The position numbers and the translations under genes are program-made. The notes beneath the pieces are model-generated. The model was given only the letters and a program-made list of their open reading frames with translations. It was not told the DNA's origin and ran no database searches. Below are positions 1 through 64,000 of a stretch of DNA of 64,000 nucleotides, piece by piece. The stretch spans positions 54,286-118,285 of the forward strand of contig CAVFCW010000004.1 of assembly GCA_963621245.1 (NCBI GenBank), written 5' to 3'. The stretch is from an uncultured Prevotella sp. GTDB taxonomy: Bacteria; Bacillota; Clostridia; Oscillospirales; Acutalibacteraceae. Positions within the stretch are counted from its first letter, which is position 1; each line of letters starts with the position of its first letter.

Positions 1-1
1 C

Positions 2-220
2 AGCGTTCCTAACTACGGTAAGGAAGGAAGGGGAGTTCGACTTCTGCCGGGCATGGTAATCGCCATTGAACCAATGGTTAACGTCGGTGATTTCAGAGTT
101 AAAGTTCTGAACGACGGTTGGACCACAAAAACTATCGACGGAAAACTGGCTGCCCACTTTGAGCACACAATTGCCATCACAACAAACGGCCCCGTTATTC
201 TGACGAATGCGGACGATTGA
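2..220 (+). CDS. map: methionine aminopeptidase type I, C-terminal fragment (5' end outside window)
   Basis: Frame 2 reads ..[52 protein letters not shown].. and ends at TGA 218-220. These are conserved MetAP C-terminal blocks, and the gene sits in the usual slot upstream of infA. Confidence 0.85.
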
Positions 221-228
221 GGTGGCAC

Positions 229-471
229 GTGTTTCAAAGAGGACAATTAGTTATGTCTAAAGCAGGCAAGGAAAAGGATAAGTTTTTAGTCGTTGTCGGC
301 ATAGAGAAAAATATGCTCATGCTTTGCGACGGCAAGAGGCGTACCCTTGAGAAGCCTAAGCTCAAAAAGGATATTCATGTTCAAAAGACAAATATCTTTT
401 TAAAAGAAGAACAGCTTTTGACAGACAAGAAGATAAGACATGCGTTAAAGGATCATAACGCAAAAGGTTAA
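229..471 (+). CDS. small KOW-domain-like RNA-binding protein (conserved slot between map and infA)
   Basis: Track ORF 217-471. GTG 229 follows GAGGTGG, although the spacing is very short, about 2 nt. ATG 253 is an alternative start. The product is Lys-rich (..SKAGKEKDKFLVVVG..). The family call rests on position and motif memory only. Confidence 0.5.
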   Translation: MFQRGQLVMSKAGKEKDKFLVVVGIEKNMLMLCDGKRRTLEKPKLKKDIHVQKTNIFLKEEQLLTDKKIRHALKDHNAKG

Positions 472-483
472 TGGAGGATATAA

Positions 484-702
484 ATGTCTAGACAGGACGT
501 AATCGAACTTGAAGGCGTCGTTAAAGAAGCTCTGCCTAACGCAACATTTAATGTTGAGCTTCCGAACGGCCACGTTATCTTAGCTCACATTTCGGGAAAG
601 CTCAGAATGAACTACATCCGAATTCTTCCCGGTGATAAGGTAACAATCGAGATGTCACCGTACGATCTCACAAAGGGACGTATCACGTGGCGCTCTAAGT
701 AA
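484..702 (+). CDS. infA: translation initiation factor IF-1
   Basis: 72-aa protein, [53 protein letters not shown], a typical IF-1 S1 fold. GGAGG lies upstream. Confidence 0.97.
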
Positions 703-746
703 GAAATTAAAACGAATTTTAATCCCACTTTAAGGAGGGCACACAA

Positions 747-860
747 ATGAAAGTCAGACCTTCTGTTAAGAAAATGTGTGAAAAATGCAAGATCATCAAG
801 CGCAAGGGTAAGATCATGGTTATTTGTGAGAACCCTAAGCACAAGCAGCGCCAGGGTTAA
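747..860 (+). CDS. rpmJ: 50S ribosomal protein L36 (37 aa, below the ORF-track cutoff)
   Basis: Hand translation gives [37 protein letters not shown]. An AAGGAGG site lies 8 nt upstream, and the gene is in its canonical position between infA and rpsM. Confidence 0.95.
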
Positions 861-894
861 TTACCCGGTGTCAAACTAATGGAGGTGCAAAAGC

Positions 895-1263
895 ATGGCT
901 CGTATTTCAGGTATTGACTTACCAAGAGACAAGAGAATCGAGATTGCTCTTACATACATCTACGGTATCGGCCGTAAGACAGCTACAGACATCTGCGCAA
1001 ACACAGGCGTAGATCCTGACATCAGAGTAAGAGACCTTTCTGAGGATGACGCTCAGAAAATCAGAGATTATATAGATCAGAACTGCGTAGTTGAAGGTGA
1101 TCTTCGCCGTGACGTAGCTTTTGATATTAAGAGACTTATCGAGATTGGCTGCTACCGTGGCGTTCGTCACAGAAAGGGCTTACCGGTAAGAGGTCAGCGT
1201 TCTAAGACCAATGCAAGAACACGCAAGGGTCCTAGAAAGACAATGGCAAACAAGAAGAAGTAA
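895..1263 (+). CDS. rpsM: 30S ribosomal protein S13
   Basis: [27 protein letters not shown].. is a canonical S13 N-terminus. Confidence 0.97.
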
Positions 1264-1279
1264 TCGGAGGGATCATTAA

Positions 1280-1684
1280 ATGGCAGCAGTAAAAGGTAAA
1301 AAAGCTACCACAGTTCGCAGACGCCGTGAGCGCAAGAACATTGAGCGTGGAGCTGCTCATATCCAGTCCACTTTTAACAATACAATCGTAACAATCACAG
1401 ACCTTCAGGGCAATGCTGTTTCATGGGCAAGCGCAGGCGAGCTCGGATTCCGCGGCTCAAGAAAGTCTACTCCGTTTGCAGCACAGTCCGCTGCAGAGAC
1501 AGCTGCTAAGGCTGCTATGGATCATGGTATGAAGACAGTTGAGGTCTACGTAAAGGGACCGGGAGCAGGCCGTGAGGCAGCTATCCGTGCTCTTCAGGCA
1601 ACAGGTCTTGAAGTTTACATGATTAAGGATGTTACACCAATCCCACATAACGGATGCCGTCCTCCCAAGAGAAGACGTGTATAA
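1280..1684 (+). CDS. rpsK: 30S ribosomal protein S11
   Basis: ..[46 protein letters not shown] is a canonical S11 sequence. Confidence 0.97.
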
Positions 1685-1704
1685 CCGAGCAGGAGGTATA
1701 GATA

Positions 1705-2310
1705 ATGGCAAAGAATATGCAGCCAATCGCTAAGCGCTGCAAAGCGCTCGGCCTGTCACCCGCAGTAATGGGTTACTCCAAGAAGACAACTAACCGCAAC
1801 CCGAAGGGCACCATGAGACGTAAGCAGACAGAGTACGGTCTCCAGCTCAACGAGAAGCAGAAGGTTAAGTTCGTATATGGCGTTCTCGAGAAGCAGTTCC
1901 ACGATTATTACCTCAAGGCTGAGAAGGCTGAGGGAATCACCGGTGAGAATCTTCTTTGCTTACTCGAGAGAAGATTAGACAACGTTGTATTCCGTGCAGG
2001 ATTTGCAACAACACGCCGCGAGGCAAGACAGTCCGTTACACACGGCCACTTCCTCGTAAACGGTAAGAAGGTTGATATCCCGTCCTACCAGGTAAAGGCT
2101 GGCGACGTCATCGAGGTTTGTGAGAAGAGCAGATCAAGCGCTAGATTCTCCAAGTTTGTCGGTGCTGACGCAGTTGAGGTTACTTTACCGGCTTGGATCG
2201 AGAGACCGAACAAGGACGAGCTCAAAGTTCAGCTCACAAGACTCCCTGTTCGTGCAGATGTTGACTTCCCTGTAGAAGAGCATCTCATCGTCGAGTTGTA
2301 CTCCAAGTAA
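1705..2310 (+). CDS. rpsD: 30S ribosomal protein S4
   Basis: 201 aa. The sequence ..[47 protein letters not shown] is S4/S4-domain. Confidence 0.97.
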
Positions 2311-2400
2311 TGCCCCTAAAAATAAGTCCCCTAAAGGAAATATTATTTTCTTCAGGACATTTTTTGAGCAATTTTTTGCTGATTGTAAAGGAGGATCGCG

Positions 2401-3369
2401 ATGATTGAGATAGAAAGACCTAATATAAAAGTCGAAGAGATCAAAGAGGAAGAAAACTACGGCAGATTTCTTGTAGAGCCTCTCGAGAGAGGTTTCGGTA
2501 CTACACTCGGAAACAGCTTAAGAAGAGTTCTTCTCTCAAGCCTTCCCGGCGTAGCAGTTAAATCTGTTACAATCCGCGACGTTCTTCATGAGTTCTCCAC
2601 AATAAAGGGCGTAAAAGAAGATGTTGCTGAGATAATTCTCAACATTAAGGGAATTATCGCGAAGCTTGAGTGCGACGGACCTAAGACTGTCATCATTGAC
2701 GCTGAGGGTGAATGCGAAGTAACCGCAGGCGACATCAAGAGCGACAGTGAGGTAGAGATTCTCAACCCGGGCCTTCATATCGCTACACTTGATCAGGATG
2801 CAAAACTCTATATGGAGATTGAGCTTGATAAGGGCAGAGGATATGTTTCCGGCGAGAGAAACAAAGCAACTATGCCTGCCGGTGTTATCGGAAAATTAGC
2901 GGTTGATTCATTGTTCTCACCTGTATCCAAGGTAAACTTCAGCGTTGAGCCCACAAGAGTCGGTCAGTCGATCGATTACGATAAGCTCACATTGGAGGTT
3001 TGGACAAACGGAGTTATCACTCCGCAGGAGGCTGTATCTCTTGCTGCTAAGATTCTTACCGATCACCTTTCACTCTTTGTTGACTTATCCGAAAGCGGTA
3101 AGAAGGCAGAGATTATGGTTGAGAAGGATGATGACGGCAGAGAGAAGATCCTTGAGATGACAATTGAAGAGCTCGATTTATCGGTTCGTTCATTTAACTG
3201 TCTCAAGCGTGCAGGAATCAATACTGTTGAGGATCTTATCAACAAGTCCGAGGAGGACATGATGAAGGTTCGCAACCTTGGTAAAAAGTCACTTGATGAG
3301 GTTATCTGGAAAATGGGAACTCTCGGATACACCCTTCGCAAGGACGACGACAAATCTTATAAGGAATAA
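2401..3369 (+). CDS. rpoA: DNA-directed RNA polymerase subunit alpha
   Basis: 322 aa. It has [30 protein letters not shown] and the C-terminal domain [21 protein letters not shown]. Confidence 0.97.
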
Positions 3370-3381
3370 GGAGTGATATCA

Positions 3382-3723
3382 ATGCCGGGAACAAGAAAAC
3401 TCGGAAGAGACACTGCTCATAGAACAGCTATGCTTAGAGGTCTCGTTACATTCTTCTTTGAGACAGGAAGAATCGAGACTACATATACAAGAGCTAAAGA
3501 AGTTCAGGCTTTGGCCGAGAAGTTCATCACAATAGCTAAGGAAGATAATCTCAACAACAGACGTAAGGCTCTTTCCTTCATCACAAAGGAAGCTGTAGTC
3601 AACAAGCTCTTTACTGAGATTGCTCCGAAGTACGCTGATCGCAACGGTGGTTACACAAGAGTCACAAAGACTGGCCCCCGCCGCGGTGACGCTGCTGAGA
3701 TGGCTATTATGGAGCTCGTCTAA
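3382..3723 (+). CDS. rplQ: 50S ribosomal protein L17
   Basis: [23 protein letters not shown].. is the canonical L17 start. ATG 3382 is preferred over the track start GTG 3373 because AAGGAATAAGGAG lies upstream. Confidence 0.95.
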
Positions 3724-3786
3724 TCGAATTATATTCGGTTAAGCAGTTTTATAAGCTTATCGATTCTGTATTAAATACGGATTATA

Positions 3787-3827
3787 CCCTCGATTTAACG
3801 AAAGTTATTTCGAGGGTTTTTTATTTT
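3787..3827 (+). terminator. intrinsic terminator of the alpha operon
   Basis: Stem CCCTCGA (3787-3793) pairs with TCGAGGG (3810-3816), followed by TTTTTTATTTT. Confidence 0.6.
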
Positions 3828-3892
3828 GATTTGGTGCGTAAGCGGAGTAAGTTTTCAACAATCTTTTCTTGCTTGTTTAAAACAAAAGAGCT

Positions 3893-3937
3893 AAAAGAAA
3901 AAAAGGCAGCCCAAGCTATAAATAAGCTTGGGCTGCC
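3893..3937 (-). terminator. intrinsic terminator of hflX
   Basis: A 13-bp stem, GGCAGCCCAAGCT / AGCTTGGGCTGCC (3905-3937). On the - strand it is followed by a T-run (the + strand A-run at 3893-3904). Confidence 0.65.
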
Positions 3938-3952
3938 TTTAAGTAAAACAAA

Positions 3953-5224
3953 TCAGTTAGTTGTACTCTCAAATTCTTTGCATTTTCCGTAAAGTCTCGG
4001 ATCAACGCTGGCTTTTATTTTAAGTCCCTCGGCAACGTATTCTTCGCTGATAACCGTACCGTCACGCCTTATTTCAGCGGCAAGCCCCGATTTTGAGAAC
4101 GGGAGCAAAAACTCCGCTTCAATGTTTTTTTCGGGAAGTGCTTCTTCTATCGCGGCTAAAAGTTCGTCAATGCCTTCACCTTTCAAAGCGGAAATATGTA
4201 CCGCACCGTGAATGTGCGGCGCCGAGACAAACATCTCCTCGTTTTCCACTTTGTCCCACTTGTTGAGAACGGGGATTATCGGTCTCGATTCGCTGCCGAG
4301 TTCGTGCAAAATCTCGTTCGTGACATCAAGATGTATTTGTGCCTCGGGGGAGCTTGCATCACATACATTCAAAATTATATCGGCGGTTGCGGCTTGTTCG
4401 AGTGTCGATTTAAAAGCCTCCACAAGATGGTGCGGAATTCGTCTTACAAGTCCAACGGTATCGATAAGCATAATATTTTTTCCGCACGGTAATTTCAGTG
4501 CTCTCGCCGTTGGATCAAGAGTGGCAAAAAGTTTATCCTCTGCCAAAACACCTGCATCAGTTAGAAAATTCATAAGAGTGGATTTTCCCGCATTGGTGTA
4601 GCCGACAAGTGCGCATGTGATCGTGCCGTTTTTCTCTCGTCTGCGGTTGATTTCCGCACGGTTTTTCTCAACGTCGGCAAGGGCGTCCTTTAGATTCTCG
4701 ATTCGTCTTCTTATGTGGCGGCGGTCTGTCTCGAGCTTTGTCTCGCCGGGGCCTCGTGTGCCGATTCCTCCGCCGAGTCTCGAAAGTGCGGTTCCTCTGC
4801 CCGTGAGACGGGGCATCATATATCTAAGCTGTGCGATTTCAACCTGAAGCTTGCCCTCCTTGGTTTTTGCACGAATGGCAAAAATATCGAGAATGAGCAT
4901 GGTGCGGTCGATAACACGGCAGTCGGTTTCGTCCTCAAGATTTCTTATCTGAATGGGTGTGAGCTCTCTGTCAAAGATGATGAGATCGATCTCGTTGTTT
5001 TGGCAGAACTCTTTTATTTCTTCAAGCATTCCCGTGCCGACGCACGTGCCCGTTTTCACGGAGTCTCTCTTCTGAATTTTGGTTGCGACAGGCTCGGCGC
5101 CCGCACTTTTGGCAAGCTCCCAAAGCTCGTCCATACTGCTCTCGGCGTCAAATTCACCGGTGTCAACTCCGACAAGAAGCGCTCTCTCGGGCTTTATTTC
5201 GGTTATATGAAAATCATTTGCCAT
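3953..5224 (-). CDS. hflX: GTPase HflX
   Basis: HflX N-domain (ELAKSAGAEPV.., QVEIAQLRYMMPRL) plus G-domain motifs (GYTNAGKST, DTVG, NKWD). The start is placed at MANDFHI because AAGGAG lies 8 nt upstream. The track ORF extends to 5332. Confidence 0.9.
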   Translation of the reverse strand: MANDFHITEIKPERALLVGVDTGEFDAESSMDELWELAKSAGAEPVATKIQKRDSVKTGTCVGTGMLEEIKEFCQNNEIDLIIFDRELTPIQIRNLEDETDCRVIDRTMLILDIFAIRAKTKEGKLQVEIAQLRYMMPRLTGRGTALSRLGGGIGTRGPGETKLETDRRHIRRRIENLKDALADVEKNRAEINRRREKNGTITCALVGYTNAGKSTLMNFLTDAGVLAEDKLFATLDPTARALKLPCGKNIMLIDTVGLVRRIPHHLVEAFKSTLEQAATADIILNVCDASSPEAQIHLDVTNEILHELGSESRPIIPVLNKWDKVENEEMFVSAPHIHGAVHISALKGEGIDELLAAIEEALPEKNIEAEFLLPFSKSGLAAEIRRDGTVISEEYVAEGLKIKASVDPRLYGKCKEFESTTN

Positions 5225-5325
5225 GAATAAATCTCCTTGCTTTTTCATCCTGAAGTAAAGTATATCATAAGATGAGATTTTTTGCCATATGTCCGAAAAG
5301 TTAATGTGTGAGAAAAACCTCAATA

Positions 5326-5354
5326 TTGACAAATTTGTTAAACGGTGATAAAAT
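5326..5354 (+). promoter_or_regulatory. putative sigma-A promoter of the fab operon (TTGACA-17-TGaTAAAAT)
   Basis: TTGACA at 5326-5331, a 17-nt spacer ending in TGA, and TAAAAT at 5349-5354, 40 nt upstream of the FabT-like ATG. Confidence 0.6.
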
Positions 5355-5393
5355 AGTTAGCGAAACTAATTAATTAATGAGGGGCGAAGAGAT

Positions 5394-5855
5394 ATGTCAG
5401 AATTTTCTCAGAAGCTAAGCGACAAACTCCGTGAGGTCAGTATGAACATCTCCCAGCTCGAGGAGGCGGCTTTAAAGGACAGCGGAATCGGGCTTACCCT
5501 GAGTGAAATGCATTTGCTTGGATTTATCTATAACTACGAGAACGCCTACGGCGTCGGTGCGGGAGTTAAGATAAGCGATATAGCCGATGCACTCAGCATA
5601 TCGAGGCCGTCGGCAACCGTGGGCGTAAAAAAACTGTTTTCAAAGGGCTATGTCCTCAAGACGCGTAACCCTGAGGACGGAAGAGTGATGGCGGCTTGTC
5701 TTACAACAAGCGGCAGACGGGTTTATAACCGTCACAGAAAGTCGCAGAGCGAGGTTCTCGAAAAACTCGAGAAAGAATTCACTCATGAACAGCAGGATAT
5801 TCTCCTGAGAGCGGTAGACAGAATGACCGAATATTTCAGGGGCTACAAAAAGTAA
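5394..5855 (+). CDS. MarR-family transcriptional regulator, FabT-like by position
   Basis: 153 aa with a winged helix-turn-helix (DIADALSISRPSATVGVKKLFSKGYVLKTRNPEDGR). It is the first gene of the fab cluster, as fabT is in streptococci and clostridia. Confidence 0.8.
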   Translation: MSEFSQKLSDKLREVSMNISQLEEAALKDSGIGLTLSEMHLLGFIYNYENAYGVGAGVKISDIADALSISRPSATVGVKKLFSKGYVLKTRNPEDGRVMAACLTTSGRRVYNRHRKSQSEVLEKLEKEFTHEQQDILLRAVDRMTEYFRGYKK

Positions 5856-5884
5856 TATTGAGTAAAGAGTAAAGGACAGAAAAA

Positions 5885-6847
5885 ATGAATTTCAAGGTAC
5901 TCGGTACGGGAAGCTACATTCCTCCGAGAGTTGTCACAAACGACGAGCTCTCGACAATGGTAGACGCAAACGATAAGTCGATAACAAAGCTTGTCGGAAT
6001 AAAAGAAAGACATGTTTCGGTAGACGAGAACACCTCACAGATGGGAACAAAGGCGGCTTTGGCGGCGCTTGAGAACAGCGGCACAAAAGCGGAGGACTTG
6101 GATCTCATCTTGGCGGTCACAATGACGGCGGAGTACGCAAACCCGGGTATATCTGCAATGATTCAGCGTGATATCGGTGCCACTTGTCCCGCAATGGATA
6201 TAGGCGGAGCCGCTTGCACAGGATTTATGTTCCTCATGGAAACCTGTGCTTCTTTTATGGCTACTGGAAAGTACAAAAAGGTTCTTTTGGTGGCAAGCGA
6301 AAGACTCAGCGGTATCACCGATTGGTCGGATAAAAACACGGCAATCATCTTTGCGGACGGTGCGGGCGCATTGGTCGTTTCCGACGAGGAAGATAATCTT
6401 CTTGCAAGCGAGCTTCACACCTACGGTGAGGACGAGACGATAGTCGTTCCCAGTGTGACAGGTGAAAGCCCGTTCTGGCAAGGCGAAAAGGTCGAGAAAG
6501 TAAGCATTTACATGAACGGCACAAAAACCTATCGTTTTGCCATTGCTCAGATGAGACAAATCATGGAAAATATGATGGATAAGCTCAGCATCACGGGGGA
6601 GGACATAAAGTGGGTACTTCCTCATCAGGCAAACATCAGAATTATCAACGAGGCAAAGAAAAAAATTCCGGTCGCTCAGGAAAAATTCAGAACAACAATC
6701 GAGAAGTACGGAAACATCTCTTCGGCTTGCATACCTGTTTTGCTCGATGAGCTCAACAGAAACGGCGAGATTCAGCGCGGTGATCTGCTTGCGATGGTTG
6801 CCTTCGGCGGCGGACTTCACAGCGGCGGCGCAATTCTTCGTTGGTAA
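5885..6847 (+). CDS. fabH: 3-oxoacyl-ACP synthase III
   Basis: 320 aa with KAS III motifs: GAACTGF (active-site Cys), HQAN, and GNISSACIP..FGGG. Confidence 0.95.
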   Translation: MNFKVLGTGSYIPPRVVTNDELSTMVDANDKSITKLVGIKERHVSVDENTSQMGTKAALAALENSGTKAEDLDLILAVTMTAEYANPGISAMIQRDIGATCPAMDIGGAACTGFMFLMETCASFMATGKYKKVLLVASERLSGITDWSDKNTAIIFADGAGALVVSDEEDNLLASELHTYGEDETIVVPSVTGESPFWQGEKVEKVSIYMNGTKTYRFAIAQMRQIMENMMDKLSITGEDIKWVLPHQANIRIINEAKKKIPVAQEKFRTTIEKYGNISSACIPVLLDELNRNGEIQRGDLLAMVAFGGGLHSGGAILRW

Positions 6848-6960
6848 AATTTAATGAATGAAATTTCTTCTACATATGTGGAAAAACATTCAAAAGTTAG
6901 CAAATTATTAATGATTTAAATATATAATAGTCCTACTGATAAGAAAGGATGCGAATTGAT

Positions 6961-7905
6961 ATGATAAAAACACCTCTTTGCGATTTGCTTGGAATCGAAT
7001 ATCCGATTTTCCAGGGCGGTATGGCATGGATAAGCGACGGAAAGTTAGCCGGCGCAGTCTCCGAGGCAGGCGGTCTCGGAATTATTTCCGCAATGAATGC
7101 AAACGCAGATTATTTGAGAGAGCAGATTAAAATTGCAAGGGAGATCACCGATAAGCCCTTTGGCGTTAACGTTATGCTCATGAGCCCGTATGCCGCTGAG
7201 GTTGCCGAGCTTATCGCCGAGGAGAAAGTTCCCGTTGTCACAACTGGAGCGGGAAATCCCTCAAAGTTTATGCCGCTTTGGCTTGAAGCGGGAATCAAAG
7301 TTATCCCCGTAGTATCAAGCGTAGGTATGGCTAAGCTTTGCACAAAGGTTGGCGCAACCGCAATAATTGCCGAGGGCAGCGAGTCCGGCGGACACATCGG
7401 TGAGACAAACACAATGCCGCTTGTTCCTCAGGTTGTGGACGCAACTGATCTTCCCGTAATTGCCGCAGGCGGAATTGCAGACGGCAGAGGAGTTGCCGCA
7501 GCGTTCATGCTCGGTGCAGTTGGAGTTCAGCTCGGAACAAGATTCCTTGTCGCAACAGAGTGTAATGTTCACCCGAATTACAAGAAAAAGATTTTAAAGG
7601 CTAACGACAGAGCAACAATCGCAACCGGAAAGAGACTCGGCCACCCCGTAAGAAGCATCGAGAACCAGTTCTCCAAGGGTTACTTCAAGGCAGAGTATTC
7701 CTCTATGCCGGATGAGGATCTCGAAAAGCTCGGCGGCGGCGCACTCAGAAAAGCAGCCGTTGAGGGCAACGAGAAAGAGGGTTGTTTCCTCGCAGGTCAG
7801 GTAGCAGGTATGGTCAATAAGGAGCAGTCTGCAAAGGAGATTATCACGGAGATCTTCACCGAAGCAGAAGAAGTGCTGAAAGGAGCAAACAAATGGCTAA
7901 GATAG
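6961..7905 (+). CDS. fabK: enoyl-ACP reductase II (FMN-dependent, NPD-like)
   Basis: MIKTPLCDLLGIEYPIFQGGMAWISD..GGLGIIS..AEGSESGGHIG is the FabK signature. ATG 6961 is preferred because ATG 6949 abuts its own SD. Confidence 0.9.
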   Translation: MIKTPLCDLLGIEYPIFQGGMAWISDGKLAGAVSEAGGLGIISAMNANADYLREQIKIAREITDKPFGVNVMLMSPYAAEVAELIAEEKVPVVTTGAGNPSKFMPLWLEAGIKVIPVVSSVGMAKLCTKVGATAIIAEGSESGGHIGETNTMPLVPQVVDATDLPVIAAGGIADGRGVAAAFMLGAVGVQLGTRFLVATECNVHPNYKKKILKANDRATIATGKRLGHPVRSIENQFSKGYFKAEYSSMPDEDLEKLGGGALRKAAVEGNEKEGCFLAGQVAGMVNKEQSAKEIITEIFTEAEEVLKGANKWLR

Positions 7906-8810
7906 CTTTTGTTTTTGCGGGACAGGGCGCTCAGTACGAGGGAATGGGAAAATCTCTTACCGAGAAGAGCAAAGCCGCAAAGGAAATTTTCGATATAGCT
8001 GATAAAGTAAGACCCGGAACAAGCGAGCAGTGCTTCACCGCTTCGCTCAGCGAGCTTTCGGTAACAAAGAACACTCAGCCGTGTCTTTATAACGTCGATT
8101 TGGCTTGCGCCGAGGCACTTCGTGAAAACGGAATTGTTCCCAATGCAGTAGCCGGATTTTCTCTCGGTGAGATTGCCGCAATTACATTTGCGGGAGTTGT
8201 CTCGCGTGAGGACGGCATGAAGATAGTCACAAAGAGAGGACTTCTCATGCAAGAGGCTGCAGGCAAGGTTGACAGCGCAATGGCGGCTGTTTTAAAACTC
8301 TCAAACGAAAAGGTCGAGGAGCTCGCTTCAAAGTACGACAAGGTTTATCCCGTTAACTACAATTGCCCGGGTCAGCTTGTTGTAGCGGGTGAGAAATCTG
8401 AGCTTGAGGCTTTTGCGGCTGACGTTGCCGAGGCAAAGGGCAGAGCAAAGATACTCAACGTAAGCGGCGGCTTCCACTCTCCGTTCATGGCAGAGGCGGC
8501 AGACGGTCTCTACGATGAGCTTAAAAATTACGAATTGAAGCTTCCCGAGATTCCCACTTACTCCAACTTTACAGCTAAGCCCTATTCAGAGAATGACGAT
8601 ATAGCTTCACTTCTTATGAATCAGGTCAAAAATCCCGTAAGATGGCAGCAGATAGTTGAGAGCATGATTGATGAAGGAATCGATACTTTCATCGAGTGCG
8701 GTGCGGGAAAAACCCTTTCGGGACTTATCAAGAAAATTAATAAAGAAGTTAAAGTATATAACGTTCAGGACGCCGAGAGCTTGGAAACTGTTCTTGGTGA
8801 GCTGAAGTAA
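7893..8810 (+). CDS. fabD: malonyl-CoA:ACP transacylase
   Basis: FVFAGQGAQYEGMG and GFSLGE (active-site Ser). The gene overlaps the fabK stop by 13 nt. Confidence 0.95.
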   Translation: MAKIAFVFAGQGAQYEGMGKSLTEKSKAAKEIFDIADKVRPGTSEQCFTASLSELSVTKNTQPCLYNVDLACAEALRENGIVPNAVAGFSLGEIAAITFAGVVSREDGMKIVTKRGLLMQEAAGKVDSAMAAVLKLSNEKVEELASKYDKVYPVNYNCPGQLVVAGEKSELEAFAADVAEAKGRAKILNVSGGFHSPFMAEAADGLYDELKNYELKLPEIPTYSNFTAKPYSENDDIASLLMNQVKNPVRWQQIVESMIDEGIDTFIECGAGKTLSGLIKKINKEVKVYNVQDAESLETVLGELK

Positions 8811-8825
8811 AAACAAGGAGACAAG

Positions 8826-9569
8826 ATGAGCTTTGATTTAAACGGCAAAATCGCTGTGGTCACGGGTGCGTCAAGCGGAATCGGTAAGGCAACAGCAATA
8901 AAGCTTGCCGAGTGCGGAGCAGACGTGGCGGTTATCTATTCATCATCAAAGGCGGGCGCTGACGAGGCGGTTGAAAAAATCACCGAACTCGGCAGAAAAG
9001 CGGTCGCATATAAGTGCAACGTAGCCGATACCGAGGAAGCCAAAACAACAATCGAGGCAATCCACAAGGAATTCGGCAGAATCGATATTCTCGTCAACAA
9101 TGCGGGAATCACAAGAGACAACCTCATCCTCAAGATGAAGGAGGAGGACTGGGACGCAGTTTTGAATGTCAATTTGAAGGGTGCGTTCAATATGATTAAG
9201 GCAAGCTACAGAATATTCAGCCGCCAGAGAAGCGGAAGAATTATTTCGATAACTTCGGCGTCGGGAATTATCGGCAATGCCGGTCAGGCAAACTATTCCT
9301 CGTCTAAGGCGGGTCTTATCGGACTTACCAAGTCTGTTGCAAGAGAGCTTGCCGGCAGAAACGTAACCGTGAACGCCGTTGCACCGGGATTTATCGAAAC
9401 ACCGATGACTGCGGGCTTTGACGACAGCAATCCGCTTGTTGCAAGTATACCGTTAAAGAGAATGGGCAAGCCCGAGGACGTGGCAAATGCGGTAAGCTTT
9501 TTGGCAAGCGACGAGGCAGAGTATATCACGGGCGTAGTTTTAAGCGTTGACGGCGGAATCGCAATGTGA
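8826..9569 (+). CDS. fabG: 3-oxoacyl-ACP reductase
   Basis: SDR motifs TGASSGIG, NNAGI and YSSSKAG, plus the C-terminal block typical of FabG. Confidence 0.95.
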   Translation: MSFDLNGKIAVVTGASSGIGKATAIKLAECGADVAVIYSSSKAGADEAVEKITELGRKAVAYKCNVADTEEAKTTIEAIHKEFGRIDILVNNAGITRDNLILKMKEEDWDAVLNVNLKGAFNMIKASYRIFSRQRSGRIISITSASGIIGNAGQANYSSSKAGLIGLTKSVARELAGRNVTVNAVAPGFIETPMTAGFDDSNPLVASIPLKRMGKPEDVANAVSFLASDEAEYITGVVLSVDGGIAM

Positions 9570-9637
9570 TAAGCGAAACCGTATGAATAAGAGGTTAAAT
9601 AATCTATATTAATCGTAGTTTACAGGGAATGTGTAAT

Positions 9638-10882
9638 ATGAACAGAGTAGTAGTTACAGGAATGGGAGTTGTGTCTCCTATCGGAAACAATGTGGAGGAG
9701 TTCTGGCAGAATCTTCGTGACGGAAAGAACGGAATCGATTTTCTTAAGGGAATCGACACCGAGAATCTTGAAGTTAAAATCGGCGGTGAGGTCAAGGACT
9801 TCGATGTCACAAAATATATGAAGAAGAGCGAGGCAAGAAAAGCCGACAAATTCACCCAGTTCGGTGTTGCCGCTGCCGCTCAGGCTATGGAGCAGTCGGG
9901 ACTTTCAACCGCCGAGGACGGAAACATCGCACCGTCAAGATTGGGCGTTTATTTCGGTTCCGGTATCGGCGGAATCCAGACCTTCTGCAACGAGCACACA
10001 AAACTTATGGAAAAAGGCCCGGGAAAAGTTTCTCCGTTCTTTATTCCTATGATGATTGCAAATATGTGTGCTGGTACCATTGCAATCAAGTACAGCGCAA
10101 AGGGCTCGGCTTTGCCGATGGTTACCGCTTGCGCAACCAGCAACAACACAATCGGCGAGGCTTACAGAGCAATTAAGCACGGCTATGCCGACGCAATCAT
10201 CGCCGGAGGTTCAGAGGCGGCAATCACAGAAATATCCGTAGCCGGCTTCACAAATATGAAGGCTCTTTCCACTAAGAACGACCCCGAAACAGCTTGCTGT
10301 CCATTTGACGTCAAGCGTGACGGATTCGTTATGGGCGAGGGTGCGGGCGCTCTCGTTCTCGAAAGCCTCGATCACGCTCTTGCAAGAGGCGCAAAGATTT
10401 TGGGCGAGATTGTCGGTTACGGTTCAACTTGCGACGCTTACCACATGACCGCACCGGACCCGACAGGCGAGGGCGGAGCAGAGTGCATGCGCCTTGCTCT
10501 TGAGGAAGCAAATATGCCCGATGAAACACATATCTATATCAACGCTCACGGCACAAGCACACCGCTTAACGATGTCAGCGAGACAAAGGTTATCAAGCTT
10601 GCCCTCGGTGAGGAGAGAGCTAAGAAGGCTGTTGTCAGCTCCACAAAGTCAATGACGGGCCATATGCTCGGCGCCGCAGGTGCTGTTGAGGCTATTGCAT
10701 CAATACTTGCAATCGAGCATCAGACAGTTCCGCCGACAATTCACTTGAACGAGCAGGATCCCGAGTGCGATCTCGACTGTTGCCCAAACACTGCAAGAGA
10801 GACAGAGATTAATCTTGCTCTTTCCAACGGTCTCGGATTCGGCGGCCACAACGCTTGTATCGCAATCAAGAAGTACAATTGA
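9638..10882 (+). CDS. fabF: 3-oxoacyl-ACP synthase II
   Basis: MNRVVVTGMG..ACATS..HGTSTP..GHMLGAAG..FGFGGHN is KAS II. ATG 9638 lies 9 nt after AGGGA. Confidence 0.95.
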   Translation: MNRVVVTGMGVVSPIGNNVEEFWQNLRDGKNGIDFLKGIDTENLEVKIGGEVKDFDVTKYMKKSEARKADKFTQFGVAAAAQAMEQSGLSTAEDGNIAPSRLGVYFGSGIGGIQTFCNEHTKLMEKGPGKVSPFFIPMMIANMCAGTIAIKYSAKGSALPMVTACATSNNTIGEAYRAIKHGYADAIIAGGSEAAITEISVAGFTNMKALSTKNDPETACCPFDVKRDGFVMGEGAGALVLESLDHALARGAKILGEIVGYGSTCDAYHMTAPDPTGEGGAECMRLALEEANMPDETHIYINAHGTSTPLNDVSETKVIKLALGEERAKKAVVSSTKSMTGHMLGAAGAVEAIASILAIEHQTVPPTIHLNEQDPECDLDCCPNTARETEINLALSNGLGFGGHNACIAIKKYN

Positions 10883-10909
10883 TATTTGTGTTTGACACAG
10901 AGGTCTGAT

Positions 10910-11332
10910 ATGAATAAAGAAGAAATAAAAAATATATTACCGCACCGCGAGCCTATGCTCCTCGTTGACGAGGTTGAGCTTGTCGACGGCGAGGCTCACG
11001 GCAAATGCTTCATTAAGGGCGACGAGTACTTTCTTCAGGGACATTTTCCCGGTCAGCCCGTCGTGCCGGGAGTCATCCTCTGCGAGATGATGGCTCAGTC
11101 GGCTTGCGTTTTGCTTGCGGGAGATGCCGTAAAGGGCTCCACACCGTTCTTCACGGGACTTGATAAGGTCAAGTTCAGAGGACAGGTTAAGCCCGGCGAT
11201 ACCTTTGAGACAAAATGCGTTCTCACGGGAAACAGGAGAAATTTCTACTTTGCAAGTGCTAAGGGCTATGTTAACGGCAAGCTTTGCGTAAGCGCCGATT
11301 TCAGCTTTGCACTTGTAAAAAACGAAGGTTAA
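10910..11332 (+). CDS. fabZ: 3-hydroxyacyl-ACP dehydratase
   Basis: ILPHREPMLLVD..GHFPGQPVVPGVILCEMMAQ is the FabZ hotdog motif. Confidence 0.93.
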   Translation: MNKEEIKNILPHREPMLLVDEVELVDGEAHGKCFIKGDEYFLQGHFPGQPVVPGVILCEMMAQSACVLLAGDAVKGSTPFFTGLDKVKFRGQVKPGDTFETKCVLTGNRRNFYFASAKGYVNGKLCVSADFSFALVKNEG

Positions 11333-11360
11333 CTTAAAGAACAAAAGAAGAGGTGCAGAC

Positions 11361-12230
11361 ATGCCTGTTAATTTTAAGAACTTCTTCAAGCCGAATTCAC
11401 ACGATAAGCAGGAACCCGAGGTTCATTCTGCCGCCGGTGTTGAGGACGGTTCTGCGGAAGCAAAAAAGACTTGCCCCGAATGCGGTAAGGAAACTCCCGA
11501 GGGAGAGCTTTGGGAGAATTTAAACGTATGCGAATGCGGTCATCATTTCAGAATGAATGCTCGCCAGAGAGTTGCATATTTAATCGGCAACGGTAAATTT
11601 GAGGAGCTGGACGAGGATATGAGCAGCAGCAATGTTCTCGATTTCCCGGGCTACGATGCAAAGCTTTCAAGCGCAAAGCTTCATTCTCACGAGAAAGAAT
11701 CCGTCATCGCGGGCGTTTGTGAGATTGGCGGAATAAAAACCGCACTTTTCGTCATGAACTCCGAGTTTATGATGGGAAGCATGGGTTCCGTTTGCGGCGA
11801 GAAAATCACAAGACTTTTTGAGTATGCAACATCAAACAAGCTCCCCGTAGTCGGTTATACCGTTTCGGGCGGCGCAAGAATGCAGGAGGGAATACTCTCC
11901 CTTATGCAGATGGCTAAAACAAGTGCGGCTGTAAGAAAGCACTCCGATGAGGGACTTCTCTACATTGCCGTTCTCACCGATCCGACCACAGGCGGCGTTA
12001 CCGCAAGCTTTGCCATGGAGGGAGATATTATTCTCGCCGAGCCCAAGGCAACCGTCGGTTTTGCCGGAAGAAGAGTTATCGAGCAGACCATAAGCAAGAA
12101 ACTTCCAAAGGAATTCCAGAAGTCGGAATTTTTGCTTGATCACGGTTTCATCGATAAAATAGTTCCGAGAAACGAGCAGAGAGAAGTCCTCTCTGAACTC
12201 TTGAAAATGCATGTGGGAGGTGCCGACTGA
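11361..12230 (+). CDS. accD: acetyl-CoA carboxylase carboxyltransferase beta subunit
   Basis: N-terminal zinc ribbon CPECG..CECGHHFRM, followed by the carboxyltransferase fold (GGARMQEG). Confidence 0.93.
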   Translation: MPVNFKNFFKPNSHDKQEPEVHSAAGVEDGSAEAKKTCPECGKETPEGELWENLNVCECGHHFRMNARQRVAYLIGNGKFEELDEDMSSSNVLDFPGYDAKLSSAKLHSHEKESVIAGVCEIGGIKTALFVMNSEFMMGSMGSVCGEKITRLFEYATSNKLPVVGYTVSGGARMQEGILSLMQMAKTSAAVRKHSDEGLLYIAVLTDPTTGGVTASFAMEGDIILAEPKATVGFAGRRVIEQTISKKLPKEFQKSEFLLDHGFIDKIVPRNEQREVLSELLKMHVGGAD

Positions 12231-12994
12231 TGACTGCTTATGAAAAGCTGAAAACAGCAAGAGGAAAGGGCAGACCTACCGGCTCTGACTATATCAACAA
12301 TATTTTCACCGATTTTATCGAGCTTCACGGCGACAGAAGATTCTCCGACGATCAGGCTATCGTTGCGGGCATAGCAAGACTTGACGGCGAGCCCGTCACG
12401 GTTATTGCCATCGAGCGCGGCAAGGATGTTTACGAGAGAATCAAGAGAAACTTCGGCTCACCGAATCCTGAGGGATACCGTAAGGCTCTGCGCCTTATGA
12501 AACAGGCTGAAAAATTCCATCGTCCGATTGTTTGCTTTGTCGATACGGCAGGCGCGTTCTGCGGCGTTGAGGCTGAGGAGAGAGGTCAGGGTCAGGCAAT
12601 TGCCGAGAACCTTTACGAGCTTATCGGACTCAAGACGCCAATGATTTCCGTTATCGTTGGCGAGGGCGGCTCAGGCGGTGCGCTTGCACTTGGCGTAGCC
12701 GACAGAGTTTGGATTATGGAAAACGCTTGCTATTCCGTTGTTTCTCCCGAGGGTTGCGCAAGCATCATCTGGAAGGACGCAAAGCGTGCCGACGAGGCTG
12801 CCGAGGCACTCCAGATAACAGCGGAGAGCATGGAAAAGCTCAAGGTTGTCGAAAAGGTTATCTCCGAGCAGAGAGAGCAAAGCGAGATATATGCCGATAT
12901 GAAAAATCAGCTTGAAGAAGAGATTAAAAACCTCAAAAAGCTCGATACCGATACTCTCTTGGAGCAGCGCTACAACAGATTCAGAGCATATTAA
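12230..12994 (+). CDS. accA: acetyl-CoA carboxylase carboxyltransferase alpha subunit
   Basis: ..FIELHGDRRF.DD.AIV.G..PVTVIA..RNFG...PEGYRKALRLM..AEKF.RPI..F.DT.GA. The ATGA overlap with accD suggests translational coupling. Confidence 0.93.
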   Translation: MTAYEKLKTARGKGRPTGSDYINNIFTDFIELHGDRRFSDDQAIVAGIARLDGEPVTVIAIERGKDVYERIKRNFGSPNPEGYRKALRLMKQAEKFHRPIVCFVDTAGAFCGVEAEERGQGQAIAENLYELIGLKTPMISVIVGEGGSGGALALGVADRVWIMENACYSVVSPEGCASIIWKDAKRADEAAEALQITAESMEKLKVVEKVISEQREQSEIYADMKNQLEEEIKNLKKLDTDTLLEQRYNRFRAY

Positions 12995-13016
12995 TAATAA
13001 AACAGTTTTATATAAA

Positions 13017-13051
13017 GAATCGTTTCCGAAAAAGGAAACGATTCTTTTTTT
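13017..13051 (+). terminator. intrinsic terminator of the fab/acc operon
   Basis: A perfect 11-bp stem, GAATCGTTTCC / GGAAACGATTC, followed by TTTTTTT. Confidence 0.8.
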
Positions 13052-13066
13052 CTGCCCTAAAAAGCT

Positions 13067-13109
13067 TGTCCGTTTTCTGTCCGCTTGGGATTTGTATAAT
13101 GAAATCACA
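13067..13109 (+). promoter_or_regulatory. promoter module copy 1 (TGTCC-N6-TGTCC-N12-TATAAT-GAAATCACA)
   Basis: The sequence is tgtcc gttttc tgtcc gcttgggatttg tataat gaaatcaca. The same architecture and spacing recur at 13529 and 14091. Confidence 0.5.
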
Positions 13110-13190
13110 ACAAAGGCAAGTAAGCCTTAAGAAAAAGAAAGAGATTATGAAAAAGACCTATACAAAAATTCAGAGAAAAGGAGAAACGTT

Positions 13191-13364
13191 ATGAGCTTTT
13201 ACATGAACAATCATATGGAGAACACAATAGGCAGCAACAGACACGAGGATACACTCATCAACCGTGAGGTAAGAATGCGTTACGGCATGGATATGACAAC
13301 AACGAGGGGAAGAAGATACATGGACGCTTGTGAGAACGATTCCTTCTTTCCTCAGGTACTGTAA
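13191..13364 (+). CDS. hypothetical small protein, 57 aa, hydrophilic, Met/Arg-rich (sORF1)
   Basis: AAGGAG lies 7 nt upstream of the ATG. The protein is MSFYMNNHMENTIGSNRHEDTLINREVRMRYGMDMTTTRGRRYMDACENDSFFPQVL. The ATG overlaps the TGA of a possible 15-codon uORF at 13147-13194. Confidence 0.45.
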   Translation: MSFYMNNHMENTIGSNRHEDTLINREVRMRYGMDMTTTRGRRYMDACENDSFFPQVL

Positions 13365-13388
13365 ATAAAAAAGGAGCTAATATAAAAA

Positions 13389-13523
13389 ATGGTAATGGCA
13401 GGATATTTAACAAAGGAAATCGGTTCGGCGGTATATATGGACAGCGTGCTCCCGTTTGTGAGCATCAAGCCGAAAGAGAGAAAAGCAAAAATACCGAAAA
13501 CAAAATCGGTGAAAAACAAATAA
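13389..13523 (+). CDS. hypothetical small protein, 44 aa, Lys-rich C-terminus (sORF2)
   Basis: AAGGAG lies 12 nt upstream, which is rather far. The protein is MVMAGYLTKEIGSAVYMDSVLPFVSIKPKERKAKIPKTKSVKNK. Confidence 0.35.
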   Translation: MVMAGYLTKEIGSAVYMDSVLPFVSIKPKERKAKIPKTKSVKNK

Positions 13524-13528
13524 AAATT

Positions 13529-13571
13529 TGTCCGATAATTGTCCTATCGGATGGGGTAAAATAAAATCACA
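13529..13571 (+). promoter_or_regulatory. promoter module copy 2 (TGTCC-N6-TGTCC-N12-TAAAAT-AAAATCACA)
   Basis: The sequence is tgtcc gataat tgtcc tatcggatgggg taaaat aaaatcaca. It can also be read as TTGTCC-17-TAAAAT (13539-13544 and 13562-13567). Confidence 0.5.
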
Positions 13572-13612
13572 TTAAAGAACAAAAACAACTTAAAAAAGAG
13601 GAGTAAAAACTT

Positions 13613-13726
13613 ATGATTCATGCGGTAGTTTTGGGAGCAATATTCGGAGCATATTTCACATACATAATTGCTTCACTTATTTATAACGCAGTTACGGAGA
13701 ATAAAGAAGAAACAGTAGGCGCATAA
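13613..13726 (+). CDS. hypothetical small membrane peptide, 37 aa (sORF3)
   Basis: GAGGAG lies 9 nt upstream. MIHAVVLGAIFGAYFTYIIASLIYNAVTENKEETVGA has one hydrophobic span and an acidic tail. Confidence 0.5.
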   Translation: MIHAVVLGAIFGAYFTYIIASLIYNAVTENKEETVGA

Positions 13727-13768
13727 AGACGAAAGCGCATACCGAGGTTTGAAAAAGAGGAGGAGAAT

Positions 13769-13942
13769 ATGGAGTTAATAGGACTTTTGGTTATGGCAGT
13801 TATTTCAGTGGTTATAATCTCAGCCATAGCATTTATAGGATTATACGGAATTTTCAGTTTGGTTAAATTCTTCGCAGTGGGAGCGGTTGTTCTCACGGGA
13901 GTCGGAGCTCTTGTGGGGCTCACGGGATTATTGATTGGTTAA
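13769..13942 (+). CDS. hypothetical small membrane protein, 57 aa, two hydrophobic spans (sORF4)
   Basis: GAGGAGGAG lies just upstream. The protein is MELIGLLVMAVISVVIISAIAFIGLYGIFSLVKFFAVGAVVLTGVGALVGLTGLLIG, and its second span is Gly-rich. Confidence 0.55.
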   Translation: MELIGLLVMAVISVVIISAIAFIGLYGIFSLVKFFAVGAVVLTGVGALVGLTGLLIG

Positions 13943-13953
13943 AGGAGGAAAAA

Positions 13954-14088
13954 ATGGATTTCAGTTTAGCGCACTTCTTCAGTTCGGTGGCGTCAAGAGT
14001 CATCACGGGAGTTATAGCATTCGTGATAGTCACTTATTTGTTTCCGGTTATCAGAGCGAGAAGAGAAAACAAAAAATTGAACGGATAA
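13954..14088 (+). CDS. hypothetical small membrane peptide, 44 aa (sORF5)
   Basis: AGGAGG lies 5 nt upstream, and the ORF starts 11 nt after the sORF4 stop. MDFSLAHFFSSVASRVITGVIAFVIVTYLFPVIRARRENKKLNG has one hydrophobic span and a basic tail. Confidence 0.55.
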   Translation: MDFSLAHFFSSVASRVITGVIAFVIVTYLFPVIRARRENKKLNG

Positions 14089-14090
14089 AA

Positions 14091-14133
14091 TGTCCTTTAT
14101 TTGTCCCACTCCAGGTGGTACAATAAAATCACA
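14091..14133 (+). promoter_or_regulatory. promoter module copy 3 (TGTCC-N6-TGTCC-N12-TACAAT-AAAATCACA)
   Basis: The sequence is tgtcc tttatt tgtcc cactccaggtgg tacaat aaaatcaca. It can also be read as TTGTCC-17-TAAAAT (14101-14106 and 14124-14129). Confidence 0.5.
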
Positions 14134-14177
14134 GTAAAGAACAAAACAAAAACAATAAATCAAAAAGGAGAAAAAAC

Positions 14178-14288
14178 ATGAGTTTGGGAACAGCACACAT
14201 CATATACACGGCACTGACAAGCATAGTCACCGTCATCATCGTAACAAAGCTTCTCACTTACATTGAGAGCAAGTATCCGACAAAATAA
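14178..14288 (+). CDS. hypothetical small membrane peptide, 36 aa (sORF6)
   Basis: AAGGAG lies 7 nt upstream. The protein is MSLGTAHIIYTALTSIVTVIIVTKLLTYIESKYPTK. Its N-terminus (SL..AH) and ..TY.. motif resemble sORF5. Confidence 0.5.
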   Translation: MSLGTAHIIYTALTSIVTVIIVTKLLTYIESKYPTK

Positions 14289-14398
14289 AACATCTTAAAA
14301 TTAAAACAATTTAAAAATTAAAAAATCAAAACACTTTTCACTAAAATAATTATTTAAATTCATCTAATCAAAAATTAAAAAAAGAGAGGTAACAAATT

Positions 14399-15091
14399 AT
14401 GAAGTATCAGATTCAGGGAGACAACTTACCGGTAGTAATATGCGAGCTCGATCAGAATGAGAGCATGGTAACACAGGACGGCGGAATGTCCTGGATGTCA
14501 CCCAACATGGAAATGAAAACAACAACAAACGGCGGTTTTAAGAAGGCATTCGGAAGAATGTTCTCAGGCGCCAAGATGTTCCAGAATATATACACAGCAA
14601 GAGACAGCGGCGGAATGATTGCATTTGCTTCCGATTTCCCCGGCTCAATCAGAGCGTTCGATATCGCCCCCGGCAACGAGATGATTTTGCAGAAGAGAGC
14701 ATATCTTGCAAGCGAATCGGGAGTAAACCTTGACATTTACTTCCAGAAAAAGATTTCCGGCGGATTTTTCAGCGGCGAGGGCTTCATTTTGCAGAAGATC
14801 TCGGGCAACGGAACCGTATTTGCAGAGTTTGACGGCCATGTCGTTGAGTACGGACTCGGCGAAGGTCAGCAGCTTGTTGTCGATACAGGCCATTTGGCAG
14901 CAATGAGCGCAACATGCAGCATTGAGATTAAGGGCGTTCCGGGACTTAAGAATAAGATTTTCGGCGGCGAGGGACTTTTCAACACCGTTATCACAGGCCC
15001 CGGCAGAGTTTGGCTCCAGACCATGCCGCTCAAGAATATGGCAGAGGCTCTCATGCCGTTTATGCCGCAGGCAAACGTAGAAATTAAGTAA
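14399..15091 (+). CDS. TIGR00266 / AIM24 (DUF124) family protein
   Basis: 230 aa. The pattern MKYQIQGDNLPVVICELDQNESMVTQDGGMSWM..GGFFSGEGFILQKISGNGTVFAEFDGHVVEY.L..GQQLVVDTGHLAA..GEGLFNTVITGPGRVWLQTMP is typical of this family. Confidence 0.85.
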   Translation: MKYQIQGDNLPVVICELDQNESMVTQDGGMSWMSPNMEMKTTTNGGFKKAFGRMFSGAKMFQNIYTARDSGGMIAFASDFPGSIRAFDIAPGNEMILQKRAYLASESGVNLDIYFQKKISGGFFSGEGFILQKISGNGTVFAEFDGHVVEYGLGEGQQLVVDTGHLAAMSATCSIEIKGVPGLKNKIFGGEGLFNTVITGPGRVWLQTMPLKNMAEALMPFMPQANVEIK

Positions 15092-15109
15092 TCCCCTGAA
15101 TATATTTGA

Positions 15110-15150
15110 AAACAAAGAACCGAGTCGAAATCGACTCGGTTCTTTGTTTT
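15110..15150. terminator. bidirectional intrinsic terminator between convergent genes
   Basis: An 18-bp stem, AACAAAGAACCGAGTCGA / TCGACTCGGTTCTTTGTT, with T-runs on both strands. Confidence 0.8.
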
Positions 15151-15325
15151 GGGTGTGTGTCTTTGGGTAATGTATGATAGGGTATTGTATGTAATCGTAG
15201 TATGTAGTGTTGCCAATCGGCATTAATCTTCTTTTCTTTCTTTTCTACTTCAAGTCAAACTTCTATAATTTTTCGATAACTTTCTTCTTTTCTTTTTACT
15301 TCTTTAATTCTTTCTTTTAGGGCTC

Positions 15326-16498
15326 TTAGCTCTCCAGTAAATCGGAGATATAGAACGCAAGCTGAAGACTCATTTTGTCCTCTGCGCTAAACTCAGAACC
15401 GAGAATTTCTTTTATTCTCTTAATCTGATAGTTAACCGTGTTTCTGTGAACATTACACTTAGCCGCAACCACCTGAATACTTGAGTTGCTGTCGAGATAA
15501 TCTCTCAAGACCTCACAGTAGTTCGTGTAATTTTTCTGGTCGAATTCCTCGAGTTTTCCGAGAACCTCGTTTTTGAAGCTGCGAAGCGTCTCGGCGGGAG
15601 TGACCGCAAGCAAAAGTCTGTAAACGCCCGTGTCGGCGTAATTCATAAGACGAACGGATTTTATGCTTGCAACTTTCATGGAAGAAATGCTCTGACGGTA
15701 AATTTCAGGAACCGACTGATAGCCGAATCCCACGCTCGAAAATCCGATTCTTATATCAAAAATAGGATTTTGCTCGACATATTCGTCTGCGGCGGCTAAA
15801 AGTTTTTCCGCAACCGTGTCGTGATCGATGCCGTAGAATATCATGATGAAGGTTTCGTCCTGAGTAAACATGCTCACCTGACGGGCGTCTCTCGCAAAAC
15901 ATTTCTGCATGAGATATTTAAGTCCGAGGTAATCGTGTCCGACAGGAACTCTCGTGTTCATAATAAGCTTTACAGCGGCTGTGCAGTAGCTTCCGTCATC
16001 GTGAAAACCGCGTCTGTCAAGAACAGGCACATAATCCTTTTGATTCTCCGGGGAGAAGATAAGGTTTCTGAATGCCGTTCCGAGGCTTATTTCAGATTCC
16101 TCGTTTGCGATAATTCTGTGACAGAAGTCATAGATAATATCGATGAGGTGAACGCTCCACGGGAGGGAGTAAAGCGGAAGGTGATGCTCCTCGCAGAAAT
16201 CGATGAGTTCCTTCGGCACCTCGGTGATGTACGGACCGAGGTTAACGCAAAGTCCCGCAGCGTTTTTTTCAATCATTTTCTCTGCAAAAGGAACAAGCCA
16301 GCCGAGGCTTCCGTACTTTTGCTGACCGATACCGGTTACAAAAAGCAACTCGTTTCCGTGAAGAAAATCGGGAACTTCAATATCCTCAACGAGGTGAACC
16401 CAACGGACAAAGCTTGATGTGCCCGCCTGACCCGCAAGGAGTTGCATACTGTATGTAGTTTCAGTGTTGTAGCAAAGCTGAGATAATGTAATAGCCAA
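15326..16498 (-). CDS. PucR-family transcriptional regulator
   Basis: The C-terminal PucR helix-turn-helix (VVAAKCNVHRNTVNYQIKRIKEILG) is preceded by a purine-catabolism-regulator-like N-domain. A TTG start at 16498 (giving MAITLSQL..) is preferred because AAGGAG lies 6 nt upstream. The track ORF runs to 16576. Confidence 0.8.
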   Translation of the reverse strand: MAITLSQLCYNTETTYSMQLLAGQAGTSSFVRWVHLVEDIEVPDFLHGNELLFVTGIGQQKYGSLGWLVPFAEKMIEKNAAGLCVNLGPYITEVPKELIDFCEEHHLPLYSLPWSVHLIDIIYDFCHRIIANEESEISLGTAFRNLIFSPENQKDYVPVLDRRGFHDDGSYCTAAVKLIMNTRVPVGHDYLGLKYLMQKCFARDARQVSMFTQDETFIMIFYGIDHDTVAEKLLAAADEYVEQNPIFDIRIGFSSVGFGYQSVPEIYRQSISSMKVASIKSVRLMNYADTGVYRLLLAVTPAETLRSFKNEVLGKLEEFDQKNYTNYCEVLRDYLDSNSSIQVVAAKCNVHRNTVNYQIKRIKEILGSEFSAEDKMSLQLAFYISDLLES

Positions 16499-16778
16499 GG
16501 TTTGCTCCTTTCCTGTATAAACAAAAAACGCTTTTACGCCCGATACGATATTCGGGATAAAAGCGCCGTTGCTCAATCATTTTTATAACTCAATTAATTT
16601 GACAATCCACAGTAAAAAAGCAAACTTCCAAATGAAATTGTGCTATACTGAATTTGTGAGTTTATTATATATGCATTTTTGTCAAAATGCAAGTCCTAAA
16701 ATGAATTTTGGCACAATATTCACAAAACCAGCTATGCAATATCGATTTTTTGAATATTTTGATAAAAGAACTTTCAGA

Positions 16779-16807
16779 TTGTAAAATTTACACAAAGTTT
16801 GTATAAT
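16779..16807 (+). promoter_or_regulatory. putative promoter of the GH42 gene (TTGTAA-17-TATAAT)
   Basis: TTGTAA at 16779-16784, a 17-nt spacer, and TATAAT at 16802-16807. Confidence 0.4.
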
Positions 16808-16896
16808 CTATGTGCAGAAATGAAAAAGCCCGATTCTTTTGGGGAGAACAAGGCTTTCGGATTTGATAAGATTTAATAGATGCGGAGGATCACCAA

Positions 16897-18987
16897 ATGT
16901 ACGAAAAAACACCAAAAAAAATAAAATACACCCTCACACCGAGGTTTCCGAAATTGATTCACGGAGCGGACTATAACCCCGAGCAGTGGTTAAGTTACCC
17001 CGAAATACTGAAAAAAGATGTGGAGCTTATGAAGAAGGCACACATGAACTCGGTTTCCGTCGGCATTTTCTCGTGGGCACAGCTTGAGCCCGAGGAGGGA
17101 GTTTACGATTTCGATTGGCTCGAGAAAATAATAAACAATCTTTACGAAAACGGAATTTATACCGTTCTCGCAACTCCGTCGGGCGCAAAACCGCTTTGGA
17201 TGAGCGAAAAGTACGAGGAAATAAGAAGAGTTTCCCGTGACGGCAGACGCGAGAAAAGCGGCGAGAGGGAAAACCATTGTTACACCTCGCCTTATTACCG
17301 CATGAAGGTAAAGCAAATCGACACAAAACTTGCAGAGCGTTTTGCGTCTCACCCGGGAGTTATTCTCTGGCATATCTCCAATGAATTTTGCGGCGACTGC
17401 TACTGCGATAAATGCATAGGCGCATTCAGAAACTGGCTCAAGGAGAAATACAAAACGCTTGAAGACCTGAACGAAGCTTGGTGGACGGGATTTTGGTCGC
17501 ACCGCTATCAGTCGTGGGATCAGATAAATCCGCCTTTTGATAACGGCGAAAACTCCGTTCACGGCCTCACTATCGACTGGAGAAGATTCATCACGCATCA
17601 GACCGTTGATTTTATGAACGAAGAGATTGCCGCCGTCAAAGCGGTTAATCCCGACATTCCGTGCACGGCTAACCTTATGAGCTTTTATGACGGACTCAAC
17701 TACAATAAATTTGACGTTCTCGATGTTGTCTCTTGGGACAGCTATCCGATGTGGCATCACGGAGATAACGTTGCGATTGCCGCAAGAAGCGCCGCTTGCC
17801 ACGATGTTATGAGAAGTGTAAAGCACGAGAATTTTCTACTTATGGAGAACACGCCGAGTGCAGTTAACTGGGCGCCTGTTTCCAAGCTTAAAAGACCGGG
17901 AATGCTTATGGCAAGCTCTTTGCAGGCTCTTGCTCACGGCTCGCAGTCGGTGCAGTATTTCCAGTTCAGAAAATCGCGCGGCTCCACGGAGAAATTCCAC
18001 GGCGCTGTGGTAGACCATGTTGGCACCGACAACACGAGAGTTTTCAAAGAGGTTACCGAGGTCGGCAAAACGCTTGAAACTTTAAACGACAAACTTTACA
18101 ACACAAGCGTAAAATCCGAGGTTGCGGTGGTGTACGACTGGGAAAACCGCTGGGCGGTTGAGGACGCATGCGGCCCGAGAAAGGGTTCCGGCGCAACCGT
18201 ATGGGACGCAAAGACCGACGGAATTCACTATGTTGAAACAGTTTTTTCTCACCACAAAGCATTTTGGCGCAAGGGAATAAACGTTGATTTTGTGGATATG
18301 GAAGACGATATAAGCGGTTATAAACTTCTTGTTTGCCCCATGCTCTATATGATAAGAAACGGCTTTGACAAGAAAATAAGAAGCTTTGTCGAGGGCGGCG
18401 GAACGGTTGTTATGACAGTAAATTCTGCCATCGTAAACGAAACAGATCTTTGTTTCTTGGGCGGCTGGCCCGGCAACCTTATGGATGTTTTCGGCATATG
18501 GAACGAGAGCATAGACGGCCTTTGGGACGAGGACAAAAACAGCATAGAGATGACGGATAAATTGGGATTTGCTGGTTCGTTTGAAGTAAAGGAGCTTTGC
18601 GGAATTATCCATGCAAACTCGGCAGAGGTTCTGGGCGTTTACGGCAGCGATTTCTACAAGGGCGAGCCGGTGCTCACCAAGAATAAATTCGGCAAAGGAA
18701 ACGCTTACTATCTTGCGGCTCAGGCGGGGGACGATTTCCTTCTTGAGTTTTACGAGAAGCTCATTGACGAGTGCGAAATAGAGAGAAATATCGATGCCGA
18801 ACTGCCTTATGGCGTCACCGCACACTCGAGAGAGGACGAAAGCGGAGAGAAAATTATTTTCCTCGAAAATTACTCCGATGAGGAGAAAGATATAATTCTC
18901 AAAAGAAATTATAAAGATCTGAACGGTGCACAAACGGCAAAATCAATCAAACTTTCGCCTAGAGAAGTGATAGTATTAACAGATTAA
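16897..18987 (+). CDS. beta-galactosidase, glycoside hydrolase family 42
   Basis: 696 aa. It has GADYNPEQW, FSWAQLEPEEGVYDF, ISNEF (acid/base Glu), CYCDKC (the zinc site typical of GH42) and LMENTPS (nucleophile Glu). Confidence 0.9.
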   Translation: MYEKTPKKIKYTLTPRFPKLIHGADYNPEQWLSYPEILKKDVELMKKAHMNSVSVGIFSWAQLEPEEGVYDFDWLEKIINNLYENGIYTVLATPSGAKPLWMSEKYEEIRRVSRDGRREKSGERENHCYTSPYYRMKVKQIDTKLAERFASHPGVILWHISNEFCGDCYCDKCIGAFRNWLKEKYKTLEDLNEAWWTGFWSHRYQSWDQINPPFDNGENSVHGLTIDWRRFITHQTVDFMNEEIAAVKAVNPDIPCTANLMSFYDGLNYNKFDVLDVVSWDSYPMWHHGDNVAIAARSAACHDVMRSVKHENFLLMENTPSAVNWAPVSKLKRPGMLMASSLQALAHGSQSVQYFQFRKSRGSTEKFHGAVVDHVGTDNTRVFKEVTEVGKTLETLNDKLYNTSVKSEVAVVYDWENRWAVEDACGPRKGSGATVWDAKTDGIHYVETVFSHHKAFWRKGINVDFVDMEDDISGYKLLVCPMLYMIRNGFDKKIRSFVEGGGTVVMTVNSAIVNETDLCFLGGWPGNLMDVFGIWNESIDGLWDEDKNSIEMTDKLGFAGSFEVKELCGIIHANSAEVLGVYGSDFYKGEPVLTKNKFGKGNAYYLAAQAGDDFLLEFYEKLIDECEIERNIDAELPYGVTAHSREDESGEKIIFLENYSDEEKDIILKRNYKDLNGAQTAKSIKLSPREVIVLTD

Positions 18988-19098
18988 CCAAAATTTATAA
19001 AAAAGACCGAATTGGTGGTAAAAGTAAATTTTTTGTGATAAAATCTTTACTGTAAATTAATATTTGACTTTTCATAGAATAGCTGAAAGGAATTTTTT

Positions 19099-20247
19099 AT
19101 GGAAACAAGCGAGAAGAAATATTTTGACCCTGCCAGCAGTGTAGCGCCTATCGGAATTGTTGCCCTTGAGGGAGCAAGCGAATTTGCCAAGAAGGTTGAA
19201 GACCACCTTTTGAGATGGGCAAACGAGGCAGGTCATAAGTGCGAGACCTTTATGATCAGCAATGATTGCCCTAGATTCCAGTCCGGTGACAGTAAGGGTA
19301 TGATAAACCAGACCGTAAGAGGCCTCGATCTTTATTTCATCGTTGATGTGGGAAACTACAGCATCACTTATGATTACTTCGGACAGAAAAACCACATGTC
19401 CCCCGACGATCACTATCAGGATCTTAAGAGACTCATTCAGGCAGCTTCAGGCAAGGCTCACAGAGTAAACGTCATTATGCCACTTCTCTACGGCGGAAGA
19501 CAGCACAGACGTTCCTACCGTGAATCTCTCGACTGCGCATTTGCACTTCAGGAGCTTCAGGCAATGGGCGTGGATAACGTCGTTACATTTGACGCACACG
19601 ACCCGAGAGTTGTCAACGCTGTTCCGATTATGGGCTTTGATAACCTCATGCCTACTTACCAGGTTCTCAAGGAGATGTTCAAAGATCTTCCGAACCAGCA
19701 GTTTGACAAAGAGCATTTCATGGTTATTTCTCCTGACGAGGGTGCGCTCAACAGAAACATGTACTACGCTTCAACTCTCGGTTGTGACCTCGGAATGTAC
19801 TATAAGCGCCGTGACTACTCAACAGTCATCAACGGCAGAAACCCGATTGTCGCTCACGAGTATCTCGGTGAGAGCATGAAAGGCAAGACTGTTTTCGTTT
19901 CCGACGATATCATCGCTTCCGGCGAGAGCATGCTCGATGTCGCTTACAAGGCAAAGGCAGCAGGTGCTTCAAAATTCCTTTGCTATGCAACATACACCAT
20001 TTTCACAGCAGGTCTTGAGAAGTTCGACGAGGCTTACAAGAACGGAGTTATCGACGGTATCTTCGGTTCCAACCTCACATACCTCATGCCCGAGCTTAAG
20101 GAAAGAGAGTGGTTCCACGAGGTAGATTGCTCCAAGTACACAGCTTACTATATTTCTGCACTCAACCACGATGTTTCCATCGCAACTTTGGTTGACAGCC
20201 ACAAGAAAATCAATGCTCTTATTTCAAGCAGAAACATGAAGAAATAA
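19099..20247 (+). CDS. prs: ribose-phosphate diphosphokinase (long 382-aa form)
   Basis: Two PRTase-type halves, with FDAHDPRV and VFVSDDIIASGESML (PRPP loop). It is longer than the ~315-aa classical Prs. Confidence 0.7.
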   Translation: METSEKKYFDPASSVAPIGIVALEGASEFAKKVEDHLLRWANEAGHKCETFMISNDCPRFQSGDSKGMINQTVRGLDLYFIVDVGNYSITYDYFGQKNHMSPDDHYQDLKRLIQAASGKAHRVNVIMPLLYGGRQHRRSYRESLDCAFALQELQAMGVDNVVTFDAHDPRVVNAVPIMGFDNLMPTYQVLKEMFKDLPNQQFDKEHFMVISPDEGALNRNMYYASTLGCDLGMYYKRRDYSTVINGRNPIVAHEYLGESMKGKTVFVSDDIIASGESMLDVAYKAKAAGASKFLCYATYTIFTAGLEKFDEAYKNGVIDGIFGSNLTYLMPELKEREWFHEVDCSKYTAYYISALNHDVSIATLVDSHKKINALISSRNMKK

Positions 20248-20290
20248 ATTTTGGTTTCTCTGAGCATCGAAAGCAAAATTATCGATTTTA

Positions 20291-20325
20291 AACGGCGTTT
20301 CCGAGCGGAAGCGCCGTTTTTGCGC
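20291..20325 (+). terminator. intrinsic terminator after prs
   Basis: Stem AACGGCGTTTCCG / CGGAAGCGCCGTT with one G-T pair, followed by TTTTGCGCTTTTT. Confidence 0.75.
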
Positions 20326-20602
20326 TTTTTCGGCGTTAGACGATTGACAAAGAAATTAAGCGATAATATAATCAAAGCAAACGGGTCACGAAGGCTCAAA
20401 ACGAAAAGAAAAATAAAGATAAATAGGTACTATGAAGGTACACGGCTCATGCGAATTTGAGTAGACCGAAAATCGCTTATGACAAATTTGTGAGTATGCT
20501 GCGGTATGTTTTGCGGCTTGCAAAGAAACAAATGTCATAGGTTTTGTTTGGTTTATGCTTACTTGTGAGGCGTGTATTTTTTGATTTTAAGGAGGAAATT
20601 TT

Positions 20603-21523
20603 ATGGCAAACACGGGTAAAAAAGTGAAAACTCTCTATATCGATTGCTCCATGGGTGCGGCGGGAGATATGCTTACGGCGGCACTTCTCGAGCTTTTGTC
20701 CGAAGAAGAACAAAATGAGTTCATCGAGAAAATGAACAAGCTCGGAATTCCCGGAGTTGAGGTTCAAAAAACGACAGTTGCAAAATGCGGAATAAACGGA
20801 ACTCACGTAAAGGTGCTTGTTAACGGTGAAGAAGAGGGCGAGATTATGCATCATCATGAGCATGACCACAGTCATAACCACGGTGAGCACACCCACGAAC
20901 ATCATCACCACGACGAGGCTTGTGAGGGAGAACACCACGAGCATCATAAACATCATGAACACGAGCACAGCCACGAACATTCTCACGATCACGCACATTC
21001 CCACAGCCACCACGGCATGGCAGATATAGAGCATGTTGTCAGAGATCACCTCGATATTCCCGAGAATGTAAAGGACGATGTTATGGCAGTTTACGGCTTG
21101 ATTGCAAGCGCCGAGAGCGTTGCCCACGGCAAGCCGATAGATCAAATTCATTTTCACGAGGTCGGCACAATGGACGCCGTAGCCGATGTCACGGCGGTTT
21201 GCCTTCTGATCGATATGATTAAACCCGAAAAAATAGTCGCTTCGCCCGTTCATGTCGGTTCCGGCACGGTGCGTTGCGCCCACGGAACGCTTCCCGTTCC
21301 CGCTCCCGCTACAGCTTATATTCTGAGAGGAGTGCCGATTTACGGCGGAAAAATCAAGTCCGAGCTTTGCACTCCCACGGGTGCGGCACTTTTAAAGCAC
21401 TTTGCTTCGTCTTTCGGCGATATGCCCGTCATCAAGGTGGAAAAAATCGGTTACGGCATGGGATATAAGGATTTCGAGCAGGCTAACTGCGTGAGAATTT
21501 TCCTCGGTGAAACAGATGAATAA
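20603..21523 (+). CDS. larC: nickel-pincer cofactor biosynthesis protein LarC, N-terminal part (DUF111), with His-rich insert
   Basis: LYIDCSMGAAGDMLTAALLEL, HFHEVGTMDAVADV, CAHGTLPVPAPAT and TPTGAALL are LarC/TIGR00299 motifs. The ORF stops where homologs continue. Confidence 0.85.
   Translation: MANTGKKVKTLYIDCSMGAAGDMLTAALLELLSEEEQNEFIEKMNKLGIPGVEVQKTTVAKCGINGTHVKVLVNGEEEGEIMHHHEHDHSHNHGEHTHEHHHHDEACEGEHHEHHKHHEHEHSHEHSHDHAHSHSHHGMADIEHVVRDHLDIPENVKDDVMAVYGLIASAESVAHGKPIDQIHFHEVGTMDAVADVTAVCLLIDMIKPEKIVASPVHVGSGTVRCAHGTLPVPAPATAYILRGVPIYGGKIKSELCTPTGAALLKHFASSFGDMPVIKVEKIGYGMGYKDFEQANCVRIFLGETDE
20846..21016 (+). other. His-rich low-complexity insert (~55 aa) within LarC
   Basis: The insert reads MHHHEHDHSHNHGEHTHEHHHHDEACEGEHHEHHKHHEHEHSHEHSHDHAHSHSHHG, which looks like a metal-binding segment. 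Confidence 0.85.
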
Positions 21524-21965
21524 GAGTGATTTTATCGCAGATACCGTGACGGAGCTTAGGCTAAATGTCGACGATATGACAGCCGAAGAATTGGGCTTTG
21601 CCATGGAGAAAATCTATGAGGCGGGTGCGGTCGAGTGCTTTTTCACTCCCGTCACCATGAAAAAATGCCGCCCGGGCACGCTTGTCACGATACTCGTCAA
21701 AGAGAACAAAAAAGAAGACGTGATTTTGGCGGCGTTCAAACACACAAACACAATCGGTGTTCGTGAAAGCGAATGCAAAAGATACACGCTTTCGAGGCGT
21801 TTCGAGACGGTGGAGACAAAGTTTGGCGGCGTGAGGAAAAAGATAAGCGAAGGCTTGGGCGTCAAACGGGAAAAGTATGAGTTTGACGATCTCGCAAAAA
21901 TAGCGAACGAAAACGGAATTTCTCTTAGGGAGGCAAGAGCACTCGCGGAGAAAGCAGACAAATAA
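21507..21965 (+). CDS. larC: LarC C-terminal domain encoded as a separate overlapping ORF
   Basis: ..VTELRLNVDDMTAEELGFAMEKIYEAGAVECFFTPVTMKKCRPGTLVTILV..IGVRE matches the LarC C-terminal domain. This frame is +1 relative to the upstream ORF. GTG 21507 or ATG 21516 could serve as the start. Confidence 0.8.
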   Translation: MKQMNKSDFIADTVTELRLNVDDMTAEELGFAMEKIYEAGAVECFFTPVTMKKCRPGTLVTILVKENKKEDVILAAFKHTNTIGVRESECKRYTLSRRFETVETKFGGVRKKISEGLGVKREKYEFDDLAKIANENGISLREARALAEKADK

Positions 21966-21971
21966 AAACGG

Positions 21972-22006
21972 GGCGTGCACGGATTATTCCGATGCACGCC
22001 TTTCTT
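21972..22006 (+). terminator. probable terminator after larC
   Basis: Stem GGCGTGCA / TGCACGCC with a 13-nt loop, followed by TTTCTT. The U-tract is weak. Confidence 0.45.
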
Positions 22007-22024
22007 ATGCCAAACAAAAAAAGC

Positions 22025-22053
22025 TTGCTATTTTTACCGTTAATTGATAAAAT
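22025..22053 (+). promoter_or_regulatory. putative pnp promoter (TTGCTA-17-TGaTAAAAT)
   Basis: TTGCTA at 22025-22030, a 17-nt spacer ending in TGA, and TAAAAT at 22048-22053. A ~150-nt leader follows. Confidence 0.55.
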
Positions 22054-22206
22054 AAATCAGTTAGCAGAGTAACCGACAGCCGAGCTTACTGTTTAGCAGT
22101 GAAACGAGTTCTTTCCACTGAGAGAATTGGTTTAATTGTTAAACAGCGGTTGGGTAGGAAATTTGTCGGTTATCGAAAAATTTATTTAATGAAAGGAATA
22201 ACCGTA

Positions 22207-24411
22207 ATGTTCGAAAATTTCAGAAAATTCGAGACAGTTTTCGCAGGCAGACCGCTCGTTGTCGAGACAGGTAAAATGGCTCAGCTCGCAAACGGCGAGT
22301 GCCTTGTCAGATACGGCGAAACAACAGTTCATGTTGCAGCAACAGCTGCTCCGAAGCCGAGAGAGGGCGTCGATTTCTTCCCGCTTTCCGTTGACTTCGA
22401 GGAGAAGCTCTATTCTGTAGGAAAAATCCCCGGTTCTTACACAAAGAGAGAGGGAAGACCTTCCGATAAGTCCATTCTCGTTTGCAGAATGATCGACAGA
22501 CCCATCAGACCGCTTTTCCCCAAGGATATGAGAAACGATGTTTCCATCGTTGCAACAGTTATGTCCGTTGACCATGACTGCTCACCTGAGATTGCAGCAA
22601 TGGTCGGCACAAGTATCGCTCTTTCAATCTCCGATATTCCGTGGAACGGCCCGATTTCAGGCGTTTCCGTCGGCAGAGTTAACGGCGAGTTCGTTATCAA
22701 CCCGACTCAGGAGCAGAGAAAAGTGAGCGAGATGGCTGTCACAGTTGCTTCCACAGATAAGAAGATCGCTATGATCGAGGCAGGCGCAAACGAGATTAGC
22801 GACGAGGATATGCTCGCCGGCATCATGTTCGGCCACGCCGAGAACCAGAAGATCATCGAGTTCATCAAGGGCATTCAGGCAGAGATCGGCAAGGCTAAGT
22901 TTGAGTATCCGTCAAACGAGCCCGATCACGATATGTTCGAGGCTATCAAGGAGTTCTCAATCGAGGACATCAAGCTTGCTCTCGATACAGACGACAAGCT
23001 TGTCCGTGATGAAAGACTCAAGCCGATTTACGAGAAGGTTCACGAGAAGTTCGACGAAATCTATCCCGATCAGGAAGCTAAGATTGAGGAGTGCCTCTAC
23101 AAGACTCAGAAGTTTGTCGTAAGAAGATGGCTTCTTGACGACAAGAAGAGAGTTGACGGCAGAGGAATGGACGACATCAGACCGCTTAACGCAGAGGTTG
23201 ACCTTCTTCCGAGAGTTCACGGTTCCGGTATGTTCACAAGAGGTCAGACTCAGGTTCTCACCGTCTGCACACTCGGTTCTCTCAGAGACAATCAGCTCTT
23301 CGACGGCATCGACGACGAGGAGTCCAAGAGATATATTCATCACTACAACTTCCCGAGCTACTCCGTAGGCGAGACAAAGCCTTCAAGAGGCCCGGGCAGA
23401 AGAGAAATCGGCCACGGCGCACTCGCAGAGAGAGCACTTGTACCGGTTATCCCGTCTGTTGAGGAGTTCCCCTACACAATCAGACTCGTTTCCGAGGTTC
23501 TTTCTTCAAACGGTTCAACATCTCAGGGTTCTATCTGCGGTTCCACACTTGCTCTTATGGCAGCAGGTGTTCCGATTAAGGCTCCCGTTGCAGGTATTTC
23601 CTGCGGACTTATCACCGAGGGCGACAAGTGGGATACCATGGTTGATATTCAGGGCCTCGAGGACTTCTTCGGCGATATGGACTTCAAGGTAGCAGGTACT
23701 CACAAGGGTATCACAGCTATTCAGATGGACCTTAAGATTGACGGCCTCACACCCGAGATAATCAAGCAGGCATTTGAGAAGACTCACAAGGCAAGAGACT
23801 ACATCCTCGATGAGGTTATGCTCAAGGCTATTCCCGAGGTCAGACCCGAGCTTTCCGAGTACGCTCCGAAGATGCTTTCTACAACTGTTCCTGTCGACAA
23901 GATCCGTGAGGTTATCGGCACAGGCGGAAAGGTTATCCAGAAGATTACAGCTGAGTGCGGCGTCGAGATTAACATCGACGACGACGGAAACTGCTTCGTA
24001 AACGGTCAGAATCTCGATAACTGCAAGAGAGCTATCGATATCATCAACACAATCGCTCACGATCCGGAGCCGGGCACATACTTTGCCGGCAAGGTAACAA
24101 GAATCATGGACTTCGGCGCATTCGTTGAGATTGCTCCCGGCAAGGAAGGCCTTGTTCACATCTCAAGACTTGACGTCAAGAGAACAGAGAACGTCCGTGA
24201 CGTTGTAAACGAGGGCGATGTCATCAAGGTTAAGGTTCTTGAGATAGACGATAAGGGCAGACTCAACCTCTCAAGAAGAGACGCACTTATTGACCTCGAG
24301 GGCGCTGTTCCCGAGAACACAATCTCCGATTCTCCGAGAAGAGAGAGATCCGAAAGATCCGACAGACCGAGAAGAGACAGAGATAACTACAGAAGAGACA
24401 GAAGAAACTGA
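22207..24411 (+). CDS. pnp: polyribonucleotide nucleotidyltransferase (PNPase)
   Basis: MFENFRKFETVFAGRPLVVETGKMA.., two RNase PH domains, a KH domain (IREVIGTGGKVIQKI) and an S1 domain (GKVTRIMDFGAFVEI). The start is placed at 22207 after AAAGGA. Confidence 0.95.
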   Translation: MFENFRKFETVFAGRPLVVETGKMAQLANGECLVRYGETTVHVAATAAPKPREGVDFFPLSVDFEEKLYSVGKIPGSYTKREGRPSDKSILVCRMIDRPIRPLFPKDMRNDVSIVATVMSVDHDCSPEIAAMVGTSIALSISDIPWNGPISGVSVGRVNGEFVINPTQEQRKVSEMAVTVASTDKKIAMIEAGANEISDEDMLAGIMFGHAENQKIIEFIKGIQAEIGKAKFEYPSNEPDHDMFEAIKEFSIEDIKLALDTDDKLVRDERLKPIYEKVHEKFDEIYPDQEAKIEECLYKTQKFVVRRWLLDDKKRVDGRGMDDIRPLNAEVDLLPRVHGSGMFTRGQTQVLTVCTLGSLRDNQLFDGIDDEESKRYIHHYNFPSYSVGETKPSRGPGRREIGHGALAERALVPVIPSVEEFPYTIRLVSEVLSSNGSTSQGSICGSTLALMAAGVPIKAPVAGISCGLITEGDKWDTMVDIQGLEDFFGDMDFKVAGTHKGITAIQMDLKIDGLTPEIIKQAFEKTHKARDYILDEVMLKAIPEVRPELSEYAPKMLSTTVPVDKIREVIGTGGKVIQKITAECGVEINIDDDGNCFVNGQNLDNCKRAIDIINTIAHDPEPGTYFAGKVTRIMDFGAFVEIAPGKEGLVHISRLDVKRTENVRDVVNEGDVIKVKVLEIDDKGRLNLSRRDALIDLEGAVPENTISDSPRRERSERSDRPRRDRDNYRRDRRN

Positions 24412-24440
24412 TTTAATTTTTAGTTCAATCTTCAAAATAT

Positions 24441-24475
24441 ACGGGGCGGGCAAAAGTCCGCTCCGTTTTTGTTTG
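24441..24475 (+). terminator. intrinsic terminator after pnp
   Basis: Stem ACGGGGCGG / CCGCTCCGT, followed by TTTTGTTTG. Confidence 0.7.
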
Positions 24476-24484
24476 TAAAAAAGC

Positions 24485-24513
24485 TTTACAAAAGCTATCT
24501 CGTGTGATAAAAT
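24485..24513 (+). promoter_or_regulatory. putative rpsO promoter (TTTACA-17-TGaTAAAAT)
   Basis: TTTACA at 24485-24490, a 17-nt spacer ending in TGA, and TAAAAT at 24508-24513. The ~100-nt leader contains the hairpin CCCTAA..TTAGGG at 24561-24580. Confidence 0.55.
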
Positions 24514-24617
24514 ACTAAAGCTACCCAAGTCTCGGTATCGGGAAACACCAACCCTAAACTGTGACTTAGGGCAAATATTATAAACAGCAGAATAATCTGC
24601 GGAAAAGGTGGCAAATT

Positions 24618-24881
24618 ATGCTTAAAGAAGAAAAGCTCGCTATTATCGAGAAATACGCTATTCATGAGGGTGACACAGGTTCACCTGAGGTTCAGATCGC
24701 TCTTCTCACAAAGAGAATCAACGACCTCACAGATCACCTCCGTGTTCACAAGAAGGATCATCACTCTCGCCGTGGCCTCTTAAAGATGGTCGGTCAGAGA
24801 CGTTCTCTCCTTAAGTACCTCACAAAGGTAGACATCGAGAGATACAGAAAGATTGTTGCTGAGCTTGGTCTCCGTAAGTAA
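24618..24881 (+). CDS. rpsO: 30S ribosomal protein S15
   Basis: 87 aa. ..[49 protein letters not shown] is canonical S15. Confidence 0.97.
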
Positions 24882-24909
24882 TCTTAAAAGCGTAAATTTT
24901 CGCATATTT

Positions 24910-24940
24910 GGTCTCGGCTTACGCCGAGGCCTTTTTCTTT
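24910..24940 (+). terminator. intrinsic terminator after rpsO
   Basis: Stem GGTCTCGGC / GCCGAGGCC with loop TTAC, followed by TTTTTCTTT. Confidence 0.8.
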
Positions 24941-25021
24941 CTCTCAAAAGAGCAAGTTTTGTAAACCGGCGGCAAAAATTATAAAAAACTCATTTGTTTT
25001 TGACTTAATGAGACATTAGTC

Positions 25022-25050
25022 TTGAATTAATTTTACAATTCTTGTACAAT
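25022..25050 (+). promoter_or_regulatory. putative promoter of the TetR gene (TTGAAT-17-TACAAT), preceded by an imperfect palindrome
   Basis: TTGAAT at 25022-25027 and TACAAT at 25045-25050. The palindrome GACTTAATG-AGA-CATTAGTC at 25002-25021 abuts the -35 and is a candidate TetR operator. Confidence 0.4.
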
Positions 25051-25090
25051 AAGTTTTGCAGATTTCACATAAGAAAAAGGATGAAAATTT

Positions 25091-25711
25091 ATGGGATACA
25101 CCAATCTTACGCCTGCCGAAATACCGATAAAGGTGTGCGAGGCGGCAAGGGAGTCCTTCAAGGAGAAGGGCATAGTCGGCACTCAGATGAAAGAGCTTGC
25201 CGAAAAAATAGGAATAGGAAGAGCGACGCTTTACAGATATTTTCCGAGCATAGAGCCGATTGCCTTCAAGGTTGCCACAAGCTACATGAAAGATATTTAC
25301 GAGGCTGAGGCTGAGTTTGTAAGAGAACACGAAAACGACTTCGAAAACGGATTCGAGCTTCTTTATAACGCAAAAAAGCACTACGCCCAATACTGGATGG
25401 AGAATGTCGACCGTGAAAAATTTTTCGCCCAGTTTGATTCCATTTATCCGCCGCCGTACCCCGAGTCGCCCGAAACTCAGGAGTACCAAAGGGAGATAGA
25501 AAGACAGCAGGCACTCGATAACAGCCTTCTCGAGAGAGGAATAAAGGACGGCTCGATAAAAACCGATCCGAATCCGTATCATGTTTTCAGAGTTTTCAAC
25601 GAGACGCTTATCGGCTATATTCAGCGTGGCACACGCCTTAACCGTTACCGCTCCGGTTTTGACAACTGCAATTTGCTTATCGATGTCTTTTTGAACACGC
25701 TAAAAGCCTAA
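25091..25711 (+). CDS. TetR/AcrR-family transcriptional regulator
   Basis: N-terminal helix-turn-helix (F.EKGIVGTQMKELAEKIGIGRATLYRYFPS). 206 aa. Confidence 0.85.
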   Translation: MGYTNLTPAEIPIKVCEAARESFKEKGIVGTQMKELAEKIGIGRATLYRYFPSIEPIAFKVATSYMKDIYEAEAEFVREHENDFENGFELLYNAKKHYAQYWMENVDREKFFAQFDSIYPPPYPESPETQEYQREIERQQALDNSLLERGIKDGSIKTDPNPYHVFRVFNETLIGYIQRGTRLNRYRSGFDNCNLLIDVFLNTLKA

Positions 25712-25801
25712 AATTCAAAAGTCAAAATTAACGGCGGCTTAACAAAACCATGCCGTGAATGATATATCATAGTAATATCTTTCGGATAAGGAGATTTTTT
25801 A

Positions 25802-26593
25802 ATGCCGACGCAAAACGACGAAATAATCAGAGTTGAAAAACTCACAAAAATATATGACTTTGAGGGAACTGACGCCCACACCGTTCTCGATAATGTTTCC
25901 TTTGTGCTTCACCGCGGAGAAAGTCTCGGTTTTATCGGAGAATCAGGCTCCGGAAAGAGCGTTCTGATGAAGTGCATCGGCGCAAGAGGACGCGTGACAT
26001 CGGGCAAAATTATTCTTAACGGCAGAAACATAACGCACCGCAAGATGAAATTTCTCGTCAGAAGAACGCAAAGAAAGATTCAGACCGTTAATCAGGTTGC
26101 CAATATGAGCTTTGAGCTTGATAAGCACGTGGACGAGGTAATCGAAAATGCGCTCAGGCAGTCGGGAATGAATGCGGCGGACGCAAAGGCTAACGTCAAT
26201 AAAGTCCTCGAAAATTTCGGACTTGATCCCGATTATGCCGATATGTTCCCGTATGAATTGTCTGGCGGTCAGTGCCAAAGGGTTGCCCTTGCAAAGTGCC
26301 TTACGGTTAATCCCGAGGTTGTCATTTTTGACGAGGCTCTCTCTTCTTTGGACGGTTTAAGCCAAATTGCGCTCATGGATATAATCGAGGAAGAGAAGAA
26401 AAAGAAAAATCTCTCCTATATGATAATTTCTCATGACTTAAGGATGATAAGAAGGCTTTGCGACCGTGTTCTCGTTATGCAGGACGGAAAAATAGTCGAG
26501 GAGGGCACGCCCAAAGAAATTATCGACAATCCAAAGCTTGAATACACAAAAAATTTAGTTGAGGGACTTGCGGGCGGAAATATGAATTTTTAA
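25802..26593 (+). CDS. ABC transporter ATP-binding protein (Opp/Dpp D/F-like), no adjacent permease
   Basis: Walker A GESGSGKS, signature LSGGQCQR, Walker B VVIFDEALSSLD, and H-loop IISHD. Confidence 0.85.
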   Translation: MPTQNDEIIRVEKLTKIYDFEGTDAHTVLDNVSFVLHRGESLGFIGESGSGKSVLMKCIGARGRVTSGKIILNGRNITHRKMKFLVRRTQRKIQTVNQVANMSFELDKHVDEVIENALRQSGMNAADAKANVNKVLENFGLDPDYADMFPYELSGGQCQRVALAKCLTVNPEVVIFDEALSSLDGLSQIALMDIIEEEKKKKNLSYMIISHDLRMIRRLCDRVLVMQDGKIVEEGTPKEIIDNPKLEYTKNLVEGLAGGNMNF

Positions 26594-26634
26594 TCGAATT
26601 TTGGCAATAAACTGCGAAAAAATCGAAAAAAGGC

Positions 26635-26663
26635 TTGCAAAATCTCAAGATAGATGTTAATAT
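26635..26663 (+). promoter_or_regulatory. putative promoter of the rimP-nusA-infB operon (TTGCAA-17-TGtTAATAT)
   Basis: TTGCAA at 26635-26640, a 17-nt spacer ending in TGT, and TAATAT at 26658-26663. Confidence 0.6.
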
Positions 26664-26686
26664 GACTACAGTAATATTGCAGAAAG

Positions 26687-26725
26687 GCGAAAGAGCGGAG
26701 AGACACCGCTCTTTCGTTTGTTTTT
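26687..26725 (+). terminator. terminator-like hairpin inside the rimP-nusA leader (candidate attenuator)
   Basis: Stem CGAAAGAGCGG / CCGCTCTTTCG (11 bp) with a 7-nt loop, followed by TTTGTTTTT. It lies between the promoter and the rimP SD. Confidence 0.6.
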
Positions 26726-26748
26726 AGCCGAACCGAAAGGAGAAAAAT

Positions 26749-27249
26749 ATGGCAGAAGAACTAAAGCCCAAGAAGGAAAAAAAGCTTAGCACTACCGATT
26801 TTGTTTGGGAGCTTGCAAAGCCCGTTGCCGAGAAACTCGGACTTGAAATCTGGGATGTCAGATACGCCAAGGAGGGCGCCGACTGGAATCTCACTATTTT
26901 CATCGATAAGGACGAGGGAATAGGCATTGAGGACTGCGTAAACATGACGCACGAGATGAACCCGATACTCGACAAAGAAGATCCTATAAAGGGCGAATAC
27001 ACCTTTGTCGTATCTTCTCCGGGACTCGGAAGAAAGCTTACAAGAAAGGAGCACTTTGAAAAACTTCTCGGCGCTCCCATAAAGGTAAAGCTTATAAGAC
27101 CGCTTGAGGACGGCACAAGGGAAATCGAGGGCGAGATTTTAGAAGTTCTCGAAAACGGCGATTTTGTCCTTAAGCTTGACGAAGAAACAAGCGCAACCTT
27201 CACAAGAAAAGAGTGCTCGTCGGTTGTGCTCATGGACGACGATTTTTAA
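26749..27249 (+). CDS. rimP: ribosome maturation factor RimP
   Basis: 166 aa. ..LGLEIWDV.Y.KEG.DW.L.IFIDK..GI..EDC...S....LD..DPI...Y.L.VSSPGL.R.L, in the canonical position before nusA. Confidence 0.93.
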   Translation: MAEELKPKKEKKLSTTDFVWELAKPVAEKLGLEIWDVRYAKEGADWNLTIFIDKDEGIGIEDCVNMTHEMNPILDKEDPIKGEYTFVVSSPGLGRKLTRKEHFEKLLGAPIKVKLIRPLEDGTREIEGEILEVLENGDFVLKLDEETSATFTRKECSSVVLMDDDF

Positions 27250-27369
27250 TGTTGATGGAGAAGACCGTCGCATTTAAGGCGGCAGGTTTTTGCCAATCTT
27301 TTTAAGCAAAGCAGAGCACCCATCCGATTAAAAAGACAAATAACAAAACAGAAAGGTTTGATTTAGAAA

Positions 27370-28467
27370 ATGGCAGTCAGAAAAAAGAAAAAGGGAGAAG
27401 AACCCTCTCAGATTGAGGAGATTAACCTCGCTCTTTCCGAGCTTGAAGCAAACAGCAACATTCCGGCAGATTATATGAGAGAAAAGATCGAGAAAGCAAT
27501 CCAGAACGCCTGCATGAAGAACTACGGCAACGATGACGTAAGCTTTGATTACGGCGAGGACGGAAAAAGCTTCAACGTTTATCTCAACTACACAGTTGTT
27601 GACGATGACTACGAGAACGTGGATTTCAACCGTCACATCTATGCCGACATCGCAAAAGAACAGTACGGCGTTATCGTAGAGCCGGGAGATAAAGTTAAGG
27701 AGAAAATCGATACAAAGCAGTTCGGCAGAATTGCCGCTCAGACAGCAAGAAACATCATACGTCAGGGAATAAGAGACAGCGAGAAGGGCCAGATGATGCA
27801 GGAGTTCAAGAGCAAGCATCAGGAGCTTGTTTCCGCACAGGTTGAGAGAATCGACCCGAAAACAGGTGCACTCACCGTTAAAATCGGCAAGGCTGAGGCT
27901 GTTCTTCCCGAGAAGGAGCTCATCGGCACAGAGAACGTAAAAGAGGGTGACCACATCAAGGTTTACGTTGTTGACGTAAGAGAGACAGAGAAAGGCCCCA
28001 GAGCCATTATCTCGAGAACTCATCAGGATTTCGTCAAGCGTCTTTTCGAGAACGAAGTTCCGGAGATTTTCGACGGTTCCATCGAGATTAAGGGCGTTTC
28101 CCGTGAGGCTGGCTCAAGAACAAAGATTGCAGTTTGCAGCCACGACGAGAACATCGATGCAGTTGGTTCATGCATAGGCCACAAGGGTCAGCGAGTAAGC
28201 GCTATCGTTGAGGAGCTCGGCGGCGAGAAGATAGACATAATCGAGTACAGTGACGATCCCGCAAAGTTTATTGCATCGGCTTTGTCTCCCGCAACTGTTG
28301 TTTCGGTTGAGGTAGCCGAGGACGGAAGCAAGTCTTGCAGTGTAACCGTTCCCGATAACCAGCTTTCACTTGCTATCGGCAACAAGGGACAGAACGCACG
28401 CCTTGCCGCAAAGCTTACGGGCTGGAAGATAGACATAAAGCCGGAAAGCGGATTCTACGGAGAATAA
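27370..28467 (+). CDS. nusA: transcription termination/antitermination factor NusA
   Basis: S1 domain (V.RID.KTGALTVKIGKAEAVLP) and two KH domains (CIGHKGQRV, AIGNKGQNARLA..LTGWKIDI). Confidence 0.96.
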   Translation: MAVRKKKKGEEPSQIEEINLALSELEANSNIPADYMREKIEKAIQNACMKNYGNDDVSFDYGEDGKSFNVYLNYTVVDDDYENVDFNRHIYADIAKEQYGVIVEPGDKVKEKIDTKQFGRIAAQTARNIIRQGIRDSEKGQMMQEFKSKHQELVSAQVERIDPKTGALTVKIGKAEAVLPEKELIGTENVKEGDHIKVYVVDVRETEKGPRAIISRTHQDFVKRLFENEVPEIFDGSIEIKGVSREAGSRTKIAVCSHDENIDAVGSCIGHKGQRVSAIVEELGGEKIDIIEYSDDPAKFIASALSPATVVSVEVAEDGSKSCSVTVPDNQLSLAIGNKGQNARLAAKLTGWKIDIKPESGFYGE

Positions 28468-28472
28468 GTAAG

Positions 28473-28766
28473 ATGAAACAGAGAAAAATACCTCTGCGCC
28501 AGTGCTCGGGATGCGGCGAGATGAAGCCGAAAAAAGAGCTGGTCAGAGTGGTCAGAGCCCCCGAAAAGACGGACGAAAACGGCGTCACAACGGGCGGTGA
28601 GATATCTCTTGACCTCACGGGGAAAAAGCCGGGCCGCGGAGCCTATGTGTGCCACAACCCCGAGTGTCTGAAAAAAGCGAGAAAAGCTAAAAAATTCGAG
28701 CGTGCATTCTCGTGCAAGATACCCGATGAGGTTTACGACACCATGGAAGCCGAAATAGCTCAGTAA
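28473..28766 (+). CDS. ylxR: YlxR/RnpM family RNA-binding protein (DUF448)
   Basis: IPLRQCSGCGEMKPKKELVRVV....GRGAYVC....C is the DUF448 motif. The gene is in the conserved slot after nusA. Confidence 0.9.
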   Translation: MKQRKIPLRQCSGCGEMKPKKELVRVVRAPEKTDENGVTTGGEISLDLTGKKPGRGAYVCHNPECLKKARKAKKFERAFSCKIPDEVYDTMEAEIAQ

Positions 28767-28790
28767 GAAACAAACGAGGGTGAATTTGCA

Positions 28791-29129
28791 ATGGCAGAAA
28801 GAAAAGAAAAATTTCTCTCGATGCTCGGCCTCTCAAGAAGAGCGGGCAAGCTTACATGGGGCTTTGATCAGGTTATGGAAGCCGTGAAATCGGGTAAGGC
28901 AAGCGGCGTTATAGTCGCATGCGATATCTCTGAAAAAACGTTTAAGAATATAAAATTTGAAACTGATAAGAAGGATCTCAGAATTTTGAGAACCGAAATA
29001 CCACAGGAGGAATTAAGCTTTTATGCGGGAGTGCGTGCCGGTGTGTACGCAGTCACGGACGGCGGTTTCTTTAAAAGGCTTTGTGAGCTTAATGTGGCGG
29101 AACAATCAGGAAAGGATACGGAAAATTAA
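28791..29129 (+). CDS. ylxQ: L7Ae/L30e-family protein YlxQ
   Basis: [11 protein letters not shown]...V..A.KSGKA..VIVA.D.S..T, in the conserved slot before infB. Confidence 0.85.
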
Positions 29130-29148
29130 TCCGCTTAAGGTAAAATAT

Positions 29149-32100
29149 ATGAGCAAAAAATACGCAATTCGTGATCTCGCCAATGACCTTGGCGTAGAGA
29201 GTTCAAATATTGTCGATATAGTTAACAAATATACCGACACAAGCAAAAAGCCAACTCAGTCGCTTGAGGAAAACGAGCTCAACATCGTTTTCGACAAAAT
29301 CACTCAGGATACATCCGTAAACGACGGATTTAAGGCTTATTTTGCTTCCGCAAACGAGGAAGAAAAGCCGGTCGAAAAGAAAGAGCCGAAAGCTGAAAAG
29401 GCAGAGAAGCCGGCAGCTAAAAAGACTGTCAAGAAAGAGACTAAATCTGAGACTAAACCCGAGGTTAAGACCGAGACTAAGGCAGAGGCTAAACCTGAAG
29501 TTAAGTCAGAAACTAAGACTGAAGCTAAAGCAGAAGTTAAGTCCGAGAATAAGTCCGACAGACCGCAGAGAGATTCAAGAAATCAGAACGGCGAGAGAAG
29601 ATTTGGCGACAGAAACAACCAGAATGGCGATAGAAAGTTCGGTGACAGAAACAACCAGAACGGTGAGAGAAAGTTCGGCGACAGAAATAACCAGAATGGT
29701 GAGAGAAAGTTCGGCGACAGAAACAACCAGAACGGTGAGAGAAGATTCGGCGACAGAAACAACCAGAACGGTGACAGAAGATACGGCGACAGAAACAACC
29801 AGAATGGTGAGAGAAGATTCGGCGACAGAAACAACCAAAATGGTGACAGAAACTTTGGCGACAGAAATAACCGTAACGGTGACAGAAACTTCGGCGACAG
29901 AAATAACCAGAATGGCGAGAGAAGATTCGGCGACAGAAACAGCCAGAATGGTGAGAGAAGATACGGCGACAGAAACAATCAGAGCGGTGACAGAAGATCC
30001 GACAGACCACAGAGAGACTCAAGAAACGGTTTTGATCGCTTTAACAAGACTCAGCCAGCAAAGGCAGAGGTTCCTGAGGTAAAGGAAGTTCACGTAAAGC
30101 GTGAGCTTAACAAGAATACCGCTCCGAGCGCACCGAAGAAGAGAGAGGAGCACCGTCCCGCACAGGCAAGAGAGAAGCAGGAGACCATGAAGCTTTCGGG
30201 TTCTGCATCTGTAGGTACGGTTCAGTCCGAGGACAGCTACTCCAACAACAGAAGAGTTATCGATACAAGAACTCAGAACGTCAACATCGACAAGTACAAC
30301 GAGAAGTACGATACTCTTGCATTCGATAAGGTTAAGAACGAGACAACCGCATCAAAGCAGAAGTTCACCAACAGAAACAACAAAAAGGGCAAGAAGCAGG
30401 GCAGAAGAGAGACCGAGGCAGAGAGACTTTCTCGTATTGCTCAGCAGAGAAAAGAAAAGCAGCTCACCATTCAGATTCCCGATGAGATAACTGTAGGCGA
30501 GTTCGCTTCAAGACTTAAGGCAACAAGCGCCGAGGTTATCAAGAAGCTCATGATGATGGGCGTTTTCGCAACAATCAACGATACAATCGACTTCGATACT
30601 TGCGAGCTTATTGCCGATGAGTTCCACACAAAGGTTGAGCATGAGGTTGTTGTCACAATCGAGGACAGAATCATCGATGATTCCGAGGACGATGATGCAA
30701 ATCTCGTTGAGAGAGCACCTGTTGTTTGCGTTATGGGTCACGTTGACCACGGTAAAACTTCTATCCTTGACGCTATCAGACACACAAGCGTCACAACGGG
30801 CGAGGCAGGCGGAATCACTCAGCACATCGGTGCTTACACCGTTAAGGTAAACGGAAGAGACATCACATTCCTCGATACTCCGGGTCACGCAGCTTTCACA
30901 GCCATGAGAGCAAGAGGCGCAATGGCAACGGATATTGCTGTCCTCGTTGTTGCCGCAGACGACGGTATCATGCCGCAGACTGTTGAGGCTATCAACCACG
31001 CAAAGGCAGCGGGTGTTTCCGTTATCGTTGCAATCAACAAGATGGACAGACCCGCAGCAAATCCCGATCTCGTCAAGCAGCAGCTCACAGAGTATGAGCT
31101 TGTTCCCGAGGAGTGGGGCGGAGACGTTCCTTGCGTTCCCGTTTCGGCTGTTACAAAAATGGGTATCGACGATCTTCTCGAGATGATACTTCTTGTTGCA
31201 GACATGAAGGAGCTCAAGGCTAACCCCGACCGTCAGGCAAAGGGTATTGTTATCGAGGCTAAGCTTGATAAGGGCAGAGGCCCCGTTGCAACTATGCTCG
31301 TTCAGAACGGTACTCTCAAAGTCGGTGATATTGTTGTTGCCGGTACTTCCGTCGGTCGTGTAAGAGCTATGACAGACGATAAGGGCAGAAAGGTTAAATC
31401 AGCCGGCCCGTCAGTTCCTGTTGAGATCACAGGTCTCGGAGATGTTCCGACAGGCGGCGATGTATTCAACGCAGTTTCCGACGAGCGTCTTGCACGTGAG
31501 CTCGTTGAGGAGAGAATCACCGCTCAGAAGGAAGAGCAGTTCAACGCTCAGACAAAGGTCACACTCGATAACCTCTTCGATCAGATGAGAGTCGGCGACA
31601 TGAAGGAACTCAAGATTATCGTCAAGGCAGACGTTCAGGGATCTGTCGAGGCGGTCAAGCAGTCGCTTGAGAAGCTCTCCAACGATGAAGTAAGAGTTAA
31701 CATCATTCACGGCGCAGTTGGCGCAGTTAACGAGAACGACGTTATGCTTGCAAACGCATCAAACGCAATTATCGTCGGATTTAACGTTCGTCCCGACCCC
31801 GTTGCCGAGGAGAACGCAAAGCGTGACGGCGTTGATATGAGACTTTACAGAATCATCTACGATTGCATCGAAGAGATTGAGTCCGCTATGAAGGGTATGC
31901 TTGCACCGAAGATCCGTGAGGTTATGCTCGGTAAAGCAGAGTGCCGTGAGATTTACAAGATCTCCAACGTCGGTATGGTTATCGGCGGTCACGTCACAAG
32001 CGGTAAGATTACAAGAAACGCACTCGTCAGAGTTGTCCGTGACGGTATCATCGTGGCAGACGACGAGGTTAAGTCCCTCAGAAGATTTAAGGATGATGTC

Positions 32101-32211
32101 CGTGAAGTGGCTCAGGGCTACGACTGCGGTATCACTCTTAACAAGTTCTCCGACATCAAGACAGGAGACATTCTCGAGGCATATATGATGGAGGAATACA
32201 GAGAGGATTAA
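29149..32211 (+). CDS. infB: translation initiation factor IF-2 (1020 aa) with repetitive N-terminal region
   Basis: The G-domain has [16 protein letters not shown] and NKMD. The C-terminus is typical IF-2. The start is placed at [11 protein letters not shown] (29149), while the track ORF begins inside ylxQ. Confidence 0.95.
29581..30000 (+). repeat. in-frame 36-bp tandem repeat, 11 full units plus one partial, inside infB
   Basis: The unit is AACCAGAAYGGYGANAGAARNTTYGGCGACAGAAAC, encoding NQNG(E/D)R(R/K/N)(F/Y)GDRN. Unit starts are at 29581, 29617 and so on to 29941. The array is flanked on both sides by GACAGACCNCAGAGAGAYTCAAGAAA ([10 protein letters not shown]). Confidence 0.95.
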
Positions 32212-32245
32212 TTTCCTCTTTGTCCCATCGGAAAGGTAATAAAAT

Positions 32246-32587
32246 ATGGCCGGTCACAGATTAGACAGAACAACCGAGGATATTCGCAGAGAGCTTTCTG
32301 CGATTCTCCGTGAGGTTAAAGACCCGAGAGTTCAGGGAAAGCTGATCTCGGTAGTAAGAGTTGAGGTTACAAACGATTTATCCTACTGCACTGTCTACGT
32401 AAGCACAATGGAGGGCATCGACGCCACGAACGAGGCGGTCAAGGGCCTTAAAAACGGTGCGGGCTTTATTCGCCACGAGCTTGGTTCAAGACTCGATATC
32501 AGATACACCCCAAAGCTTATTTTCAAAGCAACCGATTCCATTGAGTACAGTGCAAACATAACAAAATTGCTCAACGACCTCAAATAA
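32246..32587 (+). CDS. rbfA: ribosome-binding factor A
   Basis: R..R..E.IRRELS.ILR.VKDPRV...ISV..VEV..DL....VYVS is RbfA. Confidence 0.95.
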   Translation: MAGHRLDRTTEDIRRELSAILREVKDPRVQGKLISVVRVEVTNDLSYCTVYVSTMEGIDATNEAVKGLKNGAGFIRHELGSRLDIRYTPKLIFKATDSIEYSANITKLLNDLK

Positions 32588-32601
32588 CAGGAAAAAACAA
32601 T

Positions 32602-33573
32602 ATGCCTAAGAACATAACAATAAAAGAGGCAGCCGAAAGACTTCTTGCGTGGGACAACATCTGCGTTTATTCCCACGCAAGTCCCGACGGTGACACGCTG
32701 GGAAGTGCATCGGCATTGCTTCACATACTCGAGAACATGGGAAAGAAGACTGCTTTCCGCTGCAGCGACGAGTGCCCGAAAAAATTCTCTTATCTCTTTG
32801 ATGGACTCAAATTAGAGCTTGAGGATGAGAAAATCGAGCACCACATGACGGTGGACGTAGCCGACCCTAAGCTTCTCGGAAAATATAACGAACTTTATCT
32901 CGAAAACAACGATTTCTTTTCGCTTGCAGTCGATCATCACGGAACTCACGTCCCGTTTGCACGCGAGGAGTGGGTTGTCGGCGGCGAGCCGTCTAACTGC
33001 GAGCTTATGTACATGCTTTTCACCGAGATGAACGCAGAAATCACCCCCGACACCGCAAACTGTATTTATACGGGACTTGCAACCGACACGGGCTGTTTTA
33101 AGTATGCTTCCGTAAAGCCGAGCACGCATACCATTGCCGCAAAGCTTATGGAGCTTGGCGCAGACGCCGCAAAAATCAACCGTGAGATTTTCGACACCAG
33201 GACAAAAACCTATATAGCTCTTGAACAGGCGGTTCTCTCCAAAATCAGATATTACGGCGACGGTAAAGTTGCCGTTATCGATGTAACAAACGAGGATCGT
33301 GAGAAAACAGGCGCAACTCAGTCCGATACGGATATTATCTCATCTCTTCCGAGAATGATTGAGGGCGTTCTTGTCGGAATCACTCTCAAAGAGAAAGACG
33401 GCGGAGTTTGGAAAGCTTCCGTGCGTGCGGTTTTGCCCGCAGACGCCTCTGAAATATGCCAAAAATTCGGCGGCGGCGGTCATGTCGGTGCGGCAGGATG
33501 CGCTTTTGACGACACTGATTTGAAATCTGCCGAAAAGAGCCTTGTCGAGGCGGCTTTGGAGAACATAGGATGA
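32602..33573 (+). CDS. nrnA: DHH/DHHA1 phosphoesterase (NrnA-like oligoribonuclease/pAp phosphatase)
   Basis: H.SPDGDTLGSA, VDHH, and GGGH at the C-terminus. Confidence 0.8.
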   Translation: MPKNITIKEAAERLLAWDNICVYSHASPDGDTLGSASALLHILENMGKKTAFRCSDECPKKFSYLFDGLKLELEDEKIEHHMTVDVADPKLLGKYNELYLENNDFFSLAVDHHGTHVPFAREEWVVGGEPSNCELMYMLFTEMNAEITPDTANCIYTGLATDTGCFKYASVKPSTHTIAAKLMELGADAAKINREIFDTRTKTYIALEQAVLSKIRYYGDGKVAVIDVTNEDREKTGATQSDTDIISSLPRMIEGVLVGITLKEKDGGVWKASVRAVLPADASEICQKFGGGGHVGAAGCAFDDTDLKSAEKSLVEAALENIG

Positions 33574-34478
33574 ACGGCGTTATAATACTCGATAAGCCCG
33601 AGGGTTTCACGTCTTTTGACGCTGTTGCCGTCATGAGAAAAATAGCTCACGAAAAGAAAATCGGCCACACGGGAACTTTAGACCCCATGGCTACGGGAGT
33701 TTTGCCGATACTTTTGGGCAAAGGAACAAAATGTTCCGATCTTCTTCCCGATACCGACAAGGAGTATTCCGCTTCCTTTAAGCTGGGCGTTAAGAGCGAT
33801 ACTCTTGACAGCACGGGGAAAATTCTCGAGGAACACTACGAAAAAATCTCCCTTGAAACGCTTCAAAGCGCGCTTGTCGCTTTCAGAGGAGAAATCGAGC
33901 AGATTCCTCCGATGTATTCGGCGGTTCAGGTCGGTGGCGTGCGCCTTTATGACCTTGCAAGAAAGGGAATAGAAGTCGAGAGAAAAAGCCGTAAAGTCAA
34001 CATATCGCTTTTAAGACTTGATAATTACGACGAAACAAGCGGCGAGGGAGAACTCACCGTTCGTTGTTCAAAGGGAACGTATATCAGAACGCTTATTGAC
34101 GATATTGCGAGAAGTCTTTCTCTTTGCGGCGGAATTATGACTGCACTCAGAAGAACCCGTGCTTGCGGATTCGGAATAGATGACGCTTTAAGTCTCGATG
34201 AGCTTAAAATGCTTGCCGAGGAAGAAAAAATCGAAAGCGCATTAAGACCGCTTGACGGACTTTTTTCGGAGTACCGCAAGGTGAATGTGTCGAACGCACA
34301 GATGAACAGATACTTAAACGGCGGCGAACTTGCCCTCGAGAGACTTCACCTCAAATTTAACGAGGACGGCGAGCGCATAAGGGTTTATTCGCCCGACGGA
34401 AAGATTTTTCTCGGACTCGGACAGGTCGACACAGCCGAAAAACAAATGAAAATACTCAAGATACTTCATGTGAAGTAA
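33570..34478 (+). CDS. truB: tRNA pseudouridine(55) synthase
   Basis: GVIILDKPEGFTSFD...RKI...KKIGHTGTLDPMATGVLPI and IPPMYSA. Confidence 0.95.
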   Translation: MNGVIILDKPEGFTSFDAVAVMRKIAHEKKIGHTGTLDPMATGVLPILLGKGTKCSDLLPDTDKEYSASFKLGVKSDTLDSTGKILEEHYEKISLETLQSALVAFRGEIEQIPPMYSAVQVGGVRLYDLARKGIEVERKSRKVNISLLRLDNYDETSGEGELTVRCSKGTYIRTLIDDIARSLSLCGGIMTALRRTRACGFGIDDALSLDELKMLAEEEKIESALRPLDGLFSEYRKVNVSNAQMNRYLNGGELALERLHLKFNEDGERIRVYSPDGKIFLGLGQVDTAEKQMKILKILHVK

Positions 34479-34499
34479 AGGAAAAACTCAGGATAACAG

Positions 34500-35417
34500 A
34501 TGCAAATTTACAGAGAATTAAACGGTTTTTCAAAAAAGAATAAATCGGTCGCAGTGGCACTCGGCGCATTTGACGGACTTCATCTCGGACACCAAAAGGT
34601 CATCTCTCAGGTGATGTCGGAAGGCTTCGAGCCAAGCGTTTTCACCTTTTCGGAGGATCCGTCAAAGGTGCTTTCGGGCAAAACCGAGTATCTCATGACG
34701 GAAGACGACAAAATCGCTTTTCTCGAAGAAATGGGAATTAAAAACGTGTTTGACATAAGCTTCGGCGCGGTCAAAGATTTAACCGCCGAGGAATTTTTCT
34801 TTGATGTTCTGCTTGAAAAATGCGGCGTCGGATTGATTTCGTGCGGTGACGATTTCCGTTTCGGCAAGAAAGCAGCCGGAGATGTTACGCTTTTAAAAAA
34901 ACTTTGTGACGAAAACGGCATCGTGCTCAAAATTTGTCCGCCCGTTATGCTGGGTTCATCGGTTATCCATTCCTCGGCGATAAGGTCGGCTCTCAAAAAG
35001 GGAGATACCGTCACGGCAAGAAAAATGCTCGGCAGACCGTTCGGTTTTTCGCTTGAGGTGATTCACGGCAATTCCATCGGCAGAACCATAGGCATTCCCA
35101 CGATTAACCAAAGATTGCCAGGTGGCTTTGTTCTTCCGCTTTTCGGAGTTTATGCCGCATGCGTTCACATTGACGGAAAAATCTACCACGGCACGTGCAA
35201 CATCGGAGTTAAGCCGACTGTCGGCTCGAACGTTCCGCTTGCCGAAACGTGGATATCGAATTATTCGGGCGACCTCTACGGGAAAAAGCTTAAACTCGAC
35301 GTTCTCGATTTCATACGCCCCGAGAAGAAATTTTCTTCTCTCTCGGAGCTTAAGTCGGAAATTGAGAGAAATGCTCTCGAAGCCGAGAGAATATGCACGG
35401 AGTATCTCGAAAACTGA
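34500..35417 (+). CDS. ribF: bifunctional riboflavin kinase / FAD synthetase
   Basis: ALGAFDGLHLGHQKV in the FMN adenylyltransferase domain, and GIPT.N...GVYA..V.....Y....NIG..PT in the kinase domain. Confidence 0.93.
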   Translation: MQIYRELNGFSKKNKSVAVALGAFDGLHLGHQKVISQVMSEGFEPSVFTFSEDPSKVLSGKTEYLMTEDDKIAFLEEMGIKNVFDISFGAVKDLTAEEFFFDVLLEKCGVGLISCGDDFRFGKKAAGDVTLLKKLCDENGIVLKICPPVMLGSSVIHSSAIRSALKKGDTVTARKMLGRPFGFSLEVIHGNSIGRTIGIPTINQRLPGGFVLPLFGVYAACVHIDGKIYHGTCNIGVKPTVGSNVPLAETWISNYSGDLYGKKLKLDVLDFIRPEKKFSSLSELKSEIERNALEAERICTEYLEN

Positions 35418-35431
35418 ATATAAATTTTGAG

Positions 35432-35470
35432 GCACTTCACGCCGCTTATGGCGTGGAGTGCTTTTTTGTT
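35432..35470 (+). terminator. intrinsic terminator of the nusA-infB-ribF operon
   Basis: Stem GCACTTCACGCC / GGCGTGGAGTGC, followed by TTTTTTGTTTG. Confidence 0.8.
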
Positions 35471-35708
35471 TGTTCTTTGTATACAAAAAGAATATTTTTA
35501 CATTTTGTATTCAGAATACTGTATCGCTTTAATGAAAAGAAACGGCATTTTTGAGAGGGCGAAAATCTGTTCTTTCAAAATCCGAATATTTTCCCTATGA
35601 CATTTTTGAAAAAAGCCGTCACTCTCGGCTTTGACATATATTTTTGTAAAAAATGTTAATAGATAATTAAAATTTTTGACCGTGAGTATTTCATTTGTGG
35701 TAATTTGA

Positions 35709-35717
35709 TGTTATAAT
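35709..35717 (+). promoter_or_regulatory. extended -10 element (TGTTATAAT) upstream of the mrp cluster
   Basis: TGT plus TATAAT at 35709-35717. There is no convincing -35. It lies ~140 nt upstream of mrpE in a 390-bp AT-rich spacer. Confidence 0.25.
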
Positions 35718-35859
35718 TTTTATCAATATGATTATTCGATAAAGTTATCGCATTTTAACGGGAAATGCTTTTCCTTACCGAATTTTTACCGACTTCAATT
35801 TTATAAGGTCGGATTTTCATTTTGCTTTTAAAGAAATTATGTATGAAGGAGGTATTTTT

Positions 35860-36360
35860 ATGTATTTGTTGCTTTTTGTGATGTGGATTATATTTAACGG
35901 CAACATAACTCTTGAAATTGTTCTTTTCGGCTTGTTCGTATCTGCCGGAGTTTTTGCTTTTTGCTGTTTCTTTATGGATCACAGCATCAAAAAGGAAATT
36001 GCACTCTACAAAAACCTTATTAGCGGCTTTTGCTATGCCGTGGTGCTTGTGGTAGAGATTGTGAAGGCAAATAACTTTGTTCTTAAAATGATACTCACGC
36101 AGAAAGAGGAGCCCGTACCCGCTGTAGTCAGTTTTCGCACTAAGCTGAAAACAAACGCAGGCAGAGCTTTTCTTGCCAACGCCATCACGCTTACGCCCGG
36201 TACGATTACGGTCATGATGGAAAACGAATGGTATCTTGTTCACTGCCTCGATGAAAGCTTGGCAGAGGGCATGGACGACTCCGATTTCGTGCATCGCATT
36301 CAGAAAATGGAGGATAGGGCGCTTCAGTCGATGAATAAGAAGGGGGACAAGAAAAAATGA
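35860..36360 (+). CDS. mrpE: Na+/H+ antiporter subunit E (MrpE/MnhE/MbhA-like)
   Basis: ..FVMWIIFNG......LFG..VS...F........LI.....V..ANN.V........P....F......NAITLTPGTI.V is the MnhE pattern. ATG 35860 follows GGAGG. Confidence 0.8.
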   Translation: MYLLLFVMWIIFNGNITLEIVLFGLFVSAGVFAFCCFFMDHSIKKEIALYKNLISGFCYAVVLVVEIVKANNFVLKMILTQKEEPVPAVVSFRTKLKTNAGRAFLANAITLTPGTITVMMENEWYLVHCLDESLAEGMDDSDFVHRIQKMEDRALQSMNKKGDKKK

Positions 36361-36668
36361 GTTTGGTTTCTGCCTTTTTTACCGTTGTTTTGATAATTCT
36401 TGCTCTTCTGATAATTCTTTGCCTTGTAAGGGCGGTTATCGGCCCGAGCGTTGCCGACAGAATTGTTGCCACAAATATGACCGGTACGCTTGTCATCACG
36501 GCTATTGCCGTGCTTGCCGTTAAAATGCGCGAAGGCTATCTTGTGGATATTTGCCTTATCTATGCGCTCATAAGCTTTTTGGCGGTCATTGTTCTCACAA
36601 AAGTTTATATGGGAGTTTACATTCAGAGAAAGTCCGGAAAGGAGGATAAGCACGATGAGCGCTATTGA
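36357..36668 (+). CDS. mrpF: monovalent cation/H+ antiporter subunit F (MrpF/MbhB-like)
   Basis: LCLVRAVIGPSVADRIVA.N..GT........L........D..L.YAL..FL is the MnhF motif. Confidence 0.85.
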   Translation: MSLVSAFFTVVLIILALLIILCLVRAVIGPSVADRIVATNMTGTLVITAIAVLAVKMREGYLVDICLIYALISFLAVIVLTKVYMGVYIQRKSGKEDKHDERY

Positions 36669-37038
36669 GTGGGTAAGATTTATCATCGGAGCGGCTCTGC
36701 TTATTTTCGGAGTTTTTATTTTTGTGGTTCAGATGATAGGAATTTTCAAGTTTAATTATGTCCTAAACAGAATGCACGCCGCCGCCATGGGCGATACGCT
36801 GGGTCTCGGCAGCAGTCTTCTCGGACTTATCATAATAAACGGATTTGATTTTACAAGCCTTAAGCTTTTTATAATCATCGTCTTTTTGTGGTTTTCTTCT
36901 CCCGTTTCGTCTCACCTTATCACAAGGCTTGAAATGACGACGGACGAGCATCACCACGATCACTACAAGGTTTTCGATCTTCACGAGAACGACGTGCCCG
37001 TCGGTCAGACCGACGACGAAAAGAAAGAGGTGGAATAA
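36655..37038 (+). CDS. mrpG: monovalent cation/H+ antiporter subunit G (MrpG/MbhC-like)
   Basis: GA.LLIFGVFIF.V..IGI.KF......RMHAA...DTLG is the MnhG motif. The start follows GGAGG and overlaps the mrpF end. Confidence 0.85.
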   Translation: MSAIEWVRFIIGAALLIFGVFIFVVQMIGIFKFNYVLNRMHAAAMGDTLGLGSSLLGLIIINGFDFTSLKLFIIIVFLWFSSPVSSHLITRLEMTTDEHHHDHYKVFDLHENDVPVGQTDDEKKEVE

Positions 37039-37331
37039 TGCAGGTATTTATGATTATTCTGCTTGTGTTTCTTGTGGTGTGTGCGGTGTGCGCAAGCTTT
37101 TCAAAGAGTCTTCTCAACACGATACTCATTTTCATGAGTTTCAGCTTGGTTATGTCTATCATTTGGATGGTTTTGGAGTCGCCAGACCTCGCAATAACGG
37201 AGGCGGCAGTCGGCGCAGGCGTCACGAGCATACTTTTCTTTTTGACGCTCAAGAAAATTCACGCCATAGAAAACAACCCCGAAGATTCTGAAGAAAAGGA
37301 GGAAGAGGAAAATGGCAAGGAAACTAAGTGA
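37038..37331 (+). CDS. MbhD-like small membrane subunit (DUF4040; corresponds to part of the MrpA C-terminal domain)
   Basis: SPDLAITEAAVGAGVTSILF is the characteristic DUF4040/MbhD motif. 97 aa with an acidic tail. Confidence 0.7.
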   Translation: MQVFMIILLVFLVVCAVCASFSKSLLNTILIFMSFSLVMSIIWMVLESPDLAITEAAVGAGVTSILFFLTLKKIHAIENNPEDSEEKEEEENGKETK

Positions 37332-38256
37332 CGGCGAGTACAAAAAGACCTTTTCCTACAAATTCTCTTCTTGGTTTAACGGAACGAGGGAATATTTTGT
37401 CGGCGAGCTTGAGATGAAGCCGCAGCCGGTAAAAAAACCGAGAAAGCCGCTTGCTCCCGCAGATCCGAACAGAAAAGCGTTTGATTTGAGAAACAACAAT
37501 GGCTTTAAGGAATTCACAAAAATATACCGTGTGTTCAGCGTTTTGCTGTGCCTTTTCATCGTGGTCATGCTGCTTATAGGAGTTAGCAAACTTCCCACTT
37601 ACGGCAGTGCGGACAGAGCCGTGAACAATGAGGTCGCCGCAAGATACATCGAATCGGGCGAACAGGAAACAGGTTCCGTAAATATAGTTACGGGAATGAT
37701 TTTAACCTACCGTGCGTTCGATACTTTCGGCGAGACCAACGTTCTCTTTATCGCAACGATTTGCGTTATGATAATGCTTGCCCTCGACGATAAAATTCTC
37801 AGAAAGGCAGAGGAGCACAACGACAGAATTTACGAGCCGAAAAATGACGTCATACTCCAGACGGTCGCAAAAATTCTGGTTCCGATAATTATGGTTTTCG
37901 GAATTTACATCATCGTGAACGGTCAACTTTCTCCCGGCGGCGGATTTTCGGGCGGCGCAACTCTCGGTGCGGCATTCACGCTGTTTTTGTGTGCGTTCGG
38001 CTTCAAGAAAACCGGTCGATTCCTAAACGAAAAGGTATATTCCGTTGCAAAGGTTACGGCCCTTTGCGCTTACGGCGCAATCGGAACTTATTACTACACA
38101 TGCGGCGCAAACGGAATAAACGATCACATTCCGCTTGGCACTCTCGGCAATATTCTCTCGGGCGGTATCATTTTCCCGATAGATGTTTGTGTAGGCGTTG
38201 AGGTTGCATGCACCATGTACGCATTCTACGCTTTGTTCAGAAGAGGAGGACTTTAA
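37312..38256 (+). CDS. mrpB: MnhB/MrpB-domain subunit (MbhE/F-like) with ~90-aa N-terminal extension
   Basis: VNIVTGMILTYRAFDTFGE and NGQLSPGGGFSGGA are MnhB-domain motifs. Confidence 0.8.
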   Translation: MARKLSDGEYKKTFSYKFSSWFNGTREYFVGELEMKPQPVKKPRKPLAPADPNRKAFDLRNNNGFKEFTKIYRVFSVLLCLFIVVMLLIGVSKLPTYGSADRAVNNEVAARYIESGEQETGSVNIVTGMILTYRAFDTFGETNVLFIATICVMIMLALDDKILRKAEEHNDRIYEPKNDVILQTVAKILVPIIMVFGIYIIVNGQLSPGGGFSGGATLGAAFTLFLCAFGFKKTGRFLNEKVYSVAKVTALCAYGAIGTYYYTCGANGINDHIPLGTLGNILSGGIIFPIDVCVGVEVACTMYAFYALFRRGGL

Positions 38257-38257
38257 T

Positions 38258-38635
38258 ATGCTTTCGGGACTTCTTGCAAATTATCCTTTAGCTGTTTCCG
38301 TAATCCTTTTCGGAATAGGCTTCTGCAATCTGCTTCTTCAGAAAAATCTGATCAAGAAAATTATCGGCTTCAACATTATGGACTCTGCGATTTATCTCTT
38401 TTTGGCACTTCAGGGCTACATCGAGGGAAGAATTGCGCCAATTGTCGTGGACGGCATTCAGCAGACGGACAAATATATCAATCCGATTCCTTCGGGACTT
38501 GTTCTCACGGGCATTGTCGTTTCGGTCTCCGTCTCGGCTGTTATGCTCTCGATCACAATAAGACTTTATCGCCGTTATCACACATTGAATCTCGATGAGA
38601 TAAGCACGATAGTAAACGAGGAGGACAGCAAATAA
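38258..38635 (+). CDS. mrpC: antiporter subunit C (MrpC/NuoK-like)
   Basis: ..ILFGIGFCNLLLQKNLIKKIIGFNIMDSAIYLF is the NuoK/MnhC pattern. ATG 38258 follows GAGGAGGA. Confidence 0.85.
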   Translation: MLSGLLANYPLAVSVILFGIGFCNLLLQKNLIKKIIGFNIMDSAIYLFLALQGYIEGRIAPIVVDGIQQTDKYINPIPSGLVLTGIVVSVSVSAVMLSITIRLYRRYHTLNLDEISTIVNEEDSK

Positions 38636-40152
38636 TGGAGCTTGTACAGTCCTTCCCGTCTTTCAGCATACTCATGTGTATGTTCGGAGGAATCATTACG
38701 TCTGCGGTTCACAACGGCAAAGCCGCAAAAAAGATTAACACATGTCTTTTGGTTATCGTGACGATCATGAGCTTTTGCGTGCTCACATTCACGATTAAAT
38801 CGGGAGACTACTACATCTACCAAATGGGCAGATTTTCCGCTCCGTGGGGAAACGAACTGCGCATAGGAATTCTCGAGGCAATGATGGCATTTTTCTTCTG
38901 CGTCATCATGCTGCTCTCCATGGTGGGCGGTTCTCTCGAGAGAGAAAAAGAGATAGAAAAAGGAAAGGCAAATCTCTATTATGTTCTTGCCAATCTTCTC
39001 TTGAGCTCGCTTCTTGCCCTTGTTTACACCAACGACCTTTTCACCGCTTACGTTTTTATAGAGATAAACACAATCTCCGCCTGCGGACTTATCATGGTAA
39101 ATCAGCACGGCAAAAACATCGAGGCGGCGGCACGCTACATGGTTATGAGCCTTTTGGGTTCGGGTCTTGTTCTGCTCGGCCTTTGCTGGCTTTACAGCAT
39201 AACGGGACATCTTCTCATGATGAATATTCATTCGGCTGTTGTGGCTCTCGTTCAAAACGGAAGCTATCACGTGCCGCTGGTCGTGTCGGTTACCATGATG
39301 GTAACGGGACTTGCGATAAAATCGGCGCTTTTCCCATTTCACACTTGGCTGCCAGACGCTTACGGCTACTCCACGCTTTCGTCGGCGGCTATACTCTCGT
39401 CTCTCGTCTCAAAGGGCTATCTTTTCCTTGTCATCAAGATTTTCTACCGTGTTATCGGCTTCGACATAATCTACGATGAAAAAATAGTCGATGTTCTCTT
39501 TGTTTTCGGTATAGCGGGAATGATTTTCGGCTCGATTGACGCAATAAGAGAAAACGACATCAGACGAATGATAGCTTATTCTTCCGTGGCTCAGATTGGA
39601 TATATCTACATGGGATTCGGTCTCGGAACAACCTACGGAATGATAGCAAGCATTTACCACATTCTCGTCCATGCCGCAACAAAGTCTTTGCTGTTCATAT
39701 GCGCCTCGGGACTTACGGACGCTTCAAACGGCAAGCGGGATTTCCTAAGCCTTACCGGTGCGGCATACAGAAACAAGCTTGCGGGAGTCACCTTTATGGT
39801 GGGTTCGCTCTCGATGATAGGTTTCCCCGCATTCGGCGGATTTATCAGCAAACTTCTTTTTGCCGAGGCCGGTGTCGAGTGCAAAAACAAAATGCTCCTC
39901 ACATTCCTTGCGCTTGCCGTGAGCACAATCTTAAATGCGGTGTACTTCATGAAAACCGTTGTCAGAATTTATACTCCCGCCCACAAATCGAGAGTTAAAG
40001 TCGATACGGAAGGCTACGAAAATATAAGCATGAAGATGCAGCCCGCAAAGAGTTTCTCCATGATTCTTTTAATCGTAATCAACTTCGTTTTGGGTCTTGC
40101 TTCCGATCCGATAGTCGATCTCATAAGCAAGGGCTTAGCCATGTTCTCATAA
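38635..40152 (+). CDS. mrpD: antiporter-like subunit 1 (MrpD/NuoN/MbhH family, PF00361-type)
   Basis: 505 aa, polytopic. It has HTWLPDAY...SSAAILSS and MIAYSSVAQIGY. Its start overlaps the mrpC stop (TAATG). Confidence 0.85.
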   Translation: MELVQSFPSFSILMCMFGGIITSAVHNGKAAKKINTCLLVIVTIMSFCVLTFTIKSGDYYIYQMGRFSAPWGNELRIGILEAMMAFFFCVIMLLSMVGGSLEREKEIEKGKANLYYVLANLLLSSLLALVYTNDLFTAYVFIEINTISACGLIMVNQHGKNIEAAARYMVMSLLGSGLVLLGLCWLYSITGHLLMMNIHSAVVALVQNGSYHVPLVVSVTMMVTGLAIKSALFPFHTWLPDAYGYSTLSSAAILSSLVSKGYLFLVIKIFYRVIGFDIIYDEKIVDVLFVFGIAGMIFGSIDAIRENDIRRMIAYSSVAQIGYIYMGFGLGTTYGMIASIYHILVHAATKSLLFICASGLTDASNGKRDFLSLTGAAYRNKLAGVTFMVGSLSMIGFPAFGGFISKLLFAEAGVECKNKMLLTFLALAVSTILNAVYFMKTVVRIYTPAHKSRVKVDTEGYENISMKMQPAKSFSMILLIVINFVLGLASDPIVDLISKGLAMFS

Positions 40153-40162
40153 GGAGGGGAAG

Positions 40163-41677
40163 ATGAATACTTTATTGATAGTTCCGTCGTTCCTCTCGGC
40201 GGTTGTGGGAATATGCGTCCTCGTTTCGTCTTTTCGTGATCACGCCCACTCGAAGGACTGGTTCGGCAAGAGCGTTCCCGAAAGCGGAATAAAAACGCTT
40301 CACGCCGTAACGCTTGCGACAATCGGAGTTTCTGCGGCAATAGCGATATTCTGCGCTTGGGCTCACATGAATACCGAACTTCACCTTTTCAGCTTTGTCG
40401 GCGGAATTCCCGTCTACTTCAAAAACGATGAGATTTCGGCACTTTTTGTTACCGTGGCGTCTGTCGTCTGGCTTTCCATTTGCGTCTATGCGTTCAAGTA
40501 CATGAAACACGAGGGCAACGAAAAACGCTTTTTCGGAATTTACATGATAGTTTTCGCCGTTGTAGTTGCGCTTTGTTTTTCGGGCAACCTCATAACTTTC
40601 TATTTCTGCTATGAGCTTATGACAATCACCTCAATGGTGCTTGTGCTTCACAGCGGAACAAGAGAGGCGATAATGGCGGCTCTCAAATATCTTTTCTATT
40701 CCATGGCCGGCGCTTACTGCGCTCTTTACGGAATTTACATTCTCTATCAGAATACGGACAGCCTTACTTTCACCCCCGGCGGTACGCTCAATCTTCAGTC
40801 GGCTGAAAGCAACCGAACCATAGTGCTTATTGCGATATTCTTCATGCTCATCGGTTTCGGCGCAAAGGCGGGTATGCTTCCGCTTCACGGCTGGCTTCCG
40901 GCGGCTCATCCCGTTGCGCCCGCACCCGCTTCGGCGGCTCTCTCGGCGATTATCGTCAAGGGCGGCGTTTTGGCTGTTATCCGAACGGTTTATTACATCG
41001 TCGGCGCAGAATTCATAAGAGGAACATGGGTTCAGTACGCTTGGATGGGTCTTGCACTCATGACCGTCCTGATGGGTTCTATGCTCGCTTACAAAGAAAA
41101 AGTTTTCAAAAAGCGACTCGCTTATTCGACCGTATCTCAGGTATCTTACATTCTTTTCGGCTTGTCATGCTTGAGCGAGGGCGCGCTTGACGGTGCGCTT
41201 CTGCACGTGGTTTTCCACGCCGTGATAAAAACTTCGCTGTTTTTAACCGCAGGAATATTTATTTTCCGTACGGGCAAAACGAACGTCTCAGACTTTACGG
41301 CAATCGGAAAAAAATATCCCGTCACGCTTTGGGCGTTTACGCTTTCTTCGCTTGCGCTTATCGGTATTCCTCCTTGCAGCGGATTTATAAGCAAGTGGTA
41401 TCTGGCACAGGGAGCACTCGGCTCGAACATCGGCATTATGAGATTTGTCGGCCCGTGCGTGCTTCTTTTGAGTGCTCTTTTGACTGCCGGCTATCTGCTT
41501 CCGATTGCGATTAACGGCTTTTTGCCCGGCAAGGAATGCACAATAAAAAGGGAAAAAGAGAAAATTGATTCCATGACGGTCGTGGTTTTCGTTATGGCGG
41601 TTCTCGCCGTGCTTCTCGGAATTTTTCCGAATCCGCTTATTAATTTTGTCGGCGGTATTTCCGCTGCCGTTCTTTAA
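40163..41677 (+). CDS. mrpD: antiporter-like subunit 2 (MrpD/NuoM-N family)
   Basis: 504 aa with HGWLPAAHPVAPAPASAALSAIIVKGGV and LAYSTVSQVSYI. Confidence 0.85.
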   Translation: MNTLLIVPSFLSAVVGICVLVSSFRDHAHSKDWFGKSVPESGIKTLHAVTLATIGVSAAIAIFCAWAHMNTELHLFSFVGGIPVYFKNDEISALFVTVASVVWLSICVYAFKYMKHEGNEKRFFGIYMIVFAVVVALCFSGNLITFYFCYELMTITSMVLVLHSGTREAIMAALKYLFYSMAGAYCALYGIYILYQNTDSLTFTPGGTLNLQSAESNRTIVLIAIFFMLIGFGAKAGMLPLHGWLPAAHPVAPAPASAALSAIIVKGGVLAVIRTVYYIVGAEFIRGTWVQYAWMGLALMTVLMGSMLAYKEKVFKKRLAYSTVSQVSYILFGLSCLSEGALDGALLHVVFHAVIKTSLFLTAGIFIFRTGKTNVSDFTAIGKKYPVTLWAFTLSSLALIGIPPCSGFISKWYLAQGALGSNIGIMRFVGPCVLLLSALLTAGYLLPIAINGFLPGKECTIKREKEKIDSMTVVVFVMAVLAVLLGIFPNPLINFVGGISAAVL

Positions 41678-41689
41678 GGAGGTACAAAT

Positions 41690-43171
41690 ATGCCGTCATA
41701 TATGATGTTAGCTGCTGTACTTATCCCGATAGTCAGCGGAATTTCGGTTATGCTGATACCGTTCAAATCGGCAAGGGCAAGAAATGTTTACATCGAGATA
41801 TTCACACTTATAACCTCGGTAATCATTTTTGCTTTGATATTCAACCGTCCCGAGGGATCTATCACCATTTTCAGATTTACGGGACAACTCACCATAGGAC
41901 TCTCTCTTGACAGAGTGGGATCTGTTTTCTCGGTTATAATTGCTTTCTTGTGGCCGTTTGCGAATTTGTATGCGTTCGAGTACATGGAGCATGACTCAAG
42001 ACAGCACATGTTCTTCGGGTTTTATCTAATAACCTACGGCGTCACTGCGGGCATTGCCATGAGCGAGGGCATTGTCTCTATGTACTTCTTCTATGAGCTT
42101 CTCACCATGGTCACTATTCCGCTTGTCATTCACGAGTTAAACCCCGAGTCCGTTTATGCAACAAGAACCTATATGTATTATTCTTTGGGTGGTGCGGCTT
42201 TTGCGTTTATCGGCATGATATTCATTCTCATGTTCGGCACAAGTCACAGCTTTGTGCCCGGCGGCGTTCTCGATATGACCGAAGTCGACTCAAGAACGAA
42301 TTTGATGCTTATAGTTTACGTTCTCTGCTTTTGCGGTTTCTCCGTCAAGGCGGCGATGTTCCCGTTCTCCGATTGGCTTCCCAAGGCGGGCGTTGCGCCA
42401 ACTCCCGTTACGGCTTTGCTTCACGCCGTTGCGGTTGTTAAAGCCGGTGCGTTCGCCACGGTTCGAATCACATATTTCTGTTTCGGCACGGAGTTTTTGA
42501 AAGGAACATGGGCGCAGTACCTTCTCATGGGGCTTACTTCGTTCACGATAGTTTACGGCTGTTCCAGAGCACTCAAGGAGACTCATTTTAAAAGGCGTCT
42601 TGCATGGTCTACCGTCTCGAATTTGTCGTACATCATGTTCGGCGTTGTCATAATGACCCCCGAGGGACTAACGGGCGGACTTTGCCACATGATTGTTCAC
42701 GCACTTGTTAAAATCACTGCGTTTTTCTGCGCCGGTGCGGTCATTCACCGTGCGAATAAGAATTATATCTACGAGCTTGACGGTTTGGGCAGAAGAATGC
42801 CTTTGACGTTTATCGTTTACACCATATCGGGCTTTGCACTGATGGGCGTGCCGGGACTTGCGGGATTTACCAGCAAGTGGAGCCTGGCTCATGCGGCTAC
42901 GACAAGCGGCAATTTCATGGGATATGTCGGTTTGGGATGCATTCTTATTTCTGCACTTCTCACGGCGATTTACATGTTGACCGTTTCCGTGCGTGCGTTC
43001 TTCCCCGGAAAGGATTTTGATCATTCCACAATTTCTAAGGACATAAGCGATCCCACATGGAGAATGCTTGTTCCGCTCTTTGTGTTCGTTGTTTTGATGT
43101 TTGTTATCGGACTTTGCCCGAGCTTGCTCACAAACGCAGTCGAAAGCGTTGTAAGCAGTGTGATTTCTTGA
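41690..43171 (+). CDS. mrpD: antiporter-like subunit 3 (MrpD/NuoM-N family)
   Basis: 493 aa with DWLPKAGVAPTPVTALLHAVAVVKAG and LAWSTVSNLSYI. Confidence 0.85.
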   Translation: MPSYMMLAAVLIPIVSGISVMLIPFKSARARNVYIEIFTLITSVIIFALIFNRPEGSITIFRFTGQLTIGLSLDRVGSVFSVIIAFLWPFANLYAFEYMEHDSRQHMFFGFYLITYGVTAGIAMSEGIVSMYFFYELLTMVTIPLVIHELNPESVYATRTYMYYSLGGAAFAFIGMIFILMFGTSHSFVPGGVLDMTEVDSRTNLMLIVYVLCFCGFSVKAAMFPFSDWLPKAGVAPTPVTALLHAVAVVKAGAFATVRITYFCFGTEFLKGTWAQYLLMGLTSFTIVYGCSRALKETHFKRRLAWSTVSNLSYIMFGVVIMTPEGLTGGLCHMIVHALVKITAFFCAGAVIHRANKNYIYELDGLGRRMPLTFIVYTISGFALMGVPGLAGFTSKWSLAHAATTSGNFMGYVGLGCILISALLTAIYMLTVSVRAFFPGKDFDHSTISKDISDPTWRMLVPLFVFVVLMFVIGLCPSLLTNAVESVVSSVIS

Positions 43172-43184
43172 CGGAGGTGGAAAA

Positions 43185-45125
43185 ATGAAAACAATGCTTC
43201 CCGCAGTTTTGGTTTTGCTTCCGTTCTTGGGTGCGCTCTTCGGCGGAATAATCGGCACGAAAAACGAAAAGGCAAGAGATTATTTTGCCGATATAATCGT
43301 GATTGCCGAGTTCGTGATAATGACATTCTCGTTTATCAAATTCAGCGCAACCTACGGAGACTACTGCCACATAGGTGAGATTTGCGGTTTCGGTCTCAAT
43401 TTCACCTTTGACGGATTCCGACTTCTCTACGGACTTGTTGCGGCGTTTATGTGGATGATGACCACGATACTTTCAAGAGAGTATTTCACTCATCACGACA
43501 ACCGCAACCGATTTTATATCTTTATGCTCCTCACGCTTGGGGCAACGATGGGCGTTTTTCTCTCGTCCGATCTGTTCACAACGTTTATATTCTTCGAGAT
43601 TATGAGCTTCACATCCTATGTGTGGGTCGCTCAGGAGGAAACTCCCGGTGCGCTTCGGGCGGCGGCAACATATCTCGGAGTAGCCGTTATCGGCGGACTT
43701 GTAATGCTCATGGGCATATTCATGCTTTACTTTAAGCTTGGCACGCTTGAGATGAGCGAACTTCTCTCGGCTTCTTCTGCCGTAACGAACAAAGCTTATC
43801 TTTACGTTGCCGGTGCTTTTCTCACCTTCGGCTTCGGCGCAAAGGCCGGCGCATTTCCGCTTCACATTTGGCTTCCCAAGGCTCATCCCGTTGCACCGGC
43901 TCCCGCTAGCGCATTGCTTTCGGGCATACTCACAAAGTCGGGCGTCTTCGGCGTGATAGTCGTAAGCTTCAATATTTTCCTCGGTGACGCCGCATGGGGA
44001 AAGTGGATACTTGCGATAGGCGTTCTCACGATGTTCGGCGGCGCTCTGCTTGCGGTTTTCTCGGTCGATTTGAAGAGAACTCTCGCTTGCTCGTCCATGT
44101 CGCAGATTGGATTTATTCTTGTCGGAATCGGCACGGCTAATATTCTCGATGAAGAAATTTTCCTTGCCGTGCACGGCTCACTGCTTCACATGGTCAATCA
44201 CTCGCTTATCAAGCTTGTGCTTTTTATGGCTGCCGGTGTTATCTACATGAACACTCATGCGCTTGACCTCAACGATATTCGCGGTTTCGGAAGAAAAAAG
44301 CCTGCGCTCATGATTATTTTCCTAGTCGGTGCGCTTGCAATCGGCGGCGTTCCGATGTTCGGCGGTTACATAAGCAAGACGCTTCTTCACGAGAGCATAC
44401 TTTTGTGCGAGTTCGGCGGAAAATACAACTGGACAAAAATCGTGGAGTGGATATTTCTCTTGAGCGGCGGCCTCACGGTTGCTTATATGACCAAGCTTTT
44501 TGTCGCCGTCTTTGTTGAAAAGAACGAGGACGAAAAAAAGCAGAAAAAGTTTGACGAGAACAAGAAATACATGAATTTCGAGTCGGCTTTTGCGCTCGGT
44601 GGTTCGGCGTTGGTGCTTTTTGTCTGGGGACTTTTCCCGTATAAATTTATGGACAAGGCGGCTCGCCTCGGAGAAAGCTTTTTCGACTACTCGGGAGAAA
44701 CCGAAAAAATCAACTATTTCAGTCTTGAGAATCTGAAGGGTGCTTTTATCTCGATAGCAATCGGAGCGATTGTTTATTTTGTGATTGTCAGACCGCTTTT
44801 GATGAAAGACAAGAGATATGTGAACCTTTGGCCGAAGTGGTGGGATACCGAGGACTACATTTACCGTCCGCTTTTGCTGATTGTGATTCCGAATGTTCTC
44901 ACGTTCTTCTGCCGCATTTGCGACAGCCTTGTGGACATCATCGTTTGGGGATTGAGAAAAACGATTTACCGAGACTCAAAGATTCCGTGGCTTAAGCGAC
45001 CGAAGAATATGAAATATCAGTACATGAGAGAAACCACAAGCATTATTCAGAGAAGTATTTCTTACGGATTTATGCTTTTCGGATTGGGACTAATAATAAC
45101 GGTGCTTTATCTCATACTCGCTTGA
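43185..45125 (+). CDS. mrpA: antiporter-like subunit 4, NuoL/MrpA-like with long C-terminal extension
   Basis: 646 aa with HIWLPKAHPVAPAPASALLSGILTKSGV and LACSSMSQIGFI. After the core there is a Lys/Glu-rich segment (EKNEDEKKQKKFDENKK) and further hydrophobic spans. Confidence 0.8.
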   Translation: MKTMLPAVLVLLPFLGALFGGIIGTKNEKARDYFADIIVIAEFVIMTFSFIKFSATYGDYCHIGEICGFGLNFTFDGFRLLYGLVAAFMWMMTTILSREYFTHHDNRNRFYIFMLLTLGATMGVFLSSDLFTTFIFFEIMSFTSYVWVAQEETPGALRAAATYLGVAVIGGLVMLMGIFMLYFKLGTLEMSELLSASSAVTNKAYLYVAGAFLTFGFGAKAGAFPLHIWLPKAHPVAPAPASALLSGILTKSGVFGVIVVSFNIFLGDAAWGKWILAIGVLTMFGGALLAVFSVDLKRTLACSSMSQIGFILVGIGTANILDEEIFLAVHGSLLHMVNHSLIKLVLFMAAGVIYMNTHALDLNDIRGFGRKKPALMIIFLVGALAIGGVPMFGGYISKTLLHESILLCEFGGKYNWTKIVEWIFLLSGGLTVAYMTKLFVAVFVEKNEDEKKQKKFDENKKYMNFESAFALGGSALVLFVWGLFPYKFMDKAARLGESFFDYSGETEKINYFSLENLKGAFISIAIGAIVYFVIVRPLLMKDKRYVNLWPKWWDTEDYIYRPLLLIVIPNVLTFFCRICDSLVDIIVWGLRKTIYRDSKIPWLKRPKNMKYQYMRETTSIIQRSISYGFMLFGLGLIITVLYLILA

Positions 45126-45146
45126 TATTTTGAATAAGTTAAATTT

Positions 45147-45192
45147 GGGCTGTGTGCAATTTTAATGATTGCGCACAGCCCTATTTGTTTTT
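45147..45192 (+). terminator. intrinsic terminator of the mrp cluster
   Basis: A 14-bp stem, GGGCTGTGTGCAAT / ATTGCGCACAGCCC, followed by TATTTGTTTTT. Confidence 0.8.
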
Positions 45193-45209
45193 ACGGCAAG
45201 AAATATAAA

Positions 45210-45238
45210 TTGAACAGTCTCTATTTCGGTGCTATAAT
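45210..45238 (+). promoter_or_regulatory. putative promoter (TTGAAC-17-TGcTATAAT) of the C39-like/AEC/HAD/pdxK operon
   Basis: TTGAAC at 45210-45215, a 17-nt spacer ending in TGC, and TATAAT at 45233-45238. Confidence 0.55.
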
Positions 45239-45279
45239 CTAATTGCTTATTTTATTCGGACGAAACGGAGGAAAATATT

Positions 45280-45861
45280 ATGATTTATATCAATCAGCTT
45301 GAAAGAAAAGAAATTCCGTTTGAGCACGACCTCGATAACGGCGGTGCCGGCGAATACTCAAATGTTGCCGCAGCAGGATGCGGCCCGTGCAGCGTCTGCA
45401 TGGTTATCAATAATATGACTATGGATACTCCTTCGCTTGAGGAGATAATTAATCTTGTATATGAGGCAAAGGCAAACAGAGAGCCGGGAACGGATATGAA
45501 GCTTTTGGCTCCGCTTGTAGCCGAGAGATTTAATCTTGACTATAAATCCACGGATAACATCGGCGAGCTTATCGCTCACCTTCAAAACGGAGGCATGGCT
45601 GTCGCAAATGTCGGCGGCGACAGAGAGGGCCACATCGGTGTGTTTTCTCATGGCGGTCACTACATTGCGGTTATCGGTTTTGTAAACGGCGAGCTTTGCA
45701 TTTTAGATCCGTCATACAAGACGGATAAATTTAACGAGGACGGAAGAAGAGGATTAATAAGAGAAATTCCGCCTTACCTTTACTGCGCTCCCGAGGTTCT
45801 TGTGAGGGATACCGAGAACAGAACTCCCGGTTACTATCTTTTTTCGAGGAAGTCAAAATAA
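45280..45861 (+). CDS. C39-like (papain-fold) cysteine peptidase domain protein
   Basis: AAAGCGPCSVCMVINNM (candidate nucleophile Cys) and GGHYIAVIGFVNGELCILDPS (candidate His) fit the Peptidase_C39-like pattern. No signal peptide or ABC fusion is evident. Confidence 0.6.
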   Translation: MIYINQLERKEIPFEHDLDNGGAGEYSNVAAAGCGPCSVCMVINNMTMDTPSLEEIINLVYEAKANREPGTDMKLLAPLVAERFNLDYKSTDNIGELIAHLQNGGMAVANVGGDREGHIGVFSHGGHYIAVIGFVNGELCILDPSYKTDKFNEDGRRGLIREIPPYLYCAPEVLVRDTENRTPGYYLFSRKSK

Positions 45862-46175
45862 TGGCAAGTTATAAAGGAGAGGGCGGAGAATACGAGATTA
45901 TCGCCTTCACGATTACGGATATAGACGAGAGCGAGCAGGTGTACGAGGGTTATGCCGTTGAATATGCCGACGATGAGGATATAGATATTCTCGAGAGCTT
46001 TGACGATTTGGGCGAGGCAAACGAGGCTTTTTATAACGACGACAACGCCTACTACAAAACCCTTCAAAAGAAAGGCGAAGACTTTGTTTGTTCTTTCGTG
46101 AGAGAGTGTGTGATTTGTCACAGGGATACAGGCAGAATTTTAGCGGTTTCGCATGTGATTCCCGAGGGAAAATAA
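45861..46175 (+). CDS. hypothetical acidic protein, 104 aa
   Basis: The ATG overlaps the upstream TAA (TAATG). The protein is very Asp/Glu-rich (..YADDEDIDILESFDDLGEANEAFYNDDN..) with a C-terminal CxxC-like CVICH. I recognise no family. Confidence 0.5.
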   Translation: MASYKGEGGEYEIIAFTITDIDESEQVYEGYAVEYADDEDIDILESFDDLGEANEAFYNDDNAYYKTLQKKGEDFVCSFVRECVICHRDTGRILAVSHVIPEGK

Positions 46176-46176
46176 A

Positions 46177-47103
46177 ATGGCTGTAACGATACTTTTGATA
46201 AAAAAGATAATTTCGCTTTTTATCATAATGATGGTGGGCGTTCTAATGGTGCGCCTTAAACTTCTAAAACCGGAGGACTCAAAGCCGCTGTCGGTTTTGA
46301 TGCTCTATGCCGTTGTGCCGTGCACGATACTCAATGCGTTTCAGGTTGATTACACGCCAAATGTTTTGAGGGGGCTTGCGCTCACGGTGGCTTGCGCCAC
46401 CTTTACGCATTTATTCTGGCTTGTTTTGATTAAGCTTTTGGAAAAAACGCTCAAGACGGATGTAATCGAGAATATGTCGATAATGTACACCAATGCGGGG
46501 AATTTGATTATTCCTATTGTGACAAGCGTTTTGGGCGAGGATATGGTTATATATTCTGTCGGCTACATGGGAATTCAGCTTATTTTTATGTGGACGCACC
46601 TTGTCTCGCAAATGAGGGGAAGCCGTGGCTTTGACTTTAAGAAGATAATTACAAATGTAAATTTGATAGTCGTTTTTATTGGCATAGTGATTTTCTTAAC
46701 TCAGTTTAAATTTCCGTCTTTTGTTCAGGATGCACTCAGCTCCATAAGCTCCACAATAGGCCCGCTTGCCATGATAGTAATAGGAATGCTCATCGGCGGA
46801 ATAAAATTAAAGGAAATTGTTGTCTACAGGCGTGTTTGGCTCGTAACATTTTTGCGGCTTATAGTTTTTCCGCTCACTATACTTTTGATATTAAAGCTTG
46901 TGCCGTTATGGACGGCTGTTGACGGCGGAAAAGAAATTTTGCTCGTGTTTTTCCTCGCTTGCGTCACTCCGTCGGCATCAACCGTCACTCAGATGGCTCA
47001 GGTTTTTGAAAACGACGCCCGCTATGCAAGCGCAATAAATGTTATTTCAACGCTTGCAAGTCTTGTTACCATGCCTTTGATGGTAATGCTCTATCAGCTT
47101 TAA
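46177..47103 (+). CDS. AEC (auxin efflux carrier) family transporter
   Basis: 308 aa with about 10 hydrophobic spans. ..MYTNAGNLIIPIV.. and ..CVTPSASTVTQMAQ.. are typical of AEC permeases. Confidence 0.8.
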   Translation: MAVTILLIKKIISLFIIMMVGVLMVRLKLLKPEDSKPLSVLMLYAVVPCTILNAFQVDYTPNVLRGLALTVACATFTHLFWLVLIKLLEKTLKTDVIENMSIMYTNAGNLIIPIVTSVLGEDMVIYSVGYMGIQLIFMWTHLVSQMRGSRGFDFKKIITNVNLIVVFIGIVIFLTQFKFPSFVQDALSSISSTIGPLAMIVIGMLIGGIKLKEIVVYRRVWLVTFLRLIVFPLTILLILKLVPLWTAVDGGKEILLVFFLACVTPSASTVTQMAQVFENDARYASAINVISTLASLVTMPLMVMLYQL

Positions 47104-47144
47104 AATACTTAAAGAGTCGCATAAAAGAAAGAGAGAATTTATAA

Positions 47145-47867
47145 ATGGAAAACAAAATAACAACGGTACTTTTTGACCTTGACGGAACTTTGCTCCCCAT
47201 GGACGAAATATACTTTTCAAAGCTGTATTTTGCTGCAATGGCAAAAAAGCTTGCGCCTTACGGCTACGAGGCTCAAAGCCTTATGAAAGCGGTTAGATGC
47301 GGCGTTGTCGCCATGCATCAAAATGACGGAAGCGATCTCAACAAAAACAAGTTTTGGAAGGCGTTCGCCTCTGTTTTGGGCGAGGATAAGCTCAAAGATA
47401 TGCCCGTTTTCGAGGAATTTTACAGAACAGACTTTGTGGCGGCAAAGGAAAGCTGCGGCTTTAACCCAAAAGCAAAGGAGACGGTCGATTACATAAAGTC
47501 AAAAGGCTTTAGGGTGGCTCTTGCCACGAATCCGATTTTTCCCTCGATTGCAACCGAGAGAAGAATTAAGTGGGCGGGACTTGATAAGAGCGACTTTGAG
47601 CTTTTTACAACCTACGAGAATTACAGCTACTGCAAGCCGAACCCGAAATATTACTCCGAGGTGTGCGAAAAGCTGAATGTCGATCCGAAAAACTGCCTGA
47701 TGATAGGTAATGACGCAACAGAGGACACGGCAGCCGAAAAACTCGGCATTAGGGTGTTTCTTTTAACCGACTGTTTGATAAATAACAACGGCGTCGATAT
47801 AAGCGCTTACCCAAATGGCGGATTTGACGACCTCAAAAAGTATATTGATGAAATTATTGGAGAGTGA
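47145..47867 (+). CDS. HAD-superfamily hydrolase
   Basis: Motif I is VLFDLDGTLL. Motifs II-IV are ATNP, KP and GNDATED. Confidence 0.85.
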   Translation: MENKITTVLFDLDGTLLPMDEIYFSKLYFAAMAKKLAPYGYEAQSLMKAVRCGVVAMHQNDGSDLNKNKFWKAFASVLGEDKLKDMPVFEEFYRTDFVAAKESCGFNPKAKETVDYIKSKGFRVALATNPIFPSIATERRIKWAGLDKSDFELFTTYENYSYCKPNPKYYSEVCEKLNVDPKNCLMIGNDATEDTAAEKLGIRVFLLTDCLINNNGVDISAYPNGGFDDLKKYIDEIIGE

Positions 47868-47876
47868 GAAAGGCGT

Positions 47877-48749
47877 ATGTCAGAAAAACTGGTTAAGAAA
47901 AGCGAAAACAAATACAGACTTAAAAAGTGCGTTGCAATACATGATTTTTCCGGATACGGAAAATGTTCGCTTTCGGTTGCAATTCCGATACTGAACTCAA
48001 GTTTGGTGCAGACGGCATCAATTCCGACGGCGGTTTTCTCGAACCACACCGCATTCAGCGATTATTATGCATGTGATTTAACCGAGCACATGATGCCGAT
48101 AGCCAAGACATGGCAGAAGTTGAATCTTACGGCGGATGCTGTTTACACGGGATTTTTGGGAAGTCTCGAACAGATAGAGATAGTCTCCGATATTATCGAT
48201 GCTTTCACAAAAGGAAACAGGGAAGAAAAAATAATCTTTGTCGATCCCGTTATGGGCGACAACGGAAAACTTTACAAAACTTATACCGACGAAATGGCTG
48301 ACGGAGTGAAGTCTCTTTGCAAAAAGGCGGACATAATTTCTCCCAATATGACCGAGGCGGCAAGACTTCTGGGAATCGATTACAGGGAAGGCCCGTACAC
48401 ACCGGAGTTTGTCGAGAGCGTTCTGAAGGGACTTTTGAATCTCGGCGTAAAGTGTGCGGTTCTCACGGGAGTGAGATACGGCGATGACGAGATTGGTGCG
48501 GCGGCAATGGGAGAAAACGGCGAGATGTACACGGCATTTGCAAAAAGATATCCGGGATTTTTCCAAGGTACGGGAGATGTCTTTGCCTCGGTTATGTTAG
48601 GCCAGCTTTTAAGCGGCAGAGGAATAAACCATTCGCTGAAAAAGGCGGTTGAGTTCACGGGAAAATCTATAGCAAACACGGTCGAGAGCGGATTTAATCC
48701 CCTTGAGGGAGTGATTTTCGAGCCGGAGCTTGCGAGCCTTAGCGAATGA
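47877..48749 (+). CDS. pdxK: pyridoxal/pyridoxamine kinase (PdxK/ThiD ribokinase-like)
   Basis: VAIHDFSGYGKCSLSVAIPIL, VDPVMGDNGKLY, SPNMTEA and GTGDVFASV. Confidence 0.85.
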   Translation: MSEKLVKKSENKYRLKKCVAIHDFSGYGKCSLSVAIPILNSSLVQTASIPTAVFSNHTAFSDYYACDLTEHMMPIAKTWQKLNLTADAVYTGFLGSLEQIEIVSDIIDAFTKGNREEKIIFVDPVMGDNGKLYKTYTDEMADGVKSLCKKADIISPNMTEAARLLGIDYREGPYTPEFVESVLKGLLNLGVKCAVLTGVRYGDDEIGAAAMGENGEMYTAFAKRYPGFFQGTGDVFASVMLGQLLSGRGINHSLKKAVEFTGKSIANTVESGFNPLEGVIFEPELASLSE

Positions 48750-48774
48750 GAATAAGAGAAGAACGGTAAAGTAA

Positions 48775-49773
48775 TTGAAAACGAAAAAAAGTCCTGCCGA
48801 AATAAAGGCAAAGAAGCAGATAAGCGACAGAAAAAGAAAGAGAATATTTAAGATAATTCAAATAGGCGACAGGAGCAACAGAATAAGCCGCGGCTTTGAT
48901 ATATTCATAGCGGTGAATATTGCGCTCAATATAGCGGTGACGTTCATGCTCACATTTGACGAGCTTGTGAGATTTTATCCGTTTTTTTATTTTGTCGAGG
49001 CGGTGACTCTCGGAGTTTTCTGCGCCGAATATGCGCTCAGAATTTACACGGCGGATTTTCTCTATCCGAATCTTAAGCCGAGACTTGCAAGGATAAAATT
49101 TATTTTTTCCTTTAACGGAATAGTTGATTTACTCACGATTCTGCCGTTTTTCTTCCTGTCGGGAATGGTCATTTTCCGTATGCTTCGTGTGGCGAGAATT
49201 TTTCATCTTTTCAGACTCAATTCTCAGTACGACAGTTTCAACGTTATCACAACGGTTTTGCGAGAAAAGAAAAATCAGCTTATTTCCTCGATTTTTATCG
49301 TGGTCGTACTCATGCTCGGCTCAAGCCTTTGCATGTACAGTGTTGAGCACGACGCCCAGCCGACTGTTTTTGAAAATGCATTTAGCGGAATTTGGTGGAG
49401 TATGTCCACGCTTTTGACCGTCGGTTACGGCGATATTTATCCCGTAACGGCACTCGGAAGAATAATGGCTACATTCATCGCGTATCTCGGAGTCGGTGCG
49501 GTTGCGATTCCCACAGGTATTATAAGTGCGGGATTTGTCGAGCAGTATCAGAAGAAAAGCAATATCACGAATGTGAGAGATTCCGATTTGAGCGATATTG
49601 CGGAAATTCTTGTTGATTCCCGTGAGGGCGGAAAAACCGTCGGCGAGCTTCAAGAGCTTAAACAGTGCAAGATATATCTCGTTATCAGAGGCGGACTTTC
49701 CGTCATGCCGCAAAATGACACGATTCTCAAGAAGAACGATATTATCGTTGTGAGGGGCAATAAAAACAGATAA
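48775..49773 (+). CDS. voltage-gated-type K+ channel with C-terminal RCK_C/TrkA-C-like domain
   Basis: The selectivity filter is TVGYGD. The S4-like segment is FRMLRVARIFHLFRL. The C-terminal segment is GKTVGEL....KIYLVIRGG...P..DTILKKNDIIVV.G. The only in-frame start is TTG 48775, so the start is uncertain. Confidence 0.8.
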   Translation: MKTKKSPAEIKAKKQISDRKRKRIFKIIQIGDRSNRISRGFDIFIAVNIALNIAVTFMLTFDELVRFYPFFYFVEAVTLGVFCAEYALRIYTADFLYPNLKPRLARIKFIFSFNGIVDLLTILPFFFLSGMVIFRMLRVARIFHLFRLNSQYDSFNVITTVLREKKNQLISSIFIVVVLMLGSSLCMYSVEHDAQPTVFENAFSGIWWSMSTLLTVGYGDIYPVTALGRIMATFIAYLGVGAVAIPTGIISAGFVEQYQKKSNITNVRDSDLSDIAEILVDSREGGKTVGELQELKQCKIYLVIRGGLSVMPQNDTILKKNDIIVVRGNKNR

Positions 49774-49779
49774 AAAATA

Positions 49780-49816
49780 ACGCTCCGTGGTTTAACCGTC
49801 ACGGAGCGTGTTTTGT
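49780..49816. terminator. bidirectional terminator between the K+ channel and MATE genes
   Basis: Stem ACGCTCCGTG / CACGGAGCGT (10 bp), with an A-run upstream and GTTTTGTCTTT downstream. Confidence 0.8.
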
Positions 49817-49824
49817 CTTTACAA

Positions 49825-51219
49825 TTAATTTGATTTTTGAGCGGCGGCTTTTTCAAGCTTTTTAACCATGTTTACAAGAATGATTACGGAGGCGATTGAG
49901 AGGATAAATTCCGCAATGCCCTGAGCCATGCAAAGGCCGTACTCTGCAAAGATATGGTTGAGAAGTATGAGAAGGGGAATTTCCAGCACGATTTTTCTCA
50001 AGACGGCAAAGATAAGCGTCAAGCCGCCCTTGCCGATTGCCTGACAGCAGCCAACGCCGATGAAGTCGACGCAAAGGAAGGTTATGCCGAGGGCATAGCA
50101 CTTGAGATAGAACGAACCGTAAGAAACGATGGTGGCGTCTTTCATGAACAGAGAGATAAGCGATCCCGAGAAAACGAAGAACAAAACGGCAACGGCAACG
50201 AGGAACGCGACGGCAACCTTGTAAGTGAAGAGCATGGCTTTTTTCATGCGACTTATGTTTCCGCTTGCGTAGTTATATCCGATGAGCGGCATAACTCCCT
50301 GAGATGTGCCCATGCAGATTTGCATCGGAACGAGATAGACTTTGTAGGCGATTCCAACGGCGGCAACAACGCTTGCGCCGTAGCCGGCGGCGAAGTTGTT
50401 GAGTATGGTCATTCCCGTCACATTCAAAAGGTTTTGTATGGCGGCCGGAACTCCCACGCTGAAAACTCCTGTGGCAATCGACTTTGTGGGAATTGCCATT
50501 TTTGGATTTATGCAGACAAAGGTTTGACCTCTTTTTCTTATGAGATAAACAAAGAAGTAAACAATAGCGCATATATTTCCGAGAAGTGTGGCAAGGCCTG
50601 CGCCGCCCGCACCCATGTCAAGTCCCCAAGGGAGAATGAACACGGGGTCGAGTACCATATTTACTATGCATCCGAGAATTGTTCCGATTCCCGCCTGAGA
50701 GGATGCGCCCTCTGAGCGGATGAAGTAGGCGAGAACAACATTTAATATTGCCGGTACTGCGCCGAAAGTAACGGTCCAGAGGCAGTAGGATTTTGTTGCC
50801 GCCAGTGTTTCGCTTGTTGCGCCCAGTAACTTAAGGCACGGAGTTTCAAAAAGTGCGAAAAGAACGGAGTAGAGGAGCGCAAAGATGAAACAGCACCAAA
50901 AAGAAAAGCTTGAGCTTCTTTTAACTGCTTCAAAGTTTTTTGCGCCGAGCGCTCTGCTCATCATGCTTGAGCCGCCCACGCCGAAAAGGTTATTGATTGC
51001 GTTAAACGCCAAAAGGAGCGTGGCTGCAATGGTGACGGCGGCGGTCTGAATGGGGTCGTTCAGCATACCGACAAAGTAAGTGTCCGTGAGGTTGTAGACG
51101 ACCATGACCAGTGACGAAAGAACCATGGGAATCGAAAGATTCATGACGGCTTTCGGTATGGGCATAGTCTCAAATAATTCTGTTTTGTTGTTTTTCGATG
51201 AGGTCGTTTCTTTTGCCAT
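49825..51219 (-). CDS. MATE-family efflux transporter
   Basis: 464 aa with 12 hydrophobic spans. It has NLTDTYFVG, GGSSMMSRALGA and GAGGAGLAT. Confidence 0.9.
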   Translation of the reverse strand: MAKETTSSKNNKTELFETMPIPKAVMNLSIPMVLSSLVMVVYNLTDTYFVGMLNDPIQTAAVTIAATLLLAFNAINNLFGVGGSSMMSRALGAKNFEAVKRSSSFSFWCCFIFALLYSVLFALFETPCLKLLGATSETLAATKSYCLWTVTFGAVPAILNVVLAYFIRSEGASSQAGIGTILGCIVNMVLDPVFILPWGLDMGAGGAGLATLLGNICAIVYFFVYLIRKRGQTFVCINPKMAIPTKSIATGVFSVGVPAAIQNLLNVTGMTILNNFAAGYGASVVAAVGIAYKVYLVPMQICMGTSQGVMPLIGYNYASGNISRMKKAMLFTYKVAVAFLVAVAVLFFVFSGSLISLFMKDATIVSYGSFYLKCYALGITFLCVDFIGVGCCQAIGKGGLTLIFAVLRKIVLEIPLLILLNHIFAEYGLCMAQGIAEFILSIASVIILVNMVKKLEKAAAQKSN

Positions 51220-51236
51220 TTTGTTTGACTCCTAAA

Positions 51237-51737
51237 TCAGACTATTTCGTCGTGCGGCTTTCCGCCGAGATTGATGTATTCCTGTCTTAAAACCTTTGCG
51301 AAGATTTCAAGATCGTCTTTGTCTATTCCCTTGATGAGCATATTTTGATAGTTCATTTGAATTTCTCTTATTTTACCGCAAAGGGGGAGCGCTTCTTCCG
51401 TTATTGTAAGTTTTATTTTTCTGCGGTTGTTTTTGTCGTGCTCTCTCGTGAGATAGCCTTTATTTACAAGCTTGTTCACGGCTTCGGACGCGTGAGATTT
51501 TGAAATTCCTCTTATCTCAACGAGGTCGCATGCGCAGTGATACTGCGGATGATTGTAGAGAAACGCTATTACGTCGATTTCTCCTCTGGAAATTCCCGTT
51601 TCCTTTTGTAGTTCCGAGAACATACCGTAATATTTTTCTCCCATGAACGGCACGATTATAAGAGCGTTGCCGCCGACGCAGGGAATGGGCATCAAATCGG
51701 GATTCTGCGGTGATTTTTCGTTTGGTGAGTTATTCAT
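51237..51737 (-). CDS. MarR-family transcriptional regulator
   Basis: Winged helix-turn-helix (CACDLVEIRGISKSHASEAVNKLVNKGYLTREHDKNNRRK). It lies immediately upstream of the MATE gene on the same strand. Confidence 0.85.
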   Translation of the reverse strand: MNNSPNEKSPQNPDLMPIPCVGGNALIIVPFMGEKYYGMFSELQKETGISRGEIDVIAFLYNHPQYHCACDLVEIRGISKSHASEAVNKLVNKGYLTREHDKNNRRKIKLTITEEALPLCGKIREIQMNYQNMLIKGIDKDDLEIFAKVLRQEYINLGGKPHDEIV

Positions 51738-51778
51738 ATAAGTTCCTTTTCTTTACAGTTCCGTTTGCGAACAGTTGC

Positions 51779-51823
51779 ATTTTACACCGAGTGGCGGCTT
51801 TTGTCAATGATTTTTGACAAAAG
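51779..51823 (-). promoter_or_regulatory. putative marR-MATE promoter overlapping a perfect 10-bp inverted repeat (candidate MarR operator)
   Basis: On the - strand, TTGACA (51807-51802), a 17-nt spacer, and TAAAAT (51784-51779). The palindrome CTTTTGTCAA-N6-TTGACAAAAG at 51798-51823 covers the -35. Confidence 0.5.
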
Positions 51824-51977
51824 AAAAAAAGCGAAAAAACGCCCTTGTTTTCAACTTGTTTCAACGGGTTTTTAACGAGTATTCAACACAAAACGCAAAA
51901 AACTCCGCGCGGAGAAAGCACGGAGTTTTTTTAGCGAAAATTAAAAGAAAAAAAGTGAAAATCTGCACAAATTACGC

Positions 51978-52006
51978 TTGACAAACTTTCACAAAACAAC
52001 TAAACT
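51978..52006 (+). promoter_or_regulatory. putative rpoBC promoter (TTGACA-17-TAAACT)
   Basis: TTGACA at 51978-51983 and TAAACT at 52001-52006. This would give a ~210-nt leader. Confidence 0.35.
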
Positions 52007-52219
52007 ATTATACTGTATCAATATGGATATTATGCCTTTTCGAGGCTCTGTTAGTATAATATCACAGCAAAAGTCAAAATGCAAGAAAAATATTTTGACA
52101 GCCTCAAAAAGCGTTTTAATTTGTGCGTTCTGCGATTTCTGTTCTTATGGTTATTTTGAAGAAAAGTTGTCGCATTGATCCATAAAAAAATCTTAAAAAG
52201 AAATGGAGTGGTCAATGTA

Positions 52220-55200
52220 ATGGCTAATTACAAAACCGTCAAGGTAGGAAACACTACCGTCAAGGAAGTTCCCCTCGGAAAGCAAACGAGACTGAGCTTC
52301 TCGAAGATTGACGAAGTAATTGATATGCCAAACCTCATTGAGATTCAGAAGAATTCCTTTAAGTGGTTCCAGGAAAAAGGACTCAAGGAAGTTTTTGATG
52401 ATGTCTCGGGCATAACCGATTTTAACAACAAGCTTGTTCTCGACTTTGTCGGTTATAAGTTTGACGACAAACCGAACTACAGCGTCACCGAGTGTAAGGA
52501 CAGAGACGCTACCTATTCCGTTCCGCTCAGAGTAACGGCACGTCTTTTCAACAAGGAGACCGGCGAGATTCAGACGGCCGAGGTCTTCATGGGTGATTTC
52601 CCGCTTATGACGGATTCCGGTACCTTCGTTATCAACGGTGCCGAGCGTGTTATCGTTTCTCAGCTTGTAAGAAGCCCGGGTGTTTACTACAAGATGGATT
52701 ACGATAAGACAGGTAAAGAGCTTTTCAGCGCAACGGTTATTCCTAACAGAGGTGCGTGGCTTGAGTACGAGAACGACGTAAACGATGTTTACTACGTCCG
52801 TATCGATAAGAACAGAAAGCTCCCGATCACCGTTTTCATCAGAGCTTTGGGTCTTGGAACAGATACCGAGATTCGTGAGAAATTCGGTTACGACTGCGAC
52901 ATGCTCGAGGCAACTCTCGCAAAGGACACAACAAACAACTACGAAGAGGGTCTCTTCGAGGTTTACAAGAAGCTTCGTCCTTCCGAGCCGCCGACGGTTG
53001 ACAGCGCAAAGTCTCACATTGAGGGACTTTTCTTCGACTCGAGAAGATACGACATCTCGAGAGTCGGCAGATATAAATACAACAAGAAGTTAAAGCTTGA
53101 GGGAAGACTTACAGGTCAGACCCTTTCAAGACCTATCGTTGACGAGTACACAGGCGAGATCCTTGCCGAGGCAGGCGAGTACATCTCAAGAGAGAGAGCA
53201 GCAGAGCTTGACGATCTCGGTGTATACGAGTGCTTCGTAACAGTCGGCGACAAGGAAGCGAAGATCATTTCCAACGGAATGGTCGACATCGATAAGTACG
53301 TTAAGCTTACCGATGAAGAAAAAGAGGAGTGGGGTATCAACGAGAGAGTTTGCTACCGTGCTCTTCGCGAGATTCTCGACGAGAACGACGGCGACGAGGA
53401 AGAACTCAAGAACCAGATAAGACTTCACAAGAAGGATCTTATTCCGGATCACATCACTCTTGACGATATTTTCGCAACAATCAGCTATATGCTCAACCTT
53501 ACCGTGAACCTCGGCGTCACAGACGACATCGACCACCTCGGTAACAGAAGAACAAGAAGCGTCGGCGAGCTTCTTCAGAATCAGGTGAGAATCGGTTTCT
53601 CAAGACTTGAGAGAGTTATCCGTGAGAGAATGACCCTTCAGGCTCAGGATTCAACTCAGCTTTCACCTCATTCGCTCATCAATATCCGCCCCGTTGTAGC
53701 AGCTATCAGAGAGTTCTTCGGTTCTTCTCCGCTTTCTCAGTTCATGGACCAGAACAACCCGCTCTCCGAGCTCACACATAAGAGAAGACTTTCCGCTTTG
53801 GGCCCCGGCGGTCTTTCAAGAGACCGTGCTTCGTTCGAGGTTCGAGACGTTCACTACACCCACTACGGCCGTATGTGTCCTATCGAATCACCTGAAGGAC
53901 CTAACATCGGACTTATCTCTTACCTTGCAACTTTTGCAAAAATCAATCACTACGGCTTCATCGAGACACCTTTCAGAAGAGTTGACAAAGAGACAGGCGT
54001 AGTTACCTCAGAATGCAAATATATGACAGCAGACGAAGAGGACGAGTACGTCGTAGCTCAGGCTAACGAGCCGCTCGACGAGAACGGACGTTTTGTAAAC
54101 TCCCGTGTCGTTTGCCGTTTCAGAGACGAATTCATCGAGGTTGATCCTTCCAAGATCGACTACATGGACGTTTCACCTAAGATGGTTGTTTCAGTCGCAA
54201 CCGCATGTATCCCGTTCCTCGAGAACGATGACGCAAACCGTGCTCTCATGGGATCTAACATGCAGAAGCAGGCTGTTCCGCTTCTCAAGACAGAGTCGGC
54301 TGTTGTTGCTACCGGTATGGAGTACAAGGCTGCTGTCGATTCCGGCGTTTGCGTTCTTGCAAAGAACCCCGGTGTTGTCGAGTATGTTTCGGCAGATTTA
54401 ATCAAGGTTAAGAACGATGCCGGCCTTATGGACGAGTACGAAGTAATTAAGTTCCTTCGTTCCAACCAGTCCACTTGCGTAAACCAGATTCCGTGCGTTT
54501 CCAAGGGTGAGAGAGTTGAAGCAGGCGCTGTTCTTGCTGACGGTCCCGCTATCAAGAACGGCGAGATTGCTCTCGGAAAGAACGCTCTTATCGGATTTAT
54601 GACTTGGGAAGGTTATAACTACGAGGACGCCGTTCTTCTTAACGAAAGACTTGTAAGAGACGACGTTTACACCTCAATTCACATTGAGGAATATGAAGTC
54701 GAGTGCAGAGACACCAAGCTCGGACCTGAGGATATCACAAGAGATATTCCGAACGTCGGCGAGGATATGCTCCGTGACCTCGACGAAAGAGGTATCATCC
54801 GCATCGGTGCCGAGGTTGTCGCAGGCGACATTCTCGTCGGTAAGGTTTCACCTAAGGGAGAAACAGAGCTCACAGCCGAGGAGAGACTTCTTCGTGCAAT
54901 CTTCGGTGAGAAGGCACGTGAAGTAAGGGATACTTCCTTAAGACTTCCTCACGGCGCTTACGGTACCGTTGTTGCCGTCAAGGAATTCACAAGCGAGAAC
55001 TCCAAGGAGTTAAGCCCCGGAGTTAAGCGTGTTGTCCGCTGCTACATCGCACAGAAGAGAAAAATCTCCGTCGGTGATAAGATGGCCGGTCGTCACGGTA
55101 ACAAGGGTGTTGTTTCCAGAATTCTTCCGTCTGAGGATATGCCTTTCCTCGAGGACGGTACTCCGCTTGATATCGTTCTTAACCCGTTGGGCGTTCCTTC

Positions 55201-56038
55201 CCGAATGAACATCGGACAGGTTCTTGAGGTTCACCTCGGAATGGCTGCCACAGCACTCGGTTGGAAGATTATGACGCCTGTCTTTGACGGCGCTCATGAG
55301 CAGGATATCCGTGAGTGGTTCGCAGAGGCAAACAGAATCAAGGACGAGAGAAGCTTCTTAAGGGGCGTTCCGTTCACTCAGGACGGTAAGTTCTGGCTTC
55401 GTGACGGCAGAAGCGGCGAGTACTTCGATAACCCGGTTACGGTCGGATTTATGTACTACCTCAAGCTGCATCACCTTGTTGACGATAAGATTCACGCACG
55501 TTCAACAGGTCCTTACTCACTCGTTACTCAGCAGCCTCTCGGCGGTAAAGCTCAGTTCGGCGGTCAGAGATTCGGTGAGATGGAAGTTTGGGCACTCGAG
55601 GCTTACGGCGCAGCTTACACACTTCAGGAAATCCTCACCGTTAAGTCCGATGACGTTGTCGGTCGTGTTGAGACCTACGAGGCAATCGTTAAGGGTCAGA
55701 ATATTCCTACACCGGGCATTCCTGAGTCCTTCAAGGTTCTCATTAAAGAACTTCAGGCTCTCGGTCTTGACATGAAGGTTCTTGACAAGGAACAGAACGA
55801 AATTGACCTCCGCCAGACCTACGAGGAGGACGAGAAACTTCCGACGGCAGACGTCAACTTTGACGAGGCAAACGTTGCCGACGACCTCGACGGTTACAGA
55901 GAGGTTGACTCCGAGAATGACGATATCTTCGAGAACGATTCTTACACCTCGGAGGACGACGACGATTCAGAATTTTACAGCCAGACCGGAGACGACGACT
56001 TCGGCGATGACTTTGACAATGACGAAGATTTAATATAA
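52220..56038 (+). CDS. rpoB: DNA-directed RNA polymerase subunit beta, with acidic C-terminal tail
   Basis: It has [34 protein letters not shown] and GRHGNKGV. The start is placed at [10 protein letters not shown] (52220), while the track ORF starts at TTG 52175. Confidence 0.97.
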
Positions 56039-56056
56039 GAAGGGGGTAAAGCTTAG

Positions 56057-59000
56057 ATGGAATATAATGCATTTGATTCAATTAAGATAGGCCTTGCTTC
56101 TCCCGAGCAGATCAGAGAATGGTCCTACGGTGAAGTTAAAAAGCCAGAAACCATCAACTACAGAACCCTCAAGCCGGAAAGAGACGGCCTTTACTGCGAG
56201 CGTATTTTCGGACCTCAGAAGGACTGGGAGTGCCACTGCGGTAAGTACAAGAGGATTAGATATAAAGGCAAGATCTGCGAGCGTTGCGGCGTTGAAGTCA
56301 CACGCTCAAAGGTCAGACGTGAGAGAATGGGTCACATCGAGCTTGCTGCTCCTGTTTCCCACATCTGGTATTTCAAGGGCATTCCTTCAAGAATCGGCCT
56401 TATGCTGGATATCTCTCCGAGAATTCTCGAGAGAGTTCTCTACTTCGCTTCCTTCATCGTAACAGATGTCAAGGAGGGTTCGGCAGCCGAGAAAGAGCTC
56501 AGCGTAATGCAGACTCTTTCCGAAGGCGAATACAGAACCATGAAAGAGAAGTACGAGGACGACTTCGAGGCAGGAATGGGCGCCGAGGCTATCAAGATTT
56601 TGCTTGAGAGAATCGACGTTGAGGCACTCTCTGCAGCTCTCAAGAACGAGCTTGACGGCGCAAGCGGTCAGAAGAGAGTAAGACTTTTGAAGAGACTCGA
56701 CTGCGTTGAGTCCTTCAGAATCTCCGGCAACCGCCCCGAGTGGATGATTCTCGATGTTGTTCCGGTTCTTCCGCCCGACATCAGACCTATGGTTCAGCTT
56801 GACGGTGGCAGATTTGCAACAAGCGATCTTAACGATCTTTACAGAAGAGTTATCAACAGAAATAACCGTCTTAAGAGACTTTTAGAGCTTCACGCTCCTG
56901 ACATCATCGTCAGAAACGAGAAGAGAATGCTCCAGGAGGCTGTTGACGCTCTCATCGATAACGGCAGAAGAGGAAGACCTGTTGTCGGCCCGAACAACAG
57001 ACCGCTCAAGTCTCTCTCCGATATGCTCAAAGGTAAGCAGGGACGTTTCCGTCAGAACCTTCTCGGTAAGCGTGTTGACTACTCCGGACGTTCGGTTATC
57101 GTTGTCGGTCCTGAGCTCAAGATGTATCAGTGCGGTGTTCCGAAGGAGATGGCTCTCGAGCTCTTCAAGCCTTTCGTTATGAAGAGACTCGTCGAGACAA
57201 ACGCTGCGGCTAACATCAAGGCTGCAAGAAAAGCAGTCGAGAGAGCTAAGCCCGAGGTTTGGGACGCACTCGAGATTGTAATCAAGGATCATCCTGTTCT
57301 TCTCAACCGTGCTCCTACACTTCACAGACTCGGCATTCAGGCATTTGAGCCGGTTCTCGTTGAGGGTCGTGCTCTTAAGCTTCACCCGCTCGCATGTACG
57401 GCTTACAACGCCGACTTCGACGGCGACCAGATGGCTATTCACGTTCCGCTTTCGGCTGAAGCTCAGGCTGAGGCAAGATATCTCATGCTTGCCGCAAACA
57501 ACCTCTTGAAGCCTGCCGACGGAAAGCCGGTTGTTGTTCCTACTCAGGATATGATCCTCGGTTCATACTACCTCACGCTTGACAAGGGCGTTTACTGCGA
57601 CGAAGAGGGTAACCCCGTCGAGGGCAAGAGTAACTTTGTCAACTACGACATCACTCGTCTCAGAAGAGACGCAGGTGAGAGAGGAACCGTTGATACCGGC
57701 ATTAAGCCTGTCCTTTACTTCAAGGACGTAAACGAGGCTGAAGTTGCCTATGTTTCTCACGCAATCACACTTCACACAAAGATAAGAGTCAGAAAGACTG
57801 TCGAGTACGGCGGAAAGACTTACACAGGTATCATTGATACCACAATGGGTAAGATTATCTTCAACCGCGCTATTCCTCAGGACATCGGATTTATCGACAG
57901 AAGCAATCCGGACGACGTTCTCCGTTACGAGGTAGACTTCCTCGTTAAGAAGGGCGGCCTCGGAAAGATTATCGATAAGTGCATAAGAACTCACGGCACA
58001 GAGATTACCAGTGAGGTTCTTGATAACATTAAGGCTCAGGGATATAAATACTCCACAATCGGTGCTATCACCGTTGCTGTTCAGGATGCTACAATTCCGG
58101 GCGAAAAGAAGGCTATCCTCGCTAAAGCAGAGGAAGAGGTCGATCAGATCCGTGAGGACTTCGACTTCGGTCTTCTCTCCGATAACGAGCGTTACGGCGC
58201 AGTTGTCGACGCATGGAGCCGTGCAACAGATGAAGTTACAAAGGCTCTTCAGGACGGCCTTGATCAGTACAACCCGATCTACATGATGGCTGATTCCGGT
58301 GCCCGTGGTTCTATGTCTCAGATTCGTCAGCTCGCAGGTATGCGTGGTCTTATCGCTAACACATCAGGTAAGACTATCGAAATTCCGATCAGAGCTAACT
58401 ACCGTGAAGGTCTTAACATCATCGAGTACTTTATTTCATCTCGAGGCGCACGTAAAGGTCTTGCCGATACTGCTCTTCGTACAGCCGACTCGGGTTACCT
58501 CACAAGAAGACTTGTTGATGTTTCCCAGGAGGTTATCATCCATGAGGCAGACTGCCACACAACCGAGGGCCTTGAGATTTCCGATATCACATCAGGTCCC
58601 GAGACAATCGAGTCCTTCTCCGAGAGACTTATCGGAAGATATCTTCTCGAGGACTGCAAGGACGAGAACGGAAACGTTATCGTCAGCTGCGATAAGCTCA
58701 TGGACGAGGATGACGCAAAGAAGATTGTTGCCGCAGGCTACAAGTCAATCAAGATTCGTTCCATCCTCAACTGCCACGCTACAAGAGGTGTATGTATCAA
58801 GTGCTACGGCTCATCACTTGCCAACGGCAAGCCTGTTCAGGTCGGTGATACAGTTGGTATCATCGCCGCTCAGTCCATCGGTGAACCTGGTACACAGCTT
58901 ACAATGAGAACGTTCCACACCGGTGGTGTTGCTTCCGCCGAGGATATCACACAGGGTCTTCCGAGAGTTGAAGAGCTCTTTGAGGGCAGAAAGCCCAAGA

Positions 59001-59755
59001 AGCTCGCTATCATCTCTGAGATCAGCGGTGAGGTTTCCGTTGAGGAAGTCAGAAGAACTCAGAACGTTGTCGTCACAAACAACAACGACGGCGATGTCAG
59101 AAAGTATTCTATCCCGTTCGGCACACGTCCTACCGTTCAGGCAGGTCAGTACATCGAAAAGGGTACAAGAATCACAGAAGGTTCTGTCAACCCGCATGAT
59201 GTTCTTGCTGTTCTCGGTGAGCAGGCTGTTCAGGATTACCTCATTCTCGAAGTTCAGAAGACCTACCGTCAGCAGGGTGTTGATATCGCCGATAAGCACA
59301 TCGAGGTTATCGTTCGCCAGATGCTCAGAAAGGTAAAGGTCAAGACTCAGGGCTCTTCCGATCTCATCGTTGGCGCTACTGTCGATAAGGCAGATATCTA
59401 CAACGCAAACAAGAGAATTGAGGCAAGAATTGCTCAGGGCGAGACAGGTCTCGAGTATGCAGAGTACGAGCCGATACTTCTCGGTATCACAAAGGCTTCT
59501 CTCGCAACAGACTCCTTCATGTCAGCCGCTTCCTTCCAGGAGACAACAAGAGTTCTCACAGACGCAGCTATCAAGGGCAAGGTCGATCACCTTCTCGGAC
59601 TCAAGGAGAATGTTATCATCGGTAACCTTATTCCTGCCGGTACGGGCATGCAGTGCTACAACGATGTTACAATCGAGCCGGTAGGCGGCACTCCGTCCGA
59701 TGACGAGGCTTTGGAGAGCGCGGCTGAGAACGCAGCATCTTCTGATGTCGAGTAA
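56057..59755 (+). CDS. rpoC: DNA-directed RNA polymerase subunit beta'
   Basis: Zinc finger [20 protein letters not shown], the catalytic [10 protein letters not shown] motif, and the trigger-loop region. Confidence 0.97.
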
Positions 59756-59788
59756 TATAAAAAACCGCTTGTCAAAGCCAAAAAAAGC

Positions 59789-59817
59789 TTGACATAAGCC
59801 GCTCTTTGTGTTAAAAT
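59789..59817 (+). promoter_or_regulatory. near-consensus promoter (TTGACA-17-TGtTAAAAT) between rpoC and rpsL
   Basis: TTGACA at 59789-59794, a 17-nt spacer ending in TGT, and TAAAAT at 59812-59817. Confidence 0.55.
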
Positions 59818-59850
59818 TTCTCTCTGGGCGGTAAAGAAACGGATACTTAT

Positions 59851-59890
59851 GTGTCCTGACGGAATTTATCGCCGTCAGGACACTTTTTTG
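59851..59890 (+). terminator. strong intrinsic terminator, downstream of both rpoC and the 59789 promoter
   Basis: A perfect 12-bp stem, GTGTCCTGACGG / CCGTCAGGACAC, with a 9-nt loop, followed by TTTTTTG. Confidence 0.85.
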
Positions 59891-60006
59891 TATATATCGC
59901 CCGAAACAAAGGGGATTGTCCTGTTAACACAGCTATAAACAAGGCTCATTTCTACCTTGTTTATCATACATAAATCAGAAAAATTTATAATGAGGAGGTG
60001 CACACA

Positions 60007-60430
60007 TTTGCCTACATTTAACCAGTTAGTTCACAACGGACGTAGTGTAAAGGACTCAAAAGCTAAGGCTCCGGCACTTTTAAAGGGATGGAACTCAAAG
60101 AAGAGAGTTGCTATCGATCAGGATAGCCCACAAAAGCGTGGCGTTTGCACATCAGTTAAGACTGCTACACCTAAGAAGCCTAACTCAGCTCTTCGTAAGA
60201 TCGCCAGAGTAAGACTTTCCAACGGTATGGAAGTTACAGCTTATATCCCGGGTGAGGGACACAACCTTCAGGAGCATAGCGTTGTTATGATCCGTGGCGG
60301 CCGTGTAAGAGATATCCCTGGTGTACGTTATCACATCATCAGAGGCGCTCTCGATGCTCAGGGTGTTGCTAAGAGAATGCAGTCCAGATCCAAGTACGGC
60401 GCTAAGAAGCCGAAGGCAGGTAAGAAGTAA
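60007..60430 (+). CDS. rpsL: 30S ribosomal protein S12
   Basis: (M)[46 protein letters not shown] start at 60007 lies 8 nt after AGGAGG. The track ORF starts further upstream, at 59957. Confidence 0.95.
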
Positions 60431-60589
60431 TTTAAATACTGCCGTCCACAAAATTCGTTAAGTCAAACCATAGGCTTGCCGGAAAAATTCCGGTCAGGCG
60501 TTTATATAAATATAAATGCCGATCCTTAGCCAGGCGGGAGTTTGAACTTTCGAGTACCTATGATATCATTTTATGAAGGAGGGAAGACT

Positions 60590-61060
60590 ATGCCAAGAAG
60601 AGGCAATATAGCAAAGCGTGACGTTTTGCCAGATCCTATGTACAATTCAAAGCTGGTTACACGTCTTATCAACAGCATCATGCTCGACGGTAAGAAGGGT
60701 GTAGCTCAGAAGATCGTTTATGATGCATTCGCAATCGTTGAGGAGAAATCCGGTAAGGATGCATTAGAGGTTTTTGAGGCAGCAATGGAGAATGTTATGC
60801 CGTCAGTTGAGACAAAGTCCAGACGTGTCGGCGGTGCTAACTACCAGGTTCCGATCGAGGTTCGTCCTGAGAGACGCCAGACACTCGGACTCAGATGGTT
60901 AACTCAGTATTCCAGAGCTCGTTCAGAGAAAACTATGAAGGAGCGTCTTGCAAACGAGATCCTCGATGCCGTTAATGGTGCAGGCGGAGCAGCTAAGAAG
61001 CGCGAAGATACACACAGAATGGCAGAAGCAAACAGAGCATTCGCACATTACAGATGGTAA
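60590..61060 (+). CDS. rpsG: 30S ribosomal protein S7
   Basis: [36 protein letters not shown] is the canonical S7 N-terminus. AGGAGGG lies upstream. Confidence 0.96.
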
Positions 61061-61080
61061 TCGCTGTTTAGGAGGAAATT

Positions 61081-63204
61081 ATGGCAAGAGAAGTTTCACT
61101 GGAAATGACCAGAAATATCGGTATCATGGCTCACATCGATGCCGGTAAAACTACTACAACCGAAAGAATCCTTTATTATACAGGCGTTAACTACAAGATC
61201 GGTGAGACACATGAAGGTGCCGCAACAATGGACTGGATGGCTCAGGAGCAGGAGCGTGGTATCACTATCACATCCGCTGCTACAACATGCTACTGGTCAC
61301 ATACCGACCTCGTAAATGCCGGCGATAAGAAGGAAATTGCAAAGAACAGACACAGAATCAACATCATCGACACCCCCGGCCACGTTGACTTCACAGTTGA
61401 GGTTCAGCGTTCACTGAGAGTTCTCGACGGTTCCGTTACTGTTTTCTGCGCAAAGGGCGGCGTTGAGCCCCAGTCCGAGACAGTTTGGAGACAGGCTGAG
61501 GAATATCATGTTCCGAGAATGGCTTTTGTCAACAAGATGGACATCATGGGCGCAGACTTCTACAGAGTTGTCCAGATGATGAAGGACAGACTCAAGTGTA
61601 ACGCTGTTCCGATTCAGCTTCCTATCGGCGCTGAGGATACTTTTAAGGGTATCGTCGACCTCGTCGAGATGAAAGCTTACATCTACTATGATGACCTTGG
61701 AAAGGATATCCGCTGCGAGGATATTCCCGAGGATATGGTAGAGATTTCCAATAAGTACCACGAAGAGCTCATCGAGCACGTTGCCGACTTGGACGAAGAC
61801 ATCATGATGCTTTACCTCGACGGAGAAGAGATTCCCCAGAGCGACATCAAGAGAGTTATCCGTCAGTCTACAATCAACAACACAATGGTTCCTGTTACAT
61901 GCGGTACAGCATACAGAAACAAGGGTGTTCAGAAGCTTCTTGACGCTATCGTTGACTACATGCCGTCTCCGATCGATGTTCCTGCTATCAAGGGCGTAAA
62001 CCCCGAGACAGAGGAAGAGGAAGAGAGACATTCAAGTGACGACGAGCCGTTTGCAGCTCTCGCATTTAAGATCGCAACAGACCCGTTCGTCGGTAAGCTC
62101 GCATTCTTCCGCGTTTACTCCGGAACACTCGAGGCCGGCACTCAGGTCTATAACTGCAATAAGGACAACAAAGAGCGTATCGGACGTATTGTTCAGATGC
62201 ACGCTAACCAGAGAAAGGATATCGAGAAGGTTTATGCCGGTGATATCGCTGCTGCTGTTGGTCTTAAGAACACAACAACAGGTGATACACTTTGCGATGA
62301 GACTCATCCCATCATTCTCGAGTCTATGAACTTCCCTGATCCTGTTATCCGTGTTGCTATCGAGCCTAAGACTAAGGCTGCTCAGGAAAAGATGGGCATT
62401 GCCCTCGCAAAGCTTGCTGAAGAGGATCCTACCTTCAAGGCATACACAGACGAGGAGACAGGCCAAACTATCATCGCCGGTATGGGTGAGCTTCACCTCG
62501 AGATCATCGTTGACAGACTTTTCCGTGAGTTCAAGGTTGAGGCTAACGTTGGTAAGCCGCAGGTTGCTTACAAAGAGACAATCCTCTCCAACTCCGATGT
62601 TGACTGCAAGTATGCACGTCAGTCCGGTGGTAAAGGTCAGTATGGTCACGTTAAGATCAGACTTGAGCCGAACCCGGGCAAGGGCTACGAGTTCGTTAAC
62701 GCCGTTGTCGGTGGATCTGTCCCGAAGGAATATATTCCTGCTGTTGACGCAGGTATCCAGGGTGCTATGCAGTCCGGTGTTGTAGCTGGCTACAACGTTG
62801 TTGACTGTAAGGTAACACTTTATGATGGATCTTATCATGAGGTTGACTCCTCCGAAATGGCCTTTAAGATTGCCGGTTCTATGGCATTCAAAGAGGCTAT
62901 GGGCAAGGCTAAGCCGGTTCTCATGGAGCCTATCATGAAGGTTGTTGTTACAACACCTGAGGAGTACATGGGCGATGTTATCGGTGACCTTAACTCCAGA
63001 CGTGGTATGATTCAGTCCATGGAGGCTATCACAGGCGGTCAGCAGATCACAGCTCAGGTTCCGCTTTCAGAGATGTTCGGTTACGCTACAGACATGCGTT
63101 CCAAGACTCAGGGCCGTGGCGCTTACGTTATGGAGCCTGATACTTACGCAGAGGTTCCGAAGTCTGTTGCCGAGAACATCATTTCCGAGAGAAGCAAGAA
63201 GTAA
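61081..63204 (+). CDS. fusA: elongation factor G
   Basis: [30 protein letters not shown] and NKMD. 707 aa. Confidence 0.97.
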
Positions 63205-63288
63205 TTCAAGCTTTTCAAAAGAGAAAAACTTCCTATCCGTGCTTTCGTGAGTAACCCTCACGAGAGCCATCGGATATAAAAATAAGGC

Positions 63289-63316
63289 TTGATTTTTCGC
63301 ATATTTGTGGTAAAAT
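63289..63316 (+). promoter_or_regulatory. putative internal promoter for tuf (TTGATT-16-TGgTAAAAT)
   Basis: TTGATT at 63289-63294, a 16-nt spacer ending in TGG, and TAAAAT at 63311-63316. Confidence 0.45.
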
Positions 63317-63372
63317 TAAGCTAACAGTTTTTAACTACTTAATTAATTTGACTATTAAGGGAGGCAATTCCA

Positions 63373-64000
63373 ATGGCAAAACAAAAGTTTGAAAGAAATA
63401 AGCCACATGTTAACATTGGTACAATCGGCCACGTTGACCACGGCAAGACAACACTTACAGCTGCTATCACAAAGGTTCTTTCCTTCAAGGGACAGGCTGC
63501 TTTCGAGGATTATTCCATGATCGATAAGGCTCCTGAGGAGAGAGAGCGTGGTATCACAATCAACACAGCTCACGTTGAGTACGAGACAGACAAGAGACAT
63601 TACGCTCACGTTGACTGCCCCGGCCATGCTGACTATGTTAAGAACATGATCACAGGTGCTGCACAGATGGACGGCGCTATCCTCGTTGTTTCCGCTGCTG
63701 ACGGTCCTATGCCTCAGACAAGAGAGCACATCCTTCTTTCCAGACAGGTTGGTGTTCCTTACATCGTTGTTTTCATGAACAAGGCTGACCAGGTTGACGA
63801 CGAAGAGCTTATGGATCTCGTCGAGATGGAGATCAGAGACCTCCTCAACGAGTATGACTTCCCGGGTGACGATGTTCCGATCATCAAGGGTTCTGCTCTT
63901 CAGGCTCTCGAGTCTACATCCACAGATGTCAATGCTCCTGAGTATGCTCCGATCCTCGAGCTCATGGATGCTGTTGATGCTTACATTCCTACTCCTGAGA
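63373..64000 (+). CDS. tuf: elongation factor Tu, 5' part (runs off the window)
   Basis: Hand translation gives [58 protein letters not shown] lies upstream. The ORF is absent from the track because it is open at the window edge. Confidence 0.97.

Follow-up and report, generated by a model that had tools for sequence, protein, structure and literature searches.

A short sequence module that stands repeatedly in front of very small open reading frames (ORFs) raises the question of what it does and which genes it serves. The window (the whole 64-kb stretch of DNA that was analyzed) contains exactly three copies of the module considered here, TGTCC-N6-TGTCC-N12-TAnAAT-rAAATCACA, all on the + strand, at 13067, 13529, and 14091. 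The host organism has been placed in the Oscillospirales, and the contig is also seen in SRR13434675. An earlier, sequence-only reading of this DNA had reported the three copies, and both the coordinates and the sequences that it gave proved correct when the window was re-checked. It had also suggested comparing the motif count with that of shuffled sequence; run on the window, this comparison gave 3 matches to TGTCC-N6-TGTCC-N12-TAnAAT in 64 kb vs 0.00 expected (100 dinucleotide shuffles). When related sites were used to build a weight matrix, it detected only the three window copies, with scores of 50–56 bits, the rest of the window scoring ≤8 bits and shuffled sequences about 0.

The module and its gene cluster

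The three copies lie among small ORFs that follow accA, a gene identified via its orthologues. The features of this region are:

13014..13047, + strand: intrinsic terminator after accA, a 14-bp stem then a T-run
13067..13109, + strand: promoter copy 1 (box 1, 13067-13071; box 2, 13078-13082; -10 TATAAT, 13095-13100)
13191..13364, + strand: small ORF A57 (57 aa, soluble), the first gene after copy 1, with the SD GGAG upstream
13389..13523, + strand: small ORF B44 (44 aa, Lys-rich tail)
13529..13571, + strand: promoter copy 2 (box 1, 13529-13533; box 2, 13540-13544; -10 TAAAAT, 13557-13562)
13613..13726, + strand: small ORF C37 (one transmembrane helix)
13769..13942, + strand: small ORF D57 (hydrophobic, about two transmembrane helices)
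13954..14088, + strand: small ORF E44 (one transmembrane helix and a basic tail)
14091..14133, + strand: promoter copy 3 (box 1, 14091-14095; box 2, 14102-14106; extended -10 TGgTACAAT, 14116-14124)
14178..14288, + strand: small ORF F36 (one transmembrane helix)
14399..15091, + strand: AIM24-family (PF01987) gene, downstream of the cluster, position conserved
15122..15142, no strand assigned: terminator-like hairpin, bidirectional, ending the cluster after the AIM24-family gene

Copy 1 comes 20 nt after the accA terminator, at the start of a new transcription unit, and a terminator scan found none between copies 1, 2, and 3. The copies are tandem, co-directional promoters within one cluster that extends from the accA terminator (13014-13047) to the terminator beyond the AIM24-family gene (15122-15142). 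Since there is no terminator before the AIM24-family gene, it is possibly co-transcribed with the cluster. Copy 2 begins 6 nt past the stop codon of B44 and copy 3 begins 3 nt past that of E44. Small ORFs with SD sequences are seen after each of the three copies, as had been described, and the element TAAAGAACAAAA reported just downstream of both copy 2 and copy 3 is real.

Comparison of codons with orthologues found synonymous changes in excess in the small ORFs. For example, A57 differs from its orthologues by 8–10 synonymous and 3–6 non-synonymous codons, and B44 by 11–17 and 2–3, respectively. At the level of sequence comparison, it is established that the small ORFs are coding and under purifying selection. 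Searches for their function in Pfam and NCBIfam, together with one homologue search, gave no match, and none of the peptides carries a double-glycine leader. Rfam covariance models applied to 12900-14500 gave two sub-threshold hits only, both on the accA terminator; with no Rfam match above threshold, the idea that the leaders contain a riboswitch or another known RNA family was rejected.

Occurrence and conservation in related genomes

The module is present at about 50 sites in related MAGs of the Oscillospirales, about a dozen in all, a biased set in that the sites were sampled from loci fetched by pattern match. The full 43-bp pattern was found at 13 loci and a relaxed pattern at 48 unique sites. 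All of the MAG sites are in the orientation of the gene, 24–94 nt upstream of tiny ORFs (20–60 aa) that have strong SD sites, and the few other targets downstream of sites are GNAT, TrkH/TrkA, and a secreted 543-aa protein. The three copies had been proposed to define three co-regulated transcription units that form a small regulon. That the module marks co-regulated units is supported, but the small size and the count of three are not: the window copies belong to one cluster, and in related genomes the module occurs genome-wide, with at least 9–12 copies in each at five or more loci.

The arrangement of the boxes is highly specific. In 278 kb of target loci, all TGTCC-N6-TGTCC pairs (52/52) have N12, a -10 hexamer, and then the start block after them; in the same DNA there are no TGTCC pairs at N5 or N8 and three at N7, in coding sequence. 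Control Oscillospirales DNA (233 kb) has no TGTCC-N6-TGTCC, though the TGTCC pentamer is equally common. Copy 1 is kept at the orthologous locus in four related loci (L002, L006, L010, and L011), with changes confined to the N6 and N12 spacers. L002 and L006 both keep copy 3, with the start block AAGACACA, and its orthologue in L011 has a degenerate box 1, TGTAC. Copy 2 is lineage-specific, because it is missing from the orthologous position in L002.

These comparisons bear on how the copies arose. A promoter-plus-leader cassette could have spread by duplication together with the peptide genes, so that the likeness between sites reflects shared ancestry and there is no dedicated regulator. Some neighboring copies are indeed near-identical, spacers included, and stand before duplicated genes (L001, 2566 and 3285). 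Most copies, however, including the window trio and the cross-species orthologous sets, have unrelated spacers combined with identical boxes, spacing, and start block, which shows selection on the blocks and not recency. We therefore attach very little probability to spread by duplication. The earlier proposal of selection on the module and not recent duplication is upheld at the orthologous loci, where the N6 and N12 spacers differ but no change is seen in the boxes, the -10, or the start block.

Searches beyond these genomes returned little. Viral contigs searched for the module gave 0 hits, and a phage origin was rejected on this ground. JGI metagenomes contained one true further copy, L116, the other five hits being due to chance. 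A scan for the boxes with TGnTAnAAT found similar boxes in an unrelated lineage, among the matches listed. A search of the literature on TGTCC direct repeats or such micro-ORF arrays found nothing relevant.

Promoter class and the role of the TGTCC boxes

Position counts were taken from 32 aligned sites in which the -10 hexamer was forced by the pattern and the TG was not. The unforced T26 and G27 are present in 26/32 and 28/32 sites, giving TGnTAnAAT with the TG at -15/-14. A37 (30/32) and T39 (28/32) are also unforced, and the conserved block from -2 to +3 reads T-C-A-C-A. Sites fetched with no -10 requirement at all still show TGaTATACT or TATAAT. The box period of 11 bp and the box-to-(-10) distance of 12 bp are constant in every site, the linker between the boxes is A/T-only with no G or C at positions 9-10, and the leaders are A-rich and T-poor. 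There is no -35 hexamer, positions 6-11 having no likeness to TTGACA in the main-clade sites. Within the window, copy 3 is the sole canonical extended -10; copy 2 keeps only the G(-14) of the TG extension, at 13555, and in copy 1 a TG at 13093-13094 touches the -10 hexamer, a spacing that is not canonical.

The best reading of the module is that of a sigma-A extended -10 promoter whose -35 region carries a tandem-repeat site for a trans-acting factor. The sites possess both the hexamer and the TG of the extended -10 class, and they are at the head of units with the downstream genes in the same orientation. Extended -10 promoters with no or a weak -35, and activator-dependent promoters that lack a -35, have both been documented in a Clostridium-class organism (PMC7438776).

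The sequence-only reading had raised the alternative that box 2, (T/C)TGTCC, is a -35 placed 17 nt from T(A/G)AAAT as the -10 for the housekeeping sigma. The module would then be an ordinary two-hexamer sigma-A promoter with a weak -35, and box 1 would be incidental. A consensus scan does give TTGTCC-17-TAAAAT for copies 2 and 3, with 9/12 matches, but the A(-11) that such a promoter would need is A in just 20/32 sites and G in 11/32. Where the -10 was not forced, this rival hexamer reads TTTAGT, and the one upstream of it still reads TATAAT or TATACT and has its TG; the TG at -15/-14 suits the upstream hexamer only. Furthermore, box 1 is no less invariant than box 2. This assignment has been abandoned as highly improbable.

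For the sigma-A extended -10 promoter with its tandem site, we give a probability of roughly 0.55 to control by a class-II activator on the TGTCC boxes, most likely an OmpR/PhoB-type winged-helix response regulator. The two boxes would fill the -35 region (about -41 to -25) on one helix face, exactly 11 bp apart, and a trans-acting protein would sit on them head-to-tail and touch RNA polymerase from a fixed position; it is this fixed-position contact that suggests a class-II activator. Transcription would start at the A of T-C-A-C-A, 7 nt past the -10, which is predicted from the sequence to be at 13107 (copy 1), 13569 (copy 2), and 14131 (copy 3). The resulting leader of 24–94 nt, A-rich, T-poor, and unstructured, would precede tiny ORFs with strong SD sites. 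The three tandem promoters of the window would thereby feed one cluster of six micro-protein genes and perhaps the AIM24-family gene too, and in relatives the same module would head a regulon made up of dozens of dispersed micro-protein genes.

A factor bound to the boxes might activate or repress, a question on which the spacing is informative. The near-consensus -10, TG-extended in most sites, might need no activator, and a repressor would suit it just as well. The tandem boxes would then be the operator of a direct-repeat-binding, CtsR-like repressor, which would block RNA polymerase at a constitutive extended -10 promoter until a signal released it. CtsR, a Firmicutes repressor that acts on tandem heptads, provides a precedent for binders of direct repeats. 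The boxes overlap the polymerase footprint, and extended -10 promoters function without a -35 (PMC7438776). Against this, the operator position does not shift by a single base pair among the more than 50 sites from diverged genomes, boxes lie over the -10 or the start in no site, and no main-clade site has TTGACA likeness at -35, which would be odd for a strong repressible promoter. An invariant -10 spacing despite non-homologous spacers is expected for an activator, because contact with RNA polymerase is needed; a steric repressor would presumably have no need of an invariant box-to-(-10) spacing. We infer that activation is the likelier mode and consider repression rather unlikely.

A different kind of regulation is suggested by the bottom strand of the boxes, which has the core GGACA. 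The consensus of SpoIIID is TAGGACAAGC (PMC11180830), and its reverse complement GCTTGTCCTA fits box 1 plus flank (GCTTGTCC) in a subset of sites that includes window copy 1; the idea was prompted by GCTTGTCC, which on the opposite strand reads GGACAAGC. On this view the module would be a mother-cell promoter of sigma-E or sigma-K with SpoIIID-type sites, and the tiny proteins would be spore or coat components. The host belongs to the Oscillospirales, an order that includes spore formers. However, flanks beyond the GGACA core match at chance level (6.9 and 6.4 of 10 vs 6.3 expected by composition), and a monomer binder such as SpoIIID does not require an 11-bp register. The -10 elements of sigma-E and sigma-K start with CATA, which has C at the position where 28/32 sites have the G(-14) of the sigma-A TG motif. 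No site has recognizable sporulation genes downstream. A SpoIIID-dependent promoter is considered very unlikely and was rejected on the chance-level flanks and the sigma-A type -10.

Known regulatory systems and the candidate regulon

The earlier assignment of an OmpR/PhoB-type geometry agrees with the 11-bp register, the A/T-rich 4-nt linker, the boxes in the -35 region, and the fixed distance to the -10. Sites for this family take the place of the -35 about 10–12 bp before the -10, and the module resembles the E. coli pho box in this position, in having boxes oriented in the direction of transcription, and in one motif marking a dispersed regulon. The pho box consists of two 11-nt direct repeat units, each with seven conserved and four less conserved positions (PMC4415409), and its core, CTGTCAT, is bound head-to-tail (PMC4415409; PMC3465305). 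Two direct repeats in an 11-bp register are found in 52/52 module sites, with the same 7+4 layout (core yTGTCCb, A/T-rich 4-nt linker) and the TGTC core in common: CTGTCAT-AWAW-CTGTCAY vs yTGTCCb-TWWW-yTGTCCy. The module differs in having the core TGTCC and not TGTCAT, a strong, TG-extended -10, and micro-ORFs as targets, with no pho/pst genes seen; its invariant start-site block (A-r-T-C-A-C-A) is outside the OmpR/PhoB paradigm. At the approximately 50 pattern-matched sites there are no pho, pst, or phosphatase genes downstream, and the Pho regulon proper was rejected, the targets being micro-ORFs and a few unrelated genes.

Other systems share particular features. The spa-box of SpaR (subtilin genes) and the SaeR site, GTTAA-N6-GTTAA, have the identical 5-N6-5 direct-repeat geometry, and each is common to several promoters in one organism; small peptide genes are among the targets in the spa and nis systems, as they are here. 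Their box sequences differ from the module, and the spa and Sae systems adjoin genes for a sensor kinase, a regulator, and modification, whereas the module has no linked regulator or processing gene at the loci examined. Papers on the spa-box are cited in PMC8991943. LytTR regulons (BlpR, ComE, PlnC, AgrA) offer a functional analogy, in that a repeated motif heads many operons for very small peptides or small membrane proteins. LytTR promoters carry 9-bp direct repeats with about 12 bp between them, some 21 bp apart; the module boxes are 5 bp with an 11-bp period, and its peptides lack the double-glycine leader. A LytTR (AgrA/ComE/BlpR) promoter was rejected on repeat length and period. In Spo0A-activated sigma-A promoters of the spoIIG type there is no -35 at normal spacing, and TGTC boxes near -40 activate, which resembles the module. 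Compared with the 0A box TGTCGAA, position 5 of the module is invariably C and no GAA follows; a Spo0A box was rejected because of this C in all sites and the variable next bases. CtsR itself and ECF-sigma factors were rejected on box sequence or geometry, and a ComR-box (GGACA-N4-TGTCC) on its opposite half-site order, each judged against its consensus sequence.

No regulator gene stands beside any copy, either in the window (Pfam, 20 neighboring proteins) or next to the arrays in relatives, so it is the site geometry alone that suggests the family of the factor. A PucR-family gene (15326-16576, - strand) adjoins the cluster and is syntenic. It was rejected as the regulator, being absent from the other regulon loci and having no boxes in its own upstream region.

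Tandem boxes that replace a -35 are a textbook architecture, and the module is a new instance of it with an unusual regulon; its value is in the regulon that it exposes and in the invariant start-site block. Across related uncultured gut Clostridia, the cassette appears to mark an undescribed set of co-regulated micro-proteins. A broader reading, which we put forward tentatively as possible though doubtful, is that an uncultured genus of gut and rumen Oscillospirales has a genome-wide regulon of dozens of unannotated micro-proteins (20–60 aa) switched on by one tandem-binding factor, with the start-site block as a second handle. The peptides would be amphipathic soluble, single-pass membrane, and SHP-like or autoinducer-like kinds. 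The start-site block would give all transcripts one 5' end (ACAAC/ACAAA...), a post-transcriptional handle that may serve, for example, in mRNA stabilization or in recognition by an RNA-binding protein.

It is recognised that micro-proteins are easily overlooked in gut anaerobes. If the promoter reading holds, the 43-bp signature would suffice for a complete list of regulon members in any genome of the clade, flagging dozens of genuine micro-protein genes that are missed by annotation pipelines and have no Pfam or NCBIfam match. A single shared switch would make the function of these micro-proteins testable, and on the broader reading the regulon would represent a peptide-based programme, whether of antagonism, signalling, or development, that has no described counterpart.

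The module and its gene cluster

A check of the sequence confirmed the coordinates and sequences that the sequence-only reading had assigned to three 43-bp copies of the module TGTCC-N6-TGTCC-N12-TAnAAT-rAAATCACA. The pattern up to TAnAAT matches three times in 64 kb and in none of 100 dinucleotide-preserving shuffles. A weight matrix of 51 positions, trained on related sites, scores the copies at 50-56 bits and never exceeds 8 bits in the remainder of the window, where searches for the box pair (one mismatch) and for the -10/start block (two mismatches) gave chance-level matches only.

Features around the three copies
11361-12230, accD
12230-12994, accA
13014-13047, strong terminator after accD/accA
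13067-13109 (+), copy 1
13529-13571 (+), copy 2
14091-14133 (+), copy 3
14399-15091, AIM24-family gene
15122-15142, next terminator-like hairpin, 3' of the AIM24-family gene

Copy 1 follows the accA terminator after a gap of 20 nt. Downstream on the + strand lie six small ORFs of 57, 44, 37, 57, 44 and 36 aa, in that order, each with a GGAG-type SD, as had been claimed for the ORFs behind the copies. Copy 2 starts 6 nt after the stop of the second ORF, and copy 3 starts 3 nt after that of the fifth. Because no terminators were found between the copies, they are better described as three tandem promoters for one co-directional cluster than as the three transcription units originally proposed. 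The six ORFs are genuine genes, since their codon differences from three orthologous loci are synonymous in the main (for the 44-aa ORF, 11-17 synonymous and 2-3 non-synonymous changes). None of them matches Pfam or NCBIfam, one homologue search found nothing, and Rfam holds no family fitting the leaders.

Within the copy 1 leader lies an upstream ORF of 15 codons (13148-13195, +), without conservation in the matched locus L002; it runs into the 57-aa ORF, covering the SD and the start of the latter (ATGA overlap). The 110 nt that separate the AIM24-family gene from the final tiny ORF (14289-14398) are extremely A/T-rich and terminator-free, and the order of array and AIM24 gene is kept in all orthologous loci; this gene may belong to the same transcription unit as the array. 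On the - strand, TATAATAAACTCACA (16655-16669), 5' of a PucR-family regulator gene (15326-16576, -), resembles the -10 and start block without TGTCC boxes, and TAGGACTTGC lies about 30 nt upstream of it; the likeness is probably due to chance.

Distribution and conservation

The full 43-bp pattern occurs at 13 loci in five MAGs. With a relaxed discriminator, 48 unique sites (32 non-redundant) were found in about 12 rumen, rabbit and gut Oscillospirales MAGs, besides two or three obvious chance matches. All true sites face SD-led ORFs, nearly all of 20-60 aa, which form arrays of up to about 13 and paralogous families. In each of the four close relatives, five or more loci together carry at least 9-12 sites; JGI metagenomes gave one further true copy, and viral contigs no module.

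Four motif-bearing MAGs share the gene order of the window (accA, array, AIM24, PucR-like gene, GH42), with amino-acid identities of 88-94%. Against Oscillospirales MAGs (such as Neglectibacter, Acutalibacteraceae and Oscillospiraceae), the EF-G of the window reaches no more than 84% identity. The CAVDQG, CAVAMJ, CAVIRL and CAVBOS MAGs, sources of loci L001-L013, are publicly labelled Bacteroides uniformis, Bacteroidaceae, Prevotella and Lachnospiraceae; judged from sequence, these labels are inconsistent with gene content, synteny and Oscillospirales placement.

Selection on the motif, rather than recent duplication, had been suggested, and the comparisons support it: among the copy 1 orthologues of five genomes differences are confined to N6 and N12, and most copies in the relatives have only the conserved blocks in common. 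Some adjacent copies there are recent duplicates. Three relatives retain copy 3, slightly altered in the start block or in box 1 (the first TGTCC), and the relatives lack copy 2.

Promoter anatomy and spacing

Several features not forced by the search emerge from 32 sites aligned with the initial T of box 1 as position 1. T26 (26/32) and G27 (28/32) define an extended -10, TGnTAnAAT, while A37 (30/32) and T39 (28/32) precede C-A-C-A. Positions 9-10, inside a T-W-W-W-T linker, are exclusively A or T, positions 22-24 show a weak G-R-C, and an A-rich stretch lies 5' of box 1. No likeness to TTGACA is seen at the expected place of a -35 (positions 6-11). Leaders are 24-94 nt long, with 64% A and 6% T.

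Spacing is strict. The target DNA (278 kb) contains 52 occurrences of TGTCC-N6-TGTCC, including six not selected for -10 or start-block features; every one has a -10 hexamer at exactly 12 bp, followed by the start block. In the same DNA, N5 and N8 spacings do not occur, and the three N7 cases all lie within genes. A control of 233 kb of Oscillospirales DNA contains no TGTCC-N6-TGTCC, at a TGTCC pentamer frequency equal to that of the target.

It had also been considered that box 2 might act as a -35, with T(A/G)AAAT as the -10. This arrangement fits poorly: the second base of the downstream hexamer (positions 34-39) is A in just 20 of the 32 sites, and the hexamer reads TTTAGT in unforced sites. 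The upstream hexamer retains TA...T together with the TG extension, which places the predicted start at the A of T-C-A-C-A (13107, 13569 and 14131).

At matched locus L103 (4778-4830, +), three consecutive TGTCC boxes at 11-bp intervals precede a single -10, which suggests that the putative binding protein can form longer head-to-tail arrays. Some sites have, within the N12 spacer, a GGACA in inverted orientation to box 2 (TGTCC-N4-GGACA; L001 2566+, L008 6855+, L012 5187, - strand; weakly at window 13540-13553), possibly a third half-site of opposite orientation.

Candidate regulators and wider significance

The proposed likeness to OmpR/PhoB-type boxes holds in geometry. In the pho box, a winged-helix response regulator sits head-to-tail on two 11-nt units, and each unit joins a conserved core to a linker of lower conservation (PMC4415409; PMC3465305); the module is built alike, and TGTC is common to both cores. 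In clostridia, both extended -10 and activator-dependent promoters without a -35 are documented (PMC7438776). We consider it somewhat better than an even bet (roughly 0.55) that the module is a class-II activator site, most likely of the OmpR/PhoB family, at which the activator would contact RNA polymerase. This reading is favoured because the distance from boxes to -10 is exact across unrelated spacers and diverged genomes. The main rival, in which the extended -10 promoter suffices by itself and a repressor acts on it, is rather unlikely: we infer that a base-pair-exact distance is needed by an activator touching RNA polymerase, whereas steric repression does not require one. No linked regulator gene lies beside any site examined. 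The module would be pho-box-like in its working, yet not part of the Pho regulon, because no pho or pst gene is among the targets of the examined sites.

Other known elements were rejected. Sigma-E and sigma-K promoters have C at -14, where the module has G. The SpoIIID consensus is TAGGACAAGC (PMC11180830), and the module shares the GGACA core alone with a SpoIIID site, its flanks matching at chance. Spo0A (TGTCGAA), LytTR repeats, ECF sigma promoters and ComR boxes disagree in sequence or geometry. The invariant start block (-2 to +3) and T-poor leader lie outside the pho-box, SpoIIID, Spo0A, LytTR, ECF and ComR paradigms. Their role may be to set the initiating nucleotide, or to give the mRNAs of the whole regulon one shared 5' end. 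About one-third of leaders carry AAAGGA near +8, speculatively a 5' SD-like stabiliser.

Similar boxes occur in other lineages. The same 5-N6-5 boxes surround a canonical -35 (TGTCC-g-TTGAC-TGTCC-N10-TGnTAAAAT) at L165 7428+, L132 5234+, L149 2628+ and L134 220+, with about 25 similar loci more among the matches listed. Their carriers are low-GC 'uncultured Bacilli/Tenericutes/Acholeplasma CAG:878' MAGs and one Eubacteriaceae MAG. The transcript predicted from these promoters runs for about 50-70 nt to a terminator hairpin, and Rfam gives no match to it. Similar boxes around a TTGAC -35 stand before phage-like genes (HNH endonuclease, ParB-like) at L163 6701+ and L147 3489+, from a Ruminococcus MAG and an unclassified MAG, and may represent a phage operator built from boxes of this type.

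The arrays at L001, L096 and L103 encode signalling-like 25-aa peptides (...MLAEIPEPYLC(IR)) and the 21-aa MTSKTPLQKVHDFLIGSGIIH, each as several tandem paralogues; the latter is reminiscent of the short hydrophobic peptides known from Rgg systems. This promoter module is genuine and under selection, has a familiar architecture and apparently lacks an earlier description. What makes it notable is its targets, dozens of micro-protein genes that lack annotation and lie dispersed in the genomes of an uncultured gut clade.

Follow-up and report, generated by a model that had tools for sequence, protein, structure and literature searches.

Six small open reading frames (sORF1 to sORF6), arranged in tandem upstream of an AIM24-family gene in the window (the whole 64,000-nucleotide stretch of DNA analysed here), are identified by comparative evidence as real protein-coding genes. 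Judged from the sequence of the promoters that head them, they constitute one island of a micro-protein regulon specific to one uncultured Lachnospiraceae lineage. Probably, this regulon is commanded by one DNA-binding factor, and its hydrophobic peptides serve a conditional programme in the membrane of the producer.

Six small genes between accA and the AIM24-family gene

The upstream edge of the cluster is the intrinsic terminator of accA (13014..13047, + strand), which has a 14-bp stem followed by a T run. All six sORFs lie on the + strand, start with ATG and were verified at the coordinates and lengths reported in an earlier note on this DNA; its claim of Shine-Dalgarno sequences (SDs) also holds, with a GGAG-type SD located 5' of each sORF. 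sORF1 (13191-13364, 57 aa) encodes a hydrophilic, predicted soluble micro-protein, whereas sORF2 (13389-13523, 44 aa) has a Lys-rich tail and would be soluble or peripheral. sORF3 (13613-13726, 37 aa) has a single predicted membrane span followed by a variable acidic tail, and sORF4 (13769-13942, 57 aa) has two, the second of which is Gly-rich. sORF5 (13954-14088, 44 aa) and sORF6 (14178-14288, 36 aa) each possess a single predicted span, with a basic C-terminal tail in sORF5 and a basic tail in sORF6. Downstream of the cluster lies the AIM24-family gene (14399..15091, + strand; 230 aa; Pfam PF01987, E = 4e-71), followed by a bidirectional terminator-like hairpin (15122..15142) that is the probable 3' end of the transcription units. 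The locus neighbours are accA, AIM24 and a PucR-family regulator, and no dedicated ABC transporter or immunity gene was found among the neighbours.

The same six ORFs are present in three sister species (L082, L096 and L107) with order and frames unchanged. Comparison with these species demonstrated that every frame is kept and that substitutions fall mostly at third positions; between the window and L082, the pooled sORFs have 33, 27 and 106 differences at codon positions 1, 2 and 3, respectively. Against the window, dN/dS is 0.04-0.18 per sORF (0.04-0.09 for sORF1, 0.04-0.11 for sORF2, 0.10-0.15 for sORF3 and 0.11-0.18 for sORF4), with dS saturated for sORF5 (dN 0.13-0.16) and sORF6 (dN 0.19-0.20); among the sister species, the dN/dS of sORF6 is 0.04-0.06. 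The sole indel in the coding frames among orthologues, 6 nt in sORF1, is in frame, and the SDs, starts and stops are all kept. Moreover, sORF4 is 57 aa long in all four species, and the sORFs are kept next to housekeeping genes in every strain under purifying selection. The idea of a cluster of genuine small proteins, put forward in the earlier note, is thus borne out by frame conservation and low dN/dS.

All six ORFs are intact in each of the seven same-species contigs examined (L117-L123), where public gene calls agree with the six lengths, except that sORF5 is uncalled in one contig though intact. The statement that the six fall below the ORF-track cutoff is therefore correct for the track used by the earlier reader and incorrect for public annotation, in which they are already called, unnamed and without Pfam hits.

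Homology searches against Pfam, NCBIfam, PHROGs and PADLOC revealed no significant match for any of the six peptides. The best NCBIfam/Pfam score, to SA1362_fam, is sub-threshold (16.6 bits versus a cut-off of 42; E = 0.0066), and the PHROG holin match has an E of 0.07. A word-indexed search of 5.8 billion proteins with sORF4 returned orthologues only, and a profile search with sORF2 returned orthologues in addition to P0025. For sORF1, the word-indexed protein search gave no match, and phmmer against 1.84 billion representatives gave one orthologue, the distant homologue P0024, and P0023. The last, a 2720-aa HYR-repeat protein, was judged a spurious, repeat-inflated match to a surface adhesin. 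In addition, sORF2 patterns had no match in JGI metagenomes, and the locus has no DNA similarity to phages or plasmids.

Other reading frames in the region fare differently. A 15-codon upstream ORF (13147-13194, + strand) suggested earlier is not conserved, as its ATG is replaced by TAG in L082, L096 and L107 and by TAA in L106; this segment is probably part of the leader of promoter P1 rather than a gene. The 63-aa ORF on the + strand (13935-14126) had rightly been dismissed, as stop codons interrupt it in each of the three orthologues. In the antisense direction, an 80-aa ORF (13681-13923) drifts between 62 and 80 aa in length, compared to the constant 57 aa of sORF4. As this antisense ORF and the sense frame share wobble positions, counts by codon position do not by themselves tell which strand codes at sORF4.

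The earlier prediction of four membrane peptides is supported by the best 17-residue Kyte-Doolittle windows, which reach 2.0-3.0 for sORF3 to sORF6 (2.02 for sORF3, 3.04 for sORF4, 2.43 for sORF5 and 2.06 for sORF6), compared to -0.56 for sORF1 and 1.13 for sORF2. By this measure sORF1 and sORF2 are soluble, sORF3, sORF5 and sORF6 have one predicted span each, and sORF4, with a GRAVY of 2.21, is an uncharged two-span hairpin. Membrane anchoring agrees with the hydropathy and with the basic tails at the C-termini of sORF5 (net charge +4) and sORF6. None of the six peptides has a signal peptide or leader, and direct reading of the six sequences agreed with the earlier statement that a double-glycine leader is absent. 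The proposed kinship of sORF5 and sORF6 turned out to be marginal, with 24% identity over 29 hydrophobic residues, without composition correction. An AF2 model of sORF1 from the single sequence was of low confidence (pLDDT 56) and uninformative.

The promoter module and the islands it heads

Three copies of a promoter module split the cluster into three units, sORF1-2, sORF3-5 and sORF6. The module has the consensus TGTCC-N6-TGTCC-N12-TAtAAT-N4-TCACAnnAAA and no -35 box; its TGTCC boxes are 11 bp apart, at about -40 and -29, and TCACAnnAAA is at the predicted start. P1 (13067..13114, + strand), recognized by an exact motif match and by alignment of the three window copies, consists of TGTCC boxes at 13067-13071 and 13078-13082, a -10 TATAAT at 13095-13100 and TCACAACAAA at 13105-13114. 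It heads sORF1 and sORF2 with a predicted start at about 13107, and is conserved in L082, L096, L106, L107, L124 and L142. P2 (13529..13576, + strand; TGTCC at 13529-13533 and 13540-13544, -10 TAAAAT at 13557-13562, TCACA at 13567-13571) heads sORF3, sORF4 and sORF5, and is found solely in the species of the window. In L082, a 45-aa sORF lies in the corresponding interval; both this sORF and the module are missing from L096 and L107. P3 (14091..14138, + strand; TGTCC at 14091-14095 and 14102-14106, TGn with -10 TACAAT at 14119-14124, TCACA at 14129-14133) heads sORF6 and is conserved in L082 and L096.

The exact motif occurs three times in the 64-kb window, each time within the sORF cluster, and was not found in about 0.9 Mb of other Lachnospiraceae loci. 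A strict 20-base version of the module matched 23 stretches in 185,579 species genomes, all of them within four sister genomes, where about one match is estimated to be expected by chance; it had no match in viral contigs or JGI metagenomes. Each of the four sister genomes holds at least 10-14 copies.

Among 50 unique copies, in which the invariance of TGTCC follows from how the copies were selected, the -10 hexamer keeps a fixed register in every copy, as does TCACA in 42, whereas the spacers vary. The best match to a -35 hexamer is ≤3 of 6 in all 50 copies; together with the fixed register, this is a repeat geometry of the OmpR/PhoB type. An inverted GGAC(A) follows the second box in 11 of 50 copies, yielding an operator-like palindrome. 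A TGn extended -10 can function without a -35 box, and its presence in 29 of 50 copies means that the factor could be a repressor. The promoter similarity could also come partly from recent duplication rather than from constraint.

Several known regulators were considered for the module and rejected. An alternative sigma factor was ruled out, given that the -10 is a consensus sigma-A hexamer and that the boxes, 12 and 23 bp from it, are incompatible with a -35. Spo0A, with the 0A-box TGTCGAA, and WalR, with the consensus TGTWAH-N5-TGTWAH, were ruled out on sequence, the C at position 5 of the module box being invariant. The Pho regulon was likewise discarded, as the alkaline-phosphatase-like gene adjoining island D has no TGTCC boxes and no pst genes were found behind the motif. 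No regulator gene was found adjoining any of the islands, and literature searches found nothing relevant on TGTCC direct repeats or on tandem sORFs in Lachnospiraceae.

Most module copies head other islands of 19-50-aa ORFs; further copies head a CPBP-type protease, a barnase/barstar pair and a polyketide-like cluster, as assigned by Pfam. Purifying selection was found in three of the four other islands tested, with pooled dN/dS of 0.125 for island B, 0.093 for island C and 0.03-0.11 for island D, whereas island E shows no clear purifying selection (0.6-1.2 on few sites). Single sORFs and promoter modules have been repeatedly gained and lost between the sister species.

On the + strand, a terminator scan found none between P1 and AIM24, the first being located after AIM24, so transcripts probably run on through AIM24 to the hairpin at 15122-15142. 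AIM24 thus probably closes the transcription units, and P3 probably also drives it via read-through. In a distant lineage (L124 and L142), the module lies directly upstream of AIM24, and the cluster adjoins larC instead of accA. The cluster is reduced there to homologues of sORF1 (54 aa, 41% identity), sORF2 (62% identity in L124 and 69% in L142) and sORF3, and AIM24 is present without sORF4, sORF5 and sORF6. The sORFs are absent at 79 other Lachnospiraceae AIM24 loci, which rules out a small ORF as a general predecessor of AIM24; these loci and the two reduced clusters indicate that AIM24 does not need the peptides. No functional study of the bacterial AIM24 family was found in the literature. 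The promoter modules, the AIM24 link and the multi-island regulon had all been missed in the earlier note.

Proposed regulon and alternative readings

We propose that the two TGTCC boxes are probably bound by one sequence-specific factor, from the same side of the DNA helix. Judged by this geometry, the factor may be an activator whose binding stands in for the -35 contact, as with winged-helix regulators of the PhoB/OmpR or SARP type. Such a factor would co-induce the cluster, at least four other sORF islands, the CPBP-type protease and the polyketide-like gene cluster, and the same induction would include the secreted barnase-like RNase together with its inhibitor. A-rich leaders and strong SDs would let each sORF be translated separately. 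The hydrophobic peptides are probably retained in the membrane of the producer and would act there, possibly with AIM24, as part of a conditional programme tied to stationary phase, the envelope or competition. As no peptide matches a known family, we infer the function of the regulon from gene content alone.

A doubtful alternative is that the peptides are leaderless exported antimicrobial or surfactant-like peptides, induced along with immunity-type proteins by a quorum or stress regulator, as in phenol-soluble modulins (PSMs) or multi-peptide leaderless bacteriocins. It would explain why many tandem 19-57-aa ORFs, each with its own SD and without signal peptide, lie in several islands under one promoter type, and the CPBP/Rce1-like protease headed by the same promoter type belongs to a family often linked to bacteriocin immunity. 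The secreted RNase with its inhibitor and the polyketide-like cluster behind the promoter also have a flavour of competition. However, no ABC exporter, histidine kinase or response regulator was found at the islands examined, and the peptides themselves also speak against this alternative: sORF1 and sORF2 are hydrophilic, sORF3 is acidic, sORF4 is an uncharged two-span hairpin with a GRAVY of 2.2, the double-glycine leader is absent, and the known bacteriocin and PSM families gave no match to any of the six.

It is far less probable that sORF3, sORF5 and sORF6 are membrane-damaging peptides resembling type I toxins or holins, two of the roles raised in the earlier note, neither of which gained positive evidence. 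Toxins of the Fst/TxpA type combine a hydrophobic span at the N-terminus with a charged tail after it, a layout that the three peptides share, with best 17-residue hydropathy of 2.0-2.4; the weak sub-threshold matches to the SA1362 family (E = 0.0066) and a PHROG holin (E = 0.07) point the same way. Nevertheless, these genes reside in multi-gene operons with strong, exposed SDs and, in every strain, are kept beside housekeeping genes by purifying selection. A convincing antisense unit of promoter plus terminator was not detected: by a consensus scan, which could miss a weak unit, the sole promoter-like site on the minus strand is inside AIM24 (14424-14396), and minus-strand hairpins have no matching promoter. 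Moreover, the locus has neither a lysin gene nor any resemblance to phages or plasmids, and no peptide reaches the Pfam/NCBIfam cut-off for an established toxin family (Fst, Ldr, Hok, TisB, TxpA and others).

The weakest alternative, that the region is non-coding (a long structured RNA or an AIM24 leader) and its ORFs accidental, is effectively refuted: the ORFs are indeed very short and without family matches, and the codon-position counts of sORF4 alone are ambiguous for strand owing to the antisense overlap, but third positions dominate the differences, each sORF has a low dN/dS, the SDs, start codons and stop codons are kept, the indel is in frame, sORF1 to sORF3 are still recognisable proteins with 41-69% identity in L124 and L142 despite diverged DNA, and no Rfam family was found at E <= 0.1, the covariance models giving on 12000-16000 three chance-level matches only, far below the gathering score.

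Returning to the regulon under one factor, a broader version, which we consider unlikely, would have one regulator command a dedicated arsenal of several dozen different leaderless micro-proteins in at least five islands of exchangeable promoter/sORF units, along with the RNase and its inhibitor, the CPBP protease and the polyketide-like cluster, the window cluster and AIM24 being the conserved core. If true, the arsenal would be a previously undescribed programme of peptide-based competition, signalling or membrane remodelling.

In the genomes of gut bacteria, no other part is annotated as poorly as the small proteins, and most of the candidates are lone ORFs that offer no experimental handle. 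Here, every sORF has comparative coding evidence, and a sharply defined cis-element links about a dozen promoters per genome into a testable regulon. The module can serve as bait for the regulator and the inducing signal, and permits genes for micro-proteins to be annotated from their regulatory context instead of their length. In addition, the gain and loss of sORFs and modules between sister species offer a view on the birth and loss of micro-protein genes, and the AIM24 link is a first lead on a bacterial family.

Comparison with known systems

The small hairpin protein Mic10 of MICOS carries a glycine motif. The pairing of an AIM24-family protein, inferred to be co-transcribed, with the two-span sORF4, whose second span is Gly-rich, resembles that of eukaryotic Aim24 and Mic10. 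In yeast, Aim24 is linked to MICOS integrity (PMC3975624). The parallel is an analogy only, since L124 and L142 have AIM24 without sORF4 and the 79 other AIM24 loci have no sORFs.

sORF3, sORF5 and sORF6 resemble type I toxins (Fst/Ldr/TxpA-like) in length (36-44 aa), single span and charged tail, but differ in their strong SDs and operon context, with no antisense RNA unit found and no family match. Compared to class II bacteriocin regulons (pln, blp, ComE-type), the islands share scattered small-peptide operons under one direct-repeat promoter, and the module heads a CPBP-type protease just as those regulons include CAAX/CPBP-type membrane proteases. However, the loci have no double-glycine leaders, ABC transporter or cassette of peptide, histidine kinase and response regulator, the repeat geometry is different, and several cluster peptides are hydrophilic or uncharged hairpins.

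The cluster is also similar in layout to the staphylococcal psm-alpha and psm-beta operons under the direct control of AgrA, which consist of tandem tiny ORFs with their own SD and without signal peptide, switched on by one regulator on direct repeats, an arrangement predicted here as well. Despite the similar layout, the sequences are not similar, a Pmt-like exporter was not found at the loci, and PSMs are amphipathic and non-transmembrane. Moreover, AgrA (LytTR) boxes are repeats of 9 bp with a spacing of about 21 bp, located 5' of the -35, whereas the repeat cores of the module measure 5 bp, are 11 bp apart and overlap with the -35 position.

PhoB pho-box and SARP-type promoters differ from the module in that its box is TGTCC, no pst/pho genes were found behind it, and an extended -10 or an inverted third half-site is present in many copies. 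In E. coli, the pho-box repeat reads CTGTCAT, which the TGTC core of the module resembles. As in these promoters, the two direct repeats of the module, with an 11-bp periodicity, replace the -35 hexamer, and the proximal repeat ends about 10-12 bp 5' of a good -10.

Coding status of the six small ORFs

The interval between the accA terminator (13014–13047) and the AIM24-family gene (14399–15091) holds the six plus-strand small ORFs of 36–57 aa that the earlier note had listed (sORF1–sORF6, 13191–14288), with coordinates and lengths as described there and no others. They occupy about three quarters of the interval, and each has an ATG start preceded by a GGAG-type Shine-Dalgarno (SD) sequence. 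Among 80 loci around AIM24 homologues, taken from species-representative genomes, the peptides were present only in the closest, L001 (AIM24 identity 89%), and a motif scan revealed the same locus in three more sister genomes (L096, L107 and L106). The L106 locus is interrupted by a contig end, and the coding comparison used three complete orthologous loci of sister species (L082, L096 and L107). The check proposed earlier, conservation of the reading frame, was borne out in all three, where frame, start and stop are preserved for each sORF, the sole within-frame indel being a 6-nt in-frame insertion in sORF1. The dN/dS values against the window are 0.04–0.18 per sORF (Nei-Gojobori); for the six sORFs pooled, the comparison with L082 gave a dS of 0.98 and a dN of 0.11, with 33, 27 and 106 differences at codon positions 1, 2 and 3, respectively. 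All six ORFs are also intact in seven of seven same-species contigs (L117–L123), in which the public gene calls give the same six lengths, except that sORF5 is uncalled in one contig despite an intact ORF. The sORFs occur, unnamed and with no Pfam match, in the public protein collection, and an Rfam search of the region found no family. Altogether, the kept frames, low dN/dS, third-position excess, intact same-species ORFs and absence of an Rfam match refute a structured non-coding RNA, and the six sORFs are conserved protein-coding micro-genes. In three gene calls of sORF1 orthologues (P0002, P0006 and P0007), the starts are over-extended upstream through the promoter and leader, giving 105–115 aa.

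Hydropathy agrees with the previous assignment of four membrane peptides, with one span in sORF3, sORF5 and sORF6 and two in sORF4, and classifies sORF1 and sORF2 as soluble. Two smaller proposals did not hold: the 15-codon uORF lacks conservation, as each of the four sister loci has TAG or TAA where the window has its ATG, and the supposed relatedness of sORF5 and sORF6 amounts to 24% identity over 29 hydrophobic residues, giving no evidence of paralogy. The out-of-frame 63-aa ORF was rightly dismissed, as it meets stops in orthologues. Dismissal of the antisense 80-aa ORF over sORF4 is supported by its length, which varies from 62 to 80 aa, unlike sORF4 with 57 aa and a conserved SD everywhere, but not by codon-position counts, which cannot exclude this ORF because it shares wobble positions with sORF4.

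A promoter module shared by the sORF units

Three stretches of ~48 bp on the plus strand, starting at 13067 (P1), 13529 (P2) and 14091 (P3), have a common module, TGTCC-N6-TGTCC-N12-TAnAAT-N4-TCACAnnAAAG, and behind each comes A-rich leader sequence, then the SD of the sORF that follows. P1 heads sORF1 and sORF2, P2 heads sORF3, sORF4 and sORF5, and P3 heads sORF6. No terminator-like site was found between genes on the plus strand, the single predicted site (13909–13927) falling within sORF4 and the next being a bidirectional hairpin after AIM24 (15122–15142); the three units are thus probably nested, all reading into AIM24. In P2, an inverted repeat CCGATA-N7-TATCGG surrounds the second TGTCC box (13532–13550).

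Exact TGTCC-N6-TGTCC occurs in the 64-kb window at these three places only, and nowhere in ~0.9 Mb of sequence from other Lachnospiraceae AIM24 loci. Across 185,579 species genomes, a strict 20-base pattern, including TCACAACAAA, matched 23 stretches against an estimated ~1 expected by chance, all in four sister genomes (CAVBOS01, CAVDQG01, CAVAMJ01 and CAVKLS01); viral contigs and JGI metagenomes yielded none. Among the loci examined, each sister genome has at least 10–14 copies. A looser 18-base pattern matched 33 stretches (~17 expected by chance, estimated), mostly in Clostridia, intergenic and correctly oriented. The looser motif form TGTCC-N6-TGTCC-N11-GTAnAAT also stands before unrelated genes in other Clostridia (L081, L083, L086, L088, L090, L093, L094, L098, L100, L103, L111 and L112), including an Agathobacter secreted protein, a Roseburia B12-radical-SAM gene, recA and large ICE-like proteins with a common TGTCCTACATTTGTCC; these candidate sites may reflect a related factor or chance matches. 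In the MAG bins named 'Bacteroides uniformis' or 'Bacteroidaceae bacterium', many contigs are clearly of the Lachnospiraceae lineage of CAVBOS01, and the labels look wrong (CAVDQG01: L096, L114, L125, L132, L133, L136, L139 and L140; CAVAMJ01: L105, L107, L108, L115, L126, L131 and L138).

Comparison of 50 unique copies, in which the TGTCC boxes are invariant because the copies were selected on them, showed a −10 element at fixed register in all 50 (TATAAT in 25, TAAAAT in 13) and TCACA in 42, with freely varying spacers, a pattern that looks like a protein footprint. The best −35 hexamer match at 16–18 bp is at most 3/6 in every copy. The bases predicted to be transcribed first, TCACA(A/G/T)(C/T)AAA(G) (13105–13114, 13567–13576 and 14129–14138 in the window), stand at fixed register in 42/50 copies, followed by A-rich, CA-repeat leaders, which hints at a role in initiation or mRNA recognition.

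Further islands and the link to AIM24

Most module copies in sister genomes head further islands of tiny ORFs, at least four in number, with ORFs of 19–50 aa. Island B (L109, minus strand, ~5530 to 3300; L136 4696–7000) has ~14 ORFs of 19–50 aa with a pooled dN/dS of 0.125, and island C (L127 2292–4700; L138 6569–8000) has ~12 ORFs of 25–40 aa with 0.093, several internal promoter copies and tandem units of a promoter plus a 25-aa ORF. Island D (L131, L133, L134 and L135) has three ORFs of 26–34 aa (0.03–0.11). Purifying selection is not convincing for the two ORFs of island E (L126, L129, L137 and L140; 0.6–1.2). Paralogue families are present among the islands, such as MIKAMSI... (50 aa) and MKPPRIPIIFLMDMNDFTKLL, each in two copies, and MPNILAIIFG..EIPEPYLCIR in three. 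Larger genes are also headed by the module (L101 6584–7855; L125, L139 and L141; L113 153 and 2372; L108 171, 1063 and 4169). They encode a CPBP/Rce1-like membrane protease, a 212-aa multi-span protein, two secreted paralogues, a barnase-family lipoprotein RNase with a barstar-glyoxalase fusion inhibitor, and a cluster of phosphopantetheinyl transferase, acyltransferase, ketoreductase, ACP-like ORF, FabZ-like dehydratase and double ketosynthase, of which the ACP-like ORF and the dehydratase were recognised by eye. The sORFs therefore belong to a multi-island gene set carrying one rare, sharply defined module, and the window cluster appears to be one of several islands in a micro-protein-rich regulon specific to this lineage.

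Searching sORF1 against 1.84 billion representatives with phmmer turned up a single genuine distant homologue, P0024 (54 aa, 41% identity), and a profile search with sORF2 gave P0025. Their loci, L124 and L142, come from a more distant lineage and have the order TGTCC module, sORF1 homologue, sORF2 homologue, 30–36-aa ORF, sORF3 homologue, 42-aa ORF (related to an extra 45-aa sORF of L082), second TGTCC module and AIM24. The second module lies directly upstream of AIM24 (L124 5300–5420; L142 2415–2531), with no sORF6. The module is linked to AIM24, which in these two loci itself stands behind it; moreover, the sORF1–3 cluster there adjoins larC, not accA, indicating that it travels with AIM24. 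The older core thus consists of sORF1–3 and AIM24, and sORF4–6 are additions in the window's lineage, as is a 47-aa sORF since lost from the window. Units turn over between species: P2 is found only in the window's species, L082 has the 45-aa sORF in its place, and both are missing from L096 and L107. The other 79 Lachnospiraceae AIM24 loci have varied neighbours and no such sORFs, so AIM24 does not generally need them. Directly upstream of the cluster lies a complete fatty-acid synthesis operon (5394–12994; MarR-type regulator, fabH, fabK, fabD, fabG, fabF, fabZ-like, accD and accA) that ends at a strong terminator (13014–13047); only this lineage has the cluster inserted between the operon and AIM24.

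Possible function and the candidate factor

None of the six peptides matches any curated family, and single-sequence AF2 gave no informative model for sORF1. The four hydrophobic peptides would remain in the producer's membrane, as suggested by the uncharged two-span hairpin of sORF4, the basic C-terminal tails of sORF5 and sORF6, and the lack of a signal peptide or leader. Their module-headed companions (a secreted RNase with its inhibitor, a CPBP protease, polyketide-like genes and secreted proteins) suggest a conditional programme of the stationary phase, the envelope or competition. Such content is compatible with the main rival, export of PSM- or bacteriocin-type leaderless peptides, but the peptide chemistry gives no support to it and the islands examined revealed no exporter. 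The readings as type-I toxins or holins were set against their defining features where this could be done, and failed.

Neither small membrane proteins nor co-regulated operons of small peptides are new in kind; our literature search found no description of one −35-less module heading dozens of unrelated micro-ORFs in several islands. The arrangement, with about a dozen module copies per genome, is confined to one uncultured Lachnospiraceae lineage. The evidence for coding and co-regulation is strong and offers clear handles for experiment.

We propose that the module-headed set is co-induced by one DNA-binding factor, probably an activator of class-II type; no regulator gene was found adjoining any island. 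The factor may instead be a repressor, in line with the TGn extended −10 in 29/50 copies and with the inverted GGAC(A) 1–4 nt after the second box in 11/50, which forms a TGTCC-N4-GGACA palindrome and could provide a further operator half-site. Activation is the most economical interpretation: the TGTCC boxes, at about −40 and −29 relative to the −10 element, have the same arrangement as PhoB pho boxes and SARP repeats, suggesting a factor that binds along a single face of the helix and substitutes for the −35 contact.

Follow-up and report, generated by a model that had tools for sequence, protein, structure and literature searches.

A ten-gene mrp operon predicted to encode a self-contained group 3 Mrp-type antiporter with four antiporter-like subunits

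Organization of the operon

The window analysed here is a stretch of 64,000 nucleotides from an assembly recorded as an uncultured Prevotella sp. (GCA_963621245.1, CAVFCW010000004.1:54286-118285). Its + strand carries at positions 35860-45125 a translationally packed ten-gene mrp operon with the order E-F-G-MbhD-(MbhE+MnhB fusion)-C, followed by four antiporter-like subunits (D1, D2, D3 and a terminal subunit), the whole unit being bracketed by two strong terminators. Consecutive genes either overlap by 1-20 nt or are separated by 1-13 nt, and each of the ten has an ATG start and a GGAGG-type ribosome-binding site. The products were assigned by Pfam, all matches being above the Pfam cut-offs, and NCBIfam models were also compared; all ten packed or overlapping genes listed in a preliminary description of this DNA were found on the + strand in the order given there, with every expected Mrp domain type matched.

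An intrinsic terminator at 35429..35464 (+ strand; 16-bp stem with 8 G-C pairs, then a T run) is predicted to close the upstream rimP-...-ribF operon and to mark the 5' boundary of the mrp unit. A consensus scan alone pointed to a candidate sigma-70 promoter at 35705..35732 (+ strand; TTGATG-16-TATGAT with TG before the -10 box), ~130 nt upstream of mrpE, and to a second candidate at 35644-35673. The 420-nt leader matched no family in an Rfam search, yielding only sub-threshold chance matches, and a riboswitch was rejected since nothing exceeded the Rfam threshold. The operon ends at another intrinsic terminator (45147..45181, + strand; 15-bp stem with 8 G-C pairs, then a T run). The upstream flank consists of nrnA-truB-ribF, and the downstream flank comprises genes for a C39-like peptidase, an acidic protein, an AEC-family transporter, a HAD hydrolase and a pyridoxal-kinase-like protein; as had been noted earlier, neither flank contains a redox or hydrogenase module. 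From the terminators and ribosome-binding sites, the ten genes are predicted to form a self-contained transcription unit.

The small subunits begin with mrpE (35860..36360, + strand; 166 aa; PF01899, E = 5e-28), with GGAGG located 7 nt before the ATG. A longer open reading frame from 35839 was rejected in favour of the start at 35860 proposed earlier, the 166-aa form being the one on record in the protein collection. The product of mrpF (36357..36668, + strand; 103 aa; PF04066, E = 7e-13) keeps, as read from its sequence, the GPSVADR Asp-Arg motif, presumably equivalent by analogy to D32/R33 of Bacillus pseudofirmus MrpF (PMC5703873), and is followed by mrpG (36655..37038, + strand; 127 aa; PF03334, E = 1e-21). 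The MbhD/DUF4040-like subunit (37038..37331, + strand; 97 aa; PF13244, E = 2e-19) aligns with positions ~600-700 of the full-length MrpA models of NCBIfam and represents the first part of a split MrpA C-terminal domain. The remainder of that domain is the MbhE domain of the next product, a 314-aa MbsE-like fusion (37312..38256, + strand; PF20501 (MbhE) and PF04039 (MnhB)), composed of a ~70-aa charged N-terminal extension, the MbhE domain and an MnhB/MbhF domain (MrpB); its best solved relative is MbsE of Pyrococcus MBS (6u8y_E, E = 7e-25, residues 72-300). The split recognized in the preliminary description is thus seen as MbhD alone plus the MbhE half of the fusion, with no PF00361 protein carrying PF13244 or PF20501. 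The last small gene is the NuoK-like mrpC (38258..38635, + strand; 125 aa; PF00420, E = 1e-20).

The four antiporter-like subunits

The first large subunit, D1 (38635..40152, + strand; 505 aa; PF00361, E = 2e-55), is MbsH/NuoN-like, has MbsH as its best PDB match (6u8y_H, 147 bits) and would adjoin MrpC. Across 67 orthologues, its residues E143, K229, K260, H342, H346, K350 and K406 vary little or not at all. The diverged motif WLPDAYGYSTLSS, to which the preliminary description had drawn attention in the first D-like copy, is real and almost invariant in the 67 orthologues, and is therefore a conserved trait and not decay. D2 (40163..41677, + strand; 504 aa; PF00361 and PF00662) is a middle subunit of the MbhH/MrpD type with MbhH as best PDB match (177 bits); the orthologue alignment shows E151, K235, K266, H348, H352, K356 and K411 to be conserved. 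D3 (41690..43171, + strand; 493 aa; PF00361 and PF00662), also a middle subunit, is a paralogue of D2 with 37% identity; its PDB matches rank in the order MbhH, MbsH, NuoL, MrpA, its TM8 motif LLHAVAVVKAG resembles the MrpA/NuoL counterpart, and E136, K220, K251, H333, H337, K341 and K396 are conserved in the corresponding alignment. The terminal subunit with its NuoL-type C-terminus (43185..45125, + strand; 646 aa; PF00361) shares E138, K220, K251, H335, H339, K343 and K398 with all 79 orthologues compared, K398 aligning with K399 of E. coli NuoL.

The channel set of TM5 Glu, TM7 Lys, TM8 Lys, TM11 His/His/Lys and TM12 Lys is accordingly complete in each of the four pumps, as mapped onto E137/K219 of B. 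pseudofirmus MrpD and E140/K223 of its MrpA. Judged by these channel residues, none of the four subunits is degenerate, a weakness that had been envisaged earlier for the D-like copies.

The long C-terminal extension described earlier for the 646-aa protein was confirmed by residue positions, with a Lys/Glu-rich stretch at ~445-462 and hydrophobic spans at 467-485, 521-539, 558-576 and 628-646. An AlphaFold2 model (pLDDT 81, pTM 0.82) placed helices at 514-539, 555-593 and 609-645, the last 50 residues being of low confidence, and Foldseek found full-length matches to MrpA (7qru_A) and NuoL (8e9g_L, 4he8). According to the model, the terminal subunit would have the fold of NuoL or of the MrpA N-terminal part, with TM15, a lateral clamp helix and the TM16 anchor. 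The NuoL-type lateral helix and anchor helix are present only in the last of the four large subunits. The TM15-TM16 clamp segment measures 88 aa here, 80 aa in E. coli NuoL and ~120 aa in Blautia-type orthologues. In E. coli NuoL the clamp spans three pumps, and by that measure 88 aa may not be long enough for all four subunits. Between TM15 and TM16, four-pump clusters have 77-172 aa and three clear three-pump clusters 79-98 aa, while other clusters have more; a scaling of clamp length with pump number was rejected, there being no clean trend. The lateral helix itself has been described as universal (PMC8165549).

The NuoL-like length of the clamp helix, together with the existence of three-pump clusters having the same small subunits, e.g. 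in Peptoclostridium acidaminophilum, could be taken to mean that the extra D-like gene or genes are redundant relics and that the working complex contains two or three pumps. Such a reduction is scarcely credible, however, because the four genes are intact, all channel residues are kept in 67-79 orthologues despite an overall identity of only 51-71%, and D2 and D3 are old paralogues that have been retained side by side across genera and families.

Distribution and evolutionary relatedness

The identical ten-gene order was found in 60 of the 60 related loci with enough flanking sequence, at protein identities of 47-88% and with neighbours that differ between lineages. Its carriers include Blautia, Oliverpabstia, Robinsoniella and others, and it is the norm in hundreds of Lachnospiraceae species; the rarity implied by the preliminary description was therefore not borne out. 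Across the phylum, E-F-G-MbhD-B-C clusters are widespread and possess 2, 3 or 4 or more pumps. The suspicion that the architecture might represent a common and already characterized Mrp subgroup proved right for its frequency and not for its characterization: no functional or structural study of the four-pump operon type was found in the literature on Mrp with Lachnospiraceae, Blautia, Rnf or acetogens (the Natranaerobius paper concerns a single-gene Nha and not an mrp operon), and the protein clusters of the operon products contain no named members.

The relatedness of the four large subunits was followed in a phylogenetic tree, with the operons of Tateyamaria (group 1) and Streptomyces (group 2) as references for comparison; a Bacillus velezensis 'plasmid' record was left out as group 1 reference on account of its many frameshifts. 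Neither the canonical MrpA+NuoL clade nor the canonical MrpD clade includes any of the four window subunits; D1 belongs to a 'first subunit' clade, and the D2 clade is sister to the D3 clade. A recent pump duplication was rejected, since the paralogues within the operon share 24-37% identity and fall into separate orthologue clades. The closest counterpart with fewer pumps is the cluster of P. acidaminophilum DSM 3953 (NZ_CP007453, EAL2_RS12435-12475), known from annotation only, which shares the E-F-G-MbhD-MbhE-MnhB-C order and a 647-aa terminal subunit, but has one middle subunit instead of two and encodes MbhE and MnhB by separate genes. Its subunits are outgroups of the D1, D2+D3 and terminal clades, and the four-pump form evidently derives, on this sequence comparison, from duplication of the middle subunit of such a three-pump form.

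Comparison with known systems

The operon unites all domain types of the Mrp (CPA3) family, i.e. PF01899, PF04066, PF03334, PF13244, PF20501, PF04039, PF00420 and four copies of PF00361, and the equivalents of MrpA E140/K223 and MrpD E137/K219 occur in all four pumps. Group 1 and 2 Mrp systems have the order A(B)CDEFG or mrpA'CDEFG and an MrpA of ~750-980 aa with an MrpB-like domain, whereas the window operon runs E-F-G-D'-B-C-D-D-D-A and encodes no subunit larger than 646 aa. There is no full-length mrpA with a fused MrpB-like domain, as in group 3, which is characterized by MrpD-type large subunits only, sometimes in several copies (PMC8415708, PMC5703873). On sequence grounds the operon fits this loosely defined class; since group 3 Mrp with several MrpD copies has already been named in reviews and the genes are routinely annotated, the discovery is a modest one.

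The stand-alone group 3 Mrp of Pyrococcus furiosus (PF1147-53, mrpEFGBB'CD; PMC8415708) shares with the window operon the E-F-G-B-type-C-D order, the lack of a redox module, the split MrpA C-terminal domain and antiporter-like subunits of the Mbh/Mbs type. It has, however, a single antiporter-like subunit and no lateral helix, compared with four subunits here, the last with a NuoL-type clamp, and its domain fusions are different, MbhD being free in the window operon and MbhE fused to MnhB as in MbsE. The membrane arms of P. furiosus MBH and MBS (6CFW, 6U8Y) have the same module order and supply the best matches (MbsH for D1, MbhH for D2, D3 and the terminal subunit, and MbsE for the fusion), but they possess one or two pumps instead of four, and their NuoH-like MbhM/MbsM and catalytic subunits J, K, L and N have no counterpart in the window genome. 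The group 1 and 2 complexes of B. pseudofirmus (7QRU), Anoxybacillus flavithermus (6Z16) and Dietzia (7D3U) contain the same seven domain types and are presumed to act as stand-alone antiporters, and the window operon differs from them in that they have the ABCDEFG order, an MrpA fused to the MrpB-like domain, and two pumps. The terminal subunit is nevertheless MrpA-like in its TM1-16 architecture, and it superposes full-length on TM1-16 of group 1/2 MrpA, including the lateral helix.

Two further systems have additional pumps. According to PMC5703873, the group 3 mrpCD1D2EFGAB of Aphanothece halophytica is likewise stand-alone with an extra MrpD copy and acts as a Na+/H+ antiporter in E. coli, but it differs in gene order, has three pumps and encodes full MrpA and MrpB separately. 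PMC9040806 (citing Chadwick 2018) describes at least four antiporter-like subunits per row in the Nitrospira 2M, rhizobial 'green' and five-pump Ca. Manganitrophaceae forms of complex I, the added pumps having come from MrpD-like genes; in the 2M form a 26-aa insertion extends the NuoL clamp for the fourth pump. Unlike the window operon, these variants are described there as redox-driven with full NuoA-N sets.

The likeness to such arms gives some substance to the idea that the operon encodes a membrane arm belonging to an energy-converting enzyme, redox-driven or other. Its catalytic partner would then have its genes elsewhere, as the preliminary description proposed, or be of an unfamiliar type. 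The small subunits and D1 are closer to the MBH/MBS arm than to Bacillus Mrp; hydrogenases, complex I and DabA recruit related Mrp-like arms (PMC8165549); and in the tree the two MrpD-like subunits of the 'green' complex I of S. meliloti pSymA group with the middle subunits of the group 3 family. All known recruited forms, however, need a NuoH/MbhM-like connector or DabA. The genome, a 26-contig draft that is 96.7% complete, so that the absence of a partner is not absolute, yielded no homologue of NuoB, NuoC, NuoD, NuoH or the NiFe large subunit (PF01058, PF00329, PF00346, PF00146, PF00374), no DabA (PF10070) as found in DAB-type CO2 hydration pumps, no MbhM-, J-, K-, L- or N-type Pfam match as in MBH/MBS/Mbx, and, on the same searches, no set of NuoA, H and J membrane subunits with a Q module as in Complex I/NDH-1; its only PF00361 genes are the four of the operon. 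The connector (PF00146) is also absent from five further operon-bearing genomes, which makes a distant partner unlikely, and the operon is delimited by terminators and has neighbours that vary by lineage. A membrane arm is thus a very improbable identity for the ten-gene product.

Proposed function

The most probable product of the ten genes is a self-contained secondary cation/proton antiporter of the Mrp (CPA3) type, having the Mbh/Mbs-like 'group 3' build and enlarged to four pumps. The large Mrp antiporter with four putative ion paths suggested in the preliminary description is therefore the version favoured by the complete domain set, the intact channel residues and the self-contained unit. 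The arrangement proposed here draws on solved Mrp, MBH, MBS and complex I structures, the pump order being taken from gene order and homology. If the subunits follow the gene order, one end of the assembly would carry a Na+ (or K+/Li+) site made up of E/F/G and the MnhB domain, with the small half-channel module of MbhD, MbhE and C beside it. Four proton channels would come next in a row, contributed by D1, D2, D3 and the terminal subunit; charged residues along a central axis would connect them, and the lateral helix would act as their clamp. For the window operon we infer ion specificity, direction and stoichiometry alike: H+ would enter down the proton-motive force, electrostatically coupled to one cation expelled at the E/F/G end, and more channels would mean more H+ per Na+. 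An electrogenic stoichiometry is known for Mrp (PMC7419157), and the present exchanger would be strongly electrogenic and able to operate in a fermenting anaerobe with its low membrane potential.

A transporter of the Mrp type could also serve a substrate or direction other than Na+ extrusion, the candidates being K+/H+ or Ca2+/H+ exchange, Na+-driven H+ expulsion under acid or short-chain-fatty-acid stress, and MrpF-linked bile-salt tolerance. Mrp systems with K+ and Ca2+ specificity and a link of MrpF to bile-acid tolerance are on record (PMC5703873), the P. furiosus group 3 Mrp has been proposed to import Na+ and export H+ upon acidification (PMC8415708), and the organism is a gut anaerobe, the closest related genome records naming animal-gut samples, Lachnospiraceae, Blautia and similar taxa. 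The sequence, however, has no feature that discriminates between ions, MrpF retains the Asp-Arg motif typical of Na+ systems, and, as a thermodynamic inference, a high number of proton channels for each cation site makes it more likely that H+ influx drives cation efflux than the reverse. A role other than Na+ extrusion is consequently regarded as unlikely, though less so than a membrane arm.

The ion-handling context of the genome may be relevant to Na+/H+ antiport by the complex. The genome holds Rnf, a V-type ATPase with Na+-type ligands and an F-type ATPase (both V-type and F-type c/K subunits); a CPA1/CPA2 exchanger (PF00999) was not detected in it, and the only other Na+/H+ exchanger candidates are three weak, partial NhaC-family matches. 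As far as can be recognized from these matches, the operon is the only clear Na+/H+ exchanger of the genome. Given these ATPases and Rnf and the absence of CPA1/CPA2, the complex may be the main link between the cellular Na+ and H+ gradients, and, since the operon occurs in hundreds of Lachnospiraceae, it probably has a central part in the ion and pH homeostasis of abundant gut anaerobes. A more speculative and rather doubtful extension is that, in gut Lachnospiraceae, a high-ratio exchanger of ~4-5 H+ per Na+ serves as converter linking the Na+ circuit of Rnf and a Na+ V-ATPase to the H+ circuit of the F-ATPase.

The mode of coupling along the antiporter-like row, and the translocation of one proton per subunit per cycle, are debated for both Mrp and complex I. 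Stand-alone exchangers with 2, 3 or 4 pumps occur in nature on an otherwise constant scaffold, free of redox chemistry, and so permit direct comparison of stoichiometry, electrogenicity and clamp-helix length. If the high-ratio proposal is true, this natural series would be a ready test of whether each added subunit adds one proton.

Operon organization and small subunits

The operon at 35860-45125 is real, intact and strongly conserved. Its ten genes, all on the + strand, are enclosed by two strong terminators, one after ribF (35429-35464) and the other at 45147-45181; every gene starts with ATG behind a GGAGG-type ribosome-binding site, and neighbouring genes overlap by 1-20 nt or stand 1-13 nt apart. 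The encoded proteins are, in order, MrpE (PF01899; start 35860), MrpF (PF04066), MrpG (PF03334), an MbhD/DUF4040 protein (PF13244), a 314-aa protein combining MbhE and MnhB (PF20501 plus PF04039), an MrpC/NuoK-like protein (PF00420) and four large antiporter-like subunits, or pumps, of 505, 504, 493 and 646 aa (PF00361), referred to as D1, D2, D3 and terminal. All ten Pfam assignments exceed the curated cut-offs, and none of the NCBIfam equivalog models attains its cut-off with these proteins. The preliminary description was right about the mrpE start, the ten packed genes, the four antiporter-like subunits and the split MrpA C-terminal domain. Upstream of the operon lie nrnA, truB and ribF, and downstream a C39-like peptidase operon; the 420-nt leader matched no Rfam family.

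The small subunits are of the archaeal Mbh/Mbs type. Among solved structures, the 314-aa protein is closest to MbsE of the Pyrococcus membrane complex MBS (E = 7e-25, residues 72-300), which is likewise a fusion (MbhE+MbhF) but lacks the charged, Lys/Arg/Pro-rich N-terminal extension of ~70 aa found in the window protein (37312-37520). It follows from this match that the MrpA C-terminal domain is split between MbhD and the first half of the 314-aa fusion; the second half is MrpB.

The four large subunits

Judged from their sequences, the four large subunits are intact, old paralogues, with pairwise identities of 37% (D2-D3), 33% (D2-terminal), 27% (D3-terminal) and 24-25% (D1 with the others). 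The TM5 Glu, TM7 Lys, TM8 Lys, TM11 His-x3-His-x3-Lys and TM12 Lys are present in all four, are invariant or nearly so across 67-79 orthologues, and align to E137/K219 of MrpD and E140/K223 of MrpA from B. pseudofirmus, the roles of which were taken from the literature (PMC5703873), and to K399 of E. coli NuoL. Degeneration of one or more D-like copies, considered in the preliminary description, was seen in none of them, and at most of its positions even the diverged WLPDAYGYSTLSS motif of D1 is shared by 67 of 67 orthologues.

To assess the evolutionary relatedness of the subunits, 104 antiporter-like proteins were placed in a tree (quick IQ-TREE run with SH-aLRT support), with E. coli NuoL, NuoM, NuoN, HyfB, HyfD, HyfF and HycC, Tateyamaria group 1 Mrp, Streptomyces group 2 Mrp, the S. 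meliloti pSymA 'green' complex I and the three-pump operon of Peptoclostridium acidaminophilum as references. None of the four window subunits belongs to the canonical clades of MrpA+NuoL or MrpD; they form three orthologue groups: 'first' (D1), 'middle' (D2 and D3) and 'terminal long' (support 96), the last of which takes in a 647-aa Peptoclostridium protein. Since D2 and D3 are sister clades (support 99) with the single middle subunit of the Peptoclostridium operon as outgroup (99), the four-pump form arose by duplication of the middle pump. Bit scores against PDB entries agree with the tree, D1 being nearest MbsH and D2, D3 and the terminal subunit nearest MbhH. The pSymA cluster (CP140958.1, 756601-777959) consists of nuoJ-K, an MrpD-family gene, a small ORF, a 586-aa MrpD-like gene and nuoM-N; the partners of its two MrpD-like proteins in the tree are the middle and terminal subunits encoded by a single stand-alone cluster from the window's phylum (L096).

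An AlphaFold2 model of the terminal subunit, based on 39 orthologues (pLDDT 81, pTM 0.82), has a 14-helix core, beyond which come two helices (465-483 and 514-539), a further one of 39 residues (555-593) and, after a linker of low confidence, the last helix (609-645). With Foldseek the entire chain aligns with B. pseudofirmus MrpA and with Mycobacterium and Thermus NuoL (TM-score 0.72-0.76, 626-668 columns), and the subunit is thus predicted to carry a NuoL-type clamp. Between the equivalents of TM15 and TM16 lie 88 aa, as against 80 aa in E. coli NuoL; three three-pump clusters have 79-98 aa there, and orthologues of the Blautia type ~120 aa. According to reviews, a lateral helix links the full set of antiporter-like subunits in each complex of the superfamily (PMC8165549), and in 2M complex I a fourth pump is accommodated by a 26-aa insertion (PMC9040806). 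Terminal subunits of the window lineage are the shortest among the Lachnospiraceae orthologues retrieved (646 versus 664-792 aa); the difference lies where a variable linker of low confidence joins the lateral helix to the final TM helix (window 44800-45060, residues ~540-627).

Partner search and likely function

The operon could be a membrane arm whose partner is encoded elsewhere. However, its four PF00361 genes are the only ones in the window's own genome, an assembly of 2.36 Mb in 26 contigs (96.7% complete), which yielded no match to NuoB, NuoC, NuoD, NuoH, the NiFe large subunit or DabA; positive controls for these searches were detected in reference genomes. A NuoH/MbhM-like gene was likewise absent from five more genomes, 92-100% complete, that carry the four-pump operon. 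A membrane arm with a distant partner, as the preliminary description had proposed, is therefore unlikely, and its other proposal, a large Mrp antiporter, is supported by four intact pumps, the retained channel residues and the lack of partner genes in the own genome. The operon is best classed, on its sequence, as a four-pump variant of group 3 Mrp, common in its lineage. Reviews describe this loosely defined class as lacking mrpA but having mrpD, in some cases in more than one copy; among archaea, P. furiosus mrpEFGBB'CD, with one pump, is the only stand-alone form studied, and the three-pump form that has been studied comes from cyanobacteria (PMC8415708, PMC5703873). The literature search found nothing on the clostridial ten-gene form.

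By homology, the operon likely encodes a cation/H+ exchanger driven by the proton-motive force. The own genome encodes Rnf (C1:192542-193817) as well as a V-type ATPase and an F-type ATP synthase (C1:45521-48940 and C2:193422-196607). The V-type K subunit (163 aa) carries LPGTQGIYG, a Gln and PAMVETY, a Thr/Gln, Gln, Glu ligand set like that of the Enterococcus hirae Na+ V-ATPase; the F-type c subunit (VFVETAIIY) has Met at the position of the Gln in Na+-binding c-rings. Together with Rnf, these features suggest separate Na+ and H+ circuits. No CPA1/CPA2 exchanger was found in this genome, and matches to NhaC were weak only. It is plausible that the operon couples the Na+ gradient to the H+ gradient and that its four channels give a high H+:Na+ ratio.

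Distribution and conservation

The suggestion that the operon is rare does not hold: in a scan of one genome per species, at least 575 loci encode a terminal-subunit relative. The best 80 of these are nearly all in records named Lachnospiraceae, Blautia, Oliverpabstia, Robinsoniella, Acetatifactor and the like, and 60 of the 80 have all ten genes in identical order (47-88% identity), the other 20 being interrupted by contig ends. When 301 genomes of the window's family were sampled evenly across genera, only 6 had four pumps and 5 had three, so the operon is patchy across genera. Across the phylum, an MbhE/MnhB-type gene is present in 110 of 401 genomes, and at 20 loci read, genes in the order E-F-G-MbhD-B-C, complete in most, precede two, three, four or more pumps. 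The Peptoclostridium operon is annotated gene by gene in RefSeq, with its large subunits named 'proton-conducting transporter membrane subunit'.

Compared with the closest other species, the window genome shows 85-100% identity in the ten mrp proteins (nine of them at >=91%) but only 76-88% in the products of its flanking genes, namely truB, ribF and those for the peptidase and transporter (33570-35417, 45280-47867). This suggests that the operon either is under unusually strong constraint or has recently been exchanged. In a genome with the same genus code (L106, G181:C1:28000-47999) the four-pump operon is only 36-72% identical and lies in another neighbourhood, while Blautia-type genomes are nearer (52-88%); this hints at operon replacement or lateral transfer within the family. 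One complete genome of the phylum (L095, G401:C1:2462000-2481999) has three near-identical terminal-type paralogues of 716-729 aa around one E-F-G-MbhD-B-C-D cluster, giving five antiporter-like genes at one locus. Many family genomes without the operon have a single PF00361-like ORF of 640-680 aa, ~30% identical to the terminal subunit (e.g. G007:C17:4217-5155 and G136:C1:1190197-1191156), which may represent a single-gene transporter resembling Nha or DabB.
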